Assembly (NCBI GenBank): GCA_018303075.1 | Contig: JAGVYW010000003.1 | Location: forward strand, 1,598-65,597 | Length of the DNA stretch: 64,000 bases | Direction of reading: 5' to 3' | Source of the DNA: Candidatus Woesearchaeota archaeon | GTDB taxonomy: Archaea > Nanobdellota > Nanobdellia > Woesearchaeales > DSVV01 | Shown: piece by piece, positions 1 through 64,000 of the stretch | Position numbering within the stretch: the stretch's first letter is position 1 | Layout: every line of letters begins with the position of its first letter | Position numbers and translations under genes: made by a program | The notes under the pieces: model-generated | Seen by the model: only the letters and a program-made list of their open reading frames with translations | Databases searched by the model: none | Told to the model about the DNA's origin: nothing

Positions 1-714
1 TGATATATGAAAGTCGTCAGAACCACTTAATATAGCGTTATCATAACCAACAATATTATGATAGACAAGATAATAATTCTTTCCTGGTTCTATTTGTTGA
101 GTATAGAATAAAAAAGGATTATATTTAAGATTATTAGTAAAATAAGAGTAATATTTTTTATCACTAAAAGGCATAGATGCTTGTGTCAAATAATCTACAA
201 ATAATCCCTCTGTTGTACCACCTAAAGAGATTGATTTTTGATTTTTTGTGCCTTCTATCTTTATTTGAGCACAAAACACGCACATATTATAGTAACTCAC
301 AGCTTTTCTATCAAATACAGCCCCTGTTGCTTCACCAAAGTTTTTCCAGCAGATTCTCATCCGTTCTGCTAATACTGGAAAAACTACCTGTGAGTTTAAT
401 GCTTTATATGAATCAACAATTATTTTTTTATTGCCATCTGCAATAGCTATAGGTGTTTTTTTTTGGTCAATCTCAAGATGATCTGGATAGAAACTAATAT
501 ATGTACGAGGGCATTCAATCGGCACAGGAGAAGAATCACCACCTAATATACCTACTTTTGTTGCCTTGTGAACAGCTGCTGTTGCTGCACATCTTTCATC
601 TTTTTCTTTTGAAAGCAGCTTTGCTAATAATGGAGCTTCAATTGAGAGCAATATTATCAAAGAAACAACTAGTATAATGATAGTATTAATCTTGGAAATA
701 CCTCTTTTCATCAT
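1..714 (-). CDS. secreted/membrane-anchored protein, partial (runs off window start); N-terminal signal-anchor MMKRGISKINTIIILVVSLIILLS
   Basis: Hand-translated minus-strand ORF open from ATG at 714/711 to position 1 (not in ORF track because no stop in window); hydrophobic N-terminus; preceded by the conserved leader motif shared with the pilin-like genes. Confidence 0.5.
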   Translation of the reverse strand, partial: MMKRGISKINTIIILVVSLIILLSIEAPLLAKLLSKEKDERCAATAAVHKATKVGILGGDSSPVPIECPRTYISFYPDHLEIDQKKTPIAIADGNKKIIVDSYKALNSQVVFPVLAERMRICWKNFGEATGAVFDRKAVSYYNMCVFCAQIKIEGTKNQKSISLGGTTEGLFVDYLTQASMPFSDKKYYSYFTNNLKYNPFLFYTQQIEPGKNYYLVYHNIVGYDNAILSGSDDFHIS

Positions 715-745
715 AAAAAACTTCACTCCGTTTGTTTTTTATTAT
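715..745 (-). promoter_or_regulatory. conserved TATA/operator/SD leader, copy A (gene orientation: ATAATAAAAAACAAACGGAGTGAAGTTTTTT-ATG)
   Basis: Near-identical to four other sites at 3948, 4299, 6753 and 7421, each immediately upstream of a minus-strand secreted-protein gene. Confidence 0.5.
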
Positions 746-1077
746 CTTGTATGTTTATTATAAACGCAATAGTTTTACAATACCATAAACAATCGACATC
801 AATATGATAAGTATTGCCATATATATGATTATTCTAACAATGGACGCTTTTTTATTCATAAAAACTTCACCTATAAAAGTCATAATCAGTACTGCAAATT
901 AATTTACGTTCAATTTTTTATTATTGGAAGCGATTGTATTTAAATGTAATGAGAATTTCATAAATTATTTAATTTGTATTTGTATGAGGTATAAACTTCA
1001 CAGTGATAACAAAAAATTTAAAAGTATCTTAGCTATTTTTATGTAATATTTTTAAAGTTGTAAATATTTCTTATCTT

Positions 1078-2718
1078 ATGATAAAAAGAAAAGATAGAGG
1101 ATTCTTAAGAGTTATTGATGGGTTTCGGAGTGATAAAAGCAGAAATGTTTTTGCTGCTCGTGAATTTACCACAATGTTATATGAAATTCAGGAAAGAAGA
1201 GAGGAAAGAATTGTTTCTAGCGAATATGCTGATATTCCTAATAAAGAAGAGAAGATGAGTATGCTTGAGAAAATGCTTCGCCATTATCCAGACAATCTTT
1301 GCATAAAGCTTTCTGCAGCAATTGATTATCTTGAGAGTAAAGAACATAAACATCTTGGACTGCTTGTATTAAGAGAGATTGAAGAAGCAATCACTATGAA
1401 TCCTATACTATTATCAGACCTGCATAATGAAGAGAGTTCTGTTGAGAGGATTGTTGAGGATGCAGATAATAATTTAGGTAATGCAGATCTACAGCTACGA
1501 AGATTGAATATTGCAAAACATTATCTTGATCTTTATAGAGTCATCTCATTAAAAAGTAATTCTCAAAAATTGTATGATATATTAATCAAAAGCTATGCTT
1601 ATGTCTTACTGCGAGATAATGATGCTGCTTTATCTCTCTTTAGGACTATTGAAGAAATACATCCTGACGCTATTTTCATCTATAATCTATATGCAAGAAG
1701 ACTGGAAGCAAGCAATTGCCATGAGGAAGCTGGAAAAAAAAGAGCATTGTTTTCCTCATGGGCATTGCATGACAGCAACACAATATTTGAACGTGTCTCT
1801 AATGCAATGAGAAGTGTATATAAACTAGGCAATGAAGCAGTTCCTGCTGTAAACAAGACATTGATCAGCATTAGAACAAAAAACAAGGATGAAATAAGTT
1901 ATGAACAAGGTGCAATCTTAAGAGCAAAAAGAATTGTACAAGATAATTATTGCTACAGAATAGTCGAGTCTGTACATACAGAATGTATTGATGGTGTGTA
2001 TTATCATGTGCTTAGAAGAAAAAGCGGAGATGTGCTGCTGTCTTTTCTCGAGAATGAGTATAATAAAAGCCAACAATTGCCCGTGCTATCTGAAATAATA
2101 AGATTCTTACAATTGCTGCAGTTTAATATGGGTATTGTAACTAAATGCAATAAGAAAGATTGTGAGAGTCTTGCAGCAAGTTTATCTGCAAGACTTGGCG
2201 GCAATAAAATAAGATTATCTACTGAAGTAAATGATTCAATTGCTGGGCTTTGCGAAAGCTTTCTTTCTGTTCCTATTGTTTATAATAAAGACAGCCATCC
2301 TGAGAATTGGATCATTGAAAAAGTTTATGGAACGCAAGAGATATACATAATCACTGCATTAGATTTTCAGAAAAAAACATCTGCACCCTGCGTATTTGAT
2401 ATTGCAAATCTATTGCGATACGGCAATTATATCTCTGAGAAAAATGAATCAGATTTATTAAGAGAATATTACATAAGAGGATGCAATAACTTGAGTTATC
2501 TAAATGATATAGATTATCAACAATTTCTTAATAGTTATTATGCTGGAGTTGTTTATAGAATGCTGTCTTTCTTTTGCGCATGGCAACATCCTAGAAAAGC
2601 TGGATATTATACCAGGATTCCTGTTGTATTGAATAATGCTGCTGCTGCAATTGACAAGGTTGAGGATAAACAATTTGATAAAGAAAGATTGAAAGAGCTT
2701 ATTTGTTCAATACGATAA
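1078..2718 (+). CDS. hypothetical cytoplasmic protein; C-terminal third carries protein-kinase-like/APH-type phosphotransferase motifs (YNKDSHPENWI catalytic-loop-like, IITALDFQ DFG-like)
   Basis: 546-aa ORF; motif resemblance to aminoglycoside/choline kinase fold (HxDxxxxN and DxD/DFG equivalents); family assignment is from memory of motifs only. Confidence 0.35.
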   Translation: MIKRKDRGFLRVIDGFRSDKSRNVFAAREFTTMLYEIQERREERIVSSEYADIPNKEEKMSMLEKMLRHYPDNLCIKLSAAIDYLESKEHKHLGLLVLREIEEAITMNPILLSDLHNEESSVERIVEDADNNLGNADLQLRRLNIAKHYLDLYRVISLKSNSQKLYDILIKSYAYVLLRDNDAALSLFRTIEEIHPDAIFIYNLYARRLEASNCHEEAGKKRALFSSWALHDSNTIFERVSNAMRSVYKLGNEAVPAVNKTLISIRTKNKDEISYEQGAILRAKRIVQDNYCYRIVESVHTECIDGVYYHVLRRKSGDVLLSFLENEYNKSQQLPVLSEIIRFLQLLQFNMGIVTKCNKKDCESLAASLSARLGGNKIRLSTEVNDSIAGLCESFLSVPIVYNKDSHPENWIIEKVYGTQEIYIITALDFQKKTSAPCVFDIANLLRYGNYISEKNESDLLREYYIRGCNNLSYLNDIDYQQFLNSYYAGVVYRMLSFFCAWQHPRKAGYYTRIPVVLNNAAAAIDKVEDKQFDKERLKELICSIR

Positions 2719-3613
2719 TTGATGCTGAAAAATCCGCAGTCTGTGTAAGAATCTGGCTGCAGATATTAAACAGAAACATCTCTGAGTGATTCCTTGCTTT
2801 GAAATTGATGAGTTCATTTTTTATTATCTCCTGCTGTTTGCTGATATGTGTAAGCTTCTCGAGAGAAAAATTGTAATAAAGATCATAATATAATGAAAAG
2901 AAAGAGTTTACTTTTTCAAACAAAGAAATTATTTCTTGAGATATCTGCTTGTCTTTATCATCCTGCTGTTCGAAATGGTTGCAGATGTATTTATAATTAT
3001 CACAGATTTTTTCTAAATTCCATAGAATAACATACAGAAAATTAGCTTTTTTGTATTCTATTATTCTATGCTTATTAAGGATGCGCTGGCAGAAGTTTGT
3101 CAGCTGATTGTTGAGAAGCTCTAGCTTTTTTGTCTGCTGAAAATTGTAATCTCTCTGTTTTATTTTTGCTGCAGTTTCATCTGCCATCTCTATTGTAACA
3201 CGAAATGCTCTCCTAAAAGAGTTATCAAACTGCTCCTGCTGCTCCTCTACAATTGCTGAGATTACTAATCTTTTTTCGGTTTTTTCTGTAATTGTGAATC
3301 CTGTAAATAAATCTTTGAGCAATTCATTAACTAATTGAAGCTGTTGAGTGTTGTTATAGAACAATTCTATTTCATCATAGCCAGACTTGTGCAGTGCAGA
3401 CAACAACCAGCGGATAACTCGATCATCAAGAGATTCAATCGAGACTGAGATGAACTGCCTGTTGTTCTTTACAGCTGCTGTTATAGTCAATTCATTGCTG
3501 TTTTCCTGAAGATTGAGTTCATCTCCTTTCTGCAGATTATATTTAGAAAGCCATGCTAATGGAAGCGTTATGACATAGGTTTTATCAGCAATCTTGATAA
3601 TCTTACGATACAT
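2699..3613 (-). CDS. AbrB/SpoVT-like N-terminal DNA-binding domain fused to helical PhoU-like region (putative regulator)
   Basis: N-terminus MYRKIIKIADKTYVITLPLAWLSKYNLQKGDELNL matches swapped-hairpin AbrB/MazE pattern; rest is helical, PhoU-like; converges on and overlaps previous gene by 20 bp. Confidence 0.35.
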   Translation of the reverse strand: MYRKIIKIADKTYVITLPLAWLSKYNLQKGDELNLQENSNELTITAAVKNNRQFISVSIESLDDRVIRWLLSALHKSGYDEIELFYNNTQQLQLVNELLKDLFTGFTITEKTEKRLVISAIVEEQQEQFDNSFRRAFRVTIEMADETAAKIKQRDYNFQQTKKLELLNNQLTNFCQRILNKHRIIEYKKANFLYVILWNLEKICDNYKYICNHFEQQDDKDKQISQEIISLFEKVNSFFSLYYDLYYNFSLEKLTHISKQQEIIKNELINFKARNHSEMFLFNICSQILTQTADFSASIIVLNK

Positions 3614-3647
3614 AGATATAGAAATGAAAGGTTATATATTAAAATAT

Positions 3648-3947
3648 TTATTTTAACAAAGGTATGCAACAAACTAAAGTATCATCTACTTCCTTAGTAC
3701 CTGGCTTTAAACAAACTCTTGATGGATCTGCTATATATCCTTCTGATTCTTTACAACCTACATTGAGTTCAACTCCTGCTGTTTTAGAATTACATTCTGC
3801 ACCTTGCACTGCTTTACATTCACTTAGATTTTTGTTGAATAATGCTAATCTTCCTGTAAAGATATATGTAATAACTACAAGAACAACAATTGCTATGATT
3901 GTAATGATCACAATATTTATTGAAAGGTCTGCTTTTCTTTTTATCAT
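3648..3947 (-). CDS. small (99 aa) Cys-rich secreted protein with pilin-like N-terminal signal/TM (MIKRKA|DLSINIVIITIIAIVVLVVITYIFTG), C-terminal CCxPL
   Basis: Basic N-terminus followed by ~25 hydrophobic residues, 8 Cys in the mature part; paralog of 4023..4298; conserved leader upstream. Confidence 0.6.
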   Translation of the reverse strand: MIKRKADLSINIVIITIIAIVVLVVITYIFTGRLALFNKNLSECKAVQGAECNSKTAGVELNVGCKESEGYIADPSRVCLKPGTKEVDDTLVCCIPLLK

Positions 3948-3978
3948 TAAAGACTCACTTCGTTTGTTTTTTATTGTT
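3948..3978 (-). promoter_or_regulatory. conserved TATA/operator/SD leader, copy B (GAACAATAAAAAACAAACGAAGTGAGTCTTTA-ATG)
   Basis: Alignment with copies A, C, D, E. Confidence 0.5.
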
Positions 3979-4022
3979 CTTAATTACTACAATATAAGAG
4001 AATAAAAAAATAGTAAAAATAA

Positions 4023-4298
4023 TTACTGTGCAAATGTTGGCAATGGCGAACAACAAGCATTGACTGTATCTGTGGAACTATCATCATTTAAGCAGACACG
4101 TGTTGAATCTTTGATGTAGTTTTCATCACAGTTTGGCCCCATATTACATCTATTGCCTTGTATTTTTAGACAGTCACTTAAGCCTTTGTTGAACAATGTA
4201 ATTCTTCCTGTAAAAATAAAGGTTATCAGAATTAATACAACTAATGCTATGACTGTAATGACTATTATATTTATTGATAAATCACCGTTCTTTTTCAT
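4023..4298 (-). CDS. small (91 aa) Cys-rich secreted protein, pilin-like N-terminus (MKKNG|DLSINIIVITVIALVVLILITFIFTG), C-terminal CCSPL; paralog of 3648..3947
   Basis: ORF track start 4313 is a GTG that reads the Shine-Dalgarno GTGAGGAGA as MRRFF; true ATG at 4298 lies 7 nt after GGAGA; ~65% identity to the neighbouring paralog over the N-terminal 45 aa. Confidence 0.6.
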   Translation of the reverse strand: MKKNGDLSINIIVITVIALVVLILITFIFTGRITLFNKGLSDCLKIQGNRCNMGPNCDENYIKDSTRVCLNDDSSTDTVNACCSPLPTFAQ

Positions 4299-4340
4299 AA
4301 AAAATCTCCTCACTTTGTTCGTTGTTTTTTAAGTATAGTT
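4299..4340 (-). promoter_or_regulatory. conserved TATA/operator/SD leader, copy C (CTATACTTAAAAAACAACGAACAAAGTGAGGAGATTTTTT-ATG)
   Basis: Alignment with copies A, B, D, E. Confidence 0.5.
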
Positions 4341-4439
4341 AGGTATATTAAACACAGTAAAATATACCTTGCTTTTGATTTTATTCAAAATGATTCTACT
4401 ACTATATAAATCTTTTTGAAATTTTTTCACGAAAAAATT

Positions 4440-5096
4440 TCAAATCTCAGGACATTCGCTGTTTATGCATAACCAAATCTCAACCACATTCATTGATGAA
4501 CCAGATAATGGCAAAATGTAGGGTTCGACACTTCCGGATGTTGCTGAGCTTAAGGTTTTCATTTTTTCCACATATTTCTCATCTGCTTCATCTGGGAGAG
4601 TGATAAATGGTTTTATAGCAGAATCACCACTAGTAACTTTCATCTCTAATTGATAAGGCATATTGAATTGACCAAGTGAATTATCAAATGAAGTTTGCAG
4701 TGCACATTTAAGATATTCATCTATCTTTTGTATATCTTTGCACTGCAGATTTTGGATTGATGATTGGTATTCTGCATCACATTGCATCATATTGTTTTTT
4801 GCAACTGCAACAATCAGATCCTCCATATCTGTGTCAGGCAAACAAAATGAGTTTGTTTTGAGAAATGCTGAAACCATACTTGAAGATAATTGCTGCTGAT
4901 TATATTCATCCAAAACTTTTGAAGACTTTTTGAAAAAAACAGTTGAAACTGTAAACATGATAATTAATGATATAATTATGAAAATGATTAATAATCCCAT
5001 GATTTCTGTTTGTGACTTTTTAGAAAATGGCTCAATGTGCAATTTTCTAAAGAGTTTTTTACTGTGATTCTTCGTGTTGTGTGTCTTTGCACTCAT
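4440..5096 (-). CDS. membrane-anchored secreted protein (218 aa), third gene of overlapping 3-gene operon; TM IMGLLIIFIIISLIIMFTVSTVFF
   Basis: Overlaps upstream gene by 4 bp; single N-terminal hydrophobic segment after a basic leader. Confidence 0.55.
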   Translation of the reverse strand: MSAKTHNTKNHSKKLFRKLHIEPFSKKSQTEIMGLLIIFIIISLIIMFTVSTVFFKKSSKVLDEYNQQQLSSSMVSAFLKTNSFCLPDTDMEDLIVAVAKNNMMQCDAEYQSSIQNLQCKDIQKIDEYLKCALQTSFDNSLGQFNMPYQLEMKVTSGDSAIKPFITLPDEADEKYVEKMKTLSSATSGSVEPYILPLSGSSMNVVEIWLCINSECPEI

Positions 5097-5659
5097 TTTG
5101 CTACCTCTATTCGAATGTAACCAAAACTGTATTGGTTTGTAATTGGATCATAAAATGTTATCGGCAAAAACATGCTATTAATGGATTTTACGTTTTTTAA
5201 CATATTGTCGAAAAGATTGTCTTTTTTTTCGATGGTTGTGTCAACTTCTTCTGAATTTTCTGAAGAAGCTGTATAGGTTGGATAAACTTCTTTTATTGAG
5301 ATCTTGACGTTTAGAAAGATGTTGTCATAGTATTGCTTAAATTTCTTGCTTTTATCTGAAGTATCCTCTAATCTACTCTTAAAGGCTTCAAACTTTAGCT
5401 TGTCAATGCAGTCAAATTCTTCAATTGCTGCTTGCGTGCAGATAAGTTCTGGCAATGATTTTACCTGCTGAGCAATCTTTAAGGTGTGGAGTTCTAACTG
5501 TTTCTTTTGTTCGTCTCCTGCAGAGATGCTTTGAATTTTAACATAGAAAACTGCACCAATTGTCACTAAAATGAAAAATATCATCAATACAAAGATTGTT
5601 TCTCCTATCTTTAGTTGAGATTTTCTTGTTAATAGTTTCATTAGTACAACCTCGGACAT
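5093..5659 (-). CDS. membrane-anchored secreted protein (188 aa), pilin-like N-terminus (KIG|ETIFVLMIFFILVTIGAVF)
   Basis: Overlaps flanking genes (19 bp and 4 bp); basic-G-E then hydrophobic stretch. Confidence 0.55.
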   Translation of the reverse strand: MSEVVLMKLLTRKSQLKIGETIFVLMIFFILVTIGAVFYVKIQSISAGDEQKKQLELHTLKIAQQVKSLPELICTQAAIEEFDCIDKLKFEAFKSRLEDTSDKSKKFKQYYDNIFLNVKISIKEVYPTYTASSENSEEVDTTIEKKDNLFDNMLKNVKSINSMFLPITFYDPITNQYSFGYIRIEVAK

Positions 5660-6732
5660 CTTCCACCTGGAGCTAAGAGAATCTCTTCATTGAGATCTTC
5701 AAGAGATTGCTTTGCTGCAACAGTAGCAGCAACATCACTTTCAATTTTTACATTAATGGTTGTTCCTAAATTGACATCACTGCCTAAATAATCATATGCG
5801 GTTTTATAATATACAGAACAATGACTTAATGAAGAATCATCTTTTAATTGCCAAGCTTTAAATTGATATAATGAACTAACATATTGGTAACGTTTAAAGG
5901 CTTTCAAAAGATTACATTGATAAACTAATTCATCTTCAGAAAAGATTACGCCAATTAATGTAGGAGTATCAAGATAATAGCTGCCATCTCCTTCTTTAAT
6001 ATTTTCAACTACTTTGTTATTCTTCTTTAATTTTGTAAATGAAAAGCTTCCAGATGGTTCTGGTCTTAACATAAGCACATCAATGTTTCTTGCTTCTTTT
6101 TCTTCTTTTATCTTATCTAACCATGAAGGAAGTTTTCCATCTTCTGAAATATAAATAAATCGCAACAGATACATATTATCAGGATATATTACTGAGGTTG
6201 CACTATTATCTAAAAATTCTACATTTAGAAATTGTGTTTCTGCCATCATACCATATAATTCCTTAGCAAATTGCTTGCTTTTGTCATCGTCATCAGCAAC
6301 AAAATAATAGTAAACATCATCTCTTGTGAGATAGAGCAAGTTGCTAACTTTAAATGGATAATTCCAGTCAAGCGTCCAGGTGATTAATTGTGATTTCTCA
6401 ATCTTTTTTGGAGAGAAGATTGGCAGAAATGCAGTGATTGGCAGAAATGCAGTGTCTTTAGCAATACCACTATCTCCTATCTCAATATTTGACTGACAAT
6501 TATTACCTTTGCATGAACATTCAAATGTTAATGCTGTGTCTTCGATGTTAATCTTGTTTGCTGATTTTGCTGCTTGAGATGCGCCAAGAATTGTTGTGTC
6601 AAGCTGCTGCAAAATGTTTGCGTTTATCTTGATCTCTTGGTTTGTCATGTATTTCTTTGCAATAACTATGAAAAAAACCAGAATAAGAGTACCAACTACT
6701 AAAATATAAATCCAATTGAGCTGCGCTTCCAT
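5641..6732 (-). CDS. membrane-anchored secreted protein (~363 aa), first gene of 3-gene operon; TM WIYILVVGTLILVFFIVIA; Cys-containing extracellular domain
   Basis: ORF track start 6768 again reads the SD as MRRFF; at the position homologous to the ATG of the other leader copies there is ATT (ATT ATA AAT AAG...); next ATG is 6732 (MEAQLNW). Confidence 0.55.
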   Translation of the reverse strand: MEAQLNWIYILVVGTLILVFFIVIAKKYMTNQEIKINANILQQLDTTILGASQAAKSANKINIEDTALTFECSCKGNNCQSNIEIGDSGIAKDTAFLPITAFLPIFSPKKIEKSQLITWTLDWNYPFKVSNLLYLTRDDVYYYFVADDDDKSKQFAKELYGMMAETQFLNVEFLDNSATSVIYPDNMYLLRFIYISEDGKLPSWLDKIKEEKEARNIDVLMLRPEPSGSFSFTKLKKNNKVVENIKEGDGSYYLDTPTLIGVIFSEDELVYQCNLLKAFKRYQYVSSLYQFKAWQLKDDSSLSHCSVYYKTAYDYLGSDVNLGTTINVKIESDVAATVAAKQSLEDLNEEILLAPGGRCPRLY

Positions 6733-6752
6733 AAATGCTTTCTTATTTATAA

Positions 6753-6791
6753 TAAAAAATCTCCTCACTTCGTTCGTCTATTTTTTAAACT
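6753..6791 (-). promoter_or_regulatory. conserved TATA/operator/SD leader, copy D (GAGTTTAAAAAATAGACGAACGAAGTGAGGAGATTTTTT-ATT)
   Basis: Alignment with copies A, B, C, E. Confidence 0.5.
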
Positions 6792-6843
6792 CAGTTAGTG
6801 TGATTGAACAACGTGAAATCGCTCAAAGTTCTTATTAAGTAAC

Positions 6844-7416
6844 TTAACTTGTTGTTGTTGACTTTATTGGTGGATTAGATACTTTTACTCCATTTCCTAA
6901 ACCTATAAATTTAACTTTTATCTCTCCAGCAATTGCTTTAAAACAGATTAATCCTGCAGAATCGTCAACTTTCATCTTTTCAACCAATAATGGATAATCA
7001 GGGACGAATGGAATTGTCATGACGTTCTGGTTTTTTCCAGTCTGCCATGCATCACATATTATTGGATCAACCATTTTCTTTTTATCAGCAGATATTAGTT
7101 GTGACCCTCCACCATCATTTCCACCACAGACAATAGATTTATTTGCTTTACTTGCACCTTCTTTAGATAAATCAAAGAAACAAACATACTGTACTTTTTT
7201 TGGTACAGGAATCTCTTCAATTGTCCATGAACCATATTTTGTGCTGTATTTTTTTGCTGTTGTTTCAAGCGATGTCTTTAAGCTCAGCAGATCAATATCT
7301 TCTGTTGTTTCCATCAATTTCATAATATATTTAACTCCAAAAAATAGGAGCATACCTATAATAACAATTCCTAAGATGTACATTAACATGTCTTGAACTT
7401 GTGCTTTCTTTTTCAT
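6844..7416 (-). CDS. secreted protein with archaeal class-III-like signal peptide (MKKKA|QVQDMLMYILGIVIIGMLLFF), 190 aa
   Basis: K-A-Q followed by hydrophobic helix matches the prepilin-peptidase substrate pattern; alternative start 7428. Confidence 0.55.
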   Translation of the reverse strand: MKKKAQVQDMLMYILGIVIIGMLLFFGVKYIMKLMETTEDIDLLSLKTSLETTAKKYSTKYGSWTIEEIPVPKKVQYVCFFDLSKEGASKANKSIVCGGNDGGGSQLISADKKKMVDPIICDAWQTGKNQNVMTIPFVPDYPLLVEKMKVDDSAGLICFKAIAGEIKVKFIGLGNGVKVSNPPIKSTTTS

Positions 7417-7420
7417 AATA

Positions 7421-7458
7421 AAAAACATCTCACTTTGTTCGTGTTTTTTATATACACA
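7421..7458 (-). promoter_or_regulatory. conserved TATA/operator/SD leader, copy E (GTGTATATAAAAAACACGAACAAAGTGAGATGTTTTTTATT-ATG)
   Basis: Alignment with copies A-D; clear TATA box TATATAAAAAA. Confidence 0.5.
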
Positions 7459-7471
7459 GTACCACGATTTT

Positions 7472-10400
7472 TTACTTCTTCACTTTCTTTCTCAATTCTT
7501 CAATCGCATTGCCTGACTTTCCTTTTACTGTCTTTGCTAATGCTGCGAATGGATCTTGTTTTGCTGCATCTTGCTTTGCTGCAGCTGGTTTTGCAGCAGA
7601 TTGCGGCGGGAATGATGATTTAGTCAGAGGTTGATTTAGTTTTCGATCAGTTGTTGTTGATTGCTTTGTTTGTGATTGTTGCGATACTGTTGTTTTTTCC
7701 TGCAGTTTTGGTGTATCTTTCTTTGCAGATAAACCTAATGAATCGAATTTGCTTAAAATATCTTCACGCTGTCTTTTTCTTAGCTCTTCTTTTTTCTTGC
7801 GCAATTCTGCTGACATAGGCATGAATCTTCCTGCAGATTGACGCGGGAATTGCTGCTGCGATGTGCTTAGAGGTTGTGACTGTGATTTTGAGCTTAATGG
7901 CGACAATTGCTGTGATGAAAATAACGACTTCTGCATAAATTTGATGTAATAATAATATCCTCCTCCACCTAATAAGATAAGGAATAAGAAAATTAGTAAG
8001 AGAATCGTACCTATGCCTGAGCTTTCTTCTTCTGGCTCTTCATCAAGTGATTCATCTGCTGGTTCTTGCCCTATTTCATCTCCTTCACATGCTTCACAGG
8101 ATTTTCCACCACAATCAATGTCTGCCTCATCACCATTTCTTTTGCCGTCAAAACATGATGGTTGAGTGCAAATATTTTTCTCGCAAGAATTTGTCGTACA
8201 ATCACTGTTGAAACTGCATGCTTTTCCTTTTTCACATGCATCGCATAATGTTCCACCGCAATCAATATCTGATTCATCTTGATTTAATATAGTATCTTCG
8301 CATGATGCTTTTTTACAAATATTGTTTAGACATTTTTTTGATGCACAGTCTGAGTCGTTTGTACAAGCGTTGTTATTGGAACATTTAGGACAATTGCCGC
8401 CACAATCTACACCTGACTCATTGATATCTTTCTTATTATTCTTACATAAATCAACTAAATCTGGTTTTCCAATAGTTACTAAACTTTCTGTACTTATTGT
8501 AACACCATCACTCGATGATACTTTCGAAGAAGTCAATCCAACATTGTTTGTTGCTTTTGCACTCCAATAATATTTAGTCTTGTTTAGCAATTTTAAACCT
8601 GAAACTGTAACTTTTGAATCTGTTGTATTTGCCCAACTAAAAACATCAGATGCTCCTTGTTTTGTACCTATTGCGAATTCATAGTATTTAATGCCAGATT
8701 CATTATCTTCATAATTAAACACTGCGCTTAGAGTGTCGAGACTGCTTGTGGTTATACCGTCGTCAATGCTTTTGAATAATGGAGCAGTTGTGTCAACGAT
8801 AAATGAATGGTAACCTAACATCAATTCATCTGCATTCATCAGTTTACAGCTGAAATAATAAGTATATTTTCCATCTTTGAAATCTTTTTCGTTTGATTCG
8901 TGATGTTTGTTTGCTTTATCTCCTTGTTTTGTTGTTGTTAAATTTTCTGTCAAACTATCTTCAATTTGACCAAAACTGCAGTATTCAACTTGCTTTTCTG
9001 TTTCAAGTATAATCTTATGCTTTTTTACTGACGTTAGTAATGGGGGAGATAAAAAGTTCATACCTATTCCATAACTTGTATCTACCTTAAATGTTAATGA
9101 TTTCTTTTCGCTAACGTATTTTGGATCTGTTAAACCATTGTCACACTGCACATAATAAGTGTAATCATCTTTACCATCTGACCTATCTTGTTTATCATCA
9201 ATCCTTTTTATATCTGCTGCAGGATATTCATTGCTTAGTTCTTCCTGATTTATAGTTTTTAATGGAATCTCACCATATCCTGGAAATTTATTGTTCATAT
9301 TAGAATAACTATAATCAGGCTGTCTTGTAAATTTACATTGTGTTAAGTCATCTGTTTTTACAACTAAATTTGTTTTTATTGGGAATTCTGTCAAGGCAGG
9401 AGGATCTTTGTTGTTGCTTGGATCAATTGTTAATGAAGTGATTATTGGAGTTGTATTGTCAAACACTAATAAGAATATCTGCTCTGCTTCTACTGAACCC
9501 TGCAAAAAACATTTTACATAGAATGTTTTTGGAATTCCCTGATCTGCGTCTGTTAATGTTATTTTTTCTGTAAATGTTTTTCCATTACCATTATTGAATT
9601 TATTAGATGGAACAAAGCTTTGCGATTGTGAATAGATACATTCTTTTGCTGTGATATCAAGAGATTCTTTTAGCTTAATCTTAAAATCAAAATCTGGCTT
9701 TTCAGAAATTCCATTAGATGGAGAAACTAATTGAATCAATTGCTCTTGTATTAATGTACGCAGGATGTAATATGATTTTGTTTCTTCAGCTCCAGATCTG
9801 TCAACAGCTGTAATTTTTACTTCATTTAAACCTTCAGCAAGATCAACTGTAATTGATAATTTTTCATTTGCTGGTTTTTCCTCAAAAAATACTGATTGAG
9901 CTGCATCAACACTGATAACTTCAACAGTTACTTTGTTGTTTGCAGGCGAATTTAATACTGCATCTGGATCTTCTATTGTTATCTCTAAATCATATGTTGA
10001 ACCATACCATTGCTTTGGGTTATCTGGAGTTGTAAATTGTGCAAGATAGTCAACGTCAATCTTTGGTGGAAGAGAATCAATCTGGAATTTAACACAATTC
10101 TTCTCTTCAAATAATCCTCCTTTGCCATCAATTACTTTCTCTTGTGATTTGTAGCAAAGCCATTGCTGTGATGCCTGTGAAAATGCTGCATCTATTGAAT
10201 AGATTGGATTGTAAATGTTTTCTTGTTTTGTTGGATCTGGTTCACAAAATGAGTTGCCTTCTGTGTTTTCAGTAATGCAAAAATATGTTTTGTCACAATC
10301 AAATCCTATTGCTGTTTGCCCAAAAAAAATGGACTTTGGATCATCTGAGCAGCTGAAGAATAATTTTTCTGCAATATCTGTTCCTTTGTAAAATAATGAT

Positions 10401-13400
10401 GTATCAAAAGGTTTTGCGTTAATATCTATAATTGTTGTTTTTGGCGCCTGCTTATCAAGCACAAATTGAATCTCATCTTCATGCTGTTGGCCATCAATTG
10501 TACATGAAATAGGATAGATGTATTCCTTGCTTTCACTTAGTGTTATCTTTGAAGAATATTTGTATGCTTTTCCTTCTGGAATCTCTATTTCTTGAGTTTC
10601 TTGGAATGCTGTGCCGCCAACTGTACAATCTGCTTCTGCCAATGTTGTTGCTTCTAATGTGATCTCACCATTGTCTAATATTCCTGTTGGCTGTACATTC
10701 TGGATCATCAAATCTGCATCTACTTTGAGCAAGAAAGAAGTCTCTCCTTTATTACCTAATGAATCTGTGCAAGAAACTGTGTATCTGTAAACTCCATCCT
10801 CTAAATTATTGTATTTTACCTGGAAAGCTTTGCCTGTGTCAATATCAATCTCACTGTTCTGATTATTCTCAAACTTATCTGTACATGTTGCTTCTTCATC
10901 TAATGTTACTGTTATCACAACACTTGATTCTATGTATGGATAGTCAGTATCAGGAATCACTTGATATTTCATAGTTATTTCAGGAGGTTTTCTGTCAACA
11001 TCTATTACTGCAGATTGAACTTCTTCAAGATTATCTGAATAATCAACTGAATAATAATATAGATTGTATAACCCATGATCAATTGGCAATGTAAATTGTT
11101 TGTCTGGTTCTGGTTTGTAGAGTTTGTCTGGATAACATTGAGGGTTAGTTGTTTTGTTATAACAGTAATATGTTTCTTTCAATCCACTTGATGGACGTCC
11201 TCGTACTGAGTCATCTGTCACTGAAAATAATAAATCAACTGTTCTTGTCTTTAATAGTGTCAACAGAATTGTTTTAGGAGGTGTGATGTCTAAAACATTG
11301 CCTAACATCTTATCACCTGGATCTTGAAATCCATCACCATCTGCATCTTTGTAACAATTCCAATCATAATTCTTTGAAGTGTTCCAGTAACATGTAGGAA
11401 TGTTCATGAAATTTATGCTTGGGGTAGTTATTTTATTTGTGCCAGAGATTCTTTTTCCATCTTTGTACTGCACGCCAATTTCTGATTGATCTCCACCATG
11501 ACATTCTTCTGATGTTAGAAAATCAGTGCAAGCGACTTCTGGTTCTGGCGAGCAGACGAAATCATTGACAGCAGTGCCTGCTTTGTAACATTTTGTTTGT
11601 TCTGAACTGAATTTTTTGCATTTGTTAACGTCACAATAATCAAAGATTGCATTGAATGATGATTGTTCACATTGGCTGCAAATATTGAAGTCTATGTTTG
11701 TTTCCTTGCAGATACCTATCCCTAACTCTGGATAAAGCATTGACCATTCACAGTCTCGTGTCAGACATTTGTTGTTAAATGCAACGTCTTTGTTTGTGTT
11801 TTTTAATGCTGAACATGATTCCTTGGTTTTGTAATCTGAACAAACATCAACACTCTTACACTCTTCAAATGCATCTTTGACTGTCTTTGTTGATTCATAA
11901 TAACATAATGGCACTTCCATGCAATCTTTTCCATTAAAATCATCATCATCATTTATTAATTTACTTTGTTTTGATGCATACATATTGAAAGGATTGCCGC
12001 AGAAGATGCAAGCGCTTTGATAGACGCAACTTGCAAATCCTTTTTCATCTGGACCATAGCAATATTTATTTGGACCTTGTTTTTCACAGAATGTATCTCC
12101 TGGATCATTTTTTCCTTTTGATTTTAACTGATTCTTTTCATCACAAGAATATATCTCTGTATCATAAGTTGTAAAATCTTTTAAAGGGGTTTTAATACAG
12201 AACTCTGAACCTTGTTTGTATGGTGTTATCAAACAAATTTCACTACCTGAACTTTCACAGACTACGTCTGAATCTATTTTTTTAGTTGTTTTGGGATAAT
12301 TTGCCCGCACTACATAACAATAGTTTTTGTTTGCTTCAATCTTATTATCAATTAAATCAGGTGAAAGAGTATTTTCAATATTAGGTGACCATTTACCTGT
12401 ATCTGCTGTTGCAGGTGTTAAACAATCTTCTTTTGTGCCAATACAACGAAGTAATGTTACAGGTACAGGACAATTTTTTATGTCATAATTAATGATAATC
12501 TCTTTTTTACCTGCAATATGATTTATTTTTGTGATTGTAAATGGTTTTGAGCTTGTTGCATCCTGACAAGCTGGACATTCATCACAAGAATCTGGAATAC
12601 CGTCTTTATCACAATCGTTTGATTCACCTGTACAGCATACCCAGAAATTGTTCACTGATTTGATATATTTTGCATAAGTTTTTGTTGAAACTTTACAAGC
12701 TGCAGGCCAAGTATCTGGAGATTTTGTTGGAGTTGTTGAATCATCACATTTTAAACCATTGCATTCAATATCTTCACAATCTATCTGCGAGTTATCGTTG
12801 TTATCAATGCCATCATTACAAATTTCTGTTTTTGGGCAGTTTTCTAGTTTAATTTCATCACCATATTTGCCATTTTTACATTCGATAACCTCCTGGCAAC
12901 CATCATCGTCAATACTAACTGCTAACTTGTCACCATCTTTACAATCTTTTGGCGGTTGATCTTCACATTTCTTTCCAATATATGAATCTTGTTTATCATA
13001 ACAGTATTTGCCAGCGCCACATTTCTTACCACCGCAATCACAATCTGTATCTGGCTTTGTTAAGCAAGTAGATAAGCCAAGCTCTGAATTCATTGCTTTT
13101 GAAGTACAATCTTGATCATTGCTTGCATCTGACCCATAATCTGTTTTTCCATCATCATCATTATCAATGCCGTCATCACAAGCAGTGCCTGTTTTTGGAG
13201 CTGTTGCATCTTTTTCCTGCTTACAATAATCCACACAATTTGCTGCAGTGTATGAATTATATTTATCATTGTCTTCAATGAGTGATTTTTTATTGAATAC
13301 ACCAACTTTATCATCTTCACAAAATTTTATTGATACGTCAAATTCTGCTCCAATTTGAGAATTAGATGCAGTATAACAGCAGCAACCTAACTCGCAAATC

Positions 13401-13615
13401 GTAGGAGCTTTTGGATCTGGATCAATAATACCATCTGAAGAACTGCATTCTTCGGCTGTTAATGCAGTACACTGCCCAGAACCAGGGATATAACATTCAA
13501 AGTAATCTGTATCATCAGCAGAAGTTTTTTGCAAATTTAAGAGAATACTAACTAATAAAACTATTAATATACCTATAACTACAACAAACCTCTTTTTACT
13601 TATGTATTTTAACAT
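7472..13615 (-). CDS. giant (2047 aa) type-I membrane surface protein: signal peptide, ~1850-aa Cys-rich ectodomain with DGIDNDDDG calcium-binding-like motifs and three CGGxxCxxCxxGxxC modules, TM (GIGTILLLIFLFLILLGGGGYYYY), ~160-aa S/Q/K/P-rich cytoplasmic tail
   Basis: Single uninterrupted ORF; N-terminal MLKYISKKRFVVVIGILIVLLVSILL signal; >120 Cys; C-terminal hydrophobic helix then low-complexity tail with KKKEELRKRQRE. Confidence 0.7.
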   Translation of the reverse strand: MLKYISKKRFVVVIGILIVLLVSILLNLQKTSADDTDYFECYIPGSGQCTALTAEECSSSDGIIDPDPKAPTICELGCCCYTASNSQIGAEFDVSIKFCEDDKVGVFNKKSLIEDNDKYNSYTAANCVDYCKQEKDATAPKTGTACDDGIDNDDDGKTDYGSDASNDQDCTSKAMNSELGLSTCLTKPDTDCDCGGKKCGAGKYCYDKQDSYIGKKCEDQPPKDCKDGDKLAVSIDDDGCQEVIECKNGKYGDEIKLENCPKTEICNDGIDNNDNSQIDCEDIECNGLKCDDSTTPTKSPDTWPAACKVSTKTYAKYIKSVNNFWVCCTGESNDCDKDGIPDSCDECPACQDATSSKPFTITKINHIAGKKEIIINYDIKNCPVPVTLLRCIGTKEDCLTPATADTGKWSPNIENTLSPDLIDNKIEANKNYCYVVRANYPKTTKKIDSDVVCESSGSEICLITPYKQGSEFCIKTPLKDFTTYDTEIYSCDEKNQLKSKGKNDPGDTFCEKQGPNKYCYGPDEKGFASCVYQSACIFCGNPFNMYASKQSKLINDDDDFNGKDCMEVPLCYYESTKTVKDAFEECKSVDVCSDYKTKESCSALKNTNKDVAFNNKCLTRDCEWSMLYPELGIGICKETNIDFNICSQCEQSSFNAIFDYCDVNKCKKFSSEQTKCYKAGTAVNDFVCSPEPEVACTDFLTSEECHGGDQSEIGVQYKDGKRISGTNKITTPSINFMNIPTCYWNTSKNYDWNCYKDADGDGFQDPGDKMLGNVLDITPPKTILLTLLKTRTVDLLFSVTDDSVRGRPSSGLKETYYCYNKTTNPQCYPDKLYKPEPDKQFTLPIDHGLYNLYYYSVDYSDNLEEVQSAVIDVDRKPPEITMKYQVIPDTDYPYIESSVVITVTLDEEATCTDKFENNQNSEIDIDTGKAFQVKYNNLEDGVYRYTVSCTDSLGNKGETSFLLKVDADLMIQNVQPTGILDNGEITLEATTLAEADCTVGGTAFQETQEIEIPEGKAYKYSSKITLSESKEYIYPISCTIDGQQHEDEIQFVLDKQAPKTTIIDINAKPFDTSLFYKGTDIAEKLFFSCSDDPKSIFFGQTAIGFDCDKTYFCITENTEGNSFCEPDPTKQENIYNPIYSIDAAFSQASQQWLCYKSQEKVIDGKGGLFEEKNCVKFQIDSLPPKIDVDYLAQFTTPDNPKQWYGSTYDLEITIEDPDAVLNSPANNKVTVEVISVDAAQSVFFEEKPANEKLSITVDLAEGLNEVKITAVDRSGAEETKSYYILRTLIQEQLIQLVSPSNGISEKPDFDFKIKLKESLDITAKECIYSQSQSFVPSNKFNNGNGKTFTEKITLTDADQGIPKTFYVKCFLQGSVEAEQIFLLVFDNTTPIITSLTIDPSNNKDPPALTEFPIKTNLVVKTDDLTQCKFTRQPDYSYSNMNNKFPGYGEIPLKTINQEELSNEYPAADIKRIDDKQDRSDGKDDYTYYVQCDNGLTDPKYVSEKKSLTFKVDTSYGIGMNFLSPPLLTSVKKHKIILETEKQVEYCSFGQIEDSLTENLTTTKQGDKANKHHESNEKDFKDGKYTYYFSCKLMNADELMLGYHSFIVDTTAPLFKSIDDGITTSSLDTLSAVFNYEDNESGIKYYEFAIGTKQGASDVFSWANTTDSKVTVSGLKLLNKTKYYWSAKATNNVGLTSSKVSSSDGVTISTESLVTIGKPDLVDLCKNNKKDINESGVDCGGNCPKCSNNNACTNDSDCASKKCLNNICKKASCEDTILNQDESDIDCGGTLCDACEKGKACSFNSDCTTNSCEKNICTQPSCFDGKRNGDEADIDCGGKSCEACEGDEIGQEPADESLDEEPEEESSGIGTILLLIFLFLILLGGGGYYYYIKFMQKSLFSSQQLSPLSSKSQSQPLSTSQQQFPRQSAGRFMPMSAELRKKKEELRKRQREDILSKFDSLGLSAKKDTPKLQEKTTVSQQSQTKQSTTTDRKLNQPLTKSSFPPQSAAKPAAAKQDAAKQDPFAALAKTVKGKSGNAIEELRKKVKK

Positions 13616-13729
13616 AGTATTTATCTTGTTTCAGAGAATTGAAGTATATATACTTTTGTATTTATCGTATGCCGAAAAATACAAAACATTTATATATAAC
13701 AATAACCTTACAAATTGTAGTGGAATTGT

Positions 13730-13972
13730 ATGGATACTGTAGAATATACAATAAGACCAACAAAACATTTCATATTTGGCTGGATGAAAAAATGGGATTA
13801 TGATATAGAATTACTCAGAACAGCTTTAGAAACAGCATATAAAATAGAAAAAGTTGGAAAAATTAAATATGAAGCTTATTTTAGAGCAAAAGGTAAAAGC
13901 AGAAAATTAATATTTGTTAAAGATGATGTTGCCAAAGATATAATCATAATAACAGGAGCTGAAGGAAAATGA
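13730..13972 (+). CDS. small toxin-like protein (80 aa), DUF4258-like (…KLIFVKDDVAKDIIIITGAEGK)
   Basis: ATGA 4-bp overlap with downstream zinc-ribbon gene; C-terminal h-x-h-V...IITay pattern recalled for DUF4258 toxins that pair with YgiT/MqsA-type antitoxins. Confidence 0.4.
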   Translation: MDTVEYTIRPTKHFIFGWMKKWDYDIELLRTALETAYKIEKVGKIKYEAYFRAKGKSRKLIFVKDDVAKDIIIITGAEGK

Positions 13973-14310
13973 AACAATGTAATATTTGTGAAAAAGGAAT
14001 GCTTGAAAAAGTAGAGGACATACTCCTTGAGATTGAGAATTATGCATTTGTTGTCAAGGGAGAAAGATGCAATTCCTGCAATGAAGAAATTCCTTTTGAA
14101 GAAGAGACACAAAAAACAATAAACACAGCTAGAAAACTCGGAGTTTGGCCTGAACCATTGAAATTATATAGACATTTTTCTCGAAGTGGGGGTGGACTTG
14201 TCTTTCGTGTTCCTAATGATTTAGAACGCCAAATGCATCTCTCTGAAAAAACAGAAATAGGCATAAGCAAAGTAGGCCGTAAAATTATTATTGAACCAAT
14301 TGAGAATTGA
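13969..14310 (+). CDS. antitoxin-like: YgiT/MqsA-type zinc ribbon (CNIC...CNSC) fused to AbrB/MazE-like C-terminal domain
   Basis: C5-x2-C8 ... C34-x2-C37 spacing typical of YgiT-type zinc finger; C-terminal GGGLVFRVPNDLERQMHL swapped-hairpin-like. Confidence 0.45.
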   Translation: MKQCNICEKGMLEKVEDILLEIENYAFVVKGERCNSCNEEIPFEEETQKTINTARKLGVWPEPLKLYRHFSRSGGGLVFRVPNDLERQMHLSEKTEIGISKVGRKIIIEPIEN

Positions 14311-14352
14311 TAAATGTATTTTTCGAATTTACCGCAAAAAACTAGTTGGTTA

Positions 14353-15918
14353 TTAAGATTCTGGCTTAGAAAAAACCAATACTCTCGCTAATTGATAATC
14401 ACATTTGTTTGCATCGTCGCAAGCAACTATCTTAATTGGATAATAACCTAGTTCTGGAAAAGAAACTTCTGTTACAAGTGTATCTGTGGATAACAAGTCA
14501 CAAGATTCAAATGATGATATGATTGAATCAAACTTATTTTTATCCAGAACATCGTTTGGATTTACAATACAAGGTGCAGAAGTTGATGTAGAATACATTG
14601 CGTAACTCTGTTGATCCATTGCACCAGCTATATGAAAATCTTCATCAGGATCATATGCTTTTACTTCAATTTGAGCAGCTGAACCTGCTTCTAAGACAAT
14701 ATCTACATATTTTCCTAATTCTACCATCTGGTGTGATTCTAAATCTTCTGCTGCACTTAAATCTTTAATTAGATCAATTGCAGGAACTCTGTTTTGGAGT
14801 GCAACTTGAAATCTATAAGGTTCTCCGTCAATAAGTTTTGATGAATCTTCAATCACTAATATGTCATCGTATGCTGGATCATTATTCTGGTCATTAGGGC
14901 TGCTTGAAATGCCAACATTGTTTAACTTGTAAATTTTCATCTTTTGTTTTAAGCATTGATATTTAATCAGTTTTCCGTCTTTAACTGCATCGCATAACTG
15001 CATGTCTTCATTTGCTGCATCTTGAGTCATGTCAAAGAAGATATTGTTAATATCATTTTTTATTAGATATGAAACTAAAGCATGAATCTGCTTGATATGA
15101 ATTGGAACAAGCACTTTGTTTTTAATGAATGCAATATCTGATTGCTGGCCTTCATTGATGATTTTGCCTGATAATGTTAAAACAGCTTCAACACCTTCTT
15201 CTTTGATAACAATTGTAGTATTTGCTTCTCCAAGAACAGCTTTTCCCTGATCAACTAATTCTTTTAATTCTGGAAAGTTTTCTAATTTAATGCAAGACTT
15301 GACTTTTTCATTAATGTATTTTTCTAACAAGTCTTGAATTGAAAATGATTCTGGCTTATTTAAATCATAACTATTTGGATGAGTGCCACAAAAAAATAAC
15401 TTTTTTTGATCCTCTGTTAATCTATTTAAGTCACATAATGGAACTAATGGCATAAAGCCGGGGTAATTTCCAAACGGATTTTGGATATTGTAGACTGATT
15501 TTGGATCTTTTACTAATTTTACAATACCATAAGGATACTGAGGAACATCAGGATGGTTGCCAAAAAATTTTGGGGCAGTTAATCCATAAGCAACTGTTGT
15601 TTTTGTTTCTGTCTTATCTTTATATTTGAGTGATTTCACATCTGTAATCTGCAAAGCTCCAGGAATTCCGTTTTCTGCTTCAAAGATTGCTCCGCCTTGT
15701 CTGCCAAGCAAAACTAAACCTTCAGTTGTTGTCTGCTCTAAGCAAGAATCAATATATTTATTGTACTTTTTTATCTTTGCCTGTATGTCTACCTGTTTCT
15801 GCTGCTCAACTTCTGACTTTTTTTCAGTTGAAGAATGTAATAAATTATAAACTAGGAAGATTGAACCTAATACAACAATACCTATTATTACAAAAAATGT
15901 GATTTGGGCTTTTTTCAT
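14353..15918 (-). CDS. secreted protein (521 aa) with class-III-like signal peptide (MKKA|QITFFVIIGIVVLGSIFLV)
   Basis: K-A-Q then hydrophobic helix; 6-bp gap to upstream giant gene, so a 2-gene operon. Confidence 0.6.
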   Translation of the reverse strand: MKKAQITFFVIIGIVVLGSIFLVYNLLHSSTEKKSEVEQQKQVDIQAKIKKYNKYIDSCLEQTTTEGLVLLGRQGGAIFEAENGIPGALQITDVKSLKYKDKTETKTTVAYGLTAPKFFGNHPDVPQYPYGIVKLVKDPKSVYNIQNPFGNYPGFMPLVPLCDLNRLTEDQKKLFFCGTHPNSYDLNKPESFSIQDLLEKYINEKVKSCIKLENFPELKELVDQGKAVLGEANTTIVIKEEGVEAVLTLSGKIINEGQQSDIAFIKNKVLVPIHIKQIHALVSYLIKNDINNIFFDMTQDAANEDMQLCDAVKDGKLIKYQCLKQKMKIYKLNNVGISSSPNDQNNDPAYDDILVIEDSSKLIDGEPYRFQVALQNRVPAIDLIKDLSAAEDLESHQMVELGKYVDIVLEAGSAAQIEVKAYDPDEDFHIAGAMDQQSYAMYSTSTSAPCIVNPNDVLDKNKFDSIISSFESCDLLSTDTLVTEVSFPELGYYPIKIVACDDANKCDYQLARVLVFSKPES

Positions 15919-15924
15919 AAAAAA

Positions 15925-18900
15925 CTATCCATTTACTGGTAATTCCATCTGATTGCTGCTTAAAATAGCAGCTAATTGCGGTGAGATAATTGGTTCTATT
16001 GCTGGAACAAGTGCTGGATTTATTGGAATTGCCTGCAGTTGCTGTCTTATGCGAAGCTTTGATGTAAGATCTGAAAATTTATTATAAGGAATTCCATTTT
16101 CGTCTTCTGTCTTTGTAAATAAGTAAGTCAATGAACTTGTAGATATTGGAATCATATTACAGTAAATATCCTGATCTGCCTGAGCAATTTTAGTACAGTC
16201 AATATTTTGATTGAATATGCCGATAATTGGATTGAAATAAATTATTGCCGTAAAATAACGAAGCGAATGGCTTCCTGTCTCTCCAGAGCTAGGATCCCAT
16301 TTTCTTTCTGTAATTCCAAATATCAATTGGTTTGCTGCAATGTTTTTTAGCAGATAGAAATTATTGAAATCTGCAATCTCAGCAATTATATCAGAACCTT
16401 GAAAACTCTTTGATTTAAATGCATCAAGCTCTTTTTGACTTGAATGTAATCCGATTAATGTATTTGCGAATCCTTTCAATTGGCTGTTGTGTTTATTATA
16501 ATTCTCCTGTATATCTTTTAAATTATTTATACCATTCTTATTATAGATAATTGCCTTTAGCTTGTTGTTGTAATAAAGATGTTCTGAACATTTCTTGTAG
16601 ATACCATAACGGGAGCTGTCTTCTTCTTTTATATCACATTTAGCTGCATCCTCATCAAAGAAATCCCCGCTTTTTACAAAGCCAAGTGTATTGAATAATT
16701 CTGTTGGATCAAATGTGATTGAATCTTGTTCTGTGTTTTCTGATTCAACCTTATTAACTGTAACACCAAGATAGGTTTGATCTTTGACCTTTAAAATACA
16801 GAAACTATTGACTGCATCTTTGATAAGAATATTTGCAGCTTCTGTTTCTGCTGATATAGAATTGTAATTTAATGTTTGGTCAGCTGGAGCACAATGCAAT
16901 GTGAATTCATTGTCTCCTGCGATGTCTAACAATTGTATTGCTAATACTTTTGTCCTGCTTGACCATTCTGCATTGACAAGCTGGTTGTTCTTGTAGACTG
17001 GCTCGCAGAGATGATCCTTGTGAAAAAAGAATTCTTTGTTAGTGCAGAGAGAGATACCCCCAGATTTCAATTCGAGGTCTTCTGCATATTCTTCGAGATT
17101 AAGCGAACCTTCTTTGATTGTTGTATATTTTTGATCACATTGATCTTCATCATCATATGCTGCGCTTGGACAAGCACATGAGAATGATTCTGTGCAAAGA
17201 TTGCTGCCGTCTTGTTTTAATGTTTCCAATTCAATTGTGTCATTGTACCAGTTATATTTTGGTGTTGGTTCTTTCCATTCTCCACCTTTGCAGATGTAGA
17301 ACTTACCATCTCCTGTTGTTTCAGATGATACTGCTTCCCCTTCACTAACACAATTTGGTCCATCTTCATCTTCTGCAGGATTCCAGCAGGAGTTTGCAAA
17401 ACAACAACTTGAATAATCATAAGAATCTTTATCTACCCATGGAACTGTGGAGAGTTTCATTGGAATCTCTTCGAGCTCTAAGTTCTTTGCTTTTGAATCT
17501 GTAAGAATTAACTCTTCTGCGGGATAACCTAGCTTTACTGCTGTTTTAAGTGCTTCTTTTTCTTCATCGCTTAAAGTATCTGTTTCTTTAATGTTGTCTT
17601 CATTAAACACTAAAAAAGTATTATCTGGCAAACATGCAGAAATATATTTGTTTGTATTATCAATTGCAATTCTTTTTGCTTGGCAAGTATTGTAGTTTCG
17701 TTCAAGAGAGAATAAAGGTTCTTCTTGAGGTTCTAAAGCATCATTGCTTGTGATAAAATGAAATGCTGATGGAATAATAGGTGTTATAGTTGCTGTTTGT
17801 AATGCATTACAAGTCCAGATTTTTCCTTTGACTGCGTAGTAGCCTTGTTTTGAATTATCATCAATTGGATCATTGAATGGTTTTGCATAATCAATGTAAG
17901 TTGATTTGACACAAGCGCCGTTTGGAATCTTTAAAAGATTGCCGTCAATACTGTCATGTGTTGGATTTTCTTCATTATAAGTTATTTCTTTTCTTTCTTT
18001 TGTTTCGTAATTAAATTCCTGCATACAACAACGAGAACCTGTCCATCTGCCACTTAAGTAGAAATTACAAACATTATGAAGATAAGGATCGAATTTATTT
18101 TCTTCTTCTGGAGATTTAAGATCTTCCTTTACATATTCAGGATTTTGGCGGAGAACTGCGGTATCTTCAGATTCTATGGTGAAATCAATATCACTCGTTG
18201 AACTTGTAATTTTTGCAGCTTCATCGAGAGTTATCCATTCAAAAACATCTCCTTTGCCTTGATCAAAGTAGTGATTGCAATAGAGTGGTACTTTTTTCTC
18301 CCCTAATTTATATAAACCTAAATCTGTTGTTCCTAATCCGCGCAGTTTAACTTTGTTTTTAGTTCCAAAGTTTCCTTTATCATAATCTTTTCGAGGATAT
18401 GGGTTGCTTGTACAACGATATGCACCTGTTTCTGAATCAATTATTTGTATTGGTTCTCCATATTCTTTGTTATCTACACCCTCAACAATAGTTGGATATA
18501 AACAGAGTTTTTCTTGATTAGAATAATCTACTATTTCTGTTTCCTCAGGATGATTCAATGATATCTTTTGCTTGTTTTCGTTATAATTAATTACTTTATT
18601 TGTCAACCATATATAATCGTCACCACAGCATGCAACTTTTGCATTGTTGTTAAAATTAGTAATACTTCCAATTTTTTGATTATCCATATATGTACCAATA
18701 CATTGATTAGAATTCCCATCCCAATCTACTTGGTACATAAATCCTGTTTCTTCACCAAACATTACTGCAGTTCCTAAATATTCTTTTTGATATGTTTTAA
18801 CCTCTTTTGTATATGTAATCTCTGGATTAGACTGAGATTCAACTGTTGTTTGTGTTGCTTCACCTGATCTTCCTGATAAACTAAAAACTCTTGGAATCTG

Positions 18901-19581
18901 CTCATCTGGTTTTTTTCCTTCATTCTTTTTATACCATTCTTGGTCATTTCTAATGTAATATCTACAATGCCCATCATTTCTTTTTGCTTCAGAAATAGTA
19001 TTGTCATAGTTATCATTTTTCTTTGCTTCATAACTTATAAAAAGTTCTCTATAAGGTTCAGAATTAAATACACCTGATTTATCAAATGGAATATTGATTG
19101 ATGGTGGATTTGATGAAAAATCAGTCTTAAGAAACTCATTAATTTTCCCATCATAACCCTCTTTATCAGCATATGTTTTTCTAATTACAAATGGTTTTCC
19201 AACGTAAGATTTTTTTATATCCTTATCTTTATCAGACTGAAGCCCATAATAATCTGGATTAAAACAGATTATTCCTACTTCTAATCTTAATTTCGTATCA
19301 CCTTCATAAGATTCTGTTGCTCCAGAACTACTTGGCTGTTTATTTGGATCCAATTCACCTTCATTATAGTTTTGATCTGTCAGAATTATATCTGATTCTT
19401 GTGGGGAGATTTTATCACTTTTTTCATCACCCTCGACTGAATCATCTTCAATTTCTTCAGGAGGTTCATCTCCTTGTTCAGCAACAATCACTTTAGAAAG
19501 CACACTTATTAGTACTATAATTAGAACTATAAATATCAAATACTTGCTTGTATTCCCCTTTTCCATAAATATCCTAATCAA
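15925..19581 (-). CDS. large (1218 aa) secreted/anchored surface protein, Cys-containing, no recognisable enzymatic motif
   Basis: N-terminus MEKG|NTSKYLIFIVLIIVLISVL hydrophobic; acidic linker then large globular region with paired Cys. Confidence 0.6.
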   Translation of the reverse strand: MIRIFMEKGNTSKYLIFIVLIIVLISVLSKVIVAEQGDEPPEEIEDDSVEGDEKSDKISPQESDIILTDQNYNEGELDPNKQPSSSGATESYEGDTKLRLEVGIICFNPDYYGLQSDKDKDIKKSYVGKPFVIRKTYADKEGYDGKINEFLKTDFSSNPPSINIPFDKSGVFNSEPYRELFISYEAKKNDNYDNTISEAKRNDGHCRYYIRNDQEWYKKNEGKKPDEQIPRVFSLSGRSGEATQTTVESQSNPEITYTKEVKTYQKEYLGTAVMFGEETGFMYQVDWDGNSNQCIGTYMDNQKIGSITNFNNNAKVACCGDDYIWLTNKVINYNENKQKISLNHPEETEIVDYSNQEKLCLYPTIVEGVDNKEYGEPIQIIDSETGAYRCTSNPYPRKDYDKGNFGTKNKVKLRGLGTTDLGLYKLGEKKVPLYCNHYFDQGKGDVFEWITLDEAAKITSSTSDIDFTIESEDTAVLRQNPEYVKEDLKSPEEENKFDPYLHNVCNFYLSGRWTGSRCCMQEFNYETKERKEITYNEENPTHDSIDGNLLKIPNGACVKSTYIDYAKPFNDPIDDNSKQGYYAVKGKIWTCNALQTATITPIIPSAFHFITSNDALEPQEEPLFSLERNYNTCQAKRIAIDNTNKYISACLPDNTFLVFNEDNIKETDTLSDEEKEALKTAVKLGYPAEELILTDSKAKNLELEEIPMKLSTVPWVDKDSYDYSSCCFANSCWNPAEDEDGPNCVSEGEAVSSETTGDGKFYICKGGEWKEPTPKYNWYNDTIELETLKQDGSNLCTESFSCACPSAAYDDEDQCDQKYTTIKEGSLNLEEYAEDLELKSGGISLCTNKEFFFHKDHLCEPVYKNNQLVNAEWSSRTKVLAIQLLDIAGDNEFTLHCAPADQTLNYNSISAETEAANILIKDAVNSFCILKVKDQTYLGVTVNKVESENTEQDSITFDPTELFNTLGFVKSGDFFDEDAAKCDIKEEDSSRYGIYKKCSEHLYYNNKLKAIIYNKNGINNLKDIQENYNKHNSQLKGFANTLIGLHSSQKELDAFKSKSFQGSDIIAEIADFNNFYLLKNIAANQLIFGITERKWDPSSGETGSHSLRYFTAIIYFNPIIGIFNQNIDCTKIAQADQDIYCNMIPISTSSLTYLFTKTEDENGIPYNKFSDLTSKLRIRQQLQAIPINPALVPAIEPIISPQLAAILSSNQMELPVNG

Positions 19582-19711
19582 TTTTTGATGTGCAAATATA
19601 TAAATGTTTCTTTGAGAATTTTGCTATCCGACAAAATTCTCTTATTTACGCCTGTCTTTGAAAAAATTCATATATTTTATTATTTAGTAAATCTACGCAG
19701 GAGTACAAGTA

Positions 19712-20902
19712 ATGAGCATTCTTAAGTGGATACAAATATATATATACTCTAATAAATTAGTTTTCTATCAGATGTCAAAATTAACAGATTATATAGAAAA
19801 AGAACTAAAAAAAGGGTTTTCTATCGAGAAGATAAAGGAAACACTCCTTAAGTATAAGTATCCTGAAGATGAGATAAATGAAGCTTTAGTTGAGGTTAAA
19901 CAATATGAATTTCCACAGCATAAATGGAAAAAACCTTTATTGTGGGAAATGATAGGGGTTGTTGGAGGGTTGATATTAATAATTATTCTGCTGATTTATC
20001 CTTTTGACAGAGTTGGAGAAGGAGTTCAGGAGAAAATAGTTCCAGAGAAACCATTAACTGTACCAGAATGTGATGGGTTGCAGCCAGCAAAGAGAGATGT
20101 TTGTGTATTGAGATTAGCTGCACAAAGGAATGAAACAGAGATTTGTGTTGTGATGAATGATGTTTCTCGAAAGATTGACTGCTATCAGAAAATTTGGGAG
20201 AAGAATGAATGCAGATATCTGGAGATTATTGGAGAGGATGCGGATGAGTGTTATGTGGGGAAGGCGGTTCTGGAAATGGATTTTACATATTGTTATAAAA
20301 CAAAAGATGTTGAGAAATGTTTTGAAAAACTGTTTTTATTAAATAATACTAAAGATATTTGTTTGAAAGAAGGTTATTTGGATAAAGACTGTCTTGATTA
20401 TTATATCAGCACGACTAATGAAATTTCTTTATGTGATAACTTTGATATATATAAAAAAGGTTTTTGTATTTATGATATAGCTATCAGAACAAACAATAAA
20501 GAGTTATGCAACTATGATTTCGGTAAACCACTTACAACATTTTCTTGTAAGTTTAAAATTGCGTCTAATAAAATGGAAAAAGAAAACATAATAAAAGAAT
20601 TTCAACAATTAATGATTGAGAAATATGAAAAAGGACATATTAACACCAATGAATTTATCTTTGATATTGCAGTAATAGAAAAAGATATAAATTATTGTAA
20701 ATTAACAACTAATGATAAAATCGAATCAATAAACAGTTTAAAAAATAATACATTTTATAATATGTGTTTACTAATAGTTGCATTACAGAATAATCAATCA
20801 GATATTTGCGAACAGATATCTGACATCACTGATCAAAAGGTATGTAAAGAAATAGTAAAAGATCAATGCAAAATTAATAAATATGTTGATATTTGTAATT
20901 AA
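19712..20902 (+). CDS. type-II membrane protein: ~80-aa cytoplasmic N-domain, TM (LLWEMIGVVGGLILIIILLIY), extracellular domain of ~10 degenerate ~30-aa Cys-containing repeats (C-x10-12-C-Y/F)
   Basis: Periodic Cys spacing visible in translation; likely start at second Met (MSKLTDYIEKELKKG). Confidence 0.5.
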   Translation: MSILKWIQIYIYSNKLVFYQMSKLTDYIEKELKKGFSIEKIKETLLKYKYPEDEINEALVEVKQYEFPQHKWKKPLLWEMIGVVGGLILIIILLIYPFDRVGEGVQEKIVPEKPLTVPECDGLQPAKRDVCVLRLAAQRNETEICVVMNDVSRKIDCYQKIWEKNECRYLEIIGEDADECYVGKAVLEMDFTYCYKTKDVEKCFEKLFLLNNTKDICLKEGYLDKDCLDYYISTTNEISLCDNFDIYKKGFCIYDIAIRTNNKELCNYDFGKPLTTFSCKFKIASNKMEKENIIKEFQQLMIEKYEKGHINTNEFIFDIAVIEKDINYCKLTTNDKIESINSLKNNTFYNMCLLIVALQNNQSDICEQISDITDQKVCKEIVKDQCKINKYVDICN

Positions 20903-20915
20903 AGGTTGATATGAT

Positions 20916-21506
20916 ATGAATTTAAAAAAATGTTTTAAAAAGTCATTATTGTTGATTATATTTATATCCTTATGTGGAATAGCTTTATCTGCTCCTGAAG
21001 GTTATATCACCAAATTACATTACAATGACTGCGATGGGGGAGCTGTTAGTGAAGATGTTGGTGAATGCTTAGTTTCTTGCGTAGTTAGTTGTGATACTCT
21101 CGATAAAGGAAAAATAGTTGCAGAGCAGTTTGTAAAAGCTGGAACTGAGGATGGATATGGTAATGAAGGCTGGATGGATAGTTGGGTTGATCTCTACTTT
21201 CCTGATGGAAAAAAACTAACAGTTAATACAAAAAATAACAAAGATCATTTCAATTTTGAAAACTTTAATAGCGGTGATTATTCCGGTAGTTATAAAAATC
21301 TATTAGTTGGAGTGAATATAAAATTACAACAGAATGAATTAATAGTAGAAACAGCTAATAAATTCAGTGGTGCATGTCCAGGAACATTTTTAAATTGGTA
21401 CGCTAGTTATGATACAGGCAATTTAGATCATTATTGTTATTGTGCGTCACATCAAAATAATGAGAAGTTAGAAGATATATCTTATGATGGCAGCTGTGAT
21501 ACGTAA
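20916..21506 (+). CDS. secreted protein (196 aa) with Sec signal peptide MNLKKCFKKSLLLIIFISLCGIALSAPEG
   Basis: Classic n-h-c signal peptide; Cys-rich mature region. Confidence 0.55.
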   Translation: MNLKKCFKKSLLLIIFISLCGIALSAPEGYITKLHYNDCDGGAVSEDVGECLVSCVVSCDTLDKGKIVAEQFVKAGTEDGYGNEGWMDSWVDLYFPDGKKLTVNTKNNKDHFNFENFNSGDYSGSYKNLLVGVNIKLQQNELIVETANKFSGACPGTFLNWYASYDTGNLDHYCYCASHQNNEKLEDISYDGSCDT

Positions 21507-21732
21507 TAAATGAAAGAGAGATTTTTGGATTAGAAGAATTTCAAAGGAGGCATAGAGCATTTTCTCAATTACTTGTTACTGAATCAATTTCAAAAGCAGT
21601 ATTATCAGTGAATCTGTTATATGGATAGAGCATTGCAAAATAAAGATATAGGGAACTGCAAAAGTTTACTGGAAATAATAGATTGAACTGCAAAAAGTTT
21701 TATGAAATAAAGGATATTATTACTTGAAACAG

Positions 21733-23007
21733 TTAAAGTAAACACTTCCAAAAATGAAAAGGCAACCTTAGTATCAATCCTTTTTTCTTTTTCTGAGAAC
21801 TCAGATTGACAAGATATGCTTTTTTCATAGGATATTCTTTTAGAAATGATTGTAAACCTAAGAAATCATCATTTTTCAGCATTTTTTTGTATTTTACTTC
21901 AATAGGGATTTGTTTTTGTTTTTCATCAATAATTATATCTACTTCATGCTTGTTTTTATCCTGCCAGAATTTTATCATTTCTGGATGTATGCCTGATTTT
22001 AGCAATTCTGTAATACAATATGCTTCAAAAAGAGTTCCTTGATCATGGCGAAGATGCAGCACTGTGAAATTATTAGTAAAATAGTTTCGTACACCATTGT
22101 CAATAAAATAAATCTTCGGAATCTTTACAAGTTCTTTATTTTTATTTGTGAAAAATGGCCGTACAACTGCAATAAGATATGTTTCTTTTATTATTTCAAT
22201 ATAATTTATCACTTCATTATAATCTAAGCTGCTCACTTGACAAATCTCTTCATATTTTATTTTTTGGCCATTATTAACTGCGATATATTCAATTAATTTC
22301 TTTACATTCATGATCTTATTAATATTTAAGTATTCCACCAAATCTTTTTTAATGTATAAATCAAAAATGCTTTCGAGCACAGCAATCTTTTCTTCTTTTT
22401 TGTTTTTTAATACTACTTCAGGATAGCCTCCAAAAATAAGAAACTCATTTAATAAATCATTGAGTTTTCCAATTGCTTGGAAAAGATTCTCACCTTTGAT
22501 AGAAACAACATTCTTCAAATGTTTTATTGCTTCTGCATCTTCTTTAAACCATAAGAATTCTTCAAAGTCCAAAGGATATATATTATTGATTATCTTCCTG
22601 CCCGCCAAAGATTCCTGAATTAACGATTTTATCTTTAGAGAAGAGGAACCTGATGCATATACTTTTACTGATGGAAGATTATCATACAAATTCTTCATAA
22701 TAATTGATATATCACCATAGCGTTGGAATTCATCCAAAAAGAGATAAAAATTTTCTTTCTTTTTCTCCTGAAATCCATTTATTTTCAACGTATTTAATAC
22801 ATTTTCATAAGTATTTACTTTCTCATAATTTGTGAAAATATCCAAATCCAAAAATAATCCTTTCTCTTTCTGATTTACACACAATTCTTCAAAAAGAGTT
22901 TTCAGTAATGTAGTCTTGCCTACTTGCCTTGCACCCAGTAAAAGAGATACTTTCCGTTCATTTTTTTGCTTCAGTAGATGTGCATATATTTTTCGCGGTT
23001 TTGCCAT
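21733..23007 (-). CDS. AAA-superfamily ATPase with C-terminal DUF4143-like domain
   Basis: Walker A LLLGARQVGKTTLLK, Walker B-like FLFLDEFQ; domain architecture typical of archaeal AAA_14/DUF4143 proteins. Confidence 0.6.
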   Translation of the reverse strand: MAKPRKIYAHLLKQKNERKVSLLLGARQVGKTTLLKTLFEELCVNQKEKGLFLDLDIFTNYEKVNTYENVLNTLKINGFQEKKKENFYLFLDEFQRYGDISIIMKNLYDNLPSVKVYASGSSSLKIKSLIQESLAGRKIINNIYPLDFEEFLWFKEDAEAIKHLKNVVSIKGENLFQAIGKLNDLLNEFLIFGGYPEVVLKNKKEEKIAVLESIFDLYIKKDLVEYLNINKIMNVKKLIEYIAVNNGQKIKYEEICQVSSLDYNEVINYIEIIKETYLIAVVRPFFTNKNKELVKIPKIYFIDNGVRNYFTNNFTVLHLRHDQGTLFEAYCITELLKSGIHPEMIKFWQDKNKHEVDIIIDEKQKQIPIEVKYKKMLKNDDFLGLQSFLKEYPMKKAYLVNLSSQKKKKGLILRLPFHFWKCLL

Positions 23008-23105
23008 AATCTAAACCTTTACAATTTTTAATTTTAGATTAATCTAAAATTTATGTGTTTATAATTTTAGAATAAACTAGTATATAAATCTTGTTGTTTA
23101 TACAA

Positions 23106-23142
23106 CTTCAATCCCATCAGCTATAATCTTTCCTTCTGATTT
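23106..23142. repeat. 37-bp perfect direct repeat, copy 1 (CTTCAATCCCATCAGCTATAATCTTTCCTTCTGATTT), 20 bp beyond HEPN stop
   Basis: Identical to 24384..24420; imperfect match continues ~10 bp on each side. Confidence 0.9.
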
Positions 23143-23161
23143 GTCTTTGTTCCATCTCTAA

Positions 23162-23614
23162 TCACATAATTATTTTTCCCTTTATTCTTTGATAGAAATA
23201 ACTTAATTCTTGTATTGCTTTTATTGAGAATCCCTTGTCTAACATTCTGCCATAATATAATACATCATTTCTTATTTTCCTATAACGATCAAATATCATA
23301 AATAGCTCTCTGTCATTTTCATTATCACGCAGAAAATATGCTAAACATATATGGTTCTGCACCTTATAGCCTTTTTGAGCAACAAATGCATGCAATAACT
23401 CTAAACAACCTTCATACATATCGCTGAAGATAATCTCTGCATTAGTATCATCTATCTTATGGTTCTCAACAAAATCTTTTCTTCGTTTTGCAGAATGCAA
23501 TAATGATTTTATTCTTTCTGAATTGGAAGTCATCTTTATTGCATTTTTGTCATCTATACAACTATGCCAATCCATATTAAAACACCTTGACCATGCCACG
23601 TACGATAATCCCAT
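23162..23614 (-). CDS. HEPN-domain protein (putative toxin of HEPN/MNT pair)
   Basis: Follows and overlaps the MNT gene; C-terminal YRKIRNDVLYYG resembles HEPN RN-x3-HG region (His replaced); start ambiguous (Met1/Met14/Met28). Confidence 0.45.
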   Translation of the reverse strand: MGLSYVAWSRCFNMDWHSCIDDKNAIKMTSNSERIKSLLHSAKRRKDFVENHKIDDTNAEIIFSDMYEGCLELLHAFVAQKGYKVQNHICLAYFLRDNENDRELFMIFDRYRKIRNDVLYYGRMLDKGFSIKAIQELSYFYQRIKGKIIM

Positions 23615-24125
23615 TAATAATACTGTTAAGCAATTCTTTATTCTTTTTTTTTAATTGGTTCACCCCTTTTTTATCATAAACAAATAATTGTATCGGCGCA
23701 CCAAACTGCTGTTCAAATCTCTGCAAATCCAAATCTAACCCTTTCTTTGTTTCTGTAAAAAGTGCAATATCATAGTCACTTTTCTCAGTATCTTCACCAA
23801 TTGCATGAGAACCAAAAAGAACAATCGTCGGATAATTCAACTGCTGTTCAAGATATGCAATCAATCCGCTTTTTTCCAGCTGCATCAGTGAATCTGTTAT
23901 CTTGTATACTTTATACCTCTGATTTTCTCTGTTTGCTAAATAGAAAAAGTTTGAATGTATCTTTTTTTTGATAATGAGCTGCTCACCTTCTAATTGTTTA
24001 ACATATCTGATTACAGAAGGCAGCCCTAAATTTAATTTCCTGCTTATTTCCCGCAACCTAAACAGTTCAGTAGAATTATGTAAAAATAGTTCTAATATAC
24101 GGTAGCCATTATAATTTTGTATCAT
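23577..24125 (-). CDS. minimal nucleotidyltransferase (MNT) with N-terminal winged-helix domain (putative antitoxin)
   Basis: IVLFGSHAIGEDTEKSDYDIALF = GS-x9-D-x-D nucleotidyltransferase motif; N-terminal HTH ISRKLNLGLPSVIRYVKQLEGEQLI. Confidence 0.65.
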   Translation of the reverse strand: MIQNYNGYRILELFLHNSTELFRLREISRKLNLGLPSVIRYVKQLEGEQLIIKKKIHSNFFYLANRENQRYKVYKITDSLMQLEKSGLIAYLEQQLNYPTIVLFGSHAIGEDTEKSDYDIALFTETKKGLDLDLQRFEQQFGAPIQLFVYDKKGVNQLKKKNKELLNSIINGIIVRGMVKVF

Positions 24126-24375
24126 GCGATATCTAAATATATCATTTGATATATAAATATATCGAAATTTTGTACGTAATAAACGAAAGTTATGTGTTTC
24201 ATGGGGGAACTGCTATTTGGCGCTGTTATAACGGAAATATATTTTAATGAGAAGATTGATGTGAATACAGTAAATAACATTAAAAATAAAATCGATAAAG
24301 ATAAATTAAAACAGTATCTTAAATAATATTCAAAGATGCTGAAAGCAAAAATACTAAAGTATTTCTAATTTTGGA

Positions 24376-25038
24376 TTAAACTTCTTCAATCCCATCAGCT
24401 ATAATCTTTCCTTCTGATTTAGTTTTGTTTAGTTTATATCTAAAATATACATTTTCTAATGACTGCTTTGCTGATGATTCATTCATGCCTAATGTAACAA
24501 AGAAACTAACAATATCTTTTGGATTTTTCATCTGATAGGGATGTACTGCAAATGATGCAATGATGCAATTTAATTTATGTTTTTGTGCTAAACTTATGTT
24601 TTGCATTACTCTGCCAAGATAATCTTCGTCATTGCTCTTTATGTTCTGCAATGAAAATGCAAGCAGTATCTTATTTTTTACCATGAGCTCTGCAAGAACA
24701 TTGTTTAGACCAGAAGAGCGCTGCTTAATTGTATCTTTGCGTTCAAATCTCTCTAAGTTAATAATTGCAGCTGGTTTTTCATTCTCAATCAATTGACGAT
24801 TATCAGCTGAATCTGCTTCATAAATAACCAAAGCAGGAAATTTTTTAGCCTTAGAAAAATCTTTTTTTGACGCAATTATTGCAGAGAAAATATGAAGCCT
24901 TGTTGTTTCCTGAAAGGATTTCTTCTTTACAAAATTCTCCAATGAATATAAAAAACAAAGACTTTTGTAACTAAGAGCTTCTGCTATCTTGATGAATTGT
25001 TCTTCATTATTGTTTGGAATTACGATGTCGCAGTACAT
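24376..25038 (-). CDS. rnp3: RNase P protein component 3 (Rpp30 homolog)
   Basis: Collinear similarity to Pyrococcus Rpp30 (VLAELMVKNKILLAFSLQNI vs VLAKLMVKKNVALGFSL; TIM-barrel length 220 aa). Confidence 0.55.
   Translation of the reverse strand: MYCDIVIPNNNEEQFIKIAEALSYKSLCFLYSLENFVKKKSFQETTRLHIFSAIIASKKDFSKAKKFPALVIYEADSADNRQLIENEKPAAIINLERFERKDTIKQRSSGLNNVLAELMVKNKILLAFSLQNIKSNDEDYLGRVMQNISLAQKHKLNCIIASFAVHPYQMKNPKDIVSFFVTLGMNESSAKQSLENVYFRYKLNKTKSEGKIIADGIEEV
24384..24420. repeat. 37-bp perfect direct repeat, copy 2, coincident with the last 12 codons (KSEGKIIADGIEE) of the Rpp30 gene
   Basis: Identical to 23106..23142. Confidence 0.9.
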
Positions 25039-25057
25039 TGTTAAAACCTTACCATAC

Positions 25058-25429
25058 CTACAGCTTAATAATCTGCAATCCGTTTATTCTCTCAAAATCT
25101 TTATCAAGAGTCAACAGTTCAACATCATGCACTAAACATGTTGCTGCAATAAGAATGTCAACTCTCCCAGTCATAATACCATGATTTATAAGATACTCCT
25201 CAATCTCTACACCCTTATAAGCAACTTTATCATCAATAGATAATATATGCACACTTCTTATAAATTGCATCAATATTTCTTTTTTGTTTGGATGCGCATC
25301 AACAAGAAGTTCATTAATAGTTAGCGCGCTAATTGCAGCTGAATGCAGTTGAATCTGTTGTTGGATCTCTTTGTATTTACCCCTACCTGAGAATAATTCA
25401 ATTATTGCTGAAGTATCAAGAATAATCAT
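25058..25429 (-). CDS. vapC: PIN-domain ribonuclease VapC (toxin)
   Basis: MIILDTSAIIELF N-terminus, conserved acidic residues; start overlaps stop of upstream antitoxin (ATGA-type junction at 25429). Confidence 0.7.
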   Translation of the reverse strand: MIILDTSAIIELFSGRGKYKEIQQQIQLHSAAISALTINELLVDAHPNKKEILMQFIRSVHILSIDDKVAYKGVEIEEYLINHGIMTGRVDILIAATCLVHDVELLTLDKDFERINGLQIIKL

Positions 25430-25683
25430 TATAATCTTTCTCTCATATTTTTAGAACGCTGAACAAATTCAATATTCATTTCTTCTCTTCTTTTTCTAAC
25501 TTTTTCTTTCCACTGTTTTGTTTCTGATTCACTCATCTTTAACGCTCCAGCAAATCTTGCAGCTGCACCTATCTTTTCTTTTGATAGCCTTAAAACTACA
25601 TCACTGAAACTTTCATCACCATATTTAACTGATTTTAACGCATTGTATGCTTCTTCTGTAATAGTTAATGATTTTATTACCAT
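25429..25683 (-). CDS. vapB: VapB-like antitoxin (84 aa)
   Basis: Small protein immediately upstream of and overlapping vapC; sequence MVIKSLTITEEAYNALKSV is antitoxin-like. Confidence 0.5.
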   Translation of the reverse strand: MVIKSLTITEEAYNALKSVKYGDESFSDVVLRLSKEKIGAAARFAGALKMSESETKQWKEKVRKRREEMNIEFVQRSKNMRERL

Positions 25684-25708
25684 GTTACCGTTAAGTGTAC
25701 ACTTATAT

Positions 25709-26623
25709 TTAAATATATTGCTTGTTTTCTAATAACACACATGTCTTACAAACTGCTGTTGCACTTGGTTCTTTACAGTGATTACAATAGTTTACTTTTT
25801 TTTCATGCTTAATGGAGAGCTTCATTAATTTCTTCTTATTCTTTAAGAAGAGATTAATAATATTTTTCTTTGCGTCTTGGTGCTTTTGTTCATACTTATT
25901 AAGTAATTCTCCAATAACACCTCTGTATGCCTGCACAACATAAGGACATTCACCGTATTCAATGTTAAACTTCATCAGAAAAGAATATGCTGCAATCTGT
26001 TTTTCTGGAATAAAATATAATGGTTTTATCCTTGGAACAAACAAATCATCTTCAATAACACCTGTTTGAGGGCCCAAGCGAGCAGATAGTTGTGGAGTGC
26101 CTCTTAAAAGATTCATTATTATTGCTTGAGATTCATCGTCAAGATTGTGACCTGTTGCAAGCTTTGATGCAGAATAAATACGTGCGTATTTATTCAGTAA
26201 TGTTCTGCGAAATGCACCACATAAAGTACATGGTTTTGTGTTTTTATGTGTTGTTGCTAAGAATTTATCCAAAGATTTTCCAAAAGAATCCTTGTATGAA
26301 ACAATATTTAATGAGATTGCATGTTGTTTACAAAAATCGTTTACTGTTACTAATGTCTTATTACGATAACCAGCAATACCTTCGTCAATTGCAAGAGCTG
26401 CAAGAGTGAATGATAATTTTGGTTTAAGTTTATTAAGAATATATAACAAAGTTATACTGTCTTTTCCACCTGAAACAGCAACAACTATGTGATCATTTTT
26501 CTGGATAAGGCTGTGTCTCTTTATTGTTTTTTCAACTGTTTTTTCAATATACAATAAAAAATGTTGTTTACAAAATGTTGGATTAATGTATACAGCATTG
26601 TTTGTACATTTGGTGCAATGCAT
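25709..26623 (-). CDS. ncsA: tRNA 2-thiolation PP-loop ATPase NcsA/Ncs6/TtcA family
   Basis: PP-loop VAVSGGKDS; N-terminal zinc finger MHCTKCTNNAVYINPTFCKQH and C-terminal CNHCKEPSATAVCKTC; ORF-track start 26683 would overlap the SAMP gene by 58 bp; ATG at 26623 leaves a 2-bp gap. Confidence 0.7.
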   Translation of the reverse strand: MHCTKCTNNAVYINPTFCKQHFLLYIEKTVEKTIKRHSLIQKNDHIVVAVSGGKDSITLLYILNKLKPKLSFTLAALAIDEGIAGYRNKTLVTVNDFCKQHAISLNIVSYKDSFGKSLDKFLATTHKNTKPCTLCGAFRRTLLNKYARIYSASKLATGHNLDDESQAIIMNLLRGTPQLSARLGPQTGVIEDDLFVPRIKPLYFIPEKQIAAYSFLMKFNIEYGECPYVVQAYRGVIGELLNKYEQKHQDAKKNIINLFLKNKKKLMKLSIKHEKKVNYCNHCKEPSATAVCKTCVLLENKQYI

Positions 26624-26625
26624 TT

Positions 26626-26820
26626 TTACCCACCAGAAACTACTGAAAGAATTTTTACTGAATCTGAATTCTTGAGCTTGCAATCATTTGTAACTAACTC
26701 ATTGTTGACTGCAACAAGAACTGCTTCAGGATTTTGATTTAATTTTTTTAACAATCCATTAACTGTACCTGTAAATTGTAAGTTTATTATTTGATTTTTT
26801 CTTTCAATCAATATTTTCAT
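26626..26820 (-). CDS. ubiquitin-like small archaeal modifier/sulfur carrier (ThiS/MoaD/SAMP-like), C-terminal ...VVSGG
   Basis: 64-aa beta-grasp-sized protein ending in Gly-Gly directly before stop, sandwiched 1-2 bp between ThiI-like and NcsA genes. Confidence 0.65.
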   Translation of the reverse strand: MKILIERKNQIINLQFTGTVNGLLKKLNQNPEAVLVAVNNELVTNDCKLKNSDSVKILSVVSGG

Positions 26821-26821
26821 C

Positions 26822-27757
26822 TTATGCACCATCCGTAAATAGATGCAATTGATCATTTACTTCTGTATCATCTAATAATGCAATAGGATTCAACTGAACG
26901 ATCTGCTGATTAAATAGTTTTTCCTCTAAAAAATATGCACCAGTAACTATTGCAGGAATATTGTACTTTTCCATAAGCTGCAGTATCTGCTGAATATTTT
27001 TTTGTTTATTTTGTGCACTATAAATTGGTTCTGTTTTATAAATGATTGTATTGTCTAATACAGATTGATAGTTATCAAGTATTTGTTTCTCCCCGAAAAA
27101 TATAACCTTACAGCCACGCTTGAGCATTAATATTGCAGCAAGTATTGAACGTTTATCTTCAATAGATACTATAATAGTGCCTTCAATACCTACAGGCAGA
27201 CCACCAAATGCTACAACTTTGCTTGTAAATAAAAATGCTTTGTTCTCTAATAATTCAATACCTAAATCTAATTCAGCATGCTTAAGATTAACTTTTTTCT
27301 GAAATGTATTGACAACAAATTCACCTATTGCTTTGTCTAACTCAATCGATGGAATTGCATCTTTATCAATACGCTGTGTTGAAATACGAAAAGTTGTACA
27401 ATTCTTTAATTGTGCTGAAAAATAAGAAGTAATTGCTTGTTTTATATTGTTAATACTATCATCTATAACTATTGCAATGCTGTAAGAAGCAATACCAAAA
27501 ACATACCTTAATCTTCTTATCAATAGATTGTATTCGTCGAGAATACTATTATAATCATATGATATAGATTTATCAAATGATTTTAGATGCAACAAGATTC
27601 TTCCCCTAGGATTGCTTAAAGAGATATACTGTATAGTTAGTTTATTCAATAATTGTTTGATATTTTCCATCAATTGTTCCTCAAAAACAAATCTGTTTTT
27701 TCCCTTTGTAGCTATCTCTGCATATCTAATTATACAATAAACTTCATTTTTTGTCAT
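26822..27757 (-). CDS. THUMP-domain ThiI-like protein with degenerate PP-loop (SIEDKRS in place of SGGxDS)
   Basis: N-terminus IIRYAEIATKGKNRFVFEEQLMENIK matches ThiI/THUMP; downstream GTIIVSIEDKRSILAAILMLKRGCKVI aligns with ThiI PP-loop region but lacks SGG. Confidence 0.5.
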   Translation of the reverse strand: MTKNEVYCIIRYAEIATKGKNRFVFEEQLMENIKQLLNKLTIQYISLSNPRGRILLHLKSFDKSISYDYNSILDEYNLLIRRLRYVFGIASYSIAIVIDDSINNIKQAITSYFSAQLKNCTTFRISTQRIDKDAIPSIELDKAIGEFVVNTFQKKVNLKHAELDLGIELLENKAFLFTSKVVAFGGLPVGIEGTIIVSIEDKRSILAAILMLKRGCKVIFFGEKQILDNYQSVLDNTIIYKTEPIYSAQNKQKNIQQILQLMEKYNIPAIVTGAYFLEEKLFNQQIVQLNPIALLDDTEVNDQLHLFTDGA

Positions 27758-28005
27758 TTTATGATAAGGATTTTTTGCTTCTATTAAAAATATTGCGGAA
27801 AAACTGAGAAAAAGATTATTTTTTTCAGAAAAAGTGTTTATTCTTCCAAAATATCCGAAAAATATCCGAAAAACTCGCCGAGTGGTTGTAGATTAGTCGC
27901 TATTAGCTACTTGCCGATAACTACTCTCTAACTTACCACAGTATTTAAATATAACTTGTTATTTATAAAGCCTTTATATATAATTATTACTTGGGGTGTG
28001 ACATT

Positions 28006-28587
28006 ATGGCAAAGAAGAATATTGAAAAAACTGAAAAAATCGATAAAACAAAACGTGATATACAAGTTGTAAATATTGTAGTAAGTACATCATTAGAGCA
28101 TGATATCCCTTTAGAAAAAATGGCTGCTACATTGAGCAATACAGAATATAATCCTGAACAATTTCCAGGATTGGTGCTTCGTATACGAGAACCAAAAACA
28201 TCTGCATTAATATTCAGCTCTGGAAAGGTTGTTTGTACAGGAGCACGATCAATGGATAAGGTGGAAGAGTCTATCAAGAAGATTATCAAAAGTTTAGAGA
28301 AGATCAATGTCAAAATAACAGTAAAACCAAAAATCAATATCCAAAATATTGTTGCATCTGGTTCTGTTGGAATGGATCTAAACTTAAATGTTCTAGCAAT
28401 GAAATTAGAGAACACAGAATATGAACCTGAACAATTTCCAGGATTAGTCTATAAATTACCTCAAGCAAAAGCAACATTTCTATTGTTTAGTAATGGTAAA
28501 ATTGTCTGTACAGGAACAAAAAGCGAAGATGAAGTACATGTTGCAGTTGACAAATTGATTGAAAACTTGAGAAAAGTAAGAAAATAA
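28006..28587 (+). CDS. tbp: TATA-box binding protein
   Basis: Two direct repeats each with EQFPGLVxR...SGKVVCTG; unmistakable TBP. Confidence 0.95.
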   Translation: MAKKNIEKTEKIDKTKRDIQVVNIVVSTSLEHDIPLEKMAATLSNTEYNPEQFPGLVLRIREPKTSALIFSSGKVVCTGARSMDKVEESIKKIIKSLEKINVKITVKPKINIQNIVASGSVGMDLNLNVLAMKLENTEYEPEQFPGLVYKLPQAKATFLLFSNGKIVCTGTKSEDEVHVAVDKLIENLRKVRK

Positions 28588-28649
28588 AAATGAAAACTTT
28601 TCCATTTTTTTAATAATCTATTTAAAATGCAACAATATTCTTACTAATT

Positions 28650-30671
28650 ATGGAAGTAGCTGAACAAATAAGCAAGTTTCAAGAATTTCTGGAAATGCAT
28701 TATCATGCAAAATTACTAGAAATAGCACGATTAGGACAGAAGTTTATTGAGATTGATTTTGAAGAATTAAGCAAATTTTCTCCAGAATTAGTTGATGATT
28801 TAATAGAATACCCTGAAGAAACCATTAAAGCTTTTGAACTCTCTTGCAGCAATTTTGATCTCCCAAATGAAACAAAAGAGATTAGAATAAGAATATTTAA
28901 TCTAACTGCAGAGCAAAGAATTCTTATTAGAAATATTCGTTCAACACATATTGGAAAACTTATTTGGTTTGAAGGTGTTGTCAGGCAGAAGAGTGATGTA
29001 AGACCACAGGTTACCTCTGCACGATTTGAATGCCCTAGCTGCGGAAATATAATCACAGTATTACAACTAGATACAAAGTTTAAAGAACCAACACGCTGCG
29101 GCTGTGGAAGAAAAGGGAAATTCAGATTATTAACAAAAGAACTTGTTGATGCACAAGGTTTGGTACTTGAGGAATCCACAAAAGATCTAGATGGAGGGGA
29201 ACAACCAAAAAGAATCAATGTCTTCTTGAAAAATGATTTAGTTTCTCCAATATCTGAGAAAAGAACAAATCCTGGAAGTTCTGTTAGATTATCTGGGATT
29301 ATTAAAGAAGTACCAATCATATTAAAATCAGGAGGACAATCAACAAAATTTGACCTTATTGTTGAAGCAAATCATGTTGAAGCAATACAAGAAGATTATA
29401 CTAATATCAACATCTCAGAGGAAGAAGAAAAGAAAATACGAGAATTATCACAAGACCTAAAATTAATGGAAAAACTAACCCAGGCACTTGCTCCAGGAAT
29501 ATTTGGACATGATAGAATCAAAGAAGCTCTTTTGATGCAGTTTGCTGGAGGAGTGACTAAAACAAGAGATGATGGTGTAAAGACGAGAGGAGATATTCAC
29601 GTTCTTTTAATAGGAGACCCTGGTTCAGGAAAATCTCAGCTCCTTAAACGAGCATCTGTCGTTGCGCCTAAGTCAAGATACGTAAGCGGCAAGGGTACAT
29701 CCGGAGCAGGATTGACTGCTTCAGTTGTAAAAGATGAATTTCTCTCTGGATGGAGCCTAGAAGCAGGAGCAATTGTGCTTGCAAATCGCGGTGTATTGAT
29801 GATTGATGAATTAGATAAAATGAGCGATGATGACAGAAGTGCAATGCATGAAGCGCTTGAACAGCAAACAGTCTCTATATCCAAAGCAAATATCCAAGCA
29901 ACATTGCGATGTGAAACTACTGTGCTAGCGGCAGCAAATCCTAAATTTGGAAGATTTGATCCTTATGAAAATATTGCAAAACAAATAGATCTGCCTCCTG
30001 CATTAATCAACAGATTTGATCTTATCTTTACAATCAAAGATGTACCCAATGAAGAACGTGATGAGAGAATGGCAAAATTCATCCTAACAATGCATAAGGA
30101 GAAATTAACTGAAGAACCTGAAATTCCAACAGACTTACTTAGAAAATATCTTATCTATACACGACAAAAAATCTCTCCAATATTAACTGATGCTGCGCTT
30201 GATGAGCTTAAAGAATATTATGTTAAGATAAGATCAACAGGCACAAGCGAAGAATCTGCAATAAAATCAGTGCCAATATCTCCAAGACAATTGGAAGCAT
30301 TGATAAGACTTTCTGAAGCATCTGCTAAATTAAGATTGAGCGATAAGATCACAAAAAAGGATGCAAAAAAAGCTATTGCTATCTTAATGTATTGTTTAGA
30401 ACAAGTCGGATTAGATCCTGAAACTGGAAAGATAGATATTGATAAAATAACCTCTGGAATTACATCCTCTGAAAGAAGCAAGATTATAATTGTAAAAGAA
30501 ATTATCAATGAATTAGAAGTTAAGTTTGGAAAAATGATCCCTATTGAAGAAATTGTCAAGACAGCAGCTGAAAAGAATATTGATGCAGATAAAGTAGAAG
30601 AAACAATTGAAAAGCTAAAAAGAACAGGTGACTTGTTTGAACCAAAACCTGGAAAAGTGCAGAAGATCTAG
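28650..30671 (+). CDS. mcm: MCM replicative helicase
   Basis: Zinc finger CPSCGN..CGCG, Walker A IHVLLIGDPGSGKSQLLK, Walker B MIDELDKM, arginine finger region; 673 aa, no intein. Confidence 0.95.
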   Translation: MEVAEQISKFQEFLEMHYHAKLLEIARLGQKFIEIDFEELSKFSPELVDDLIEYPEETIKAFELSCSNFDLPNETKEIRIRIFNLTAEQRILIRNIRSTHIGKLIWFEGVVRQKSDVRPQVTSARFECPSCGNIITVLQLDTKFKEPTRCGCGRKGKFRLLTKELVDAQGLVLEESTKDLDGGEQPKRINVFLKNDLVSPISEKRTNPGSSVRLSGIIKEVPIILKSGGQSTKFDLIVEANHVEAIQEDYTNINISEEEEKKIRELSQDLKLMEKLTQALAPGIFGHDRIKEALLMQFAGGVTKTRDDGVKTRGDIHVLLIGDPGSGKSQLLKRASVVAPKSRYVSGKGTSGAGLTASVVKDEFLSGWSLEAGAIVLANRGVLMIDELDKMSDDDRSAMHEALEQQTVSISKANIQATLRCETTVLAAANPKFGRFDPYENIAKQIDLPPALINRFDLIFTIKDVPNEERDERMAKFILTMHKEKLTEEPEIPTDLLRKYLIYTRQKISPILTDAALDELKEYYVKIRSTGTSEESAIKSVPISPRQLEALIRLSEASAKLRLSDKITKKDAKKAIAILMYCLEQVGLDPETGKIDIDKITSGITSSERSKIIIVKEIINELEVKFGKMIPIEEIVKTAAEKNIDADKVEETIEKLKRTGDLFEPKPGKVQKI

Positions 30672-30749
30672 GATGAAAAGATTTAATTTTGTCAATTTTT
30701 ATGATTAGTTGTTAGTTATATTTTTAAATGAATAAGGATTTCTACTATT

Positions 30750-31433
30750 ATGGCGTCAAAAAGACAAGCTGCGTATATTATGAGCATTCATGATGTGTTA
30801 AAATTGCCATCCCTTTTTGAAGATAAAAATAATCTTCCAAAAGTAAATGTTGTAGGGATTGTTGTTTCTGTTGATATTGATCCACAAATAAGCACTGTTG
30901 TTGTAGATGATGGAACTTCTTCTATCGTATTGCGATTTTTTGAAATGCATGAACTATTGAATTCATTAACTATTGGAAATATTGTGAAAATAATAGGAAG
31001 TCCGAGATATTTACATAATGAGATATATGTTGTTCCTGAAATAATCAAAAAAATTGATAAGCATAAATGGATTGAATACAGAAATCTTGAGCTAAAAATA
31101 TTAAAGCCATTGTATGACTCATTATTACAAACACCATTGGTAGAACAACCTAAAGAAAATAATAACAATGATAAAATTACTGAAGAAACTGTCGTAGGAG
31201 ATATGATTGTAGAAGAAGAAGTTGTACAAAATGAAGAGATTAAGATTGAAAAAAGCGAGAATATCCTTGATAAAATATTAATAACTATAGCTAAACTTGA
31301 TACTGGAAAAGGAGCAGCATATGATGAACTTGTTTCTGCAATCAATCATCAAGATTGTGAAAAATTACTAAAGAAATTAATAGAGCAAGGCGAAATCTTT
31401 GAGGTAAAACCAGGAAGGATCAAGGTGCTGTAG
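30750..31433 (+). CDS. OB-fold plus C-terminal winged-helix protein, RPA32/Stn1-like ssDNA-binding subunit
   Basis: VNVVGIVVSV...VVVDDGTSSIVLRFFE OB-fold pattern; C-terminal ILITIAKLDTGKGAAYDELVSAI wH; directly downstream of mcm. Confidence 0.45.
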   Translation: MASKRQAAYIMSIHDVLKLPSLFEDKNNLPKVNVVGIVVSVDIDPQISTVVVDDGTSSIVLRFFEMHELLNSLTIGNIVKIIGSPRYLHNEIYVVPEIIKKIDKHKWIEYRNLELKILKPLYDSLLQTPLVEQPKENNNNDKITEETVVGDMIVEEEVVQNEEIKIEKSENILDKILITIAKLDTGKGAAYDELVSAINHQDCEKLLKKLIEQGEIFEVKPGRIKVL

Positions 31434-31436
31434 AAT

Positions 31437-32276
31437 TTAGAATACTCTATAAGAAACATAAACTTCTATGACTGCTGCGAATACTAATACTGCAATTGAG
31501 ATTACTAATAACTCTGAAACATCAAATACTATGTTTTTGAATGCTTTTGTACCAACTTTGTGGCGAATGACCGCAATTGAGATTAATCCTCCAGCTAATG
31601 CTGCAATAAAGTATGACAAAATTTCAAAAATACCGTGAACCATATACTTAGAAATACCTATGGATACAATATTGATTACACCTGCTGAAGAAGCATAACC
31701 TGTTACATTTACTAATTGCTTTTTGATAAATGTACCAATCGCAGCTGCTATAACTGTAGCATTCCATGTAAGAATAAACATTGCACCAACACCATAAATA
31801 AATGAAAATAAGACGCAGATAATTAAAACACGCAGATTGTTCAATAAGATATTAGTAAAATAATCAAAGTGAAAAGCATTGCCAGATATTTGACCATTAA
31901 TAGAACTAATAGTATCAATTTGAGATTTAAATAAAAAACTTGTATAAGAATCCGGAAGCAATACATACCATAATGTTAATGAGAGCATTATACCCAAAAA
32001 GAGAAACATAAACACAAACAATGCTTTTGAATGTTCTACTAATAATGTTTTTTCTGAAAGGTTTAATTCGTCTTTTTGCTCCTCAAATTTAATAGTGTTG
32101 TATACGATAGGAAAAGATAATAAAACAACTAGAAAAACCATTATCAACGACGATTGTGTTTTGAATATAAAATAACTTACAAACATTGCAATTGTTGAAA
32201 AAAGTATTCCTAAGAAAAACATCTGCCATGGCTGCTTCTCTGCATCCACTGGCTTGAAAAGATTATCTAATACCAT
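31437..32276 (-). CDS. polytopic membrane protein (6+ TM), possibly SpoIIM/DUF95-like
   Basis: Multiple hydrophobic helices in translation. Confidence 0.35.
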   Translation of the reverse strand: MVLDNLFKPVDAEKQPWQMFFLGILFSTIAMFVSYFIFKTQSSLIMVFLVVLLSFPIVYNTIKFEEQKDELNLSEKTLLVEHSKALFVFMFLFLGIMLSLTLWYVLLPDSYTSFLFKSQIDTISSINGQISGNAFHFDYFTNILLNNLRVLIICVLFSFIYGVGAMFILTWNATVIAAAIGTFIKKQLVNVTGYASSAGVINIVSIGISKYMVHGIFEILSYFIAALAGGLISIAVIRHKVGTKAFKNIVFDVSELLVISIAVLVFAAVIEVYVSYRVF

Positions 32277-32376
32277 GATTATCTTGTGGAATAAATTATT
32301 TATAAAGCTTTAGTATTTTTTGCTGTGTTGCATAAATAGATATACATTTATATACCTCTTAAGAAACCATTGCTCT

Positions 32377-32775
32377 ATGGATAGTTATGAAGAATTATTG
32401 AATAAAGCATATGAGAAATTGCCGCAGCAAAGCTTAGAAACTACTAGATTTGAGATTCCAAAAGTAAGAGGGCATATTCAAGGTAATAACACTATTATCA
32501 GCAATTTTCATCAAATTGCTGATACTTTACAAAGAACTCCTGAACATATTCTTAAATTTGTGCTTAAAGAACTTGCTACACCAGGGGAATTAAAAAAGTC
32601 TGGTGTAATAATTGGTACAAAAATCCCAGCTTCCAGGATTAATGAAAAAATTGAGAGATATACTGAAGAATTTGTAATATGCAAACAATGCAAAAAACCA
32701 GATACAAAGCTAACTAAAGAAGGAAATTATACATTCCTTAAATGTATGGCATGTGGAAGCAAATATTCAGTTTAA
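32377..32775 (+). CDS. eif2b: translation initiation factor aIF2 beta subunit
   Basis: C-terminal zinc ribbon CKQCKKPDT...CMACGS and aIF2-beta core; start at MDSYEELL (ORF-track start is upstream extension). Confidence 0.85.
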   Translation: MDSYEELLNKAYEKLPQQSLETTRFEIPKVRGHIQGNNTIISNFHQIADTLQRTPEHILKFVLKELATPGELKKSGVIIGTKIPASRINEKIERYTEEFVICKQCKKPDTKLTKEGNYTFLKCMACGSKYSV

Positions 32776-32835
32776 TTCTTGCGAATTTCATTCAGCAAGA
32801 ATTGACTTTTAGAGAATAAAGATTTTGTTGAAAAC

Positions 32836-33189
32836 GTGGGTAATATGATAAATCAGCAAGAGATAAAAAAATCTGAAGAATTTTCTATAGTTAAAAAACA
32901 TGTAACACCACAAGGATTTCTTATGCTGGCAGTTTGTGATGAAAATTTGTTAGGGAAAAGATTTGAAGAAGGAAAACTACAGCTTGATTTAACAGTTAAT
33001 TATTACAACGGAGATCGTGTTGATGAAACTGAACTTCTTCAATTATTGAAAAAAACTTATCAAGGTAATTTTGTTGGAGAATCTTGTATTGCAATTGCAA
33101 TCAAACATCATTTTCTTTCTAAAGAAAGCATTAAACATATTGCTGGGATTGCTTATGCAAATATGTGCCAAATTGATGAGATAAAGTAG
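32836..33189 (+). CDS. conserved small archaeal protein (DUF424-like) commonly linked to aIF2-beta
   Basis: Position and LLAVCDENLLGK motif; weak recollection. Confidence 0.3.
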   Translation: MGNMINQQEIKKSEEFSIVKKHVTPQGFLMLAVCDENLLGKRFEEGKLQLDLTVNYYNGDRVDETELLQLLKKTYQGNFVGESCIAIAIKHHFLSKESIKHIAGIAYANMCQIDEIK

Positions 33190-33208
33190 TTATGATTGCA
33201 TATCTTAG

Positions 33209-36200
33209 TTAAGGTAAGGATTCATTTTCATTCTGAGCAAGAGAACTAAACCATTTTCCCAAACCTTCTTGAACCTCTGCTTCTTTACCAAAAACACTTT
33301 CAATCCTTATTTTGAGAAGGCTTAATGTCTGTTTCAAATAAGGAGGGATGTTGAACTCTGCAGCTAAAGAAATACTTTTGTCAAGATATTTGACAACTGA
33401 GCCTTCACTTACTGTAAACAATAACTTACCTGAACATTTTGTGCACTTGCCTATCAAAGGAGGCCTGCGAAAGATCTCATTGCATTTTACACAGCGAAAA
33501 GCCTGCTGTGAAAATTTTCTAAGATTCCCTTTTGTATCTTTAAGAAAATGACGTTCAATCACTAATCTTGCAACATCTGTCTCATCAACTGCACGGATTA
33601 ATTTTGCTAACTCCATCTGACCATGTAATTTCTCATCCATTGAAGGCAATGCTTTATATGCTGAACATGCCACTCCTTGATTGATGTCAGAAGTATCATG
33701 TGTAAATCCCATCCCTTCATATTGTTTTTCAGTTCCAATCCTATGCTTAATCTGCTCAATCTTTACATCTCCTGCTGGCTTGTACTCAGCAGCTGCTTCA
33801 TAGAACTCAAGAGGATAAAACCAAGCAGTGTCTAACCCATGAGCTTGATCATCAACTTCTGAAGGATTTAATAATGATGTTAATACTAATGGAGCATCCA
33901 TTGTTTTTGCACCACGAGTGTTTGGCAGAAAATTGCTTGAAAAATTAAGCAAACAATCTAAAAGCATACTTACACTTGCTTCGTCACCATCACAGTCGCG
34001 TCTCAAAGATGCATGAAACAACGGATGCGCAAACATTGCCTGTGTTTTTGAAAAACCAATAATCCTTCCAACCATTCCTGAAGAGATGTGAGGAGCTAAT
34101 GCAAGAACTAACTGACCAACAAGATCTTGCTTTGAATTAAGATTATAATAAGAAGGTAGTTTATAAAAATCTTGCAATAAATCATCAATAAAGTTTGCAA
34201 CCCTAAATAATACTTCATATGATGTTTCATCCAATGCTTCCTTTGATGCTGGAAGAATAATATCTTGAGTCTTAATCTCAAGAACTTGATTTTCGTGTAT
34301 TAGCTCTTTCCCATTTATATCATGTGAGTAACCTAATTCTTTGAGTTTTTCTATTGAAGTAGCTATTTCTTTTGGTTTGAAATGAGTGATTGGCAGTTCT
34401 GACATGTCAAAACGAATTGTACCATCTTTATTAACATAGACATCATGTTTTGCACGAATAATCCCTTTGATAAGATTTTCAGGTATATGGTCTTTATTGC
34501 TTGTTCCACGTACACCTTTTATTAAATCTGGGTAATTTCTTGTCTGCAACCTTTTTAATGCTGAATTAATATATTCGTTGATATCAATCTCCTGCGATGT
34601 ATAAGTTTTTGCATTACCATGTACACATGATTCTTTCTCTATGACGCCACAGAGTTTACAAGAATATCTTTTTTCTGCAGTTGCATAACATTTATGACAT
34701 TTCTTATAAACTGTGTTCATATTGCATTGCACACAATAATAGATTGGAAAATCTGCATTTATCTTTCCAACGCCCATTGCAGATTGAAAACTCCTTAATC
34801 TTGCACCTTCTTCTCCTACTGGAAATAATACTTGTGGAGAACCATTTAGCTTACGCATCTTTGCTTTTTCTGGCCTGCCCATCCTTGCACCAATAAATGT
34901 TCCAGATTTATCCCTTATTCTTATTGAAAAAATATTGTTTATATTCTCTATCGTTGAGCTTGTTTCATCAAATGAGAATTTTGCAGAAGGACTGCAATAA
35001 TTATTTTTATACATTCCAAGAGTTGCAAGCATAGCTCGAGCATCTTCTTTTTCAATTACAATAAACTCATTATTTACAACTAAATGAGGCAATCCTATTA
35101 ACTCAAGTATTATTTTTAATCCACCATCAAAATTGAAAATAATCTTAATTATTTTGTTATCTTCTTGAATTATTTTTGCGCTGATTATATATTGAATCAA
35201 TTTACTTAATTGGTTTACAGTTATCAATCGCCAATGATAAGTGTAATAAGGATGTAATGGTATATCAAACTTTTCTGAAAGCATAAGTGCATCATTTGCT
35301 TTAATCGGAAAAAGCCTGTCATTTAACAGATTTTTAATAAGATCTTTAGAAACTCCTGAAAATTCAGACATCATCATTGCAATTGTCTCTGAATTATTCT
35401 CTGTATTGCAACTGCATTTTTCTCTTGCTGCTTTTTGAAGCTCTAACAACCACCATTCTTCATTATATCCACAAGGTACTAGTATGTGCCCATTTTCAGA
35501 AAAATCCCCATAACTAAATAAAATGTCACCCATAAATAAGATCTTATCAATATTTGGTAGATTGCTAACTGCAGCTTCAATTGTATTTATTCTTACAACT
35601 GAACTGTTTTTTAATCGAATGATTGGACCTTCAAGCTGATCACATGTTGTAATGGCAGAAGCCTTCCCTGGACGCTCCATCTTTAATTGTGTTGCAATTG
35701 CAATATATTTTCTTAATAAGTACATAGTTGCTGGATTAATTGCAGAAGCTGAAAATCCTGTTGTTCTTGCTCTTCCATAACGCAGACGAAAACCACCATC
35801 TCTCATAGGATATGTTAAGACAGGTCTTCCAGCAACTATATCTGCAATAAATGTATAATTTGGTGAAATCTTCTCTTTTTTTGTATCACCTGTTACTTTT
35901 TTTGCTTTTATTTGTTTTTGTAATCTGAGAAATTCATCTAGAAAATCCCATTCTAACTGCATCTCTTTGCCCCATTTCTCTAAACGTTTCCATATTTTTG
36001 CTGCTTTTTGTGCAAGTCCCTCTGCCATTACTAAGCAGATTCCACCACGAATCCTATTTGTTTCAATCCTTGGGATATCCTTAAAATTTGAAACTTCAAA
36101 TTTCTCTGTTGGATCACCATCAATCTGTATTGGTACATTTCTTGCAAGAAATTCTATCTCTTCTTGTGAAGGAAAATACTGCAGATTTGTTACACGTTCA

Positions 36201-36799
36201 TGATAATCAATTATCTCTGTCTTAAATCGTTTAATCTCATTTTCAGTAGGATCATATTTCGCATATCCCATCTTTACTCTAACATAATCTGTGATTAAAA
36301 GAGAAAATGCTGCTGCAGTTCCGCCAGCACCCCTGATCGGACCAGCATAACAAGGAGCAAAGTATTCTTCACCTGATGATGTTTTTTTAATCCGCAATTC
36401 AATAAATCCTTCTAAAGGAGCAGAAACAATCCCTCCTGTTTGATATGCAAATCCTGTTCTTATGCCTACTTCCATAGCTTCTTTTTTATCTTTAAAACTA
36501 CAAAACTTTTGTTCTGCAACTTCATGAGCAATAATTAAAGCTATTCTCCAATCTAAATGGGAATATAATTTTTCTAGTTCTAAGATCCTATTTGTTACAC
36601 CTGAACCTATTAATTGGGGTGCAACTACACTAATCAACCCTTCTACTCTTTCAGCCATATTTTTTGCCAATTTGATATCTACTTTTGGTTCTGGGTCAAA
36701 ATTTAATTGCCTTGCTGTTTGTGCAAGTTTATAACATTTTATTAGCTCTGCATCAATTGTTTGGAAATAATGCTGCATTTTTGCTGAACATACAACCAT
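33209..36799 (-). CDS. polD2: DNA polymerase D (PolD) large subunit DP2
   Basis: 1196 aa; catalytic DCDGDE, multiple CxxC zinc fingers; N-terminus from MQHYFQTIDAE (alt. start 36778) resembles Pyrococcus DP2. Confidence 0.9.
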   Translation of the reverse strand: MVVCSAKMQHYFQTIDAELIKCYKLAQTARQLNFDPEPKVDIKLAKNMAERVEGLISVVAPQLIGSGVTNRILELEKLYSHLDWRIALIIAHEVAEQKFCSFKDKKEAMEVGIRTGFAYQTGGIVSAPLEGFIELRIKKTSSGEEYFAPCYAGPIRGAGGTAAAFSLLITDYVRVKMGYAKYDPTENEIKRFKTEIIDYHERVTNLQYFPSQEEIEFLARNVPIQIDGDPTEKFEVSNFKDIPRIETNRIRGGICLVMAEGLAQKAAKIWKRLEKWGKEMQLEWDFLDEFLRLQKQIKAKKVTGDTKKEKISPNYTFIADIVAGRPVLTYPMRDGGFRLRYGRARTTGFSASAINPATMYLLRKYIAIATQLKMERPGKASAITTCDQLEGPIIRLKNSSVVRINTIEAAVSNLPNIDKILFMGDILFSYGDFSENGHILVPCGYNEEWWLLELQKAAREKCSCNTENNSETIAMMMSEFSGVSKDLIKNLLNDRLFPIKANDALMLSEKFDIPLHPYYTYHWRLITVNQLSKLIQYIISAKIIQEDNKIIKIIFNFDGGLKIILELIGLPHLVVNNEFIVIEKEDARAMLATLGMYKNNYCSPSAKFSFDETSSTIENINNIFSIRIRDKSGTFIGARMGRPEKAKMRKLNGSPQVLFPVGEEGARLRSFQSAMGVGKINADFPIYYCVQCNMNTVYKKCHKCYATAEKRYSCKLCGVIEKESCVHGNAKTYTSQEIDINEYINSALKRLQTRNYPDLIKGVRGTSNKDHIPENLIKGIIRAKHDVYVNKDGTIRFDMSELPITHFKPKEIATSIEKLKELGYSHDINGKELIHENQVLEIKTQDIILPASKEALDETSYEVLFRVANFIDDLLQDFYKLPSYYNLNSKQDLVGQLVLALAPHISSGMVGRIIGFSKTQAMFAHPLFHASLRRDCDGDEASVSMLLDCLLNFSSNFLPNTRGAKTMDAPLVLTSLLNPSEVDDQAHGLDTAWFYPLEFYEAAAEYKPAGDVKIEQIKHRIGTEKQYEGMGFTHDTSDINQGVACSAYKALPSMDEKLHGQMELAKLIRAVDETDVARLVIERHFLKDTKGNLRKFSQQAFRCVKCNEIFRRPPLIGKCTKCSGKLLFTVSEGSVVKYLDKSISLAAEFNIPPYLKQTLSLLKIRIESVFGKEAEVQEGLGKWFSSLAQNENESLP

Positions 36800-36808
36800 G
36801 TATTCACC

Positions 36809-38281
36809 TTAAAATTTTAAAATTCTTACTTCTCTTGTTTGCAGATTAATTATTGGTACTCTGCAAGGCTCAGGATGATGGCCCATCTTTTCCTGAAATT
36901 TTGTTGTGTCCTGCCAACAAGAACTTGAAACTAATGTAATATTTCTATAATTCGAAGCTGAAACCTTATGAAGATGACCTGTACAAAATAGATCTGGCAC
37001 CATTGTGATAACAGCTGGATCAAACTCTGTCTCTGGAATATATAATGTTGCTGAATGTGTTGGAGCAAGATGACGTTTTTGAAGCAAAAACTTCATAACC
37101 AAATCTGCCCTGTCATATCCCCCATTGTTTCTAACCTCATCAATATTTGCAATGAAATAATCAAAACTATAACCGTGATACATCAAAACATCTATTCCTG
37201 CAAATGTTTCTGTTGCAGCTATGTTTACTATTGCAGGATTGCTTACAAAAAAAGCATTTTTTAGCTGATATAATTCTTTTGCAAACTCTTTGTCGAGCTG
37301 AGGCTGAGGCTCGCATAATCTTACAGCATCGTGATTTCCAGGACAAATAATCATACTTATATGATTTGGTACTTTCTCCAGCAGTTTTGCCAATGCTATA
37401 TATTGCTGTGTTATATCAGTTATTAGTAATTCTTTTTCTTGCGCTGGATAAATACCTACGCCATCAACTAAATCACCTACTATAAAGAGATATTTTATCT
37501 TTTCTGCTATTTTTTTGTATGTTTCATTTCCTATTTCGCTATTGAGAAAACAAATAAATTTCTTAAACTGTTCTTCTAAAAAGAAACGTGAACCTGTATG
37601 AATATCTGATATAAATACAGCATATTCTTCTTCAGGAGCTTTTTTTAATTCTTTGCTTAAAGGAATGTCAGGCAAGAATAAAGAAGAGATGTAAATTACT
37701 TTATTTTTTGGAAGCCCAACAATACCTATAATCTCATCCAATACTAGATTTTTTGCAAGTTCATACATCTCTGGCTTGTTTTTATTTATTATCGCTATGA
37801 TCTCTCCAGATGGGTCTTCTAATTTAATAACAATATTATTGTTTTTTGTAATTGTCTTTTCAATGATTATACCAATAATCGCAATCTGTTCTTTTTCTGT
37901 CTTTGAAAATATTTTGTTAATAGAAATAGCTGCTGATAATTCCATACGATTTAATAGAATCTTTTTTATCTGCTGGTAACGTTTATTATAATAAGTAATA
38001 AAATCTGCTACTGTTCTTTTTTTTGATTGTTCTGTGTAACTTACAACTATTTTTACTTTTCTTTCTTGTGATTTTTGATTGATTGCTGAGTTGTTTTCTT
38101 GAAGATATAAATTAATCTCATTCAGCAGAACTTCTTCATCTTGAGGTTTTGTAGAAAAATTATTATAAAAATTATCAAAATTGAAATTTTCAGGTATTGC
38201 ATTAAGAACTTGTTCAGTAACTAAAACTTCATTTTCTAATAATGATTTTACAAGTTTTGATCTTTGTTGAGAGAGCATCAT
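36809..38281 (-). CDS. polD1: DNA polymerase D small subunit DP1 (calcineurin-like phosphoesterase exonuclease)
   Basis: CPGNHD and GHxH phosphoesterase motifs, N-terminal OB region; 10-bp from DP2. Confidence 0.85.
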   Translation of the reverse strand: MMLSQQRSKLVKSLLENEVLVTEQVLNAIPENFNFDNFYNNFSTKPQDEEVLLNEINLYLQENNSAINQKSQERKVKIVVSYTEQSKKRTVADFITYYNKRYQQIKKILLNRMELSAAISINKIFSKTEKEQIAIIGIIIEKTITKNNNIVIKLEDPSGEIIAIINKNKPEMYELAKNLVLDEIIGIVGLPKNKVIYISSLFLPDIPLSKELKKAPEEEYAVFISDIHTGSRFFLEEQFKKFICFLNSEIGNETYKKIAEKIKYLFIVGDLVDGVGIYPAQEKELLITDITQQYIALAKLLEKVPNHISMIICPGNHDAVRLCEPQPQLDKEFAKELYQLKNAFFVSNPAIVNIAATETFAGIDVLMYHGYSFDYFIANIDEVRNNGGYDRADLVMKFLLQKRHLAPTHSATLYIPETEFDPAVITMVPDLFCTGHLHKVSASNYRNITLVSSSCWQDTTKFQEKMGHHPEPCRVPIINLQTREVRILKF

Positions 38282-38284
38282 AAA

Positions 38285-39493
38285 TTATAAATCTAGTGAT
38301 TGTTCCAATACAGAACGTATCTTTGGCAATACAGTTAATGGTATAGCTAAGGTAATGTCTCTTGTCCTTCCAAATCTTCCTTTAGAAATGACTTTTGCAT
38401 TTATGATGCCAAGCATGTCTAATTCTGAGATAATATCTGATAATCTACGCTGCGTTAATGGACGAAGAGCTATCTTTTCGCAAATTTCTGCATATAATGC
38501 ATAAACATCTCCTGTAAAAATAGCTCCTATTCTCTTTGCAGCAATATATACTATTGCAAGCAATGCTGCCTGCTGCTGCTTTGGCTGAGTTTTTACTATA
38601 TCTAATACCCTATCACGTTCTATCTTTTCTTCTGCTTCATCAATATCTGTTAACTCAATCTTTTCCTTTCCAGCTCTTTCTGCTAATTCTCCAGCTACAC
38701 GTAAAAGTTCCAATGCTCTTCTTGCATCACCATGTTCACGAGCAGCATATGCAGAACATTTTTCAATAACCCCTTCCCCTATAACACTTTCTTTGAATGC
38801 TAGTTTTGATCTCTTATGAAGAATGTCTTGCAATTGTATTGCATTATAAGGGGGAAAGATAATTTCTTCTTCACTTAATGATGATTTCACTCTTGGATCA
38901 ATATGATCTGTAAAGAGAAGATCATTTGATATTCCGATAATACTTATCTGACTATTTTTTAATTCACTATTAACTCTAGTTAAATTATAAATTATGCCAT
39001 CTCCTGCTTTTTTTACTAATTGGTCAATCTCATCTAATATAATTATTACTATTTGTTTTTTTGATTCTAATATAGTGTAAAATACCTTATATATCTCTTC
39101 TGTCGGTAATCCTGTTGCTGGAATCTCTTTACCTAAATCTCTTGATAATTGTGCAATGAGCCTGTATTCAGTATCTGCTATTTTATTAAGTTTACAATTA
39201 AGATAAAGTATTGTAATTGGAATATTTCTTTGCTCTGCAACTTGAAGAATTTTGGCAGTTGTGTATCTTGCTGTTAATGTTTTTCCTGTACCTGTTTTTC
39301 CATATAAAAAAACATTAGATGGACGATCTACACGTAAAGCTGGTGCAAGGATGTTTGCTAGCTGCTTTATTTCATTATCCCTATGAACAATCGCAGAAGG
39401 TGTGTAGGAAGATTGTAAGACCTTCTTTTCTTGGAATAAAGACTCTTTGTTTAAAAAATCTTCAAATAGCCCAGTTATCCCCTTTTCAATCAT
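38285..39493 (-). CDS. cdc6: Orc1/Cdc6 replication initiator
   Basis: Walker A LYGKTGTGKTLTARY, AAA+ sensor motifs, C-terminal winged helix; 3 bp from DP1, so a cdc6-dp1-dp2 operon as in Pyrococcus. Confidence 0.9.
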   Translation of the reverse strand: MIEKGITGLFEDFLNKESLFQEKKVLQSSYTPSAIVHRDNEIKQLANILAPALRVDRPSNVFLYGKTGTGKTLTARYTTAKILQVAEQRNIPITILYLNCKLNKIADTEYRLIAQLSRDLGKEIPATGLPTEEIYKVFYTILESKKQIVIIILDEIDQLVKKAGDGIIYNLTRVNSELKNSQISIIGISNDLLFTDHIDPRVKSSLSEEEIIFPPYNAIQLQDILHKRSKLAFKESVIGEGVIEKCSAYAAREHGDARRALELLRVAGELAERAGKEKIELTDIDEAEEKIERDRVLDIVKTQPKQQQAALLAIVYIAAKRIGAIFTGDVYALYAEICEKIALRPLTQRRLSDIISELDMLGIINAKVISKGRFGRTRDITLAIPLTVLPKIRSVLEQSLDL

Positions 39494-39550
39494 GAATTTC
39501 CATAAGAAACCTAGGTAATATAAATGTTGTGGTTTTGGTTAAAGGAGTGA

Positions 39551-39571
39551 CCCCTTGAGTTCCGATGGAAC
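39551..39571 (-). repeat. ORB1 (minus orientation GTTCCATCGGAACTCAAGGGG)
   Basis: 19/21 identical to ORB2 in inverted orientation. Confidence 0.85.
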
Positions 39572-39905
39572 TTTTTGTTTTTTGTGAGTGAAAACTTGTT
39601 TTTTGTATTTTTTGTTTGTTCGCTTTGTTTACAATACAAAAAATGTTGTAATTTTTTTAATTTCTTTTTATGATGAAGTATTATGTATGAACTATAGTTT
39701 GATTTTATTTTTTTAGATGACAATTGTTTGTTTTTTTATTGTTTTTATTATATCCTATCATTTTTATTAAGTATTATATATAATATAATATATATAATTG
39801 TATATTTATTTTAGATATATAAAATTAATATTTTTTATTTTTTATAAAGTAATAAAAAAATAGATTTTTTGTTAAAATGGAATAGGTTTTTTCATAGGAA
39901 ATGAT

Positions 39906-39926
39906 TTTCCATAGGAACTCAAGGGG
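39906..39926 (+). repeat. ORB2 (TTTCCATAGGAACTCAAGGGG)
   Basis: Inverted partner of ORB1; matches euryarchaeal ORB logic (TTCCAnnGGAA + CTC..GGGG). Confidence 0.85.
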
Positions 39927-39986
39927 TAGGTAGATGGAATATAATTTAATCTTAAAAATATTTGTCTTACAACAAAGAGTGTTTTT

Positions 39987-40370
39987 TTACAAATACCGCT
40001 TTGGTCTTGGACTCTGTGATATCTGAGTCCTGTTCTTAAAAAGTTCATCAGAAAAATTAATTGCTTTTTCTAAACCTATAACTCCACAAAGGTTTGCTCC
40101 CTGAAGATTTGCTTCAGAAAAGTCTGTTTCAATTGCTTTAACAAAAGGAAGATATAGATTCTTTGCTATTATCACTCTAAGGCTAGAATTGCTTAAATCT
40201 ATTGGCTCTTCCCTATGATTACAAGATTTAAGATATTTTTGCATTTCATTATAACGTTCATAAGAAGATAAGTTAATATCATCTAATCCAATTCCAACAA
40301 AATATTTTTCTCCAGCTAAAACTTTTTGGATAAATTCTGCTACACCCATCCTAATTAATTTTTCTATCAT
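39987..40370 (-). CDS. small protein with pentapeptide-repeat-like C-terminus (ANLQGANLCGV)
   Basis: Only 2-3 pentapeptide units visible. Confidence 0.3.
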   Translation of the reverse strand: MIEKLIRMGVAEFIQKVLAGEKYFVGIGLDDINLSSYERYNEMQKYLKSCNHREEPIDLSNSSLRVIIAKNLYLPFVKAIETDFSEANLQGANLCGVIGLEKAINFSDELFKNRTQISQSPRPKRYL

Positions 40371-40505
40371 TATCAGAGAAAAGTAAAACTTATATATAAA
40401 TATTTTTGTTTTGTAGTTACTAGTAAATAATAATAAACCTTTTTATAGTAGCGTATTATAATTTTAATTATTTAGATTTATTAGTTAAGTTTATTATAAA
40501 GGAGG

Positions 40506-40775
40506 ATGTTTTATATGGCAATTACTGATCCATTAGAAGTTGTTATTCTTTCAATTATAGTTGGTACATTAGCTGCGATTGTGTATAGTTTACGAGTATT
40601 GGTTATTCTTGAACGAAGAATTGCTCGTATGGATTTAAATGTTGAGCGGATAGCACGCAAAATTGCAGCTGAAGAAATGAAGATTGAAGAAGAAGAAGCA
40701 AAAATATTAGCAGAGCAAAGAATGATTGAAGCAAAGCTTGGAATTAAACCTAAAAATGCTAAAAAGAAGAAATAA
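40506..40775 (+). CDS. membrane-anchored coiled-coil protein with Lys-rich tail
   Basis: N-terminal TM ILSIIVGTLAAIVYSL then EEMKIEEEEAKILAEQRMIEAKL. Confidence 0.4.
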   Translation: MFYMAITDPLEVVILSIIVGTLAAIVYSLRVLVILERRIARMDLNVERIARKIAAEEMKIEEEEAKILAEQRMIEAKLGIKPKNAKKKK

Positions 40776-40870
40776 CTTAAAAAATTGCGAACTGCGTTCA
40801 GCAATTTTTAGTTTTTTATTATTCTTGGATTATTCTTATTATATAAATGTATATTTGTAAAATAAATAGA

Positions 40871-41749
40871 TTATAGTTTTTCTGCAATAATATCAGCAAC
40901 ACTTATCTTGTTTGTTTTATGCACTATTGTGTTTGTTGTGATTATTTCTTTATAATATTTTTTTAATTTAGGATAACAATTGTCTGCAAATATACCATGT
41001 ACTACAATTGCTGCAAGATTGTTGTATCCTTTGTTTCTGAAAAATTTTCCAATATATAATAAAGTGACACCACTACTGATGATATCGTCAATTATTATTA
41101 TTTTCTGAGTTTTTGGAATCTGTTCAAGCTCTTTTGTGGTGTAAATCTTTACTTTTGTTCCACTATAGCGAACTTTGTTAAGTATAATTGCTTTTGCTCC
41201 AATGTTGTCTGCTATTGTTTTTGCCCATTGGTATGATTCACCATCAGGACCAATTATAAATGGAGATTTATAATTTTTTCTGATATAATTTTCAATATTT
41301 TTTATTGCTGTAAGAGTTACTGTTTTTGTGGTATATACTTGACTTAATTTTTTAATCCTATGCAAGTGCGGGTCAATTGTAATAAGTTTGTCAATATATC
41401 TTGATAGTAGTTGTGCAATTATTTTTGCAGAAATACCCTGACCTCGTTTGAATTGTCTGTCTTGGCGCATGTAACAAAGGTAAGGTGCAATCAAAGTTAT
41501 TTTTTGTGCACTATTATTTTTACATGCTTCACAAGTAAAAATAATATCAATTAATTTTTGGTTTGGTTCATTGAGTGAAGCAATGAGAATAACTTCAGCG
41601 TTTTTTACTTGTGTTGGTATTGTTATAATTGTTTCTTGATCTGGAAGTGTTGTTTTATTCACTATAAATATAGGTAATTTTTTGATTTTTGAAATTTCTT
41701 TTGCTAGAGAAAGAGAATAATCAAAACTCAATAAGATTTTTTTCATCAT
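40871..41749 (-). CDS. prs: ribose-phosphate pyrophosphokinase (PRPP synthase)
   Basis: PRPP-binding IIIDDIISSGVTLL and N-terminal Prs core. Confidence 0.8.
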   Translation of the reverse strand: MMKKILLSFDYSLSLAKEISKIKKLPIFIVNKTTLPDQETIITIPTQVKNAEVILIASLNEPNQKLIDIIFTCEACKNNSAQKITLIAPYLCYMRQDRQFKRGQGISAKIIAQLLSRYIDKLITIDPHLHRIKKLSQVYTTKTVTLTAIKNIENYIRKNYKSPFIIGPDGESYQWAKTIADNIGAKAIILNKVRYSGTKVKIYTTKELEQIPKTQKIIIIDDIISSGVTLLYIGKFFRNKGYNNLAAIVVHGIFADNCYPKLKKYYKEIITTNTIVHKTNKISVADIIAEKL

Positions 41750-41799
41750 AAAAATTTCACTTCTTTCAATTTTTACAGGTTATAGCTACGAACTTCTTA

Positions 41800-42195
41800 T
41801 TAAAACTTTCCAATCAATTCTTCAAACAATAATCCTTTTTGTTTGATATAATCTGTTGCAATGACATAATTATTGCTTTTTGTCTGCTGGATATCATCTA
41901 AACTCAAAAAATACCATTCATAATTGTTAAAACGTATACCAAACCATGCTTCTGCACCAAATAAAGCAGCATATGTTTTAATTTGATCAATGTCTTCTTG
42001 GAGTAGATAGATAGAGTTGTTTTTGCTAGCTTTGCATTCAATTGCTAGTTTTCTTATAATGTTTCCTGCAACTATGTCAGGAGAAGGATATTTGTTTGAG
42101 CCAGAACCAGCTGTTCTTATAGCTGTCCAATTATTTTTCCAAAACAAATGAATGAGTTCACGTTCTGCATTGATTCCTTTAGATTTATGGCTCAT
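41800..42195 (-). CDS. hjc: Holliday junction resolvase Hjc
   Basis: GINAERELIHLFW...AIRTAGSG...PDIVAG...LAIECKASK collinear with archaeal Hjc. Confidence 0.85.
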   Translation of the reverse strand: MSHKSKGINAERELIHLFWKNNWTAIRTAGSGSNKYPSPDIVAGNIIRKLAIECKASKNNSIYLLQEDIDQIKTYAALFGAEAWFGIRFNNYEWYFLSLDDIQQTKSNNYVIATDYIKQKGLLFEELIGKF

Positions 42196-42272
42196 TTGTT
42201 TTATAGAAAAGTTGTAGTTTAAATGAATTATGAATCTGAGATGATAAAAATAGAATAAAAAAGAAAAATTAT

Positions 42273-42488
42273 CTATTTCTTTTTCTTTGTAGTTTTTGTT
42301 GATGTTTGAACACTACAACAACCACAACCTGTAGGTTTAACTATCATTATTAATCCATTTAATGTAATTAATAAACCTATTACTAATCCCCAATGTAAGC
42401 CAATCCATGTGTTTAATATAACAATCAAACCAACAATTAACATTCCTATACCTTTACATTTTGCACATACATTTTCACAACATCTCAT
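42273..42488 (-). CDS. small 2-TM membrane protein with Cys clusters (CENVCAKC ... CGCCS)
   Basis: ORF with two hydrophobic helices. Confidence 0.35.
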   Translation of the reverse strand: MRCCENVCAKCKGIGMLIVGLIVILNTWIGLHWGLVIGLLITLNGLIMIVKPTGCGCCSVQTSTKTTKKKK

Positions 42489-42500
42489 TTGTAATCACCT

Positions 42501-42737
42501 TTAATTTGTTTTTGTAGCCAGCTTTATATCGCCAGATTTAATTGTTTTTCTACCAGCATGTTTTGCAAGGCGAACAGCGTTTATAGCAATTTCGTCTGCT
42601 TTATCTTCTATGATGTTTTTTAAAGCAATCTTTGCCTTATCTGAGACTCTTTCAGCTCCACATTTCTTTAATATCTTTTCCATGGCTGCCAATGGCAGTA
42701 AACGTTTTACACTGGTCATGATTTTGCCCCAAAACAA
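42501..42737 (-). CDS. archaeal histone (HMf-like histone fold)
   Basis: [61 protein letters not shown] matches HMfB (…AGAERVSDDA…[21 protein letters not shown]). Confidence 0.85.
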
Positions 42738-42778
42738 TTATTTGTAATTATTTATTGGTTTCTCTTATATAAAACTTT

Positions 42779-43747
42779 CTAAAAGATATTTAAACAAGAC
42801 GAATTCCACTTGTCTATTGACAGGTGGTGGAATTCGTAAGCGTCAAGAACCACCTTAGGTGTTATCGATAAGCATGCCACTGGTTTATTTGAAAAGATGT
42901 TTTTTGCATCTTCTTGGACTTCTGAAATATTCTTATAACGCTGTGAGAAATGGGTAAGGATGAGCTTTTTTACATTGCTTTGTGAAGCTAAATTAGCTGC
43001 TTGTTTTGCAGTCATATGTTTATATTGTTCTGCTTTATTCTCTAAATCTGAAGAGTAAACACATTCACTTACTAAAATATCTGCATTTTCAGCTAATTCA
43101 TAACAACCATTACATAGCTGTGTATCAAGAATAAATGAAATCTTTATCCCAGGAACTTGCTCGCAAATCTCATCAGGTGAAATTGTCCTATTATTGAACT
43201 TAATAGATTTTCCTTCTTTGATATCAGCTAATATAGGTGATTCTTTTAAACCAAATTGTTTTGCCTTCTGCATGTTGATATTCAGCTTGTCTTTTTCAAC
43301 GAAAGAGTAACCTATACAAGGAACTGTATGATCAAGTTTTGCAGCGTATAACTTATATTCCTTTGTTTCAAGGAAGCAGGTTAGTTTCTTTGGATTAATC
43401 TCAGTTACTTTGATATTTACTTTGTTGTAAAACATGCACGATTGAAGTAGATGTTTCATGTACTTTTTACTACCTTTTGGACCATATATCTCTAAAATCT
43501 TATGTTCTTCAATATTTCCAATTGTTTGTATTAAACCAATCAATCCAGAGGTATGATCACCATGCCAATGACTAATCAATATCTTTCTGACTTTATTTCT
43601 GTTGATTCCATTGATGTTCATCTGACGTTGTGTGCCTTCTCCACAATCTATGAGAAAGCCTTCTCCTTTGTAATCGAGGTAAATTCCTTGGACATTTCTC
43701 TCCTTTGTTGGAACCATTGAGCTTGTTCCTAAAAAAACTATTTCCAT
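42779..43747 (-). CDS. rnz: ribonuclease Z (tRNA 3'-processing, metallo-beta-lactamase fold)
   Basis: ISHWHGDHTSGL HxHxDH motif, 322 aa. Confidence 0.8.
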   Translation of the reverse strand: MEIVFLGTSSMVPTKERNVQGIYLDYKGEGFLIDCGEGTQRQMNINGINRNKVRKILISHWHGDHTSGLIGLIQTIGNIEEHKILEIYGPKGSKKYMKHLLQSCMFYNKVNIKVTEINPKKLTCFLETKEYKLYAAKLDHTVPCIGYSFVEKDKLNINMQKAKQFGLKESPILADIKEGKSIKFNNRTISPDEICEQVPGIKISFILDTQLCNGCYELAENADILVSECVYSSDLENKAEQYKHMTAKQAANLASQSNVKKLILTHFSQRYKNISEVQEDAKNIFSNKPVACLSITPKVVLDAYEFHHLSIDKWNSSCLNIF

Positions 43748-43878
43748 AATAAATCCTATAAAATACAGTTTATATATATAAATTTAGAGGTATTTTTAAG
43801 AATTTATAAGATAAATCTTGAGTAATAGAGGGTTAAAACAAAAAGGCTTATATAAGTCAGAGGTATAATTATGTAAAA

Positions 43879-44442
43879 ATGGCAAAGAAAGATAAGCAAG
43901 AATCAGTTAGACGAGAATCAATAGTCAAAGCTTATTTAGTAGATAATGAACGTGTAATTACTGAAGACAGCAATGCTGCCCGCGAGTTTTATAATAAAAG
44001 CAGATTTGGAATATTAGTTGAAACAAAAGTTGAGCTTGGTTTGATTGAAGCATATTATTTAGTTGATAAATCTAAGTTTGAACTTCTTACTATTTGTGAT
44101 AAAATTATTTCTAAAGAAAAGTTTTTCTCTTTTTGCAGCAGAAAAGAAAAAAACTTTTGGGTTAAATATTGCGTTTATAAAGATCTGCGTGATAGGGGAT
44201 ACATCGTAAAGACTGCGTTGAAGTTTGGAGCAGATTTTCGGGTTTATGACAGAGGAGTATTTCCAGGAGATGATCATGCAAAATGGATTGTTTATCCTGT
44301 ACATGAAAAAAAACATCTAACATGGCATGATTTTTCTGCTAAAAATAGGGTAGCACATAGCACAAAGAAAAGATTACTTTTAGGAATAGTTGATGAAGAA
44401 GGAGATGTGAGTTATTGGGAATCACGTTGGCTACGACCATAA
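43879..44442 (+). CDS. endA: tRNA-splicing endonuclease EndA (homotetramer-type)
   Basis: GADFRVY, catalytic H/K (AHSTKKRLLL) motifs, 187 aa. Confidence 0.8.
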   Translation: MAKKDKQESVRRESIVKAYLVDNERVITEDSNAAREFYNKSRFGILVETKVELGLIEAYYLVDKSKFELLTICDKIISKEKFFSFCSRKEKNFWVKYCVYKDLRDRGYIVKTALKFGADFRVYDRGVFPGDDHAKWIVYPVHEKKHLTWHDFSAKNRVAHSTKKRLLLGIVDEEGDVSYWESRWLRP

Positions 44443-44591
44443 AGAAAACTATTTAAACAAACCAAATATCACTTTTTCTATGTTAGATAAATTGTTGAAT
44501 AAAGAGGATGTGTTGAAGTATGTGCAGTTTAAGGGTCCTTTGATTCCCGTGCATCTTGTTTCTTTATTAAAATCAAATACTATCATGATAG

Positions 44592-45425
44592 GTGCTGCTT
44601 TGTCAGAGCTTGCAAGCGACGGCAAGGTTTAATGAAAAAGATAGGAGAACATTTGATGAGCTTAAACGGCAAAAGGTATTGCGAGATAGTGTTGTTACAC
44701 CATTGTTAAGGATTTCATTACGAAATATAAAAGATTTTGCTGTTCCTATTGAAATTGAGCATAATAGTGTCAAAGAATTGTTCTGGCGATGGTATCTGCT
44801 GGATAAACAAGAAGCTGTTGGTATCATTAAGTCATTGCTTTTTATTAATTCTGTCAAAAAAGAAGAGATTAGAAAAGAAACAGCTGTTGAAACTACTGGA
44901 AAATCAGCTGAAATCAAACAAACTTCTGCAATACAACAAGCTACGCAAAATCCGGCTGTAAAAGCTGAGAATCCTGAATCAAATATTGCTAAGAAAAAAG
45001 AGAAAACAGAGAAAGTTGCTGATAGACAAGAGCGACAGAAGGTTGAAGAGTTCATTAAACCAACATCAGAACAAACATCACTATTATCAGCGCAAACATT
45101 GCTTGATACATGTGAAGATCAATTAATACAAAAGTGTAAGATTTTTTTCAATCAAAAATCAATTATTGTAAAAGAATTAAATATTATAAAAAAAGAGAAA
45201 GAAGCCACAGCAATCATTCGTGTACCTTCTTCAATCGGTGATGTTGATTATTATTGCAGTATCAGAAATAAAAAGAGAATGACTGATGTGGACTTAGCAG
45301 CTGTTTATCTAGAAGCACAAAACAAGAAACTGCTTGCTGTTGTATTAACTACAGGAGAGTTTACTAAAAAAGCATATGAGAAAGTACATAATCAATTTTA
45401 TAATATGAAACTACTAACTATATAA
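44592..45425 (+). CDS. hypothetical protein (GTG start or frameshifted continuation of upstream 50-aa ORF 44480..44632)
   Basis: No in-frame ATG for ~240 codons; reading frame opens right after a TAG; upstream small ORF MLDKLLNKEDVLKYVQFKG... overlaps by 41 nt in the -1 frame. Confidence 0.4.
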   Translation: MLLCQSLQATARFNEKDRRTFDELKRQKVLRDSVVTPLLRISLRNIKDFAVPIEIEHNSVKELFWRWYLLDKQEAVGIIKSLLFINSVKKEEIRKETAVETTGKSAEIKQTSAIQQATQNPAVKAENPESNIAKKKEKTEKVADRQERQKVEEFIKPTSEQTSLLSAQTLLDTCEDQLIQKCKIFFNQKSIIVKELNIIKKEKEATAIIRVPSSIGDVDYYCSIRNKKRMTDVDLAAVYLEAQNKKLLAVVLTTGEFTKKAYEKVHNQFYNMKLLTI

Positions 45426-45546
45426 CATTTTTGACGAAGGAGAAAATATACTATCATTGCATATAATACATCTGGTGAGAGAAATGAAAAAATTGTTTTT
45501 ATGTCAGATTAGGGAAATAATAAGAAAATTTGAATGGTGATTATTT

Positions 45547-46584
45547 TTGGGGATAGCATTTAAAGATCTGCTTATTGCAAAAGAAATAAATATAGATTAT
45601 CTACAGAATAAAATTGTTGCAGTTGATACTAATAATTTACTTTATCAGTTTTTGACAACTATACGTTCTCGTGATGGTACTGTGCTTACTGATTCTCAAG
45701 GCCACACAACTTCACATCTTGTCGGTATGTTTTCAAGAACAACAAGTTTGATGCAAAAGGGAATAAAATTTATCTTTGTATTTGACGGTGAATATCCTGC
45801 TTTAAAGAAAAAAGAGCAAGAAAGGAGATATGAGATTAAGAAAGAGGCACAGCAGGCATATGAGGTTGCAAAAGAGAGAGAGGATATTGATGCAATGAAA
45901 AAGTATGCTTCAAGAACAGCATATTTAACTGCTGAGATGAAACAAGAAGCCAAAGAATTAATATCTGCATTAGGATTTCCTGTCGTCGATGCGCCAAGCG
46001 AGGGAGAAGCACAGGTTGCGGAGTTAGTAAAAGAAGGAAAGGCTTATGCAGCAGTTTCCCAGGATTATGATACTTTGCTGTATTCTACACCTTTTCTGAT
46101 ACGCAATCTGTCAATTGCAGGCAAAAGAAAAAAAGCAAATACTTTAGCTTATACAACAGTTGAGCCAGAAATGCTTAGCTTAAGTGATAATTTGAATGCT
46201 CTTGGAATTGATAAAGAACAATTGATTGCATTAGCAATGCTGATAGGAACAGATTATAATTACGGCGGAATACATGGAATTGGACCAAAAAAGGCTTTGA
46301 AGCTTGTTAAAGAGCATGGGCATAAGTTTGATGAGATGTTTAATTCTGTAAAATGGAGTGAAAGCTTTTCTGTCTCTTGGAAAGAGGTGTATGATACTTT
46401 TTTGCACTTGCCAGTGCAAAAAAATCTTAAGATTGAATATTCTGAATTGAATCAGGAAAGGTTGTATATGTTATTATGTGATAAACATGATTTTTCCAGA
46501 GAAAGAGTAGATTCAGCATTTGGAAAACTAGCTGATGTTGCTAAAGATAAAAAGCAGAAAGGGCTTGGAGAATTTTTTCACTAA
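45547..46584 (+). CDS. fen: flap endonuclease FEN1
   Basis: MGIAFKDLL...VDTNNLLYQF N-domain, I-domain and PIP-like C-terminus (QKGLGEFF). Confidence 0.9.
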   Translation: MGIAFKDLLIAKEINIDYLQNKIVAVDTNNLLYQFLTTIRSRDGTVLTDSQGHTTSHLVGMFSRTTSLMQKGIKFIFVFDGEYPALKKKEQERRYEIKKEAQQAYEVAKEREDIDAMKKYASRTAYLTAEMKQEAKELISALGFPVVDAPSEGEAQVAELVKEGKAYAAVSQDYDTLLYSTPFLIRNLSIAGKRKKANTLAYTTVEPEMLSLSDNLNALGIDKEQLIALAMLIGTDYNYGGIHGIGPKKALKLVKEHGHKFDEMFNSVKWSESFSVSWKEVYDTFLHLPVQKNLKIEYSELNQERLYMLLCDKHDFSRERVDSAFGKLADVAKDKKQKGLGEFFH

Positions 46585-46617
46585 AGATTTATATACTTAC
46601 CTACTTTTTTATTTTGT

Positions 46618-47655
46618 ATGTTAACTGTTAAAGTTTTATTGCGAGATGCTGAGAAAGTAAAACAGTATCTGTTTGAGAAGAAGCTTTTTGATAATAGATT
46701 TGTTTTAGAAAGAGATAAAGAATATATCTATTTCCCTATAATAAAAAAATTTAGTCACTTCGTTCCTAAGATTTTTTTATCATTTCAAGAAAGAAGAGAT
46801 AAACTTAAAATATGTCAAGAACATGATCTGCGAAAAGTTCTTGAGAAAAAACTTACAAAAAAAGAATTAGAACATCTTAAGACTGCATTTGATATTGTTG
46901 GAGATATTGCTATTCTTGAAATTGATGATCAGCTTGTTAAAAAGCAAAAGCTTATTGCTAAAACAGTTTTGATATTGCATAGCAATATCAAAACTGTTGT
47001 AAAGAAGAAAGGAGAGCATAAAGGAAAATTGCGGATACAAGAACATATTTATTTAGCAGGAGAAAAAAAGTTTGAAACAATCCATAAAGAAAATGGTGTG
47101 TTGCTGAAGCTTGATATCAATAAAGTATATTTCTCTCCAAGAATGGCTTCTGAAAGAAAAAGAATAATGGAGCAGGTGAAAAAAGGAGAAACTGTGCTTG
47201 TTATGTTTTCTGGGATTGGGCCATACTGCTGTGTGTTTGGAAAAAATAGTCTGGCTAAAGAAGTTTATGGTATTGAATTGAATAAAGCTGGGCATAAGTA
47301 TGCAATTGAGAATGTGCAGCTGAATAAATTACAAAATGTCATGCTGTTACAAGGAGATGTGCATAATGTTGTTAAGAAATTTGTTGCAGAGAAGAAAGTC
47401 TTTGACAGAATATTGATGCCTTTACCAAAAGGAGCAGAAGACTTTTTATCAGATGCGTTAGCAGTTGCACATAAAAATACAATTATACATTTTTATGACT
47501 TTTTGTACGAGAAAGATTTTGACAAAGCTTTACGGAAGATTGAAAAATCTTGCAAGAAAGCGAAGAAAAAATATAAAATATTACGATTAGTAAAGTGCGG
47601 ACAGCATTCTCCGTATGTGTTTAGAATATGCGTTGATTTTCAATTGCTTGGGTAA
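46618..47655 (+). CDS. trm5: tRNA (m1G37) methyltransferase Trm5/Taw22 family
   Basis: Class I MTase MFSGIGPY, Met-10+ like architecture. Confidence 0.7.
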   Translation: MLTVKVLLRDAEKVKQYLFEKKLFDNRFVLERDKEYIYFPIIKKFSHFVPKIFLSFQERRDKLKICQEHDLRKVLEKKLTKKELEHLKTAFDIVGDIAILEIDDQLVKKQKLIAKTVLILHSNIKTVVKKKGEHKGKLRIQEHIYLAGEKKFETIHKENGVLLKLDINKVYFSPRMASERKRIMEQVKKGETVLVMFSGIGPYCCVFGKNSLAKEVYGIELNKAGHKYAIENVQLNKLQNVMLLQGDVHNVVKKFVAEKKVFDRILMPLPKGAEDFLSDALAVAHKNTIIHFYDFLYEKDFDKALRKIEKSCKKAKKKYKILRLVKCGQHSPYVFRICVDFQLLG

Positions 47656-47699
47656 ATTATTTTGAGATTATATTGAGAAATCAGTTACTTCTCTGTCAA

Positions 47700-48464
47700 T
47701 TAATCGTTCTTCTGCCAAAAAACCATTTTTTGTTCAATATAATCAACGAAATAAAAAAACAATACACCTGCTAATGAAATCATCACTATCCCTGAAAACA
47801 TTAAGCTAGTATCCAAATAGTACGATGCATTGACGATAAGATGTCCTATTCCCATGGATGAGCCAGTAAATTCTGCTATGGTTGCACCAACTACTGATAA
47901 TGTTGTGGATATTTTTAGAGCTGTAAAAATATATGGCAGTGCGTTTGGGAGTCGTAATTTAGTAAAAACTTGCCATTTTGATGCAGAAAGAGAACGAAAT
48001 AAATCATAACTCTCTTGTTCGACTGAAGTAAGTCCTTTTACTGTATTCACTAAGATAGGAAAAAATGCCACTAATGCAGACATTACTATCTTTGAAAATA
48101 TTCCACTGCCAAACCACATAACTAAAAGTGGAGCAAGTGCATACAAAGGTGTTGCCTTCAAAGCAATAGCGTAAGGATAAAATGCTTGCTTAGCTTTTGA
48201 AAAATACACAAATAATATCGCTATTAATATCCCAATCAATGTTCCTATTATAAAACCAAACAAAGCTTCGATCATAGTAATGCTTGTATGTTTGATAAGA
48301 ATGTTCCAGTTGGTGATAATTGAAATCAAAATGGTATATGGATCCGGAAGAATAATCTTGTTTATATTAAAAACATCTGTGGAGATTTCCCATATTCCTA
48401 TAATTACCACAAATGCTAATAATGGTAATCTCCATGAATTTATTCTATTCTTTCTCTTATCCAT
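47700..48464 (-). CDS. ABC transporter permease (NitT/TauT family)
   Basis: 6 TM, EAA-like loop; overlaps ATPase gene. Confidence 0.75.
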   Translation of the reverse strand: MDKRKNRINSWRLPLLAFVVIIGIWEISTDVFNINKIILPDPYTILISIITNWNILIKHTSITMIEALFGFIIGTLIGILIAILFVYFSKAKQAFYPYAIALKATPLYALAPLLVMWFGSGIFSKIVMSALVAFFPILVNTVKGLTSVEQESYDLFRSLSASKWQVFTKLRLPNALPYIFTALKISTTLSVVGATIAEFTGSSMGIGHLIVNASYYLDTSLMFSGIVMISLAGVLFFYFVDYIEQKMVFWQKND

Positions 48465-49177
48465 TTTACATACCGTTGAAATTCCAGAGTTTCTTTTATT
48501 TCTAACTTTCTAGATCTTGGTAAATCTATACTTAAAATCTCTTTAACTTTTGCAGGTCTTTTTGTCAGAATAATTATTCTGTCAGAAAGAAAAACTGCGT
48601 CTGAGATAGAATGAGTAACAAAAATAATAGTTGGTCTTAATTCTTTCCAGATTTTTAATAATTCAAGATTCAATCTATTTCTGTTTACCTCATCAAGTGA
48701 ACTAAACGGTTCATCCATCAACAATAAAGTTGGATTCAAAATTAAAGCTCTCGCTATTGCTACTCGTTGCTGCATTCCACCTGATAATTCATCTGGATAG
48801 TTGTTCTCAAATTCTTGCAATCCAACAAGATGTATCTTTTCATAAACATTTTTATTCAATGGTAAATTATTTAATTCATTAGGAAGTTGAATATTCTCTT
48901 TTATTTTCCTCCAGGGTAATAATATTGGATTCTGGAATACAATACTCAATCTTTGAGGCGATTTTTGGTTAGTTGCTTTATCATTCAGCAGAATTTGACC
49001 TTTTGTTGGTTCTAATAAACCTGCAATCAATTTTAGAAGTGTTGTTTTTCCGCAGCCACTTGGCCCAATAATTGAAATGAATTCTCCTTTATTGATGGAT
49101 AAATTAATATCTTCTATTGTTAACAGTGAAATTTTATCGTTCTGCCATGTTTTATGAATATTCTTTAACTCAATCAT
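48440..49177 (-). CDS. ABC transporter ATP-binding protein (NitT/TauT family)
   Basis: Walker A GPSGCGKTT, signature LSGGMQQRVAIARAL, Walker B LLLMDEPFSSLD. Confidence 0.85.
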   Translation of the reverse strand: MIELKNIHKTWQNDKISLLTIEDINLSINKGEFISIIGPSGCGKTTLLKLIAGLLEPTKGQILLNDKATNQKSPQRLSIVFQNPILLPWRKIKENIQLPNELNNLPLNKNVYEKIHLVGLQEFENNYPDELSGGMQQRVAIARALILNPTLLLMDEPFSSLDEVNRNRLNLELLKIWKELRPTIIFVTHSISDAVFLSDRIIILTKRPAKVKEILSIDLPRSRKLEIKETLEFQRYVKWIRERIE

Positions 49178-49199
49178 TTTGCCTCAAAAATAAAGAAAT

Positions 49200-50000
49200 T
49201 TAAGAATAGATTTCATCAAGGAATTTGGTTGTGAATGCATTGCTAACATCAAAATCGTTTGCTAAAACTTTTTCTTCTTTTAACCTGTCATACGTTTCTT
49301 GGAACATTTTTTTGTCCATGTATCCTGGAGGATATTGTTTGGTAGCACTTGTTACTTTATTGTATTCCTCTAACCTTTCGCGTTCAATTTCTTTATTTAG
49401 GATTACTTCTCTTTTCAACACATATTCTAAGGCAGTATCAGGATTGTTGACAGTATATTCAACACCTTTGAGTGTAGCCTTCAAGAATTTCTTAACTAAT
49501 TCAGGATTATTCTTAATCATATCTTCAGTAGTGAAAATAGTATAACCATGCGTGTTGATCCCATAATCTTTAGGGGTGATTACATTGATTCCAATACCTT
49601 TCTTAGGAAGATTTATGCCTGCGGTTGTTCTAAACGCCCATTCTGCATCTATTTGCCCAGCAATAAGCGGATTGTAATTAAATCCAACATCAACCTCTTC
49701 AACATTTATGTTGTTCTTTCTTAAGACATTCCTCAATACATCTGTGGAAATATGTCCATAAAAAAAGCCAACTTTTTTACCCTGTAAATCTTCTAATTTG
49801 GTTAATCCAGAACTTTTTAATGTTAGAATAACTGGGAAATTAGAATCTTTATGAATTACACCTATTGCAACGAGTAGCTGACCATTAGATCTTGCCACTA
49901 ACAAAGTATCAGGACCACCCATATTTGCACACCCAACTAAACTAACTATGAGTAAGATACTAACTAATAAATTAATCATCTGCCTATTTGTCAGTTTCAT
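49200..50000 (-). CDS. ABC transporter substrate-binding lipoprotein (NMT1/SsuA-like)
   Basis: Lipobox-like LVGC after signal peptide; periplasmic-binding fold. Confidence 0.65.
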   Translation of the reverse strand: MKLTNRQMINLLVSILLIVSLVGCANMGGPDTLLVARSNGQLLVAIGVIHKDSNFPVILTLKSSGLTKLEDLQGKKVGFFYGHISTDVLRNVLRKNNINVEEVDVGFNYNPLIAGQIDAEWAFRTTAGINLPKKGIGINVITPKDYGINTHGYTIFTTEDMIKNNPELVKKFLKATLKGVEYTVNNPDTALEYVLKREVILNKEIERERLEEYNKVTSATKQYPPGYMDKKMFQETYDRLKEEKVLANDFDVSNAFTTKFLDEIYS

Positions 50001-50109
50001 CTTTTCATCACGGAGAAAAATAATACTTAAAACTATATTAATATTCCCACCCCCTATGGTGGTGATGATTTCAAAAGATTTATAAATTTCCTACAATTAT
50101 AGGTATTAC

Positions 50110-50859
50110 ATGGATACAGAAATATTAGAACAAATAGGGTTAAGCAAAAATGAGATTAAGATATATTTCACGTTATTAGAGTTGGAACAATCAACAGCTA
50201 CCCCAATTGTCAAGAAATCAGGAATTCCAAACTCTAAAATTTATCCAACGCTTGACAAATTAATAAAAAGAGGGTTAGTTTCATATGTTATTAAAAATAA
50301 TGTTAAATCCTTCCAAGCCTCAGATCCTAAGAATCTTATAGATATTTTGAGTACTAAAGAAAAACTTATAGCACAACAAAAAAATGAGATAGAAAAGTTA
50401 ATCCCTGAAATTGAACGTAAAAGAAAATTTGCTAAAGAAAAACAAGAAGCAACTATTTACGAGGGATTAGACGGGATAAAAGCCGCTTTTAATCATCTTC
50501 TTACCATAGTTCAAAAAGAAAAAGAATATTATGTTTTTACGCTTGGTGAAGAACTAGCAAGAGAAGACCTTAGAAGATTTTTCCAGAATTACCACAAAAA
50601 AAGAATAGAAAAAAAGATTAAAGTAAAATTGATTGCAAATGGAAAGATAAGAGAAACATTTACAAAGTATCATAAATATAGGAATATGAGAATAAAATAT
50701 TCAAAACAAAAATTGCCAACAGGTATTTTCATTTATGAAGATTGTGTTATGACTGTGGTTTGGAAGGGAGAACCGACTGCGTTTATAATAAAATCAAAAA
50801 ATAACGCTCAGCGATACAAAGAATTTTTTAATGAAATTTGGGAAAAGACAAATAATTAA
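50110..50859 (+). CDS. TrmB-family transcriptional regulator
   Basis: N-terminal LSKNEIKIYFTLLELEQSTATPIVKKSGIPNSKIYPTLDKLIKRGLV wHTH. Confidence 0.7.
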   Translation: MDTEILEQIGLSKNEIKIYFTLLELEQSTATPIVKKSGIPNSKIYPTLDKLIKRGLVSYVIKNNVKSFQASDPKNLIDILSTKEKLIAQQKNEIEKLIPEIERKRKFAKEKQEATIYEGLDGIKAAFNHLLTIVQKEKEYYVFTLGEELAREDLRRFFQNYHKKRIEKKIKVKLIANGKIRETFTKYHKYRNMRIKYSKQKLPTGIFIYEDCVMTVVWKGEPTAFIIKSKNNAQRYKEFFNEIWEKTNN

Positions 50860-50943
50860 TCTTTTATGAATATAAAGAAGAACTAATTACGAAATCCATC
50901 AATAAACAACAATATTTATATAGTTATTCGTAATCTTTTAATT

Positions 50944-51345
50944 ATGGATGAACTAGATCATAAAATATTACACGCTTTGCAGAAAGATTCACGTGTTGCT
51001 TTTCTACAATTGGCAAAGCAGTTTAATGTTACTGAAGGTACAATAAGGCATCGTGTCAAAAAGCTGCAAGAAGAAGGTGTACTGCAGCAGTTTACTATCA
51101 AGATAAGGTCTGATGCTTCTTGTATTATTGAGATTATAACTACTGCGCATGTGCCAACTGCTGTTATCAGCCAAAAAATCAAACAATTAGGTGTTTCACA
51201 AATCTATGAAGTTGCAGGAAGGGCAAGTATTGTTTGTGTGCTTCAAGCGAAGAATCTGGAAGAGATAAATGAGATTATTGAGAAGATCAGAGTTATCAAA
51301 GGCGTGATGCAGACAGAAACTTTGCCTATATTGAAAATAATATAA
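50944..51345 (+). CDS. Lrp/AsnC-family transcriptional regulator
   Basis: LDHKILHALQKDSRVAFLQLAKQFNVTEGTIRHRVKKLQEEGVL HTH + RAM domain, 133 aa. Confidence 0.8.
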   Translation: MDELDHKILHALQKDSRVAFLQLAKQFNVTEGTIRHRVKKLQEEGVLQQFTIKIRSDASCIIEIITTAHVPTAVISQKIKQLGVSQIYEVAGRASIVCVLQAKNLEEINEIIEKIRVIKGVMQTETLPILKII

Positions 51346-51430
51346 TTTTTGCGACTTAATTTTTGCGAATTCACTTCGTTCATTCAGCAAAAATTATCAT
51401 AGGGAGAGAAGGAAAGATAGGGAATTAGTT

Positions 51431-52687
51431 ATGGAGATTAAAAAAAATAAACTTTATTTTGGAAAATATTGTGCTGAAGATCTGCTGAAGAAATTTGGCT
51501 GTCCTTTGTATGTGTATGAAGAAGAAATTATTCGATGTCAGATTAAAAAGTTAAAGAATTGTATAAACTACAATTCTTTAAAATTATATTATGCATGCAA
51601 AGCAAATACAAATCTGGCAATCATGAAAATAATGTTAGAAGAAGGATGCTGCATTGATACAGTCTCTTGTGGAGAAGTTTATGCAGCTCTGAAAGCAGGG
51701 TTTAAAGCTGAGCAAATATTGTATACTGGCAATAATGTGACTGATGATGAATTCAGATGGCTGATCGAAAGAGAAATTTTGGTTAATATTGGAAGTTTAA
51801 GTGAATTGGCAAGATATGGCAGAATTAATCAAGAGATTGGGAGTAAAGCGAAGACCAATAAGATCTGTGTAAGGATAAATTCAGATGCAGGAGCTGGGTT
51901 TCATGATCATGTAATAACTAGCGGTGTTGACTGTAAATTTGGGATTTATTATAAATATATAGATGAGATTATTGCAAAAGCCAACCAATATAAATTAAAA
52001 ATAATAGGGATACATCATCATATTGGTTCAGGGATACTTGATGTTGAAACATTCTTATATTCTATGAATGTTTTGTTAAAGTATGCTGTCAAATTTAAAG
52101 AGCTGGAGTTTGTTGATTTTGGCGGCGGATTTGGTGTACCTTATAATCATGAGAAAAAATTAAATATTGATGTTCTTGGAATGAAAATAAAACAAGTCTT
52201 TGAAAAATTCTGTGTAAAGTATGGAAAAGAACTAAGTCTGTTTTTTGAGCCAGGAAGATATTTAGTTGCAGAGGCAGGTGTGCTGCTCTGCAGGGTAAAT
52301 ACATTAAATAAGACGCCAAAATATGAGTTTGTTGGGGTTGATACTGGGTTTAATCATTTAGTAAGGGTTGTGATGTATGGAAGCTACCATGAGATAATAA
52401 ATGCGTCTAATCTTGATGATACTAAGAAGAAATATATAGTTGGTGGAAATATCTGCGAGTCAGGAGATATTTTTACAATGGATTCAAAAGGATTAAAATT
52501 GAGAGAAATTTCTAATATAAAAGAAGGTGATGTTTTAGCAATATTAACTGCTGGAGCATATGGTATGAGCATGGCTTCAAATTATAATATGAGAGTGCTG
52601 CCTGCTGAAGTGCTGATAAATAGAGAAGATGCTAAGCTGATCAGAAGACGGCAGAGTTTTGATGATTTATTGAAAGAGCAGATATAA
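51431..52687 (+). CDS. PLP-dependent decarboxylase, Orn/DAP/Arg family (LysA-like)
   Basis: YYACKANTN PLP-lysine motif, GGGFGVPY, EPGRYLVAEAG. Confidence 0.75.
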   Translation: MEIKKNKLYFGKYCAEDLLKKFGCPLYVYEEEIIRCQIKKLKNCINYNSLKLYYACKANTNLAIMKIMLEEGCCIDTVSCGEVYAALKAGFKAEQILYTGNNVTDDEFRWLIEREILVNIGSLSELARYGRINQEIGSKAKTNKICVRINSDAGAGFHDHVITSGVDCKFGIYYKYIDEIIAKANQYKLKIIGIHHHIGSGILDVETFLYSMNVLLKYAVKFKELEFVDFGGGFGVPYNHEKKLNIDVLGMKIKQVFEKFCVKYGKELSLFFEPGRYLVAEAGVLLCRVNTLNKTPKYEFVGVDTGFNHLVRVVMYGSYHEIINASNLDDTKKKYIVGGNICESGDIFTMDSKGLKLREISNIKEGDVLAILTAGAYGMSMASNYNMRVLPAEVLINREDAKLIRRRQSFDDLLKEQI

Positions 52688-52934
52688 AATAAGTGCAATC
52701 CAAAAAATAGAATGCATATGCAAAAAGCAATTATACTTTGGTTGTTGGGGATGGATCGAGTAATTTAAAAAAGACATATGCTCATAAGTTACTTCCGTAA
52801 ATCATTGGGTTCAACCTCAGATGGTGTTCACATATTCACTGCATATGCCATAATTGTTAAGAAAACTGTGTTTTTTAAAAACTTTCTGTTTTAAATCACA
52901 ATAATTATAAATAAGAGAATCCATAAAAATAATT

Positions 52935-53474
52935 ATGCCATTTGCTGTAACTCATATATTGGTTCCGATTGTGATTGTTGATTTGATTAGGCATCATATT
53001 CTTGAAAAAGAACATATTCAGAAACATTCATTTTCTATGTGGTATGTGCTTATTGCAGGATTAGCTGGGCTGTTGCCAGATATTGATTTTGTCGTGCAGT
53101 GGGTGTATAATTATCTGTTTAGCACTAATATATATATTCATAGAACATTTACCCATACAATTTATCCAGTTATAGCTGTGTTTGTATTTGCAGTGCTTTT
53201 TTATGTATGGAAATTTAAGTTATTTGGGTTTACAAACAAACAATATTCATTGTTATTCTTTATGCTGTTTGCTGGTTTTTTTACACACGTGTTATTGGAC
53301 TGCTCAATCACTGGAGAGATTGATCTTTTGTATCCTTTTGAAGAAACATCTTTCTGCAGAGGATTAATCAGAGAAGATATCAGCGGCGTAAAATTAGCTG
53401 GGTTAGATGCAATTCTTCTGATAATTTGGTTGATTTATGAAGAGCAAAGGCATAAGATTAGAGATTTTCTTTAA
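52935..53474 (+). CDS. membrane-bound metal-dependent hydrolase, DUF457/YdjM-like
   Basis: MPFAVTHILV N-terminus and 4-5 TM with His residues. Confidence 0.4.
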   Translation: MPFAVTHILVPIVIVDLIRHHILEKEHIQKHSFSMWYVLIAGLAGLLPDIDFVVQWVYNYLFSTNIYIHRTFTHTIYPVIAVFVFAVLFYVWKFKLFGFTNKQYSLLFFMLFAGFFTHVLLDCSITGEIDLLYPFEETSFCRGLIREDISGVKLAGLDAILLIIWLIYEEQRHKIRDFL

Positions 53475-53499
53475 AGCAATATTGAAATAATCTATAAAT

Positions 53500-53769
53500 C
53501 TATATTTTTTTATTATTTTGCAGATTATACTTGTGGTAGTTTGGAAGATTAATAATCAAATAATACATTGAAATACCAACCCAAATAAATTCTAAAGCAA
53601 TGAAAATATAACTTTGGATAACAATTGCATAGACACCAAGGATTAAAGAGCCAATTAGATTTAAAAGATTATATTCTCTATGTTTCTTATCATATTTGCC
53701 TGTGTTTTCATGGTAAAATGCAAATAATAGCAAAATTAGTCCAATCGATGCAAATATTTCGATATACAT
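53500..53769 (-). CDS. small 3-TM membrane protein
   Basis: Hydrophobic ORF. Confidence 0.35.
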   Translation of the reverse strand: MYIEIFASIGLILLLFAFYHENTGKYDKKHREYNLLNLIGSLILGVYAIVIQSYIFIALEFIWVGISMYYLIINLPNYHKYNLQNNKKI

Positions 53770-53812
53770 ATTTAACCTCTTTAACTTTTTGTCCTATTTT
53801 TAATCATCATTT

Positions 53813-54961
53813 TTATCCAAACATTTCGATGTATGTTTTATCTTCTTGTTCTTTTTGTTTTACTTTTTCTACTGCATCAAGCAAGTCTTTTCCAGTTATC
53901 TTTTCTCTGTTTTTCCTAATCGCAAAATAACCTGCTTCTGTACATACTGCGCGTACTTCTGCACCAGAAAAGTTTTCCATCTTTTTAATTATCTTCTCAA
54001 TATTTATTGCTTTGTCAAGATTCATAGGTTTTGTATGAATCTCAAATATCTTTTTTAAACCTTCTTTATTGGGAAGAGAAACTTCAATCAATCTGTCAAA
54101 TCTTCCTGGCCGTATCAATGCCGGATCTAAAATATCTTTTCTGTTAGTGCAACCAACAATCTTAACATTGCCTAGGTTTTTGAAACCATCTAATTCAGCA
54201 AGCAGCTGCATAAATGTTCTTTGGACTTCTCTTTCTCCAGAGGTGCCAAGCTCGATTCTTTTTGAAGCTAATGCGTCAATCTCATCAATAAATACAATGC
54301 TTGGTGCCTTGTCTCTTGCAAGCTGAAAAATCTCTTTTATTAATTTTGCACCTTCTCCTATAAACTTCTGGACTAATTCAGAACCAACAATCTCAATGAA
54401 TGTGCTGTTTGTTGAATTTGCAACTGCTTTTGCAAGCAATGTTTTTCCTGTTCCAGGAGGACCATATAATAAAATTCCTTTCGGAGGAGTAATGCCTATT
54501 TTCTTGAATAATTCTGGATTTTTTAATGGTAATTCAACAACTTCTTTAATCTCTTGTATCTGAGAATCAAGACCACCTAAATCAGACCAAACAATCTGTG
54601 GTTTTTCCATGATTACAAATTTTTCAACATTAAATCTTCTATTACTATTTATCTTTCTGATAACTGTCAGATTTTTTTGTTCAACTAATACTGTATCGCC
54701 AGTCTTTATGTTTTTGCAGTCGCTCATAATATTTACATAGAACTTATTTCCATTTGGTGTTTTAATTATTGCTTTGTCCTCTATCATATCTGCAATATCA
54801 CATACCATCAATGCTGGCAGCTTTAATTTTTCAATCTCATTCTGTAATTGAGAAACAGTTTCTCTTAGAAGCTTATTTTCACTTTCTAATCTACTAGTGT
54901 TTATAGTATAACTGAACATAACACTTTCTAATGGATCTTTTGTATTTGATTTTGCTTCCAT
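53813..54961 (-). CDS. pan: proteasome-activating nucleotidase PAN (AAA+ ATPase)
   Basis: N-terminal coiled coil, OB domain, Walker A GPPGTGKTLLAKA, Walker B IVFIDEIDA. Confidence 0.85.
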   Translation of the reverse strand: MEAKSNTKDPLESVMFSYTINTSRLESENKLLRETVSQLQNEIEKLKLPALMVCDIADMIEDKAIIKTPNGNKFYVNIMSDCKNIKTGDTVLVEQKNLTVIRKINSNRRFNVEKFVIMEKPQIVWSDLGGLDSQIQEIKEVVELPLKNPELFKKIGITPPKGILLYGPPGTGKTLLAKAVANSTNSTFIEIVGSELVQKFIGEGAKLIKEIFQLARDKAPSIVFIDEIDALASKRIELGTSGEREVQRTFMQLLAELDGFKNLGNVKIVGCTNRKDILDPALIRPGRFDRLIEVSLPNKEGLKKIFEIHTKPMNLDKAINIEKIIKKMENFSGAEVRAVCTEAGYFAIRKNREKITGKDLLDAVEKVKQKEQEDKTYIEMFG

Positions 54962-55009
54962 TGTTTTATGATTTATCGTAAAGTATATATATTTTTGTAT
55001 TTTTCGAGT

Positions 55010-56104
55010 TCACTGTATAATCATAAGCTGTTCAGTTGATTTTGTTAATTTTTCTAATCCATTTTTTGTGATTATATAATCATCTTCAATACGGATACCT
55101 AATTCTTCTGAAAAATAAATGCCAGGTTCGATGGTGAATACTGCATTCTCCAGAAATATGTCTTTTGATCTGCAGCTTATATTAGGTGATTCATGAACAT
55201 CTAAACCAACACCATGGCCTAAGCCGTGTATAAACTTCTTTTGCAGGATTCCCAGTTCTTTTCTAGCTGCTTTTTCTGCTGTACTGCATCTCTTGTTTAA
55301 TCTGATGCTAAATTCTGCTGCTTTTTTTGTTGATAATACTGTCTTGTAAAGTTTTATCTGTTTTGCAGTGGGTTTGCCAATGAAAACTGTCCGTGTCATA
55401 TCAGAACAATATTCTTTGTATTTACAGCCAAAATCTATAATACAAAAACCATTGTTCAATGGAATATCTTTAGGCAGATAATGCGGAATTGCTGCGTTTT
55501 TTCCAGAAGCAATAATTGTTGGAAATGATTCAGTAACATTGTAATGATAGAATCTTTGTCTAATGAAATCTGCAATGTTTTGCTCTGTCTTGAAGTTCTT
55601 GAAATTGTTTAATATCTCTGTAAATACCTTATCTGTAATTTCACATGCTTTTTTGATGAATTCTTGCTCTTGTTTTGTTTTTTGCTGCCGTATCTTTGTT
55701 AGTATATCAGAGCAATCAATCATTTTTGTATTGAGGACTTTCTTAAACTTGTTGTATTCGTTTATTATCATACAGTTAAAATTGACTGCAAGTTTTTTTA
55801 TCTTTTCTTTCTTTAGCTGGTAATTGATCATCCTAGAAATTGGTTTGTTTATTACAACAACTTCATAAGGCAAAATATTCTTTACTCTTTCTGATTCTAA
55901 GATAGAGGTATATACTATAACTTTTTTCTGTCCTGCTAAAATCAATAAAAAACAATATTCTATATCTAATCCTGTAAGATAATATAGATGTTTATCTTTA
56001 TTGGCGAGATTATAAATTAATGCTGCATCAATCTTATTCTTGATCAATTCTGTTATAAATAAATTTATCTTCCTACTAGTATCCTGCATATTCTTGTTTA
56101 ACAA
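55010..56104 (-). CDS. Xaa-Pro aminopeptidase/dipeptidase (M24 family)
   Basis: HGLGHGVGLDVHE metal-binding motif, pita-bread C-domain. Confidence 0.75.
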   Translation of the reverse strand: MLNKNMQDTSRKINLFITELIKNKIDAALIYNLANKDKHLYYLTGLDIEYCFLLILAGQKKVIVYTSILESERVKNILPYEVVVINKPISRMINYQLKKEKIKKLAVNFNCMIINEYNKFKKVLNTKMIDCSDILTKIRQQKTKQEQEFIKKACEITDKVFTEILNNFKNFKTEQNIADFIRQRFYHYNVTESFPTIIASGKNAAIPHYLPKDIPLNNGFCIIDFGCKYKEYCSDMTRTVFIGKPTAKQIKLYKTVLSTKKAAEFSIRLNKRCSTAEKAARKELGILQKKFIHGLGHGVGLDVHESPNISCRSKDIFLENAVFTIEPGIYFSEELGIRIEDDYIITKNGLEKLTKSTEQLMIIQ

Positions 56105-56113
56105 TTGTTGTAT

Positions 56114-56980
56114 TTATAACTTTGCCTTTGCTTCTTGATTCAGATTCAATGCTTTAATCTCTTCTAAACATTCTTCAATATCATTTATAACTGTGCCAAC
56201 CATTGTCTTTTTCATAGGGTCAGTTCTTTCAATCTCATAGAGCTGTGCAATCTCTTGGAATATGTCTAAGAATTTCTTACCATTATCTTTTGGCAATGAA
56301 AATAATATATTCACAAATTCTTCTTCGTTTATATCTTCTACTTCATTAATATCCACTAGTTTTCCAGCTGTTTTTTCATCTAATAAGTTGAAGAATTCAT
56401 CTTCTGTAATTGCTGGAAATTTGCGTTTGATCTCTTCAGATGCTTTCATCGTCACTTCCATATTGTTTCTAAATGCTTCTAATAACCGAATTATTGGGTA
56501 GAAATCAACTTGTTTTGCTGTTTCTGTGTCATGCATTCTTGAATGATGCTCATCAAAGTCTTCTACGAATTTTAAGATATCAAATCTAAAAAATTCTTCT
56601 TCTTTCAAGTGTTCTGCTGTTTTCTCTTCCCATCTTGAAGTTATTGTACTTTTGTTCTCTAAAAGATAATTTCTAAAGAATGTTAAATCTACACCCTTTG
56701 CATCTGAAAAATCACATAAATCTAGGAATATCTGGAATACAACTGTTGTTTCAATAGCAGTTAAGTCCATGTAATCAAGATAATTTTGGAATAAATCGTC
56801 GAGATGTTCTTCTTTAAATTCCTTGAGATGCAATGCATTATCTGCAAGAAAATCTCTAAAATCACAGAAAAAGTCCTCCATATAAGTAGCAATTGTGCCA
56901 TGTTTATTCTCTAGAAAATCCCAAAATTCATTGTATAATTTATCATCCATTATATTCACCTCAAAAAAATTGCTTTGCAA
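56114..56980 (-). CDS. acidic hypothetical protein
   Basis: ORF only; many D/E, no motif recognised. Confidence 0.35.
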   Translation of the reverse strand: MQSNFFEVNIMDDKLYNEFWDFLENKHGTIATYMEDFFCDFRDFLADNALHLKEFKEEHLDDLFQNYLDYMDLTAIETTVVFQIFLDLCDFSDAKGVDLTFFRNYLLENKSTITSRWEEKTAEHLKEEEFFRFDILKFVEDFDEHHSRMHDTETAKQVDFYPIIRLLEAFRNNMEVTMKASEEIKRKFPAITEDEFFNLLDEKTAGKLVDINEVEDINEEEFVNILFSLPKDNGKKFLDIFQEIAQLYEIERTDPMKKTMVGTVINDIEECLEEIKALNLNQEAKAKL

Positions 56981-57139
56981 TTTTTTATCTACTTATAATC
57001 AGAAACGTTCACTATTGACTTTGTAGTCATAAATGAAGTTTTTTGTAATGCAATGTGCTATCCCTTTTTATTTGTTTCGGAGAAATAGTACTCCCTTGTT
57101 ACTCTTTTTGATGAAATAATCGACAGGGAGTTTGAATTT

Positions 57140-58222
57140 TTATCTTGTCACTTCAAATGTTTTTATCTCTTCTCTCATCTTTTTTATTTTTGGATCATTT
57201 AATATTTTATTTCTTATTGGTTCTATTAATTTGTTAATATACTCAGCTGCTGTGTTTTTTAAATCCATCGGATGAATCTTTTTATTTTCAAATAGTTTTT
57301 CTAACTCAGCATAACTTTTTAAAACAATATTTCCACCGAATTTTTCAGGTCTTTTAACCTCTATTTCATCAACTAATTCAAAAATAATATATCTAAAATA
57401 TTCTAAAATTGGGTTTTCTGCAATAGTTCCTTCAGGACACCAAGCTTTTTTTACTTTTCTTTTTATATCTTCTTCAGAATCTGTCATGAAAATAGCTGTG
57501 TCTGGTTTTGATTTTGACATCTTTAATTCAATTGCCCTGTCAACTGTAGAAGTATCTGTTTTTGGCGGTTCTGCTAATCCAGCAAGCATATGGTGACTTA
57601 TAATAATTGGTTTCCAAAATCCAAGATCTTGTGCTAATTCCCTTGCCAACATACTTACCTTACGCTGATCCATCCCTAATTGACAAATGTCAACTTTTAA
57701 ATGAAATATATCTGCAGTCTGCATACATGGATAAAATATCTGCGATGCTTGAAGATTATCAGATTCAGATCTTCCCATGATCTGCACTGTTCTGAGAACT
57801 CTTTTTAATGTGCTTTTTCTTGCAATCTGCATCACTGTTTTCCAATATTCTGTATCATCTAACAAATCAGATGCCCATACAAATTCAATATTCTTTAAAT
57901 CCATCCCGCATGCTTTCCATACTTCAATATAATAATGCCCTACTTTTTGGATTTTCTCTAAATCTCCACCCATCTTATTGTTTGCCCAAGCATGCCAATC
58001 TGCAACAAGCATCTTAAATTTAATGCCTACTTTTGTCATCTTATTAATATTAATTGAACGCATTAAACCTTGAGCTATGTGAATATCTGTGCCAGAAGGC
58101 TCGAAACCATCATATGCAACAGGATGTGTTTTTGTCTCAAGCAGTGTTTTCAATTCTTCTTCTGTGACTATTTCTTCTCCTACTTGTTTAATAAGATCAA
58201 GCTTTGTTTGAATATCCATCAT
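57140..58222 (-). CDS. tyrS: tyrosyl-tRNA synthetase (archaeal type)
   Basis: Collinear with M. jannaschii TyrRS incl. KMSKS and C-terminal KRPEKFGG...HPMDLKN. Confidence 0.85.
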   Translation of the reverse strand: MMDIQTKLDLIKQVGEEIVTEEELKTLLETKTHPVAYDGFEPSGTDIHIAQGLMRSININKMTKVGIKFKMLVADWHAWANNKMGGDLEKIQKVGHYYIEVWKACGMDLKNIEFVWASDLLDDTEYWKTVMQIARKSTLKRVLRTVQIMGRSESDNLQASQIFYPCMQTADIFHLKVDICQLGMDQRKVSMLARELAQDLGFWKPIIISHHMLAGLAEPPKTDTSTVDRAIELKMSKSKPDTAIFMTDSEEDIKRKVKKAWCPEGTIAENPILEYFRYIIFELVDEIEVKRPEKFGGNIVLKSYAELEKLFENKKIHPMDLKNTAAEYINKLIEPIRNKILNDPKIKKMREEIKTFEVTR

Positions 58223-58281
58223 ACAAGCATTTTTATTTTATTATATAAATGTTTTTAAATTAATGAGGTATTCTAGCTTCT

Positions 58282-58839
58282 ATGCTTTCAGTATCTGATA
58301 TATTGATGTACAACTATTGCCAGCGAAAACTTTTTTTGCAGAAGGTTCTTGGTATTATAGAGAAAGCACCAAAAGAAATTACTTTTTCTGGAACAATTAA
58401 ACATCAGGTGAGTTCTTCTATTCTTGGATTGCGAGGTGTTATTGACCAGCTTGAGATATCTGGAGAATCAGTTATACCTGTTGAATTAAAGACAGGAAAA
58501 GCACCAAAACAAGGAGTGTATGAACAGCACCAGTTACAATTAGCTGCATATATTTTACTTCTACAAGAACAATACCCAACTGCAACTTATGGCTATGTTT
58601 ATTATCTTGCAAGCAATGAGAAGAAAAAAGTACTGATTAATCCTTTTCTTAAGCAGGAGGTGATGCAGCTGCTTAATTCCTCTAAAAAACTGCTTTCTAA
58701 ACAAGTACTACCTTCATATTGTGAAAATAAGCAAAAATGTCTGAATTGTGAGATAAAAAAGTATTGCTATCATGAATCGTATGTAGCTGAGAAAATGCAA
58801 AATATTATGAATCATTCGAAAGCTTTAAATAATACTTAA
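58282..58839 (+). CDS. Cas4-like PD-(D/E)xK nuclease with Fe-S Cys cluster (stand-alone, no CRISPR nearby)
   Basis: N-terminal Cys (YNYCQRK), D...E-L-K core (IDQLEI...VELKTGK), C-terminal CENKQKCLNCEIKKYC. Confidence 0.6.
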   Translation: MLSVSDILMYNYCQRKLFLQKVLGIIEKAPKEITFSGTIKHQVSSSILGLRGVIDQLEISGESVIPVELKTGKAPKQGVYEQHQLQLAAYILLLQEQYPTATYGYVYYLASNEKKKVLINPFLKQEVMQLLNSSKKLLSKQVLPSYCENKQKCLNCEIKKYCYHESYVAEKMQNIMNHSKALNNT

Positions 58840-58916
58840 GGCTCACTCTTTTTGTGCATGTTACTCTTGAAAAATAGGTATTGTAGCGTGTTAAAAATGA
58901 TAATTAATAATATGTA

Positions 58917-59204
58917 ATGATTTATAAAGAGGGAAATTCAATGGCAGATGAAGATAAGAAATTTTCAAAACAATTGCTTGGTAAGACAGTTGTATCAAAA
59001 TCAGGAAAAAGATTTGGTGAAGTAGGAGATTTAATATTTGAAACACGTTCTGGTGAACTAATCCACATGGTATTAGTTAATCCAACAAGTTATACTGAAA
59101 AACTTGAACTAGAACGCGATAAAGAAGGAAATATCCTTGTGCCATTTTCAGCAGTTATTGCAATCGGCGATTTTATGGTTATTTCTGAAGAGGATATTAT
59201 TTAA
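58917..59204 (+). CDS. PRC-barrel domain protein
   Basis: LLGKTVVSKSGKRFGEVGDLIFETRSGEL typical PRC barrel. Confidence 0.6.
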   Translation: MIYKEGNSMADEDKKFSKQLLGKTVVSKSGKRFGEVGDLIFETRSGELIHMVLVNPTSYTEKLELERDKEGNILVPFSAVIAIGDFMVISEEDII

Positions 59205-59271
59205 TTGATTTTTTTCTATAAAATCTCAGAAAAAATAAAGCTTTTATAGTAGTTCTTTCAGAAAAGCAACA

Positions 59272-59535
59272 ATGGCACGAAAAGCAAAGAAATTTACTGA
59301 TCATGAGAAAGAAAAGCTTGAGAAAGAACAAGCATACCTCTCTAATGAAAGGACTTTACTTTCTTTTATTAGAACTTCATTAACATTTATTTTAGTTGGA
59401 TTAGGTATTTTTACTCTTTCAGAGAATACACATCGGTTGTATCTTGCATTCTTATTTGTTGCTGTAGGGTTGATTTTTGGAGTTTATGGGTATAAGAACT
59501 TCAGAAAGGTAAAATCACTAATATCCCTTTTATAA
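59272..59535 (+). CDS. DUF202/YidH-like small membrane protein
   Basis: ERTLLSFIRTSLTFILVGLGIF signature. Confidence 0.5.
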   Translation: MARKAKKFTDHEKEKLEKEQAYLSNERTLLSFIRTSLTFILVGLGIFTLSENTHRLYLAFLFVAVGLIFGVYGYKNFRKVKSLISLL

Positions 59536-59656
59536 TCAACTTTAGTCTCTTTTTAGTGGGTTTATTGTTTTTTACAAAATTTTAAGGAAAGCTTTTTAAA
59601 TAGCTAATTTTTTCTAGTATCTTAATAATAAAAGATTAAGAAGTGAGGCATATATT

Positions 59657-59926
59657 ATGGTAGAACCAAAATTAAGATCACGATCATTTAAGAGAACACA
59701 TGTAGTTACACCTGGAAATAGGAATGTTCTTCATTATAGAAGAAGGAATCCTAATCCTGTTAAATGCAGATTGTGCAAAGGTGTATTAAAAGGAATCCCT
59801 CGTGTAAGGTCAAATGCATTACGACAATTAGCTAAGTCAAAGAAAACAGTTGCTAGACCATATGGCGGCAATTTGTGCAGTAGATGCACTAGAGCATTGT
59901 TAAAAGATAAAGCAAGAACTATGTAA
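59657..59926 (+). CDS. rpl34e: 50S ribosomal protein L34e
   Basis: RSRSFKR...TPGNR...zinc-ribbon CRLC...CSRC; length 89 aa. Confidence 0.8.
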   Translation: MVEPKLRSRSFKRTHVVTPGNRNVLHYRRRNPNPVKCRLCKGVLKGIPRVRSNALRQLAKSKKTVARPYGGNLCSRCTRALLKDKARTM

Positions 59927-60038
59927 ACTTGTTTTATTCTGAGTAGTCTCTTTATGTTATTGGTGACAATAATGGCCTAAGTTTAGAGAAAAAGAGGCAT
60001 GAACTATAATTATAATATTAAGTGATATAATAAATTAA

Positions 60039-60341
60039 TTGTGTGGTGAGACTATGTTTAGTATTGGAAGAGTTTGTTTAAAAATAGCAGGAAGAGATTC
60101 TGACTGCAAATGTGTAATTATTGATGTTATTGACAGTAATTATGTTCTTATTGATGGGCAAACAAGAAGAAGAAAATGCAATATTGACCATCTTGAGCCA
60201 TTGCCGCAAAGAGTTGAAATTGAGAAAAATGCTTTGTATGATGCTGTTGTCAAAGCATTGCAGATAGTTGGTGTTGTCTGCGAAGAGAAAAAAGAAGCAA
60301 AAATTCCTAAAGCTGAGAAGAAAGAAGCAGATAAGGAATAA
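60039..60341 (+). CDS. rpl14e: 50S ribosomal protein L14e
   Basis: KOW-like GRVCLKIAGRDSD...VIIDVID...VLIDG. Confidence 0.7.
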   Translation: MCGETMFSIGRVCLKIAGRDSDCKCVIIDVIDSNYVLIDGQTRRRKCNIDHLEPLPQRVEIEKNALYDAVVKALQIVGVVCEEKKEAKIPKAEKKEADKE

Positions 60342-60370
60342 ATCTGTTTATTATTTCTTAATTTTTTATT

Positions 60371-62026
60371 TCAATTATTTTTACTTACTAATTCAAATAA
60401 CATATTGCAATCTAATTCACATACAGCTATAGGTGTATCAATTGTAAAATTAGTTAATACTGTCGGATGTAATTCTCCTAGAAAACCAAGTGATATTTTG
60501 TTTACAATTACTTCTGCAACTCTTCCTGGAATAAATGATGGATGCGCTGTTTCTTTGATTGTGTATTCTATTGAAAACATACGCAGGAGATAATCAATAA
60601 CTTGTTTTATTTTGGTGTAATCTATTTCTGGATTGCATAATACTATAGAAAGATGCTGTTTTTCGTCGACAAGTGTTGCTTTTTGCTTGTCTGGCAGAAA
60701 AACTGTTGCAATTTCGAAAATATTTTGTGGATATTCATTGTGCTTGTTTTCCTTTAAAATCTGTAATAAGCTTGGCAATAACCAACTGCGTAAGGTATTG
60801 TATTCAATGCTTATAGGATCAACTAGTGGAATAACTTCTGATTGAATATTCATATTGTTTAATTGCAGTGTTTTTGGGATAAGGTGGTATGAGTTTGTTT
60901 CTAAAAAGTTTAAACCAATAAGCAGATAGATTATCTTTTTCTTGAATTTTTCAAATTCATCTTCTTGTGCAATAGTTGCAACTTTTGGAATAATCTCCTC
61001 TAAATTCTCATAACCATAAGCTATTGCGATATCTTCAATCAAATCTACTTGATGCAAAATATCAGCTCTATATGATGGAATCAATGCTTTGCCATTCTTA
61101 TAACCAAAACCCATTGATGCAAGATATTTTATCATCTCTTTTTCATTTAAATTTAAACCTAGACGTTTATTCACATAATTTATATCTATTTTCATCTCAG
61201 AAGGGTTTAAATTTGGAGTTGTAGATGTTTTGTTAGGGTATATCATTTCTATTGAATAGATTTCACCACCCATATCTGCTAATGTTGTCACAAACATGTT
61301 TAATGCAATCTCTACGTTCTGATAATCTGTACCTGTACATTCAATAAATACATCTTTTGTAGTCTCATCAATCTTTCCAAGATCGTCTGAATTAGTATAT
61401 GGCAGCATTGAAAGAACTTTTCCTTTGCAGTCGATATAGAATGGATACTTTGTCCAAGATTCTGTGATTTGTTTGTATTCTTTTCCTGTTGGATGTAATT
61501 CTTCTATCTTATCTGCTGGAATATCTTCTTTGAAACCAAGAGGTTTAAATTTTATTGTTTTTGGATCTTTTGCAATATAAGTTATAGGGAAATTAATTTT
61601 TTGTAATGGATAAATACCATAACATGATTTTTTTCTTTTTCTTCCATGTGTTGTTGCTAATTTTTCCTGCATTTGTATTATTTCCCTGATGCGTTCATCA
61701 TTAAACTTAAGATTCTTTACAATTGCACATGCTGTATATGGGCGCATAGCTACTGATTTATCTACAATTACTTTACAATTAGAAGATTTAATCTTATATT
61801 CCCTTAATCCTGTCTTAATCCCTATAAATGAAGAAAATGCTCTTGCAAAACCTTGTTCAGATAATAAATCAGGCCTGTTTGGAAAAATCTCAACATGAAT
61901 TTCGTCACTTTCGATTTTCTCTAAATTAGTACCTAACATTGAAATCCTATCTTTAAGCTTATCAATAGGGAGTTTCTTTCCAATAACTTTCTCAAGTACA
62001 CTTTTTTTTAATACGATTGTTGGCAT
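60371..62026 (-). CDS. pheT: phenylalanyl-tRNA synthetase beta subunit
   Basis: 551 aa, archaeal PheT architecture downstream of pheS. Confidence 0.85.
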   Translation of the reverse strand: MPTIVLKKSVLEKVIGKKLPIDKLKDRISMLGTNLEKIESDEIHVEIFPNRPDLLSEQGFARAFSSFIGIKTGLREYKIKSSNCKVIVDKSVAMRPYTACAIVKNLKFNDERIREIIQMQEKLATTHGRKRKKSCYGIYPLQKINFPITYIAKDPKTIKFKPLGFKEDIPADKIEELHPTGKEYKQITESWTKYPFYIDCKGKVLSMLPYTNSDDLGKIDETTKDVFIECTGTDYQNVEIALNMFVTTLADMGGEIYSIEMIYPNKTSTTPNLNPSEMKIDINYVNKRLGLNLNEKEMIKYLASMGFGYKNGKALIPSYRADILHQVDLIEDIAIAYGYENLEEIIPKVATIAQEDEFEKFKKKIIYLLIGLNFLETNSYHLIPKTLQLNNMNIQSEVIPLVDPISIEYNTLRSWLLPSLLQILKENKHNEYPQNIFEIATVFLPDKQKATLVDEKQHLSIVLCNPEIDYTKIKQVIDYLLRMFSIEYTIKETAHPSFIPGRVAEVIVNKISLGFLGELHPTVLTNFTIDTPIAVCELDCNMLFELVSKNN

Positions 62027-62044
62027 AATTCACCTATCAACTAA

Positions 62045-63592
62045 TTATTTTATCCATAACTTCATTTCTCTTAATTGTTTTAAATCGTTTTTGTACATAT
62101 CTCGAATATCAGTAATACCATAATATGAACTGACTATTCTTCCTGTGCCTAAACCCCATGCTAATACAGGAATGTCTTCGCCAAGCAATGGAATAACAAC
62201 TTCTGGACGGAAAATACCAGCACCGCCTAGTTCAATCCATTCTTTTTTTACTGGATGAAGCACATCAACTTCAACAGAAGGTTCTGTGTAAGGAAAATGT
62301 GCTGGCCTGATTCGTACATCTGGGTATCCCATCTTTCCGAAAAATTCTCTCAGATAGCCTTTGAGATGCTTAAAATTAGCATTTGGATCAATAACAATAC
62401 CATCAATCTGATAAAATTCAAATAAATGTTTCCAGTCCAAAGCTTCATTTCTGAATACTTTGCCGACTGTAAAAAATTTGGCGGGAAGATCTTGTTTTTT
62501 TAATTGTTGTAATTTTAATGCACTTAATACTGTTGTATGCGTTCTAAGTAAAATTTTACTAGCTTCTTCTTCACTCCATTTATATCTCCAACCTTTACTG
62601 CCAGTATCTGCACCATTTTCATGGACATATTTTATCTTCTTGAAATCTTTTGGAAGTCTGCCATGCATTATTTTTTTATTGCCTAAGTAAAATGTGTCTT
62701 GCATTGTTCTAGCCGGATGATCTTGTGGGACAAAAAGCATATCTAAATCTTGGTATGCAGTATGCACATAATTACCTGTCATTTCTTTAAAACCCATGTC
62801 TAACCAGATCTGTTTTACATATTCAATTGCTTGATTCTCAAAATGGCGTTTGCCCCCAGTAATCTTTGGGACATTAATCTCAACGTCAAATCGCCTGAAT
62901 TTTGCATCTTTCCAAGAATTATTTTTTAACATCTCTTGTGTTAATTTTTCTGTGATGCTCACAGAAAAATTCATTTTTGATAGTTCTTTACCAATTTCTG
63001 TGAGTGAGATTGTTTTTGGTTTTCTTAGTTCTATTCTAATAATATCTTTTCTCTGTTTTAATTCATTCATGCTTTCTGTTTCATCAAGAGTCAAAGAAGC
63101 AATGTCTCGTTCTTCTGCTGTAAGTGATCTTAAGAACTGATAATCATATTTTTGTTTTTCTAATACTTTCTTTCCTTCCTCTGTTATTGTTATCTGGAGA
63201 TTGTTTGCTTCTTTTTTTATTGTGACTGCATTTTTTCTTCGTAATAAACCAATACATACTGAATATTCAGCTTCATCGAGTTTTGCAAATTTCTTTATTT
63301 CATCTGTCATTTGAGAAGAAGATTTTATTGCTTCAAGAAATCTTTGTTCAGGGAGACCAATCTTGCTGTAGGTTCTGCCATTATTATCTAACAAAACAAC
63401 TTCTTTAAGCTCTTCTTTTGTTGTAATTATCTTTTTGTTCTCTAACCATTGCAATGCTCTAATCACTTCAACTTCCTGCAATTTTGATGCTAAAACTATC
63501 TTATCTGGTGTGTTGTTTTCTTTTATCAGAGGAAGAACTTTTCTTTCTAATGGATGCAATTTTTCAAAGAGTATTTGTATGTCTTGCTGCAT
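62045..63592 (-). CDS. pheS: phenylalanyl-tRNA synthetase alpha subunit
   Basis: Class II core motifs (FPYTEPS, GAGIFRPEV), N-terminal wH repeats. Confidence 0.9.
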   Translation of the reverse strand: MQQDIQILFEKLHPLERKVLPLIKENNTPDKIVLASKLQEVEVIRALQWLENKKIITTKEELKEVVLLDNNGRTYSKIGLPEQRFLEAIKSSSQMTDEIKKFAKLDEAEYSVCIGLLRRKNAVTIKKEANNLQITITEEGKKVLEKQKYDYQFLRSLTAEERDIASLTLDETESMNELKQRKDIIRIELRKPKTISLTEIGKELSKMNFSVSITEKLTQEMLKNNSWKDAKFRRFDVEINVPKITGGKRHFENQAIEYVKQIWLDMGFKEMTGNYVHTAYQDLDMLFVPQDHPARTMQDTFYLGNKKIMHGRLPKDFKKIKYVHENGADTGSKGWRYKWSEEEASKILLRTHTTVLSALKLQQLKKQDLPAKFFTVGKVFRNEALDWKHLFEFYQIDGIVIDPNANFKHLKGYLREFFGKMGYPDVRIRPAHFPYTEPSVEVDVLHPVKKEWIELGGAGIFRPEVVIPLLGEDIPVLAWGLGTGRIVSSYYGITDIRDMYKNDLKQLREMKLWIK

Positions 63593-63677
63593 TATTGATT
63601 TAGATGATTAACTGGTATATAAGTATTTCTGAGTTTTTAATCAACTTTATATATCTCTTAGCCAATAAATTAAATCT

Positions 63678-64000
63678 ATGGGTATTAAAGATAATTTATT
63701 GAACAGCAATAAAAAAGCAATGGCTACTTTTGGAACAATTGTTGCTGTTATGGGCAGTGTTCTTATTGCAGTAGGGATTGCTTGGTTTCTTGCTAAGAAT
63801 TGGCATCAGATCTCTTCTTTCTTAAAGATTATAATCCTTCTAACTTTTACTTCTGCAGCGTATATTGCAGGGGTAATGTTGCCAACAAAGGGATATGCAG
63901 GTACAGGTAAAGCATTGCTTTTGTTAGGTGGATTGTTGTATACATTGAGTATTTTTTTAATTGCGCAGATATTTTTTACATCTTCGAATCTACAAGGGCA
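63678..64000 (+). CDS. membrane protein, partial (runs off window end)
   Basis: Hand-translated ORF MGIKDNLLNSNKKAMATFGTIVAVMGSVLIAVGIAWF... open to the end of the window. Confidence 0.4.
   Translation, partial: MGIKDNLLNSNKKAMATFGTIVAVMGSVLIAVGIAWFLAKNWHQISSFLKIIILLTFTSAAYIAGVMLPTKGYAGTGKALLLLGGLLYTLSIFLIAQIFFTSSNLQG

Follow-up and report, generated by a model that had tools for sequence, protein, structure and literature searches.

A capped A/T-stem hairpin at gene boundaries of a Woesearchaeota archaeon, possibly a dispersed REP-like element co-opted as a Shine-Dalgarno-bearing leader

Introduction

The family of the capped hairpin reported here can be likened to REP/BIME elements in dispersal and turnover; it might also be called a "mobile leader cassette", where "mobile" refers solely to flanks that copies share and to their presence or absence among relatives. 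RNA motifs that contain G·A pairs are bound by proteins of the L30e family. The capped hairpin matches no Rfam family and nothing in the papers searched. We analysed a window of 64,000 nucleotides from a Candidatus Woesearchaeota archaeon (contig JAGVYW010000003.1), in which an earlier note had recognised five near-identical blocks upstream of pilin-like genes and read them as a surface-protein regulon, with a TATA box, an operator and a Shine-Dalgarno site.

Results

All five blocks are present on the minus strand at the positions given in the earlier note, each directly 5' of an ORF (n = 5). At up to two mismatches, ACGAACRAAGTGAG has six matches against 0.45 expected, a count reached in none of 100 shuffles, and ACGRAGTGAR has four exact matches against 0.09 expected; the view that the blocks are homologous and non-random is supported. 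They fall into two length classes, a short form (S1, 715-745; S2, 3948-3978) with the sequence ATAAAAAAC-AAACGRAGTGAR and a long form (S3, S4 and S5) reading TAAAAAAY..ACGAACRAAGTGAG(GAGA)TTTTTT. The near-identity noted earlier is real, but S2 is degenerate and S4 has ATA at the ATG-equivalent position; similarly, the 14-mer core described as invariant is so only in S3-S5 and differs in the short forms. The MRRFF N-termini were correctly explained as the block motif translated from GTG.

S1 (713..742, minus strand) has a 9-bp stem, ATAAAAAAC/GTTTTTTAT, and the loop AAACGGAGTGAA; it starts 12 nt from the upstream stop codon, and its 3' arm continues into the ATG at 714-712 (RNA fold -4.5 kcal/mol, z -2.3; CM R1 score 18.9 bits). 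S2 (3948..3978, minus strand), adjoining the ATG at 3947, retains the cap AAACGAAGTGAG with its 3' arm decayed to a CTTTA spacer, has neither stem nor stable fold, and scores 16.5 bits. In S3 (4298..4331, minus strand; 51.1 bits), the stem TAAAAAA/TTTTTTA carries the cap ACGAACAAAGTGAG followed by GAGA, placing GGAG 7 nt 5' of the ATG at 4298-4296. S4 (6753..6787, minus strand; 50.3 bits) combines the stem TAAAAAAT/ATTTTTTA with the cap ACGAACGAAGTGAG and GAG, followed by ATT ATA where S5 carries ATT ATG; the next ATG is 18 nt downstream, and the gene probably starts at a non-ATG codon (ATT 6753 or ATA 6750). S5 (7418..7451, minus strand), with a 10-bp stem ATAAAAAACA/TGTTTTTTAT and the cap ACGAACAAAGTGAG, begins about 20 nt past the stop codon of a 2047-aa gene (RNA fold -6.4 kcal/mol, z -3.0; 40.3 bits). 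A sixth copy, S6, lies on the same contig about 1.3 kb past the left end of the window (L002 15273-15318); its cap is identical to that of S4, and it lies inside an operon, overlapping the preceding gene at its stop codon.

The genes 3' of S1 to S5, all on the minus strand, occupy 1..714 (259 aa in full, extending off the window; N-terminus MMKRGISKINTIIILVV), 3648..3947 (99 aa; MIKRKADLSINIVII), 4023..4298 (91 aa; MKKNGDLSINIIV), 5641..6750 (the ortholog in the syntenic relative R2 begins MKKKAMIEVQMNW) and 6844..7416 (190 aa from ATG 7416, or 194 aa from ATG 7428). The label "pilin-like" is read off the N-termini only, which do consist of a short basic leader, K/R-G/A and a hydrophobic helix, but none of the pilin models of Pfam/NCBIfam matches these proteins. 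The S2 and S3 genes are clear paralogs, whereas the S1, S4 and S5 proteins are unrelated except for a signal-peptide-like N-terminus.

The A-run that had been read as a TATA box pairs with the T-run to form a stem, and the pairs that close it co-vary, occurring as C-G, UC/GA, CA/UG, AU/AU and UUU/AAA in nine Woesearchaeal copies. In these nine copies alone, pairing reaches 85.5%, compared with 44-56% when the partners are slid. In a set of 35 capped hairpins drawn from many taxa, paired cells make up 72% versus 40-46% for slid partners, and the covariation score is 0.263 versus at most 0.15, a value reached by 0 of 500 shuffles. The core, ACGAAC(G/A)AAGTGAG, is a self-folding cap with a C-G pair, tandem G·A, A-U and C-G pairs and a GAA triloop, and its sequence is conserved far more strongly than that of the stem. 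Variants of the cap keep the fold, with A5-U11 changed to G-C (L131 10796) and C2-G14 to U-A (51382) or G-C (46766), and the loop varies among GAA, GGA and GTA. Nearest-neighbour energies are weak: as RNA, only S1 and S5 among S1-S6 beat shuffles, with z near 0 for S3, S4 and S6. Upstream of S3, a pyrimidine-rich box TTTTACTGTGTTTA (4349..4362, minus strand) is an imperfect inverted cap copy complementary to the cap (RNAduplex -7.9 kcal/mol versus -4.5 for shuffles, p = 0.03), and S4 has a corresponding box, TTCACGTTGTTCA (6805..6817, minus strand; -11.6 versus -5.8 kcal/mol, p = 0.016). Such complementarity is significant in six of nine archaeal copies.

Ordinary promoters of this genome carry the TATA element TTTATATA 19-30 nt (median 22) 5' of leaderless ATGs, and the earlier claim that the blocks differ from a generic promoter is borne out. 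Among 60 window genes, 18 have TTTATATA (at most one mismatch) at this distance, two of them with a Shine-Dalgarno-like motif, which is found in 18 of the remaining 42, all block genes included. The proposed Shine-Dalgarno element does have the right spacing to the start codon: the cap's 3' strand (GUGAGGAG or GUGAGGUG) doubles as this putative site 6-8 nt before the AUG, its pairing with the rRNA being predicted from other genes (GGTGA, GAGGT). A canonical promoter, TTTATATAGTAGT (4398..4410, minus strand), lies about 110 nt 5' of the S3 start codon and is not followed by an ATG at the spacing of leaderless genes, implying a leader of about 85 nt that contains the hairpin. The ortholog L077 and L127 share this promoter 60-110 nt upstream, also without a leaderless ATG, and in L127 it stands 5' of a glycosyltransferase gene. 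The fallback reading of the earlier note, a conserved 5' UTR, fits best.

Cap-like hairpins also occur in the window outside the pilin-like cluster, some of them inverted. The copy at 51357..51396 (minus strand) has a 10-bp stem, TAATTTTTGC/GCAAAAATTA, with four further pairs and the cap TGAACGAAGTGAA (RNA fold -11.8 kcal/mol, z -3.0); its minus-strand cap makes it inverted relative to its plus-strand neighbours, an AsnC-type gene ending 12 nt before it and a decarboxylase gene starting 35 nt after it. It is kept at the orthologous site in R2 with an A-T to G-C compensatory change. A doubtful copy at 46741..46780 (minus strand), within a Trm5-like coding sequence, has the arms ATAAAAAAAT/ATTTTTTTAT and the cap AGGAACGAAGTGAC, in which the C2-G14 pair is flipped to G-C (CM R1 score 32.3 bits, E = 0.0015; fold z -5.0); aligned with homologs, the protein has no insertion there, and the copy is not present in the DNA of relatives. 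A degenerate short-form copy, TAAAAATT-GAAAGAAGTGA-AATTTTTA (41749..41775, minus strand; fold z -2.7), adjoins the ATGATG start of a PRPP-synthase-like gene. Inverted copies stay at a distance from start codons; the genes there have their own Shine-Dalgarno sites. Other gene ends carry plain A-run/T-run hairpins, at 56964-56986 and 4415-4444. No transposase was found in the window and no target-site duplication was seen at the copies.

The distribution in relatives does not follow surface proteins, contrary to the proposed regulon. In the sister Woesearchaeote J, the element precedes the genes for L30e, S7 and rpoA', a membrane-protein gene after secY and a ParA-like gene, and in another Woesearchaeal genome, it precedes a glycosyltransferase gene and L30e. 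By the earlier note's own terms, its regulon would be refuted by absence of the block from orthologous loci in relatives, and such absence is observed: the block is missing from these loci in L132, a more distant, syntenic relative in which the pilin-like genes stand in the same order, and from the S2 ortholog in J. The S1 ortholog in J keeps the stem with GGAGGAG in the loop. In R2, the S3 ortholog has a plain GAGGTGA at the same place, and those of S5 and S4 overlap the genes upstream of them, indicating one operon. A 40-nt 5' extension is common to S4 and the L30e copy in J, and L077 and L127 share a different one. Unexpectedly, A/T hairpins with an identical cap also occur in CPR bacteria, Ruminococcus-type MAGs, Bacteroidota and Altiarchaeum, although these cross-phylum matches were picked by an exact 14-mer and carry that ascertainment bias.

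Discussion

The reading we favour, with about even confidence, is that the blocks are copies of a palindromic, REP-like element dispersed over gene boundaries and co-opted as a leader that supplies a Shine-Dalgarno site, and do not define a pilus regulon. The element would comprise an A-run/T-run stem of 7-10 bp and a purine-rich conserved mini-hairpin cap, 5'-C-GA-AC-GAA-GU-GA-G-3', predicted to form a C-G pair, two sheared G·A pairs, A-U and C-G pairs and a GNA triloop, often with a putative inverted degenerate cap copy 15-30 nt upstream. Transcription would include it in the RNA ahead of the downstream gene, either as part of the leader or between cistrons. Where the purine strand is sense and a start codon adjoins, as would apply at all five sites, the cap 3' strand (GUGAGGAG, GUGAGGUG or GUGA) would serve as the Shine-Dalgarno site, with the weak A/U stem terminating at the AUG; the block genes would need this site because they, unlike most genes of the genome, are not leaderless. 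The hairpin and U-run may also mark or attenuate the 3' end of the upstream transcript, or shield an mRNA end. Copies would be independent of gene function, in a dispersed family with fast turnover between relatives, and the five blocks would thus represent local spread in a cluster of small, individually translated genes.

A tentative alternative, which we consider unlikely, is a transcription boundary module, in which the hairpin and T6-7 terminate the upstream gene and the A-run provides the TATA element for a downstream transcript with almost no leader; an ancestral operon would then have been divided into separate units where the element inserted. Consistent with this, most copies begin 0-50 nt from an upstream stop codon (as S1, S5, S6 and the 51357 copy do), the R2 orthologs of the same genes overlap where the element is missing between them, and in CPR bacteria the capped hairpin and U-run directly follow rpoC, tRNA genes and other genes. 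The plain A-run/T-run hairpins at gene ends fit as well, and an orientation-independent function would suit inverted copies. However, perfect Shine-Dalgarno motifs occur in the loop or at its 3' side exactly where the element adjoins an ATG, as GGAGGAG in J and as GAGGAG or GAGGUG in seven of nine long-form copies, whereas the L014 copy, which does not adjoin a start codon, has GAGAAG and a separate downstream GGGTGA. Moreover, S3-type copies sit in leaders driven by canonical promoters, and in some inverted copies the stem is not followed by a T-run (J 4346).

Rather doubtful is the proposal that the tandem-G·A/GNA cap is bound by a trans-acting factor, which could be an RNA-binding protein (e.g. 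of the L7Ae/L30e family) or a complementary RNA, and which would adjust how a broad set of genes is translated or how stable their mRNAs are; the pyrimidine box could then compete for the cap from within the leader, which would switch between two states. The stronger conservation of the cap than of the stem, the element's position 5' of L30e in two genomes and the G·A binding of that protein family all favour this, as does the box-cap complementarity, matched in CPR elements by the loop of the last hairpin being the best partner in eight of nine cases. Yet the cap has no 3-nt bulge and is therefore not a K-turn, both orientations occur, cap-box covariation is demonstrated in a few cases at most, and an identical cap in bacteria and archaea would demand a universal partner.

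The earlier proposal, in which the A-run is a TATA box and ACGAACRAAGTGAG an operator before the transcription start, bound by a shared factor that co-regulates the pilin-like genes, now appears improbable. The A-run spacing is TATA-compatible (26-27 nt in long forms; 19-20 nt before the ATG in short forms, a leaderless geometry), TATAAAAAA and TTTAAAAAA are plausible TBP sites, and S5 carries a near-canonical TGTATATA 19 nt before the in-frame ATG 7428; by such spacing, S1, S2 and S5 may act as promoters. A candidate factor, of the AbrB DNA-binding type, is encoded by the AbrB/PhoU-like gene (2699-3613) within the cluster, which is syntenic in relatives, but R2 retains this gene while its orthologous pilin-like loci lack the block. 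The core is an asymmetric, purine-purine-mismatched hairpin cap found in both orientations, not a duplex dyad, and the arms co-vary as a stem. Canonical promoters stand further 5' of S3 and its homologs (80-110 nt for S3 and its ortholog), S6 lies across a stop codon, the block is also found ahead of ribosomal, RNA polymerase, ParA-like and glycosyltransferase genes, and bacteria, which do not possess TBP, carry the identical cap.

Finally, that the similarity has no function and was left by recent tandem duplication, or by gene conversion between the 5' ends of paralogs, within one gene cluster is very improbable and already disfavoured, since, despite the S2/S3 paralogy and the confinement of the five sites to 7 kb of one strand, S2 and S3 bear different block forms, the otherwise unrelated S1, S4 and S5 genes have the block in common, and further copies, with stem changes that compensate each other, are found at unrelated genes and in other genomes.

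Repeated leader blocks and further copies

All five leader blocks proposed in the earlier note (S1-S5; 715-7458, minus strand) are present, each directly before an ORF, and the MRRFF starts of predicted ORFs are indeed the block translated from GTG. Within the window, ACGAACRAAGTGAG with at most two mismatches occurs six times (0.45 expected), and exact ACGRAGTGAR occurs four times (0.09 expected). The blocks take a short form (S1 and S2), ATAAAAAAC-AAACGRAGTGAR, and a long form (S3-S5), TAAAAAAY..ACGAACRAAGTGAG(GAGA)TTTTTT, and carry a purine-rich core, hereafter the cap, which is an invariant 14-mer in S3-S5. A sixth copy (S6), located ~1.3 kb past the left end of the window on the same contig, carries the same cap as S4, overlaps the preceding stop codon and is followed by a 43-aa ORF. 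Further copies lie at 51357-51396 (inverted, after an AsnC-type gene) and at 41749-41775 (at the start of a PRPP-synthase-like gene). About eight copies occur in the 64-kb window, and about five in a 20.7-kb locus (L131) of the sister genome JACRKF01. Both orientations are found among copies. The purine strand of all copies lies on the minus strand although the probable oriC lies between them, a sample too small to weigh heavily; because this strand stays the same on both sides of the probable oriC, there is no replichore flip among these few copies, and a replication-strand bias was rejected.

A doubtful copy at 46741-46780, inside a Trm5/Taw22-like CDS, consists of a 10-bp A/T stem with the cap variant AGGAACGAAGTGAC and encodes IIKKFSHFVPKIFLS. 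Insertion into the CDS in the manner of RPE elements was ruled out, as close homologs share both the residues and the length. The DNA of relatives at this site has no hairpin; the structure reflects either chance or in-place conversion. Upstream of S1 lies a 33-aa hydrophobic ORF (760-930, minus strand), preceded in the sister genome (L131, 9838-9879) by the leader TTGAACGAAGTGAGTTTTTTATG; in the window the same cap is interrupted by a 36-nt insert, TTGAACG[...]GTGAAGTTTTTATG. Plain A/T palindromes without a cap occur at gene ends at 4415-4444 (TTTGAAATTTTTT-cacg-AAAAAATTTCAAA) and at 56964-56986 (AAAAAATTGC-ttt-GCAATTTTTT, followed by gaggtgaatataATG), so hairpins of this A-run/T-run kind may mark gene boundaries throughout this genome.

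Covariation supports a stem topped by a conserved cap

The segment previously read as a TATA box and the downstream T-run are the two arms of one stem, and their pairing is borne out by compensatory changes. The arms read ATAAAAAAC...GTTTTTTAT in S1 and S5, AAAAAAT...ATTTTTT in S4 and AAAAATTT...AAATTTTT in S6, and the sister genome has AAAAAATC/GATTTTTT, AAAAAAAC/GTTTTTTT and AAAAAACA/TGTTTTTT. Across nine Woesearchaeal long-form copies, 85.5% of cells were paired versus 44-56% with the partner arm slid, and four pairs were altered on both sides; across 35 copies from many taxa, the corresponding values were 72% and 40-46%, with a covariation score of 0.263 versus at most 0.15, reached by none of 500 shuffles. 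A compensatory change from A-T to G-C also separates the copy at 51357 from its ortholog in a more distant syntenic groundwater relative (R2).

The predicted cap fold comprises A1-U15, C2-G14, the G3·A13 and A4·G12 pairs, A5-U11 and C6-G10, closed by the triloop G7-A8-A9. The long form contains an extra purine tier (C-GA-C ... G-GA-G), and this second tier explains 'GTGAGGAG'. Cap variants that keep the fold include A5-U11 to G-C (L131, 10796), C2-G14 to U-A (TGAACGAAGTGAA) or to G-C, and loops of GGA or GTA. Nearest-neighbour energies are modest: as RNA, S1 (z -2.3) and S5 (z -3.0) are the sole copies that fold better than shuffled sequences, S3, S4 and S6 being no better than shuffles and S2 having lost the stem, so that the structural case for the energy-weak copies rests on covariation. 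Thermodynamics was dropped as a stand-alone discriminator, since energy fails to single out S2, S3, S4 and S6. In addition, the 5' extensions contain a pyrimidine box that corresponds to a cap variant in reverse complement and is significantly complementary to the cap in six of nine copies; because this box is an inverted cap variant, the element units form inverted pairs resembling BIMEs.

Ordinary promoters and a probable Shine-Dalgarno site

Ordinary promoters of the window look different from the blocks. The consensus TTTATATA (at most one mismatch) lies 19-30 nt (median 22) before the ATG in 18 of 60 window genes, a leaderless geometry, and only two of these 18 have a motif resembling a Shine-Dalgarno (SD) site. 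Among the remaining 42 genes, 18 carry GGTGA, GAGGT or AGTGA 4-14 nt upstream, including the L34e gene, the PRPP-synthase-like gene and all block genes, which thus belong to an SD-led minority. The A-run of the blocks, (A/T)TAAAAAA, is located 19-20 nt (S1 and S2) or 26-27 nt (S3-S6) before the start, to be compared with the window consensus TTTATATA, and a near-canonical TGTATATA overlaps S5 only.

The main rival explanation is a transcription-level module, a terminator plus a TATA box, that yields near-leaderless mRNAs; it may hold for S1, S2 and S5. The A-run spacing in S1 and S2 and the near-canonical element at S5 are compatible with it; the covariation of the arms as a stem and the different appearance of ordinary promoters speak against the A-run as a TATA box. 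Several observations place the element in leader or intercistronic sequence that is probably transcribed, among them the overlap of S6 with a stop codon. In S3, a canonical promoter, TTTATATAGTAGT, lies 110 nt upstream (80 nt in the sister-genome ortholog), with no ATG at leaderless distance, and the same promoter-plus-leader arrangement precedes a glycosyltransferase gene in another genome.

The fallback offered in the earlier note, a conserved 5' UTR with an SD site, is supported by these observations. AGGAG, GAGGUG or GUGA lies 6-11 nt upstream of the start in S1-S6 and, judged by the general archaeal anti-Shine-Dalgarno sequence, would pair with the 3' end of the 16S rRNA. Where the hairpin abuts an ATG with its purine strand in sense, positions 15-17 are GAG or GUG and complete AGGAG or GAGGUG. 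A single long-form copy is set apart from its start codon (locus L014 of the sister genome); it reads AAG at these positions, and GGGTGA occurs as a separate motif before its gene. Where copies are inverted, 14-40 nt separate them from start codons, and the genes concerned have their own SD sites. Because of this pattern, the 3' strand of the cap probably serves as the working SD site of S1-S6. The gene after S4 has ATA where the S5 gene has ATG (ATTATAAATAAG versus ATTATGAAAAAG; 6730-6753, minus strand), a base identical in four independent assemblies. Since its ortholog in R2 begins MKKKAMIEVQMNW, this gene likely uses a non-ATG start (ATT, ATA, or GTG at 6768).

Turnover of the element among relatives

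The gene order in R2 is the same as in the window, with the giant protein followed by proteins of 190, 356, 196, 191, 91 and 100 aa and then an AbrB-like gene. No block was found at any ortholog in this R2 locus (L132): the orthologs of the S5 and S4 genes each overlap the gene before them, and at the S3 ortholog a plain TATA precedes 'aaaaaatcGAGGTGActgcaATG'. The sister genome retains the stem (ATAAAAAC/GTTTTTAT) at its S1 ortholog, with GGAGGAG in the loop, and lacks the block at the S2 ortholog (L077). The AbrB-like gene of the window (2699-3613, minus strand), located inside the pilin-like cluster and syntenic in both relatives, is regulator-like, with an AbrB/MazE-type N-terminal domain and a weakly PhoU-like remainder; it lacks a capped hairpin and is preceded by a separate canonical promoter of the leaderless kind.

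Elsewhere in the sister genome, the element, or its short form in a T-run/A-run stem, precedes the genes for L30e, S7, rpoA' and a membrane protein (the last next after secY) as well as a ParA-like gene, and in a third genome it lies upstream of the L30e, S7 and glycosyltransferase genes. These contexts, along with the empty ortholog sites in L132 and L077, speak against the proposed operator of a coherent gene set conserved at orthologs, and against a pilus or surface-protein regulon. As for the pilin-like character of the downstream proteins, a K/R-G/A-x motif and a hydrophobic helix are visible by eye, but none of them matches a Pfam or NCBIfam pilin model; a homolog search with the 91-aa protein returned only that protein.

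Because the copy at 51357 is kept at the same site in R2, the family predates the split between the window's organism and R2, with a later expansion in the lineage shared with the sister genome. A 40-nt extension is common to S4 and the L30e copy, another to L077 and the glycosyltransferase copy, and a third kind is found on S3 although it is the ortholog of L077; judged by these extensions, subfamilies cut across gene identity.

Nature of the element and its likeness to known systems

These genes are best read as preceded by a REP-like element, a capped hairpin that would have been co-opted as their leader. The element forms a repeat family that sits at gene boundaries, has a stem and cap backed by covariation, lacks gene-set specificity and turns over between relatives. 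Transcription would pass through the element, whose hairpin and U-run could possibly play an extra role in ending or protecting the upstream transcript, and its copies have presumably dispersed. For this window, the tempting but wrong inference that a novel operator controls a regulon devoted to pili falls away. It gives place to a testable view of the way in which internal or leadered genes obtain a ribosome-binding site in an ultra-compact archaeal genome whose genes are mostly leaderless. As in archaeal SD-led leaders, including those of window genes with GGTGA or GAGGT, the blocks place a purine-rich GGAG, GGUG or GUGA 6-11 nt before the start of genes without leaderless TATA geometry. Unlike them, the putative SD site here lies in a conserved 14-nt self-folding cap between complementary A and U runs, and the whole unit is near-identical at unrelated genes.

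REP and BIME sequences are bacterial repetitive extragenic palindromes moved by RAYT transposases. The present element resembles them as a short, imperfect, intergenic or intercistronic palindrome that is probably co-transcribed, occurs in many copies, in both orientations and in inverted pairs, and differs among close relatives. However, no aligned copy has a GTAG/CTAC head, a Pfam scan of ~40 of the ~60 window ORFs found no RAYT or other transposase domain, and the apex rather than the hairpin foot is conserved; this apex is found in several phyla and in both domains, while any one REP family is confined to a species. Correia/NEMIS, RUP, ERIC and RPE-type elements, together with the 'mobile promoters' whose propagation was reportedly described by Matus-Garcia et al. 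in 2012, are similar in being ~75-130-nt units with an inverted repeat pair, sometimes a promoter, that lie before non-homologous genes and vary in presence among relatives. In contrast to a Correia-like MITE, no target-site duplication or defined termini were seen at the copies, the sole intragenic copy is not an insertion, and the units are far smaller than most MITEs; filled and empty sites in relatives indicate replacement rather than clean insertion, with an inverted cap pair present.

Intrinsic terminators and archaeal oligo-T signals share the hairpin followed by U5-7 right after stops or tRNA genes (CPR), as at several window genes, but the stems here are near-pure A-U, the apex is conserved, and the U-runs of the window stop at the AUG of the following gene, within operons. 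The apexes C-GAA-G, C-GGA-G and C-GTA-G and the CGAA/UGAG tandem G·A step recall the GNA-triloop or d(GCGAAGC) mini-hairpins and the (Py-GA-Pu)2 tandem sheared G·A motifs reportedly characterized by Hirao, Chou, Reid and co-workers. That work on oligonucleotides describes the motifs in physico-chemical terms, and the AAA-loop variant of S3 and S5 does not fit GNA; we know of no family of genomic repeats that combines these features. K-turns and K-loops (bound by L7Ae or L30e) likewise have tandem sheared G·A pairs beside a Watson-Crick stem, and one copy precedes the L30e gene, but the G·A loop of the predicted fold is a symmetric 2x2 one without a 3-nt bulge, so that the defining geometry is absent. 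Along with the K-turn, by-eye comparison discarded hammerhead domain II, SECIS, integron attC and the Gram-positive LexA box (CGAAC), whose defining features are missing. TIGR-Tas systems, raised by the association with CPR, have regular dual-spacer guide arrays with CCA and UG box motifs beside a Nop-domain gene (PMC12045711); their motifs and architecture differ from those found here, and the window has neither an array nor a Nop-domain gene.

Searched up to E = 10, Rfam yielded nothing at the blocks, and at 38 related loci it yielded only tRNAs. A full-text literature search for the 14-mer and its complement returned only an unrelated insect primer, and keyword searches returned nothing on such elements in CPR or Woesearchaeota.

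Recurrence of the cap across two domains

When 185,579 species genomes were scanned for ACGAACRAAGTGAGNNNNTTTT, at least 116 loci (at least 119 matches) came up, with ~35 expected by chance. About as many matches as chance expects (~35) lack any hairpin context, and the remainder, among the matches listed, group into families. Cap-bearing lineages comprise DPANN and Altiarchaeal archaea, at least 10 CPR/Patescibacteria genomes, Ruminococcus/Oscillospiraceae MAGs and Bacteroidota; one Cloacimonadota MAG and one Bacteroidota MAG are among the genomes matched. Ca. Altarchaeum has dozens of copies in 48-nt tandem hairpin units, and one Bacteroidaceae MAG has more than 20, many at contig ends. In CPR, the capped hairpin with its U-run directly follows an upstream gene or tRNA and opens a three-hairpin unit of 120-250 nt (forward cap, variable hairpin, inverted cap) that takes up the intergenic space and ends 3-8 nt before the ATG of recA, ruvC, rplP, rplK, nusA or dnaG. 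A phage origin was rejected, as IMG/VR gave only six matches, about the chance level, and viral contigs were not enriched.

In Ruminococcus/Oscillospiraceae MAGs, co-varying 16-bp stems containing G+C lie inside ~600-nt ORF-less elements that also carry an inverted cap. These elements (L024, L025, L064, L067, L103 and others) are conserved across several species, are bounded by GCGCAATTCACA / TGTGAATTGCGCC inverted repeats, and contain a long capped hairpin followed 150-250 nt on by an inverted-cap hairpin (TCGCTTCGCTC), with no Rfam match. The cap forms the apex of long multi-tier hairpins on several contigs of the Cloacimonadota MAG (L048, L105 and L112) and the Bacteroidota MAG (L055, L073 and L121-123), with nested stems beginning AAACAGC, AAAACC and CTGCTTC, followed in L048 by tandem 'agaaagtgctt' repeats. 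Metagenome contig Ga0209098_1000255 (L126/L129) has ~168-nt tandem units beside a tRNA-Ser gene, each opening with a capped A/T hairpin, with the variant cap GCAAACGTAGTGAGC in alternate units and ~100 nt of conserved sequence with small hairpins after each.

One exact hairpin cap, unrecorded in Rfam, recurs at gene boundaries of CPR, DPANN and some gut Firmicutes and Bacteroidota, and this cross-domain recurrence is the part worth pursuing. We tentatively consider, as a rather doubtful reading, that the cap C-GA-RC-GNA-GY-GA-G on an A/T stem defines an undescribed small gene-boundary family of two domains, either a new kind of mobile palindrome passed among episymbiont lineages or a universal structural module recognised by a conserved factor. 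Should the copies all belong to a single family, they would represent one of the rare non-coding elements found in both domains, and would offer access to the gene expression or genome dynamics of organisms that are not yet culturable.

Source and other features of the window

The archaeal source is reflected in the window's MCM, PolD DP2 and DP1, Orc1/Cdc6 and TBP genes, a GC content of ~31% and one protein carrying its NCBI name from Candidatus Woesearchaeota archaeon, and the locus occurs in several independent assemblies from groundwater samples. The region 7472-21506 encodes a set of unannotated proteins (2047, 1213, 521, 396 and 196 aa) that are very large, rich in Cys and predicted to lie at the surface; they match hardly any known family, and for the giant one there are weak Ig-like matches only. 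Two small pairs resemble toxin-antitoxin systems: a PIN-domain gene with an 84-aa partner (25058-25683), and overlapping 80-aa and 113-aa genes without a family match (13730-14310). A probable replication origin is located at 39480-40000, beside the orc1/cdc6 gene (38285-39493), where an ORB-like inverted pair, ACCCCTTGAGTTCCGATGGAA (39550-39570) and TTCCATAGGAACTCAAGGGGT (39907-39927), surrounds a very A+T-rich stretch filled with TATA palindromes.

Follow-up and report, generated by a model that had tools for sequence, protein, structure and literature searches.

A disulfide-rich, membrane-anchored surface protein encoded at the head of a conserved operon of predicted pilin-like genes in Woesearchaeota

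The 64-kb window (the whole stretch of DNA analysed) carries a gene, here designated X, which is a real gene of a Woesearchaeota (DPANN) archaeon and encodes a disulfide-rich cell-surface protein. Judged from sequence comparison, X leads a conserved, widespread and previously undescribed operon of pilin-like genes. We consider it probable (about 0.6) that the protein belongs to a type IV filament (pilus-like) attachment system of Woesearchaeota, as a variable, adhesin-like component anchored in the membrane. Its importance lies not in a receptor-like look; it is the constant anchor and tail that mark it as the lead gene of a pilin-like operon.

Gene X and membrane topology of its product

The features that define the gene and its membrane topology were as follows.

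7472..13615, minus strand: gene X, 2047 aa, ATG start (ORF listing, homologues, dN/dS 0.20)
13517..13615, minus strand: predicted Sec-type signal peptide, aa 1-33, with basic n-region, 17-aa h-region and TSA|DD (hydropathy)
8018..8077, minus strand: acidic juxtamembrane linker EIGQEPADESLDEEPEEESS
7946..8017, minus strand: single TM helix GIGTILLLIFLFLILLGGGGYYYY (hydropathy), ending GGGGYYYY, a family signature; helix pLDDT ~83
7475..7945, minus strand: cytoplasmic tail, 157 aa, Cys-free, pI 10.5, K/S/Q-rich, containing KKKEELRKRQRE

Since the ORF is present and the dN/dS of 0.20, calculated against a 76%-identical ortholog, indicates purifying selection, gene X is taken as real and selected. 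Homologues were found in Woesearchaeota and the replication genes in the window were archaeal, and the host was therefore assigned to this group. No match was obtained to any arCOG/Pfam-type family testable here. It was also noticed that a TATA-like element, apparently the gene's own, lies ~40 nt 5′ of the ATG.

Hydropathy analysis revealed only two hydrophobic segments, aa 4-33 and aa 1863-1891, the first of which is signal-like and ends in ...KTSA|DD, with A-x-A-like sites recurring among the homologues. The ectodomain has a pI of 4.4 (net charge -125) versus 10.5 (net charge +20) for the tail. The protein has 102 Cys residues, fewer than the >120 previously estimated for the ectodomain, and none in the tail; they make up 5.6% of the ectodomain, compared with a mean of 1.3% and a maximum of 3.4% in the 24 other ORFs of the window. 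Across five homologues at ~30% identity, 92 of the 102 were invariant, which supports an ectodomain facing outside. Together with the signal peptide, the Cys-free tail, the positive-inside charge asymmetry and an FN3/Ig-like stalk, these invariant Cys residues support a predicted type I topology with the large domain outside and the tail inside, and no sign of a large domain inside the cell was seen. The order of signal peptide, ectodomain, single TM and tail proposed in the earlier note was thus borne out, and its positions for the DGIDN motifs, CGG modules and TM were all accurate to within tens of bases.

A C-terminal TM anchor under a huge ectodomain is an ordinary layout for archaeal surface proteins, and X shares its signal peptide, very large ectodomain and C-terminal anchor with tetrabrachion of Staphylothermus and the haloarchaeal S-layer glycoprotein. 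Such a giant anchored ectodomain with Ig/FN3-like folds under purifying selection could belong to the main envelope (S-layer/stalk) protein, a tetrabrachion-like spacer building a pseudo-periplasm, with the pilin-like neighbours needing X only for crossing the envelope. This is unlikely, however, for several reasons. The PGF-CTERM signal was looked for in X and not found, so that X is not the PGF-CTERM S-layer protein that it might have been, and no other known S-layer anchor or family was matched. Unlike tetrabrachion and the haloarchaeal PGF-CTERM glycoproteins, X has a 157-aa tail in place of a few basic residues, and we know of no S-layer anchor with a long conserved cytoplasmic tail of this kind. 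The ectodomain has fewer N-glycosylation sequons than expected (9 observed versus 17 +/- 4), a deficit that is out of the ordinary for a surface protein exposed on an archaeon and that sets X apart from these glycoproteins. Furthermore, at one operon slot the ectodomains of orthologous loci differ in composition and run from ~1050 to 2200 aa in length, which is unexpected for a lattice-former. In favour of an envelope role, some Ig-rich proteins of TFF loci look like S-layer proteins and may prepare the wall for passage of the filament (bioRxiv 10.64898/2026.04.22.720090).

Domain organization of the ectodomain

From the tip to the membrane, the ectodomain is composed of the following parts.

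11306..13516, minus strand: Cys-rich head, aa 34-770, 64 Cys, which takes in the tip and the acidic repeats
13181..13516, minus strand: distal tip, aa 34-145, the fastest-evolving part of gene X
13106..13180, minus strand: acidic double-disulfide repeat 1, CDDGIDNDDDGKTDYGSDASNDQDC, putative Ca-binding; DGIDN starts at aa 148
12746..12820, minus strand: acidic double-disulfide repeat 2, CNDGIDNNDNSQIDCEDIECNGLKC; DGIDN starts at aa 268
8786..11305, minus strand: beta-sandwich stalk, aa 771-1610; a conserved Cys pair recurs every ~100 aa, and VDxxxP motifs mark the boundaries
8456..8785, minus strand: membrane-proximal FN3-like domain, aa 1611-1720 (Foldseek on a moderate-confidence model)
8078..8446, minus strand: CGG modules, two full and one truncated, aa 1724-1772, 1772-1821 and 1821-1846

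The distal tip showed 58% identity and a dN/dS of 0.36, compared with 0.20 for the whole gene. The region of aa ~300-770 is private to this archaeal family, and the AF2 model of the head was unusable (pLDDT 38). Matches of the stalk to Pfam families (Big_13, Y_Y_Y, Cadherin-like, Glucodextran_B) were all sub-threshold, and the model of aa 1611-1720 matched FN3/Ig domains in Foldseek (E ~7e-3, probability up to 1.0).

The two acidic repeats form a direct repeat at the DNA level. Their CxDGIDNxDxxxxD...C motifs share the pattern of PF11617, PF02412 and NF033662, and profile searches through them, the repeat 1 region included, recovered proteins annotated with these families (PF11617/PF02412 for repeat 1), but the scores were below the curated thresholds, as in the match of repeat 2 to NF033662 (23.1 bits, cut-off of 41). 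The likeness to MopE/thrombospondin type 3 repeats suggested earlier therefore holds, sub-threshold, for these two N-terminal repeats; it does not extend to the CGG modules, whose 8 Cys follow a different pattern and which fall outside those families.

Alignment of the CGG modules gave the consensus CxDGxxNxDETDVDCGGxCxxCxxGxxCxxDSDCxSxxCxxxxC. Three tandem modules had been described; two are full and the third is cut off, its CGGKSCEACEG leading directly into the acidic linker. Predicted structures had a pLDDT of 70-84, for which Foldseek returned no structural match, and no significant match was found in Pfam, NCBIfam or PDB, nor in Pfam even for a protein with ~24 copies. The second half, GxxCxxDSDCxSxxCxxxxC, aligns weakly (E 0.04-5) with the Dickkopf/colipase fold and the DPY module of Dumpy, but this similarity is not significant and the N-terminal half, NxDETDVDCGG, is unmatched.

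The operon and its relation to type IV filament systems

The genes surrounding X are listed below.

15925..19581, minus strand: 1218-aa secreted or anchored protein upstream of X, 32 Cys, no family match
14353..15918, minus strand: 521-aa protein upstream of X, pilin-like N-terminus (MKKAQITFF...)
6844..7428, minus strand: gene A, 194 aa, MKKKAQ N-terminus followed by a hydrophobic helix (class-III-signal-like)
5641..6768, minus strand: gene B, 375 aa, pilin-like N-terminus, orthologs in other loci
5093..5659, minus strand: gene C, 188 aa, with ...RKSQLKIGE before a hydrophobic helix
4440..5096, minus strand: gene D, 218 aa (ORF as drawn), in which ...KKSQTE precedes a hydrophobic helix
4023..4313, minus strand: small pilin candidate, 96 aa, KKNGDLSIN, hydrophobic helix, FTGR, 6 Cys
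3648..3947, minus strand: paralogous small pilin candidate, 99 aa, KRKADLSIN..., 6 Cys

In 11 related loci (L001-L010 and the P0004 contig, with the cassette checked in all but L005 and the X remnant of L009 inverted), an X-type protein with the C-terminal cassette described below adjoins four orthologous class-III-signal (pilin-like) genes, A-D. X lies directly 5′ of A-D in most of them, and small pilin-like genes usually come next. Of the 8 further loci compared, 6 yielded an ortholog of gene A (none was found in L005 or L007), and gene B is the best-conserved marker of the operon, with 1,298 representative clusters at E<=1e-3. The 521-aa protein, conserved in L001 and L007, belongs to the operon module with less certainty; the 1218-aa protein, conserved in L001 and weakly in L007, is possibly an accessory. 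That X is a stand-alone surface protein in a coincidental neighbourhood is highly improbable and already disfavoured: it would fit the lack of TFF ATPase and platform genes in the 64-kb window and the gene's apparent TATA-like element, but X and A-D are adjacent in 11 of 11 sampled loci despite ~25-30% identity and different ectodomains, and the genes either overlap or are separated by short gaps.

Every group of these pilin-like proteins carries the signature K-K-[A/S/G]-Q/D followed by ~20 hydrophobic residues. Because neither A-D nor the small proteins matched a pilin family in Pfam, NCBIfam or PDB, we infer their pilin identity from this N-terminal pattern and from linkage. X itself can be no conventional filament subunit, since the orientation of its type I anchor is opposite to that of a pilin helix. 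In L003, the one sampled locus with adjacent TFF ATPase/platform genes, a T2SSE (PilB-type) ATPase and two T2SSF (PilC-type) platform genes lie ~5.7 kb from X, a set matching the 'system 1' arrangement (ATPase and two platform genes) reported for methanogens and DPANN (bioRxiv 10.64898/2026.04.22.720090).

According to the same preprint, archaeal TFF loci frequently encode large, Ig-rich adhesin-like proteins, and those of system 1/2 and subsystem 4A/4G are, like X, large, extracellular, multi-beta-sandwich proteins beside class-III-signal proteins (bioRxiv 10.64898/2026.04.22.720090). The earlier description of X as eukaryote-receptor-like and unusual for archaea was thus overstated, and no eukaryotic receptor domain was detected. 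X differs from these proteins in its Sec signal, C-terminal TM, long motif-bearing cytoplasmic tail, Cys-rich head and CGG modules, none of which is described there. The earlier note was made without the operon context, which is decisive for X.

One large protein with Ca-type acidic motifs accompanied by four small minor-pilin-like genes also parallels the generally known fimU-pilVWX-pilY1 and GspHIJK arrangements, in which logic B (~350 aa) is much larger than the others and the small major-pilin candidates are separate. By analogy, X could be a PilY1-like filament-tip adhesin, cleaved or extracted from its anchor and displayed by an A-D tip complex, and PilY-like adhesins are known in archaeal TFF subsystems (bioRxiv 10.64898/2026.04.22.720090). 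We hold this to be distinctly unlikely: no PilY1/PilC-type domain, PilY1 beta-propeller or vWA domain was detected in X, A-D show no detectable homology to bacterial minor pilins, and X is membrane-anchored with a cytoplasmic tail and no evident cleavage site. The TM and tail are the family's most constant parts and under purifying selection, which argues that they have a role in the mature protein and are not removed from it.

The cytoplasmic tail and the constant C-terminal cassette

Two motifs were recognized in the tail.

7745..7831, minus strand: tail motif 1, a basic helix (predicted) followed by ILSKF, family pattern [ILVMF][FLIMV]xxF
7475..7552, minus strand: tail motif 2, C-terminal amphipathic basic helix (predicted) PFAALAKTVKGKSGNAIEELRKKVKK, recurring in the family

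Motif 1 occurred in 15 of 27 tails, very distant relatives included, compared with a shuffle mean of 1.26 and a maximum of 5, which lends support to the earlier idea that the tail tethers a partner; motif 2 is near-invariant, with one substitution relative to the 76% ortholog. Asked whether it is conserved or hypervariable, the tail proved to be the former between close relatives (72% identity, dN/dS 0.22). The tail is probably a docking site for a conserved partner in the cytoplasm. Proteins at the same operon slot range from 1047 to 2207 aa with variable ectodomains and a constant C-terminal cassette, which comprises the CGG modules, the TM ending in GGGGYY and the K-rich tail with its basic helix and ΦFxxF motif; the GGGGYY signature is kept in ~25 cassette proteins.

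A signalling or mechanosensory type I receptor, relaying ligand binding or tension on the ectodomain via the tail, perhaps once an intramembrane protease has cut at the GGGG hinge, would also be in keeping with the conserved short linear motifs on the cytoplasmic side and with the Gly4-Tyr hinge at the TM's inner end. On the P0004 contig, a presenilin/SPP homologue does lie ~4.5 kb from the X operon. Such a role seems very unlikely, as this protease linkage was seen in one locus only, no signalling domain was found in the tail, and basic low-complexity tails may merely bind lipid head groups.

As an adhesin-like filament component, X would be exported through its Sec-type signal peptide and anchored by the single TM helix. 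The Cys-rich head would be carried by a stalk, built from some nine to ten beta-sandwich domains, and by the three small CGG (Cys-knot) modules, which together would hold it tens of nanometres off the membrane. The other operon products would carry class-III (prepilin-type) signal peptides, and it is these neighbours, the lead position of X and the PilB/PilC genes in one relative that point to such a component. Binding specificity would be supplied by the ectodomain, as it is greatly divergent between lineages and its tip evolves fastest, and the constant cassette, with both tail motifs, would couple X to a conserved partner, most plausibly a component of the filament machinery in the membrane or cytoplasm. 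Within this cassette, the CGG modules are widespread in bacteria and Woesearchaeota.

Gene X and its operon

The 2047-aa open reading frame claimed in the earlier note (gene X, positions 7472-13615) was confirmed on the minus strand with an ATG start. That observation is essentially right, the DGIDN motifs and CGG modules having been placed correctly to within tens of bases, except that the count of Cys residues was 102 instead of more than 120. The window is archaeal, because it encodes MCM, PolD DP1/DP2, Cdc6, TBP and a PAN-like ATPase, and the closest homologue of X (76% identity) is annotated as Candidatus Woesearchaeota. Comparison with this ortholog gave a dN/dS of 0.20 over the whole gene, the fastest-changing part being the distal tip (aa 34-145; 58% identity, dN/dS 0.36). 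The composition of X is far from chance: Cys made up 5.6% of the ectodomain and 0% of the tail, compared with a mean of 1.3% and a maximum of 3.4% in 24 other ORFs of the window, and the ectodomain was acidic (pI 4.4, net charge -125) and the tail basic (pI 10.5, net charge +20).

The operon context of X, missing from the earlier note, is the main new result of this analysis. Four genes (A to D) and two paralogous small ORFs come after X, overlapping or separated by short gaps:

7472-13615, minus strand: X, 2047 aa
downstream of X: A, 194 aa
downstream of A: B, 375 aa
downstream of B: C, 188 aa
downstream of C: D, 218 aa
3648-4313, minus strand: the two small ORFs, 96 and 99 aa

X directly preceded A-B-C-D in the window, in the related loci L001-L004, L006-L008 and L010, and on the contig of P0004, a homologous protein; in L005, a second large gene separated X from the B and C genes, and A and D were undetectable. 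The small genes came next in most related loci, and BLAST confirmed the orthology of each group in most loci. The slot of X was occupied by proteins of 1047 to 2207 aa with differing ectodomains and an identical type of C-terminal cassette, consisting of CGG modules, a transmembrane segment (TM) ending in GGGGYY and a K-rich tail. This synteny disfavours a merely coincidental neighbourhood of X and the pilin-like genes, which is highly improbable.

A class III signal was recognized by a short basic N-terminus, G/A/S at -1 and a hydrophobic helix of about 20 residues, a pattern present at the N-termini of A to D and of both small ORFs. All groups start with K-K-[A/S/G]-Q/D followed by about 20 hydrophobic residues, kept across loci; this is the pattern of archaeal class III (prepilin peptidase) signals, Gln being the +1 residue. 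The small proteins have six Cys and the consensus MxKK[GA][QDE]xLSxN-IIIAAIALLVLVV-IFTGR. By this N-terminal pattern, A to D and the small ORFs are putative pilin-like proteins. Scans of all operon neighbours, A to D and the small proteins included, against Pfam and NCBIfam at E<=10 revealed no pilin or other family, A giving only a chance-level T4SS_pilin match (E 0.034, Pfam). Profile searches of PDB with the small pilin candidates and group B returned generic TM helices or noise only, and none of the operon proteins tested had a significant match in sequence searches of Pfam, NCBIfam and PDB. Relatives of B formed 1,298 representative clusters (<=50% identical) at E<=1e-3 and 851 at E<=1e-10, indicating that the system is widespread.

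Some variation was noticed around the module. In L009 (83-835, minus strand, and 869-1291, plus strand), a fragment of the X cassette with TSP3-like repeats, a TM (...GSYFGYATYK) and a tail containing LISSFGEE lay on the strand opposite a truncated A and intact B-C-D; either the module has been inverted or rearranged there, or the assembly is at fault. A second very large protein was often encoded immediately upstream of X, as in L004 (127-7719, 2530 aa), L006 (1-7900, >3208 aa) and L008 (1-4002, 1333 aa), with hints of CarboxypepD_reg and Big_13 in those of L004 and L006; in the window, 1218-aa and 521-aa proteins (14353-19581) take its place.

Topology and ectodomain of X

Hydropathy analysis revealed only two hydrophobic segments in X, aa 4-33 and aa 1863-1891. 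The first, in which a basic n-region and a long h-region precede the putative junction ...KTSA/DD, is a Sec-type signal with A-x-A-like sites that recur in homologues; the second is GIGTILLLIFLFLILLGGGGYYYY (TM at nt 7946-8017). Of the 102 Cys, 92 were invariant across five members sharing only about 30% identity, with no Cys in any tail, and an acidic linker before the TM and a basic tail (+20) after it gave a positive-inside charge pattern. The signal and single C-terminal TM, the confinement of invariant Cys to the outside, the charge asymmetry, the beta-sandwich character of the stalk and the FN3/Ig-like fold of the membrane-proximal domain agree in predicting a type-I single-pass protein with the large domain outside and the tail inside, as had been proposed. 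Such an anchor cannot serve as a conventional pilin helix.

Table. Predicted organization of X (minus strand)
aa 34-770: head; 64 Cys and two acidic double-disulfide motifs
aa 771-1610: stalk; sub-threshold Big_13, Y_Y_Y and Cadherin-like matches, VDxxxP boundary motifs
aa 1611-1720: FN3-like domain; membrane-proximal, matches FN3/Ig folds
aa 1724-1846: CGG modules; two full and one partial
aa 1847-1866: acidic linker; EIGQEPADESLDEEPEEESS
aa 1867-1890 (nt 7946-8017): TM; single helix ending GGGGYYYY
aa 1891-2047 (nt 7475-7945): tail; 157 aa, basic, Cys-free, contains KKKEELRKRQRE

Two other sorting routes were considered and rejected. A class III signal on X does not hold, since the KRG/F-like sites of its homologues P0002 and P0003 are not kept in the window protein and the A-x-A Sec sites are. 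PGF-CTERM proteins carry Pro-Gly-Phe directly before the C-terminal TM, followed by only a few basic residues; X has no PGF and a 157-aa tail after its TM, and NCBIfam listed no PGF-CTERM model even at E<=1, so that an archaeosortase-sorted S-layer protein was rejected. Neither an inverted topology nor homologs of the ordinary PGF-CTERM type, both named beforehand as speaking against the proposal, were found. A role of X as an envelope or S-layer stalk protein is rather unlikely.

It was also noticed that the NCBI-annotated start of P0001 (2051 aa, the closest homologue; L001, 9920-16156) leaves out the signal peptide; with 27 more codons at the upstream end, its ORF begins MLKYISKKGLGVVIG..., as in the window protein.

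Past aa ~300, the head is private to a few archaeal proteins. A profile search with it did not deepen the alignment and matched only proteins sharing the short acidic repeat, and the AF2 head model from five sequences (pLDDT 38) was not usable for fold search. Profile matches through the acidic-motif region carried annotations of the PF11617, PF02412 and NF033662 types. In X itself, a CxDGxDNDxDG...DC-type motif is visible, scoring 23.1 bits against NF033662, below the cut-off of 41, and Pfam listed neither PF11617 nor PF02412 at E<=1. In the stalk, a conserved pair of Cys recurs about every 100 aa, and self-BLAST showed no repeats of sequence within it.

Two further ideas on the surface of X were abandoned. 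N-x-S/T sequons were depleted in the ectodomain (window 7475-13516; 9 observed vs 17.3 +/- 3.8 in shuffles), which is unexpected in an exposed archaeal surface protein, and heavy N-glycosylation was therefore dropped from the supporting evidence. Diversification by a DGR was rejected because a TR/VR pair was absent, the sole direct repeat of at least 45 nt in window 1-24000 being the pair of acidic motifs of X; no reverse transcriptase was present among the scanned ORFs of the window.

CGG modules

Of the three CGG modules claimed, two are complete, and the third is truncated, its CGGKSCEACEG running directly into the acidic linker. The module spans about 48 aa with 8 Cys, the consensus CxDGxxNxDETDVDCGGxCxxCxxGxxCxxDSDCxSxxCxxxxC and the spacing C-x13-CGG-x1-2-C-x2-C-x5-C-x5-C-x4-C-x4-C, and was modelled at pLDDT 70-84. 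P0005, a cassette-bearing protein with ~24 copies, had no Pfam match at E<=1, so Pfam does not cover the module. Against PDB, sequence profiles gave weak Dumpy/Dickkopf-like similarity and nothing significant; Foldseek with the C-terminal model recognized only the FN3-like domain, the CGG modules matching nothing. In fusions with many extracellular domains, the module occurs widely among Myxococcota, Bacteroidota, Pseudomonadota and Woesearchaeota. The proposed MopE/TSP3 likeness does not apply to the CGG modules, which have an 8-Cys pattern of their own and no HMM membership; by motif, that likeness appears to belong to the N-terminal acidic motifs of X. Between the CGG modules and the TM, TSP3-like acidic repeats (DxDxDGMxDxWE...DPxxxD) were seen in P0004, P0005, P0007 and the X protein of L010; the window protein has just a plain acidic linker there.

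Membrane anchor and tail

In about 27 cassette proteins, the TM ended in G-G-G-G-Y-Y-x-Y and the tails were Cys-free and K-rich. In 15 of 27 tails, [ILVMF][FLIMV]xxF (ILSKF in that of the window protein) came directly after a basic helix; 500 composition-preserving shuffles averaged 1.26 such tails and never exceeded 5. Many tails also had an amphipathic basic helix at the C-terminal end. AF2 predicted helices at exactly these two sites and disorder elsewhere. The kept motifs and predicted helices suggest that the tail carries short linear motifs binding a conserved cytoplasmic partner, so that the earlier idea of a tethering tail is plausible and now testable. Against the 76%-identity ortholog, the tail had 72% identity and a dN/dS of 0.22, with indels only in Q/S/T-rich spacers, and so is not hypervariable.

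X resembles eukaryotic type-I receptors (Notch, RTK, integrin-like) in layout only. Its tail is of low complexity with two short helices, and Pfam and NCBIfam revealed no EGF, LNR or similar domains and no cytoplasmic signalling domains; the eukaryote-like receptor framing was thus overstated. It is very unlikely that X is a receptor for signalling or mechanosensing, perhaps with cleavage inside the membrane. A weak lead for such a role is a presenilin/signal-peptide-peptidase homologue (PF01080, PF06550) on the P0004 contig (12506-13543), about 4.5 kb past the downstream end of the X operon. Type-I TM proteins are substrates of presenilin-type proteases, and a link of this homologue to the GGGG hinge in the anchor of X is speculative.

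Possible relation to type IV filaments and role of X

The prevailing view of DPANN archaea is that they live in attachment to other cells, and to our knowledge almost nothing is known of how Woesearchaeota attach. In L003, a T2SSE (PilB-type) ATPase gene and two T2SSF (PilC-type) platform genes were located ~5.7 kb from the X module; no such genes were found in the 64-kb window or in the flanks of the other sampled loci. An ATPase with two platform genes is the arrangement of the archaeal type IV filament (TFF) "system 1" of methanogens and DPANN, and large Ig-rich adhesin-like proteins of unassigned function recur in archaeal TFF loci, according to a recent preprint (bioRxiv 10.64898/2026.04.22.720090). 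We consider it probable (roughly 0.6) that X is the membrane-anchored, variable, adhesin-like part of a type IV filament module for attachment in Woesearchaeota, adhesion being what we infer from architecture, variability and context. The constant CGG-TM-tail cassette would couple X to a conserved partner, for which the filament machinery is the most plausible candidate. A cleaved PilY1-like tip adhesin is unlikely: bacterial PilY1/PilC has a C-terminal beta-propeller, whereas X ends in FN3, CGG modules, TM and tail, and the PilY1 propeller (Neisseria_PilC family) was absent from X in Pfam at E<=1.

There is a small chance that the CGG-TM-GGGGYY-tail cassette is a dedicated coupling module joining an interchangeable extracellular adhesin to the DPANN type IV filament motor or platform. 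The link would be made by the basic helix with PhiFxxF and the C-terminal amphipathic helix of the tail, and regulated intramembrane cleavage at the Gly4 hinge might occur. If so, prokaryotes would have a "receptor-to-motor" link, integrin- or PilY1/FimV-like, through a type-I membrane protein; cells could then sense force from outside to inside, or adhesion could trigger the control of filament dynamics.

Giant DPANN surface proteins and adhesin-like proteins in archaeal TFF loci are already known in kind. The X-A-B-C-D-pilin module, the type-I anchor with its tail motifs and the CGG family had no description in the libraries or literature searched, and the X family was not described in the papers searched on Woesearchaeota Cys-rich surface proteins, DPANN giant adhesins or the DVDCGG string. 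With this analysis, an odd giant ORF has become a defined, testable seven-gene module. Its marker, B, has about 1,300 distinct relatives among public data and matched nothing in Pfam or, by sequence profile, PDB. X keeps a constant anchor and tail and swaps ectodomains, as would be expected of a protein that determines host or substrate specificity and plugs into a conserved machine. The ~48-aa CGG Cys module and the cytoplasmic tail motif are two unmodelled elements worth curating as families.

Genes flanking the operon

Two overlapping small ORFs of 80 and 113 aa (13730-14310, plus strand) lie between the 521-aa gene and X, the latter ORF having an N-terminal CxxC...CxxC and a weak MazE/AbrB-type C-terminus (E 0.018). 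Because the equivalent gap in L001 is only ~150 nt, they have the look of a toxin-antitoxin-like cassette that was inserted here. An A/T-rich TATA-like element, aaagtatatatactt (13625-13665), about 40 nt upstream of the X ATG, suggests that X has its own promoter after this cassette. At the other end, the gene for a 304-aa protein (2699-3613, minus strand) starts 34 nt past the last of the small pilin-like ORFs; the protein has an N-terminal MazE/AbrB (SpoVT) DNA-binding domain (26.9 bits vs the Pfam cut-off of 24.7) and could be a regulator of the X operon.

Follow-up and report, generated by a model that had tools for sequence, protein, structure and literature searches.

A predicted HEPN/MNT toxin-antitoxin cassette inserted at the 3' end of an archaeal Rpp30 gene, and a recurring integrase-less, repeat-bracketed design that hints at cassette movement

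Toxin-antitoxin modules, and HEPN-MNT pairs especially, have for about two decades been called 'mobile' because of their patchy distribution. In the HEPN-MNT literature searched, mobility is inferred from distribution alone, with no insertion footprint or mechanism reported (PMC2701414). The locus described here, in a 64-kb window (the whole stretch of DNA analysed) from a Ca. Woesearchaeota genome, raises the question of how such a pair comes to its place in a chromosome. A predicted HEPN/MNT operon lies there between two perfect copies of a 37-nt sequence, one of them the 3' end of the gene for RNase P subunit Rpp30. The features of the locus, ordered in the direction of Rpp30 transcription, are as follows.

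24376..25038, minus strand: RNase P subunit Rpp30 gene, the target (PF01876, 7e-13; orthologs with the same synteny in the relatives L006-L009)
24384..24420, minus strand: proximal 37-nt perfect repeat, attL-like core, encoding KSEGKIIADGIE (Rpp30 codons 207-218)
24376..24383, minus strand: element-supplied gene end, codons E and V plus TAA stop (8/8 identical to L006, unlike the displaced host end)
24126..24375, minus strand: 250-nt non-coding left arm of the cassette (the L006 alignment ends exactly at 24376)
23577..24125, minus strand: wHTH-MNT gene, predicted antitoxin/regulator (PF18765, 1.9e-8; PF01909; HTH_IclR; PADLOC PDC-M05A, 1.7e-14)
23162..23575, minus strand: HEPN-like gene, 137 aa, predicted toxin/effector, starting 1 nt past the MNT stop
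23143..23161, minus strand: 19-nt tail from the HEPN stop to the distal core, read from the sequence
23106..23142, minus strand: distal 37-nt perfect repeat, attR-like core, within the orphan gene end 23098-23151
23062..23105, minus strand: displaced original Rpp30 end (VV plus TAA) and ancestral intergenic DNA, homologous to the DNA after the Rpp30 stop in a cassette-free relative
21733..23007, minus strand: AAA_14/DUF4143 ATPase gene, outside the repeat-bracketed unit (Pfam; PADLOC PDC-S01, 2.4e-82)

The 37-mer CTTCAATCCCATCAGCTATAATCTTTCCTTCTGATTT was found in two exact copies (37/37), at the positions originally predicted, and is the sole long perfect direct repeat of the window, where no further copy was present at up to three mismatches. 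Similarity between the two gene ends covers 54 nt, comprising the 37-mer, 9 nt upstream and 8 nt downstream to the stop codon (functional copy 24376-24429, orphan copy 23098-23151). Both copies read in frame on the minus strand, the proximal one as LNKTKSEGKIIADGIEEV and a stop, which is the real Rpp30 end, and the distal one as WNKDKSEGKIIADGIEVV and a stop, an orphan with in-frame stops before it. The stop codon lies two codons past the repeat in both, the functional copy ending in NKTKSEGKIIADGIEEV and the orphan in NKDKSEGKIIADGIEVV. The repeat extends one base beyond codon 218 and is located outside the Pfam p30 domain (residues 15-196) of a protein that has a 100% identical match in a Ca. 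Woesearchaeota MAG. The distance from the HEPN stop to the distal core was measured as 19 nt, which corrects an earlier value of 20 bp. The last 9 nt of this tail (AACAAAGAC, reading NKD) form the left edge, on the element side, of the gene-end homology, and 8/9 of them match L006. GC content was approximately 26-34% inside and outside the cassette alike, and is uninformative.

Some public contigs of this population have 120-nt chimeric ends and graph breaks at the repeat, as would be expected if the repeat were an assembly artefact. However, there were 0 matches in 100 shuffles, both copies keep their frame and stop, and both are spanned by identical k141 contigs from several samples as well as by an NCBI MAG. 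Since the same arrangement appears in these independent assemblies it is not an assembly artefact, and the comparison with L006 described below is that of a real insertion. We regard a chance or artefactual repeat as refuted.

A cassette-free state of the site was found in a relative (L006/L007) in which Rpp30 is 79% identical, the repeat region is present in a single copy, and Rpp30 is directly followed by a convergent 190/196-aa gene, an ortholog of the 196-aa gene. The L006 Rpp30 end and 36 nt of intergenic DNA align to the distal copy and its outer flank (blastn, L006 5228-5315 against window 23149-23062, 84.6% over 91 nt), whereas the alignment to the proximal copy ends at the stop codon. 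This supports the reading of the distal copy and outer flank as the displaced ancestral Rpp30 end. The 54-nt copies differ at six positions, every one of them among the outer 17 (P = 5e-4). Agreement with L006 is 16/17 for the element-side edges (P = 2e-8 by chance) but only 10/17 for the host-side ones. With the differences limited to the edges, and L006 agreeing there with the element side, the comparison shows that the incoming DNA carried its own Rpp30 end, foreign to the host, and that this is an insertion of known polarity. The original prediction of recombination into the Rpp30 3' end, with a replacement gene end brought by the incoming DNA, is thus upheld by the empty site and the edge matches.

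The empty site had been expected to consist of Rpp30 followed by the ATPase gene. A single-copy empty site does exist, but the ATPase gene is likewise absent from this relative. Since cassette-free L006/L007 also lacks it, the ATPase gene is, on this synteny, a separate insertion at the same spot. It has no bracketing repeats, and no third, decayed copy of the Rpp30 end was found beyond it. In L008 and L009 an AbiE cassette occupies the same site, and no gene-end repeat was found around it.

Between the repeat copies of the window lie the 250-nt arm, the wHTH-MNT gene, the HEPN-like gene and one dubious opposite-strand ORF. The arm has no homology to the intergenic DNA of L006, and contains a hairpin with a T-run just past the Rpp30 stop (24342-24371). 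Two tandem 20-nt units with palindromes adjoin the MNT start (24120-24164; repeats D2, I4 and I7), and may be the promoter/operator of the wHTH-MNT gene. The ORF in the arm (44 aa, 24192-24326, plus strand) gave only a sub-threshold, chance-level Pfam match and is probably spurious.

The MNT protein combines an N-terminal winged helix with a minimal nucleotidyltransferase bearing the G-S...D-x-D motif, and together with the profile matches listed above this agrees with its earlier assignment. Its 48 homologs are 170-190 aa long, with G105, S106, D117 and D119 invariant in the family alignment. The HEPN-like protein as a single sequence has no direct Pfam match, and its AlphaFold single-sequence model (pLDDT 55) was too poor for use. 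Its family comprises 269 cluster representatives; a 75-sequence family profile matched the PDB HEPN structures 9xbd/9xbc over nearly full length (2.7e-4), PF05168 was matched by 9/75 members (best 4.5e-8), and the protein itself matched PADLOC PDC-M05B at 1.8e-3. These matches support a HEPN fold. Canonical Rx4-6H is absent: in the family motif, R99-x2-R102-N103-x3-Y107-x-G109, Tyr stands where the catalytic His would be expected, and His75, upstream of the motif, is nearly invariant. The HEPN label therefore holds for a divergent HEPN but not for the canonical motif, the substitution of Tyr and the conserved upstream His resembling AF0298-type HEPN-T proteins with an alternative His (PMC3710099). 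The operon is tight: 66/80 metagenome relatives have the partner ORF, 65/66 of these with RNxxx[YHF]. The pair is predicted to be a HEPN/MNT toxin-antitoxin module and the candidate defence system PDC-M05, the antiviral role of which is unconfirmed (PMC12988326); we infer a toxin-antitoxin/defence activity for the cargo.

Distribution of the cassette family is patchy and its neighbourhoods are mutually unrelated. We screened 58-60 further cassettes of the family, with loci located by a 12-sequence MNT alignment, a 45-sequence one being too diverse. Exact bracketing repeats of 17-52 nt (homology 18-139 nt) were detected at seven of them, compared with 2/666 native controls at an alignment score of at least 17, both of which were adjacent array units. 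An eighth case, found apart from the screen (L022/L023), has an 18-nt exact repeat duplicating the end of ScpB (MEEAKRV and stop; LEEAKRE and stop); it is without an outgroup, as no allelic variants of the L022 ScpB, Metallophos gene or HEPN were found among cluster members. With the window this makes nine repeat-bracketed loci, at unrelated targets, with a repeat-to-repeat spacing of 1056-1278 nt in 9/9. Detectable repeats are present in only approximately 12-25% of cassettes.

The repeats reach the termini of ORFs or tRNAs, including stop codons, start codons (HsdR in L097, a GTPase in L095) and a whole tRNA-Leu (L051), which fits the rule that only gene-terminus repeats leave one intact gene after a single crossover. 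Their sequences are unrelated across loci, with no common motif, and both cassette orientations are present; one dedicated att site is therefore disfavoured. The pattern of a perfect block with diverged flanks was non-uniform in the window (P = 0.003-0.015), L051 (0.006) and L056 (0.002), run-length statistics that carry an ascertainment bias because cases were picked for long exact runs. Arrays built on one repeat were also observed, with four copies in L071 and three each in L056 and L064. Other toxin/defence units occur in the arrays as well (Fic/DOC, HEPN pairs, DUF2283), and in L090 a ParE-like unit has its own 36-nt bracketing repeat. This recurrence of an integrase-less, repeat-bracketed design in related archaea hints at how the cassettes may move.

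Direct repeats of host sequence flanking an insert, with element-side edges that resemble the ancestral, L006-like sequence, recall a target-site duplication by a transposase- or casposase-type enzyme, in which both copies would have begun as identical host sequence. However, known target-site duplications are far shorter, and vary less, than these repeats of 18-139 nt. The differences are confined to the flanks of the perfect block, and six of six derived edge changes lie in the two host-side edges, so that the edge mosaic contradicts this origin. In L051 approximately 14 differences fall in the duplicated tRNA body and 0 in a 52-nt upstream block. None of the nine repeat-bracketed units has terminal inverted repeats (all P > 0.1), and no transposase was found among the window ORFs scanned or at the repeat-positive loci. 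We consider this explanation very improbable.

Only MNT and HEPN are encoded between the repeats, confirming the earlier remark that no integrase remains there, and the space does not suffice for a split SSV-type integrase. Among the window ORFs scanned no integrase was detected, nor was a recombinase within approximately 4 kb of the other repeat-positive loci. Of host enzymes, the window does encode an Hjc resolvase and FEN1. Public contigs yielded no circular form, attP junction or empty-site allele from the same population. A codon-degenerate scan for the core (KSEGKIIA[DE]GI) gave only the 79% relative among species-representative genome contigs, and nothing in JGI metagenomes or viral contigs; the MNT protein matched nothing in viral contigs and the cassette DNA nothing in plasmids. 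Three sets of candidates were discarded as artefacts. An Rpp30 variant (P0206, L018) proved to be a gapped scaffold (10 N) containing 120 nt of GC-rich DNA of foreign origin, and a HEPN variant (P0208, L019/L020) had a similar 120-nt chimeric head. An exact look-up of the ATPase recovered no arrangement other than that of the window, along with Logan contigs whose start at k-1 = 30 nt of the repeat marks them as graph breaks.

A dedicated site-specific recombinase could nevertheless act in trans, in the manner of SCC/pseudo-SCC elements or integrons, with a cassette attP that mimics the gene end and arrays that grow by repeated integration at a regenerated att. The attL/attR-like structure with an element-borne stop codon is the design of archaeal elements in 3'-distal gene regions, and the 37-nt core falls within the 29-69 bp range quoted for crenarchaeal att sites (PMC6563490). 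Helper-mobilised, integrase-less, att-flanked elements are known in bacteria as CIMEs (PMC5704250), and in the L071 array three different cassettes have a common element-side edge that differs from the edge on the host side of the first copy, as though they came from one pool sharing a single attP. Against this stand the lack of an integrase in the regions scanned and the nine repeats themselves, which have no common sequence or motif, vary in length over 18-139 nt, are found with both cassette orientations, and comprise at some loci a 5' end or an entire tRNA together with the region upstream of it. Because the repeats are unlike each other, many integrase specificities would be needed for one cassette family. 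The repeats also lack inverted-repeat or hairpin structure: folding z-scores were -1.6 to +0.9 except in tRNA-containing L051, attC-like hairpins were absent and GTTRRRY was missing from 8/9. We judge a dedicated recombinase possible but unlikely. The original prediction had spoken of site-specific integration; with unrelated repeats of 18-139 nt at eight other cassettes, homology-driven recombination fits at least equally well.

It had also offered two origins for the unit, a decayed integrated element or a minimal hitch-hiking cassette. In the first, internal deletions in a larger integrase-bearing plasmid or virus at the Rpp30 end would have left the toxin-antitoxin pair and its att sites. 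Toxin-antitoxin pairs resist loss. This route is documented for bacterial CIMEs (PMC5704250), and reported archaeal cryptic integrated elements go down to 2.6 kb (PMC6563490). However, the same minimal content (promoter, MNT and HEPN; 1.06-1.28 kb) is bracketed at nine independent, unrelated targets, and arms are just 0-250 nt, without gene fragments. There is no integrase pseudogene or other remnant, nor anything credibly coding left in the 250-nt arm of the window, and the unselected orphan copy is still 37/37, which points to a recent event and not to long decay. Decay is therefore improbable and the minimal cassette is the favoured alternative.

We give a roughly even chance to the reading that the 1.24-kb unit is itself mobile and entered by a single reciprocal crossover, via or as a circle, with catalysis in trans. 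The unit would consist of the 250-nt arm with its own promoter/operator, the wHTH-MNT gene, the HEPN-like gene and a 10-nt tail, and would have arrived as, or by way of, circular DNA bearing a copy of approximately 54 nt of a related Woesearchaeon's Rpp30 3' end. One Campbell-type crossover inside the 37 nt identical between circle and chromosome would give Rpp30 the element's end (EV and stop) and move the original end (VV and stop) to the far side. A 37-nt perfect block beside diverged edges would require either that the core of the donor was identical or that heteroduplexes were corrected, a step that we assume. As the cassette encodes no recombinase the crossover would be catalysed in trans, most likely by host homologous recombination and otherwise by a helper-element integrase of relaxed specificity. 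One such enzyme, Int-pTN3, can recombine homologous segments of arbitrary sequence and, in trans, re-activate elements already integrated, although its activity was shown on segments of at least 104 bp, longer than most cassette repeats (PMC5495485). Recombination between the repeats would release a circle keeping one copy of the gene end, which could integrate anew in a related genome where the orthologous gene ends, and repeated rounds could stack cassettes as small defence arrays. New gene termini might be captured by imprecise excision, a hypothetical step. In a wider and more tentative proposal, recombinase-free movement by a 'portable homology arm' may apply to DPANN toxin-antitoxin and defence cassettes at large. 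Each would carry a host-gene terminus that it had captured (a 3' end, a 5' end or a tRNA), would leave as a circle by recombination between its flanking repeats, would enter the orthologous terminus in another genome through one homologous crossover without disrupting the gene, and would build mini-arrays over successive rounds.

Such a crossover corresponds to Campbell-type insertion-duplication, in which recombination of a circle-borne fragment with its chromosomal homologue duplicates the fragment. Survival of the target gene then depends on a gene terminus being part of that fragment, the rule seen in the cassettes. To our knowledge, Campbell integration is familiar chiefly as a tool of the laboratory or from plasmids sharing IS copies, and not as a natural route for toxin-antitoxin cassettes. 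Among natural elements, the archaeal cryptic integrated elements share direct repeats as attL/attR with one being a gene end, a new stop supplied by the element, a displaced original end and an empty site in a relative, but they are defined by an integrase and span 2.6-140 kb (median approximately 17 kb), whereas the cassette is 1.24 kb with two genes and no recombinase (PMC6563490). Unlike those elements, the cassette's relatives have targets that are unrelated to one another, 5' ends of genes among them. In staphylococci, the pseudo-SCC elements at rlmH are recombinase-less and analogous to CIMEs. CIMEs, and the tandem accretion of streptococcal ICEs and IMEs, similarly involve att-flanked units without integration or transfer genes, which stack at a regenerated att with the target-gene end and include addiction modules among their cargo (PMC5704250). 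CIMEs, however, are understood as decay products that need a helper integrase with a defined att, whereas the minimal unit here is intact at many unrelated sites in DPANN hosts, with no helper seen in the regions scanned and no common repeat sequence. Integron cassettes and CALINs, including those of archaeal integrons, are also small, often toxin-antitoxin-bearing, arrayed and recombinase-less, with a recurring recombination sequence (bioRxiv 10.1101/2022.02.06.479319). In contrast, the repeats here are host coding sequence or tRNA and not structured attC, with almost no GTTRRRY cores, no hairpin propensity and no IntI nearby, and the MNT-HEPN cassettes have their own putative promoter. As a module, the pair resembles HepT/MntA type VII systems including PDC-M05, with MNT (G-S...D-x-D) and a small HEPN-fold protein in an operon (PMC2701414, PMC3710099, PMC12988326). 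It shares with HEPN-MNT modules the patchy, 'mobile', archaea-enriched distribution and matches the PDC-M05A/B profiles, but its MNT has an N-terminal winged helix.

No prior description of integrase-less, gene-end-bracketed archaeal toxin-antitoxin cassettes was found in the literature searched, which does not prove a wider absence. The Rpp30 locus provides a clean footprint, in which an empty site in a relative and a displaced gene end accompany an insert that has a gene end of foreign origin. This footprint is recurrent for one DPANN cassette family, and is seen also at Fic, ParE and HEPN units beside it. Orphan gene-end fragments beside small operons are a usable signature to delimit cassettes in MAGs. 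DPANN genomes have few CRISPR and RM systems but many of PDC type (PMC12988326). Were the cassette on its own the mobile unit, such reduced genomes could assemble small defence islands without an element-encoded recombinase. If the portable homology arm holds true, it would explain in a general way, not described before, the movement of two-gene modules such as HEPN-MNT.

Searching the window exactly, we found the 37-mer at 23106-23142 and 24384-24420 and, with up to three mismatches allowed, no third copy. No shuffle among 100 that preserved dinucleotides yielded a 37-mer match, and a repeat survey identified the pair as the sole long perfect direct repeat of the 64 kb. On the minus strand each copy forms an in-frame gene end whose stop lies two codons past the repeat: LNKTKSEGKIIADGIEEV followed by its stop is the true Rpp30 terminus, and WNKDKSEGKIIADGIEVV followed by its stop is an orphan terminus, preceded by in-frame stops. 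Exact search and in-frame reading thus agree with the original prediction of perfect 37-bp direct repeats, one of them the Rpp30 3' end. The weaker similarity that it noted past the repeat is gene-end homology totalling 54 nt, which starts nine bases upstream of the core and ends with the stop codon. The repeat-encoded residues (207-218) fall outside the conserved p30 domain (residues 15-196).

Features at and beside the Rpp30 gene end (window coordinates)
24376-25038, minus strand: Rpp30 gene (PF01876; protein MBS3137051.1, MAG locus tags J4232_)
24375-24126, minus strand: 250-nt non-coding arm, with a hairpin and T-run directly past the Rpp30 stop
23577-24125, minus strand: wHTH-MNT gene, 182 aa (Polbeta/NTP_transf_2 and HTH)
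23162-23575, minus strand: HEPN-like partner, 137 aa, beginning one base past the MNT stop
past the HEPN stop, minus strand: 19-nt tail, its last nine bases part of the gene-end homology
21733-23007: AAA_14/DUF4143 ATPase gene (PDC-S01, 2.4e-82), promoter region 23007-23074

Several independent k141 assemblies and an NCBI Candidatus Woesearchaeota MAG contain identical contigs that run across both copies, so the two-copy structure is real and not an assembly product (source metagenomes: assemblies ERZ27254754 and ERZ27254745; runs SRR2090155 and SRR3989338). Apparent population variants were rejected, some because the assembly graph broke at the repeat, others because a 120-nt contig end was chimeric; the Rpp30 variant P0206 is false, a GC-rich piece joined 5 nt from the repeat core. 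Unrelated GC-rich 120-nt pieces at contig ends or beside a 10-N gap in public ENA contigs and scaffolds (L018 713-842; L019/L020 1-120) are probably chimeric assembly ends.

An ORF scan agreed that the copies enclose only the MNT and HEPN genes; an additional ORF of 44 aa, read from the arm's other strand, had no credible match. The arm also holds two tandem 20-nt units with palindromes (24127-24164) which adjoin the MNT start codon and form a putative operon promoter/operator. The MNT carries a G-S...D-x-D motif and matches PADLOC PDC-M05A (1.7e-14). The HEPN-like partner had no direct Pfam match and matches PDC-M05B weakly. Its family comprises 269 cluster representatives, nine members match PF05168 directly, and a 75-sequence family profile matches solved HEPN proteins near full length (9xbd, 2.7e-4). 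These profile, PF05168 and PDC-M05 matches show that the fold and the architecture of the predicted HEPN/MNT cassette were correctly named; the pair is a candidate toxin-antitoxin module, and canonical RNase chemistry would be hypothetical. Family members share the motif R-x2-R-N-x3-Y-x-G and, upstream of it, an almost invariant His75, and in this resemble AF0298-type HEPN-T proteins, in which the motif His is missing and an alternative His lies upstream (PMC3710099). The closest non-self relative of the MNT (60% identity; L010 929-1471) is seemingly stand-alone and lacks a HEPN partner, since only 115 nt lie between it and a convergent gene.

A cassette-free Woesearchaeota relative with a 79% identical Rpp30 (L006/L007) shares the gene order MCM, TBP, ThiI, ThiS, PP-loop, VapB, VapC, Rpp30 with the window and has a single copy of the repeat region, with five mismatches, as expected for insertion at the Rpp30 3' end. 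Directly after its Rpp30 lies a convergent gene of 190/196 aa, the ortholog of window 20916-21506. The alignment of L006 to the window covers Rpp30 and ends exactly at the stop codon (24376). Because the L006 gene end and 36 nt of intergenic DNA align instead to the distal copy and its outer flank (23149-23062, 84.6%), the distal copy is the original gene end, displaced by the insertion, and 24375-23143 is all foreign. The empty site had been expected to show Rpp30 followed by the ATPase; this was wrong, since L006/L007 also lacks the ATPase, which inserted separately, as a second event, between Rpp30 and the 196-aa gene, with no bracketing repeats found around it. Upstream of the ATPase is a 33-nt tandem/palindromic duplication (TAATCTAAA...TTTTAGAT), which partly repeats the ancestral intergenic motif TCTAAAATTA.

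In a further relative (56% identical Rpp30; L008/L009 2098-3607), the same spot is occupied by a convergent AbiEii gene and a 255-aa partner, starting 6 nt past the Rpp30 stop, with no detectable gene-end repeat around the pair. Three different toxin or defence modules in three lineages make the region downstream of Rpp30 a hotspot. PDC-M05, PDC-S01 and AbiE are all reported to be enriched in archaea or DPANN, and the antiviral role of PDC-M05 is unconfirmed (PMC12988326). Directly upstream of Rpp30, a VapB-VapC (PIN) pair (window 25058-25683) keeps its position in each of the three lineages (Rpp30 identity 100%, 79% and 56%); this toxin-antitoxin pair beside the variable spot is old and stably inherited. 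Elsewhere, window 2699-3613 encodes a 304-aa protein with an N-terminal MazE/AbrB-type domain and a longer C-terminal region (weak DUF4807 match), an unusual fusion for an antitoxin-type domain. A 43-nt repeat family of three copies (AAAAAATCTCCTCACTTYGTTCGT...; 4288-4330, 6743-6785, 7408-7450) sits at the 5' ends or upstream of neighbouring small genes whose products have hydrophobic N-termini and no Pfam match, and may be a shared promoter or leader of paralogous pilin-like or secreted proteins.

The 54-nt copies differ at six positions, all within the outer 17 (P = 5e-4). The element-side edges (AACAAAGAC, AAGTTTAA) match L006 at 16/17 positions (P = 2e-8 by chance), compared with just 10/17 for the host-side edges (AACAAAACT, TTGTATAA). 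Since the differences sit in the edges and the element-side edges resemble L006, the incoming DNA brought its own Rpp30 end. This edge mosaic excludes fill-in target-site duplication. It does fit a reciprocal crossover in which the chromosomal end and a diverged copy, derived from a related lineage, recombined within their identical 37 nt.

The main new finding is that this design recurs at other gene ends. In the first set of MNT homolog contexts, a cassette with a 45% identical MNT (L022/L023) lies between 18-nt exact repeats, one being the end of a convergent ScpB gene (...TAMEEAKRV, stop) and the other an orphan with its stop in the same register (...ALEEAKRE, stop), 12 nt from the next gene. 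We fetched 80 further metagenome loci; the two-gene module was present in 66 and 58 were testable. Bracketing exact repeats of 17-52 nt were found at seven of these 58, against a maximum of 13 in shuffled flanks. Alignment scores of at least 17 were reached by 7/60 real cassettes and 2/666 native pseudo-cassettes, both of the latter being neighbouring units of the same arrays; scores of at least 12 were reached by 25% and 5.7%, respectively.

The nine repeat-bracketed cases have 18-139 nt of homology and a repeat-to-repeat spacing of 1056-1278 nt. The duplicated segments reach the gene terminus, at the 3' ends of Rpp30, ScpB, an HsdS-like gene, a wHTH gene and a type IIG RM gene, and at 5' ends with the start codon for HsdR (L097) and an Obg-like GTPase (L095). 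Upstream of the type I restriction gene hsdR in L097 (3494-3549, 4588-4654), the cassette is preceded by an orphan 22-codon N-terminal fragment (MKHPITESHVEENALDTLKNLD, stop); the functional hsdR start (MKKLITEEHVEENVLDILKNLD...) overlaps the HEPN stop, so the cassette may now drive hsdR transcription. In L051, a whole tRNA-Leu(UAA) and 54 nt upstream are duplicated (139 nt; 542-681, 1737-1876): the upstream block is 52/52 identical, and the second tRNA body has about 14 differences, so that tRNA calling no longer recognises it. Several pairs have a perfect block within diverged homology, among them L051 (P = 0.006), L056 (P = 0.002) and the window (P = 0.003-0.015); the selection of these cases for long exact runs tempers the P values.

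In several loci the units form arrays separated by copies of a single host-derived sequence. Four exact copies in L071 (107-3293) delimit MNT-HEPN, a 190-aa ORF and a HEPN pair; the outer edge of the first copy differs, and the three later copies have one common element-side edge. Three copies in L056 (3824-6216) delimit MNT-HEPN and then a Fic/DOC gene. In L064 (1197-3834), the C-terminal coding end of an Eco57I/TaqI_C-type RM gene is present in three versions before MNT-HEPN, every one of them ending in a stop of its own, and L090 (1459-2922) has a ParE-like unit between 36-nt repeats. Cargo of these arrays besides MNT-HEPN includes Fic/DOC, PF05168 HEPN pairs, DUF2283, ParE-like and unknown ORFs.

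Bacterial pseudo-SCC elements are integrase-less att-flanked units viewed as helper-dependent decay products. The same view is taken of CIMEs, integrase-less att-flanked units with tandem accretion in bacteria (PMC5704250). The original prediction had left open whether the cassette was a larger element decayed to its two genes or a minimal unit. Decay would require nine independent losses ending in the same two genes, which is implausible; that unrelated targets hold one constant minimal unit argues for the cassette itself as the moving thing.

In Campbell-type insertion-duplication, a single crossover of a circle-borne fragment with its chromosomal homologue duplicates the fragment, and the gene stays intact only if the fragment includes the gene terminus. 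This terminus rule is exactly what is seen at all nine loci. A circle with the cassette and a gene-end copy would insert by one crossover with the chromosomal Rpp30 end; the empty junction attB would be ...AACAAAACT, the 37-mer and TTGTATAAACAACAAG..., and the circle junction attP ...TTAGAGATGGAACAAAGAC, the 37-mer and AAGTTTAATCCAAAATTAG.... We consider it highly probable that DNA with a foreign gene end was inserted by recombination. The fuller proposal, a minimal mobile cassette with a circular form and catalysis in trans, most likely by homologous recombination, we hold at even confidence; the circular intermediate, first capture of a gene terminus and movement between cells are inferred.

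Neither the unit nor the window ORFs scanned showed a domain of an integrase, recombinase or transposase, as the original prediction had it for integrases, and no recombinase lies within about 4 kb of the recurrence loci. The nine units have no terminal inverted repeats or attC-like hairpins, and GTTRRRY cores are almost absent. Searches of viral, plasmid and JGI collections recovered neither the 37-nt core nor the cassette. The window encodes Hjc, FEN1 and a Cas4-like nuclease. The stand-alone Cas4/PD-(D/E)XK gene (58282-58839; PF01930, 1.7e-17) is accompanied by no cas genes among the window ORFs scanned and no CRISPR-like array in the window-wide repeat survey. Candidates for the crossover agent are the host RadA/Hjc pathway and an integrase of relaxed specificity; one such enzyme, Int-pTN3, recombines homologous segments of arbitrary sequence and can re-activate integrated elements in trans (PMC5495485). 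A trans-acting site-specific recombinase is a possible but less likely agent. The common element-side edges in L071 can be read either way; unrelated repeat sequences, variable repeat lengths, both cassette orientations and the use of 5' as well as 3' termini fit homology-driven recombination better than a single dedicated att/integrase pair. Of the predicted site-specific integration with attL/attR, recombinational insertion with an element-supplied end is supported; for the dedicated site, homology is the favoured alternative.

Archaeal elements that insert in the 3'-distal part of protein genes and supply a new stop are known, among them 14/68 thaumarchaeal elements (PMC6563490); these carry their own integrases and measure at least 2.6 kb, whereas the window unit is 1.24 kb and has no integrase. 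Major toxin-antitoxin surveys infer MNT-HEPN mobility from distribution alone (PMC2701414), and the literature searched gave no description of a minimal gene-terminus-bracketed design. The cargo and the attL/attR logic are already known; what appears to be new is the minimal unit free of a recombinase, its recurrence, a terminus rule that extends to 5' ends, and the DPANN arrays.
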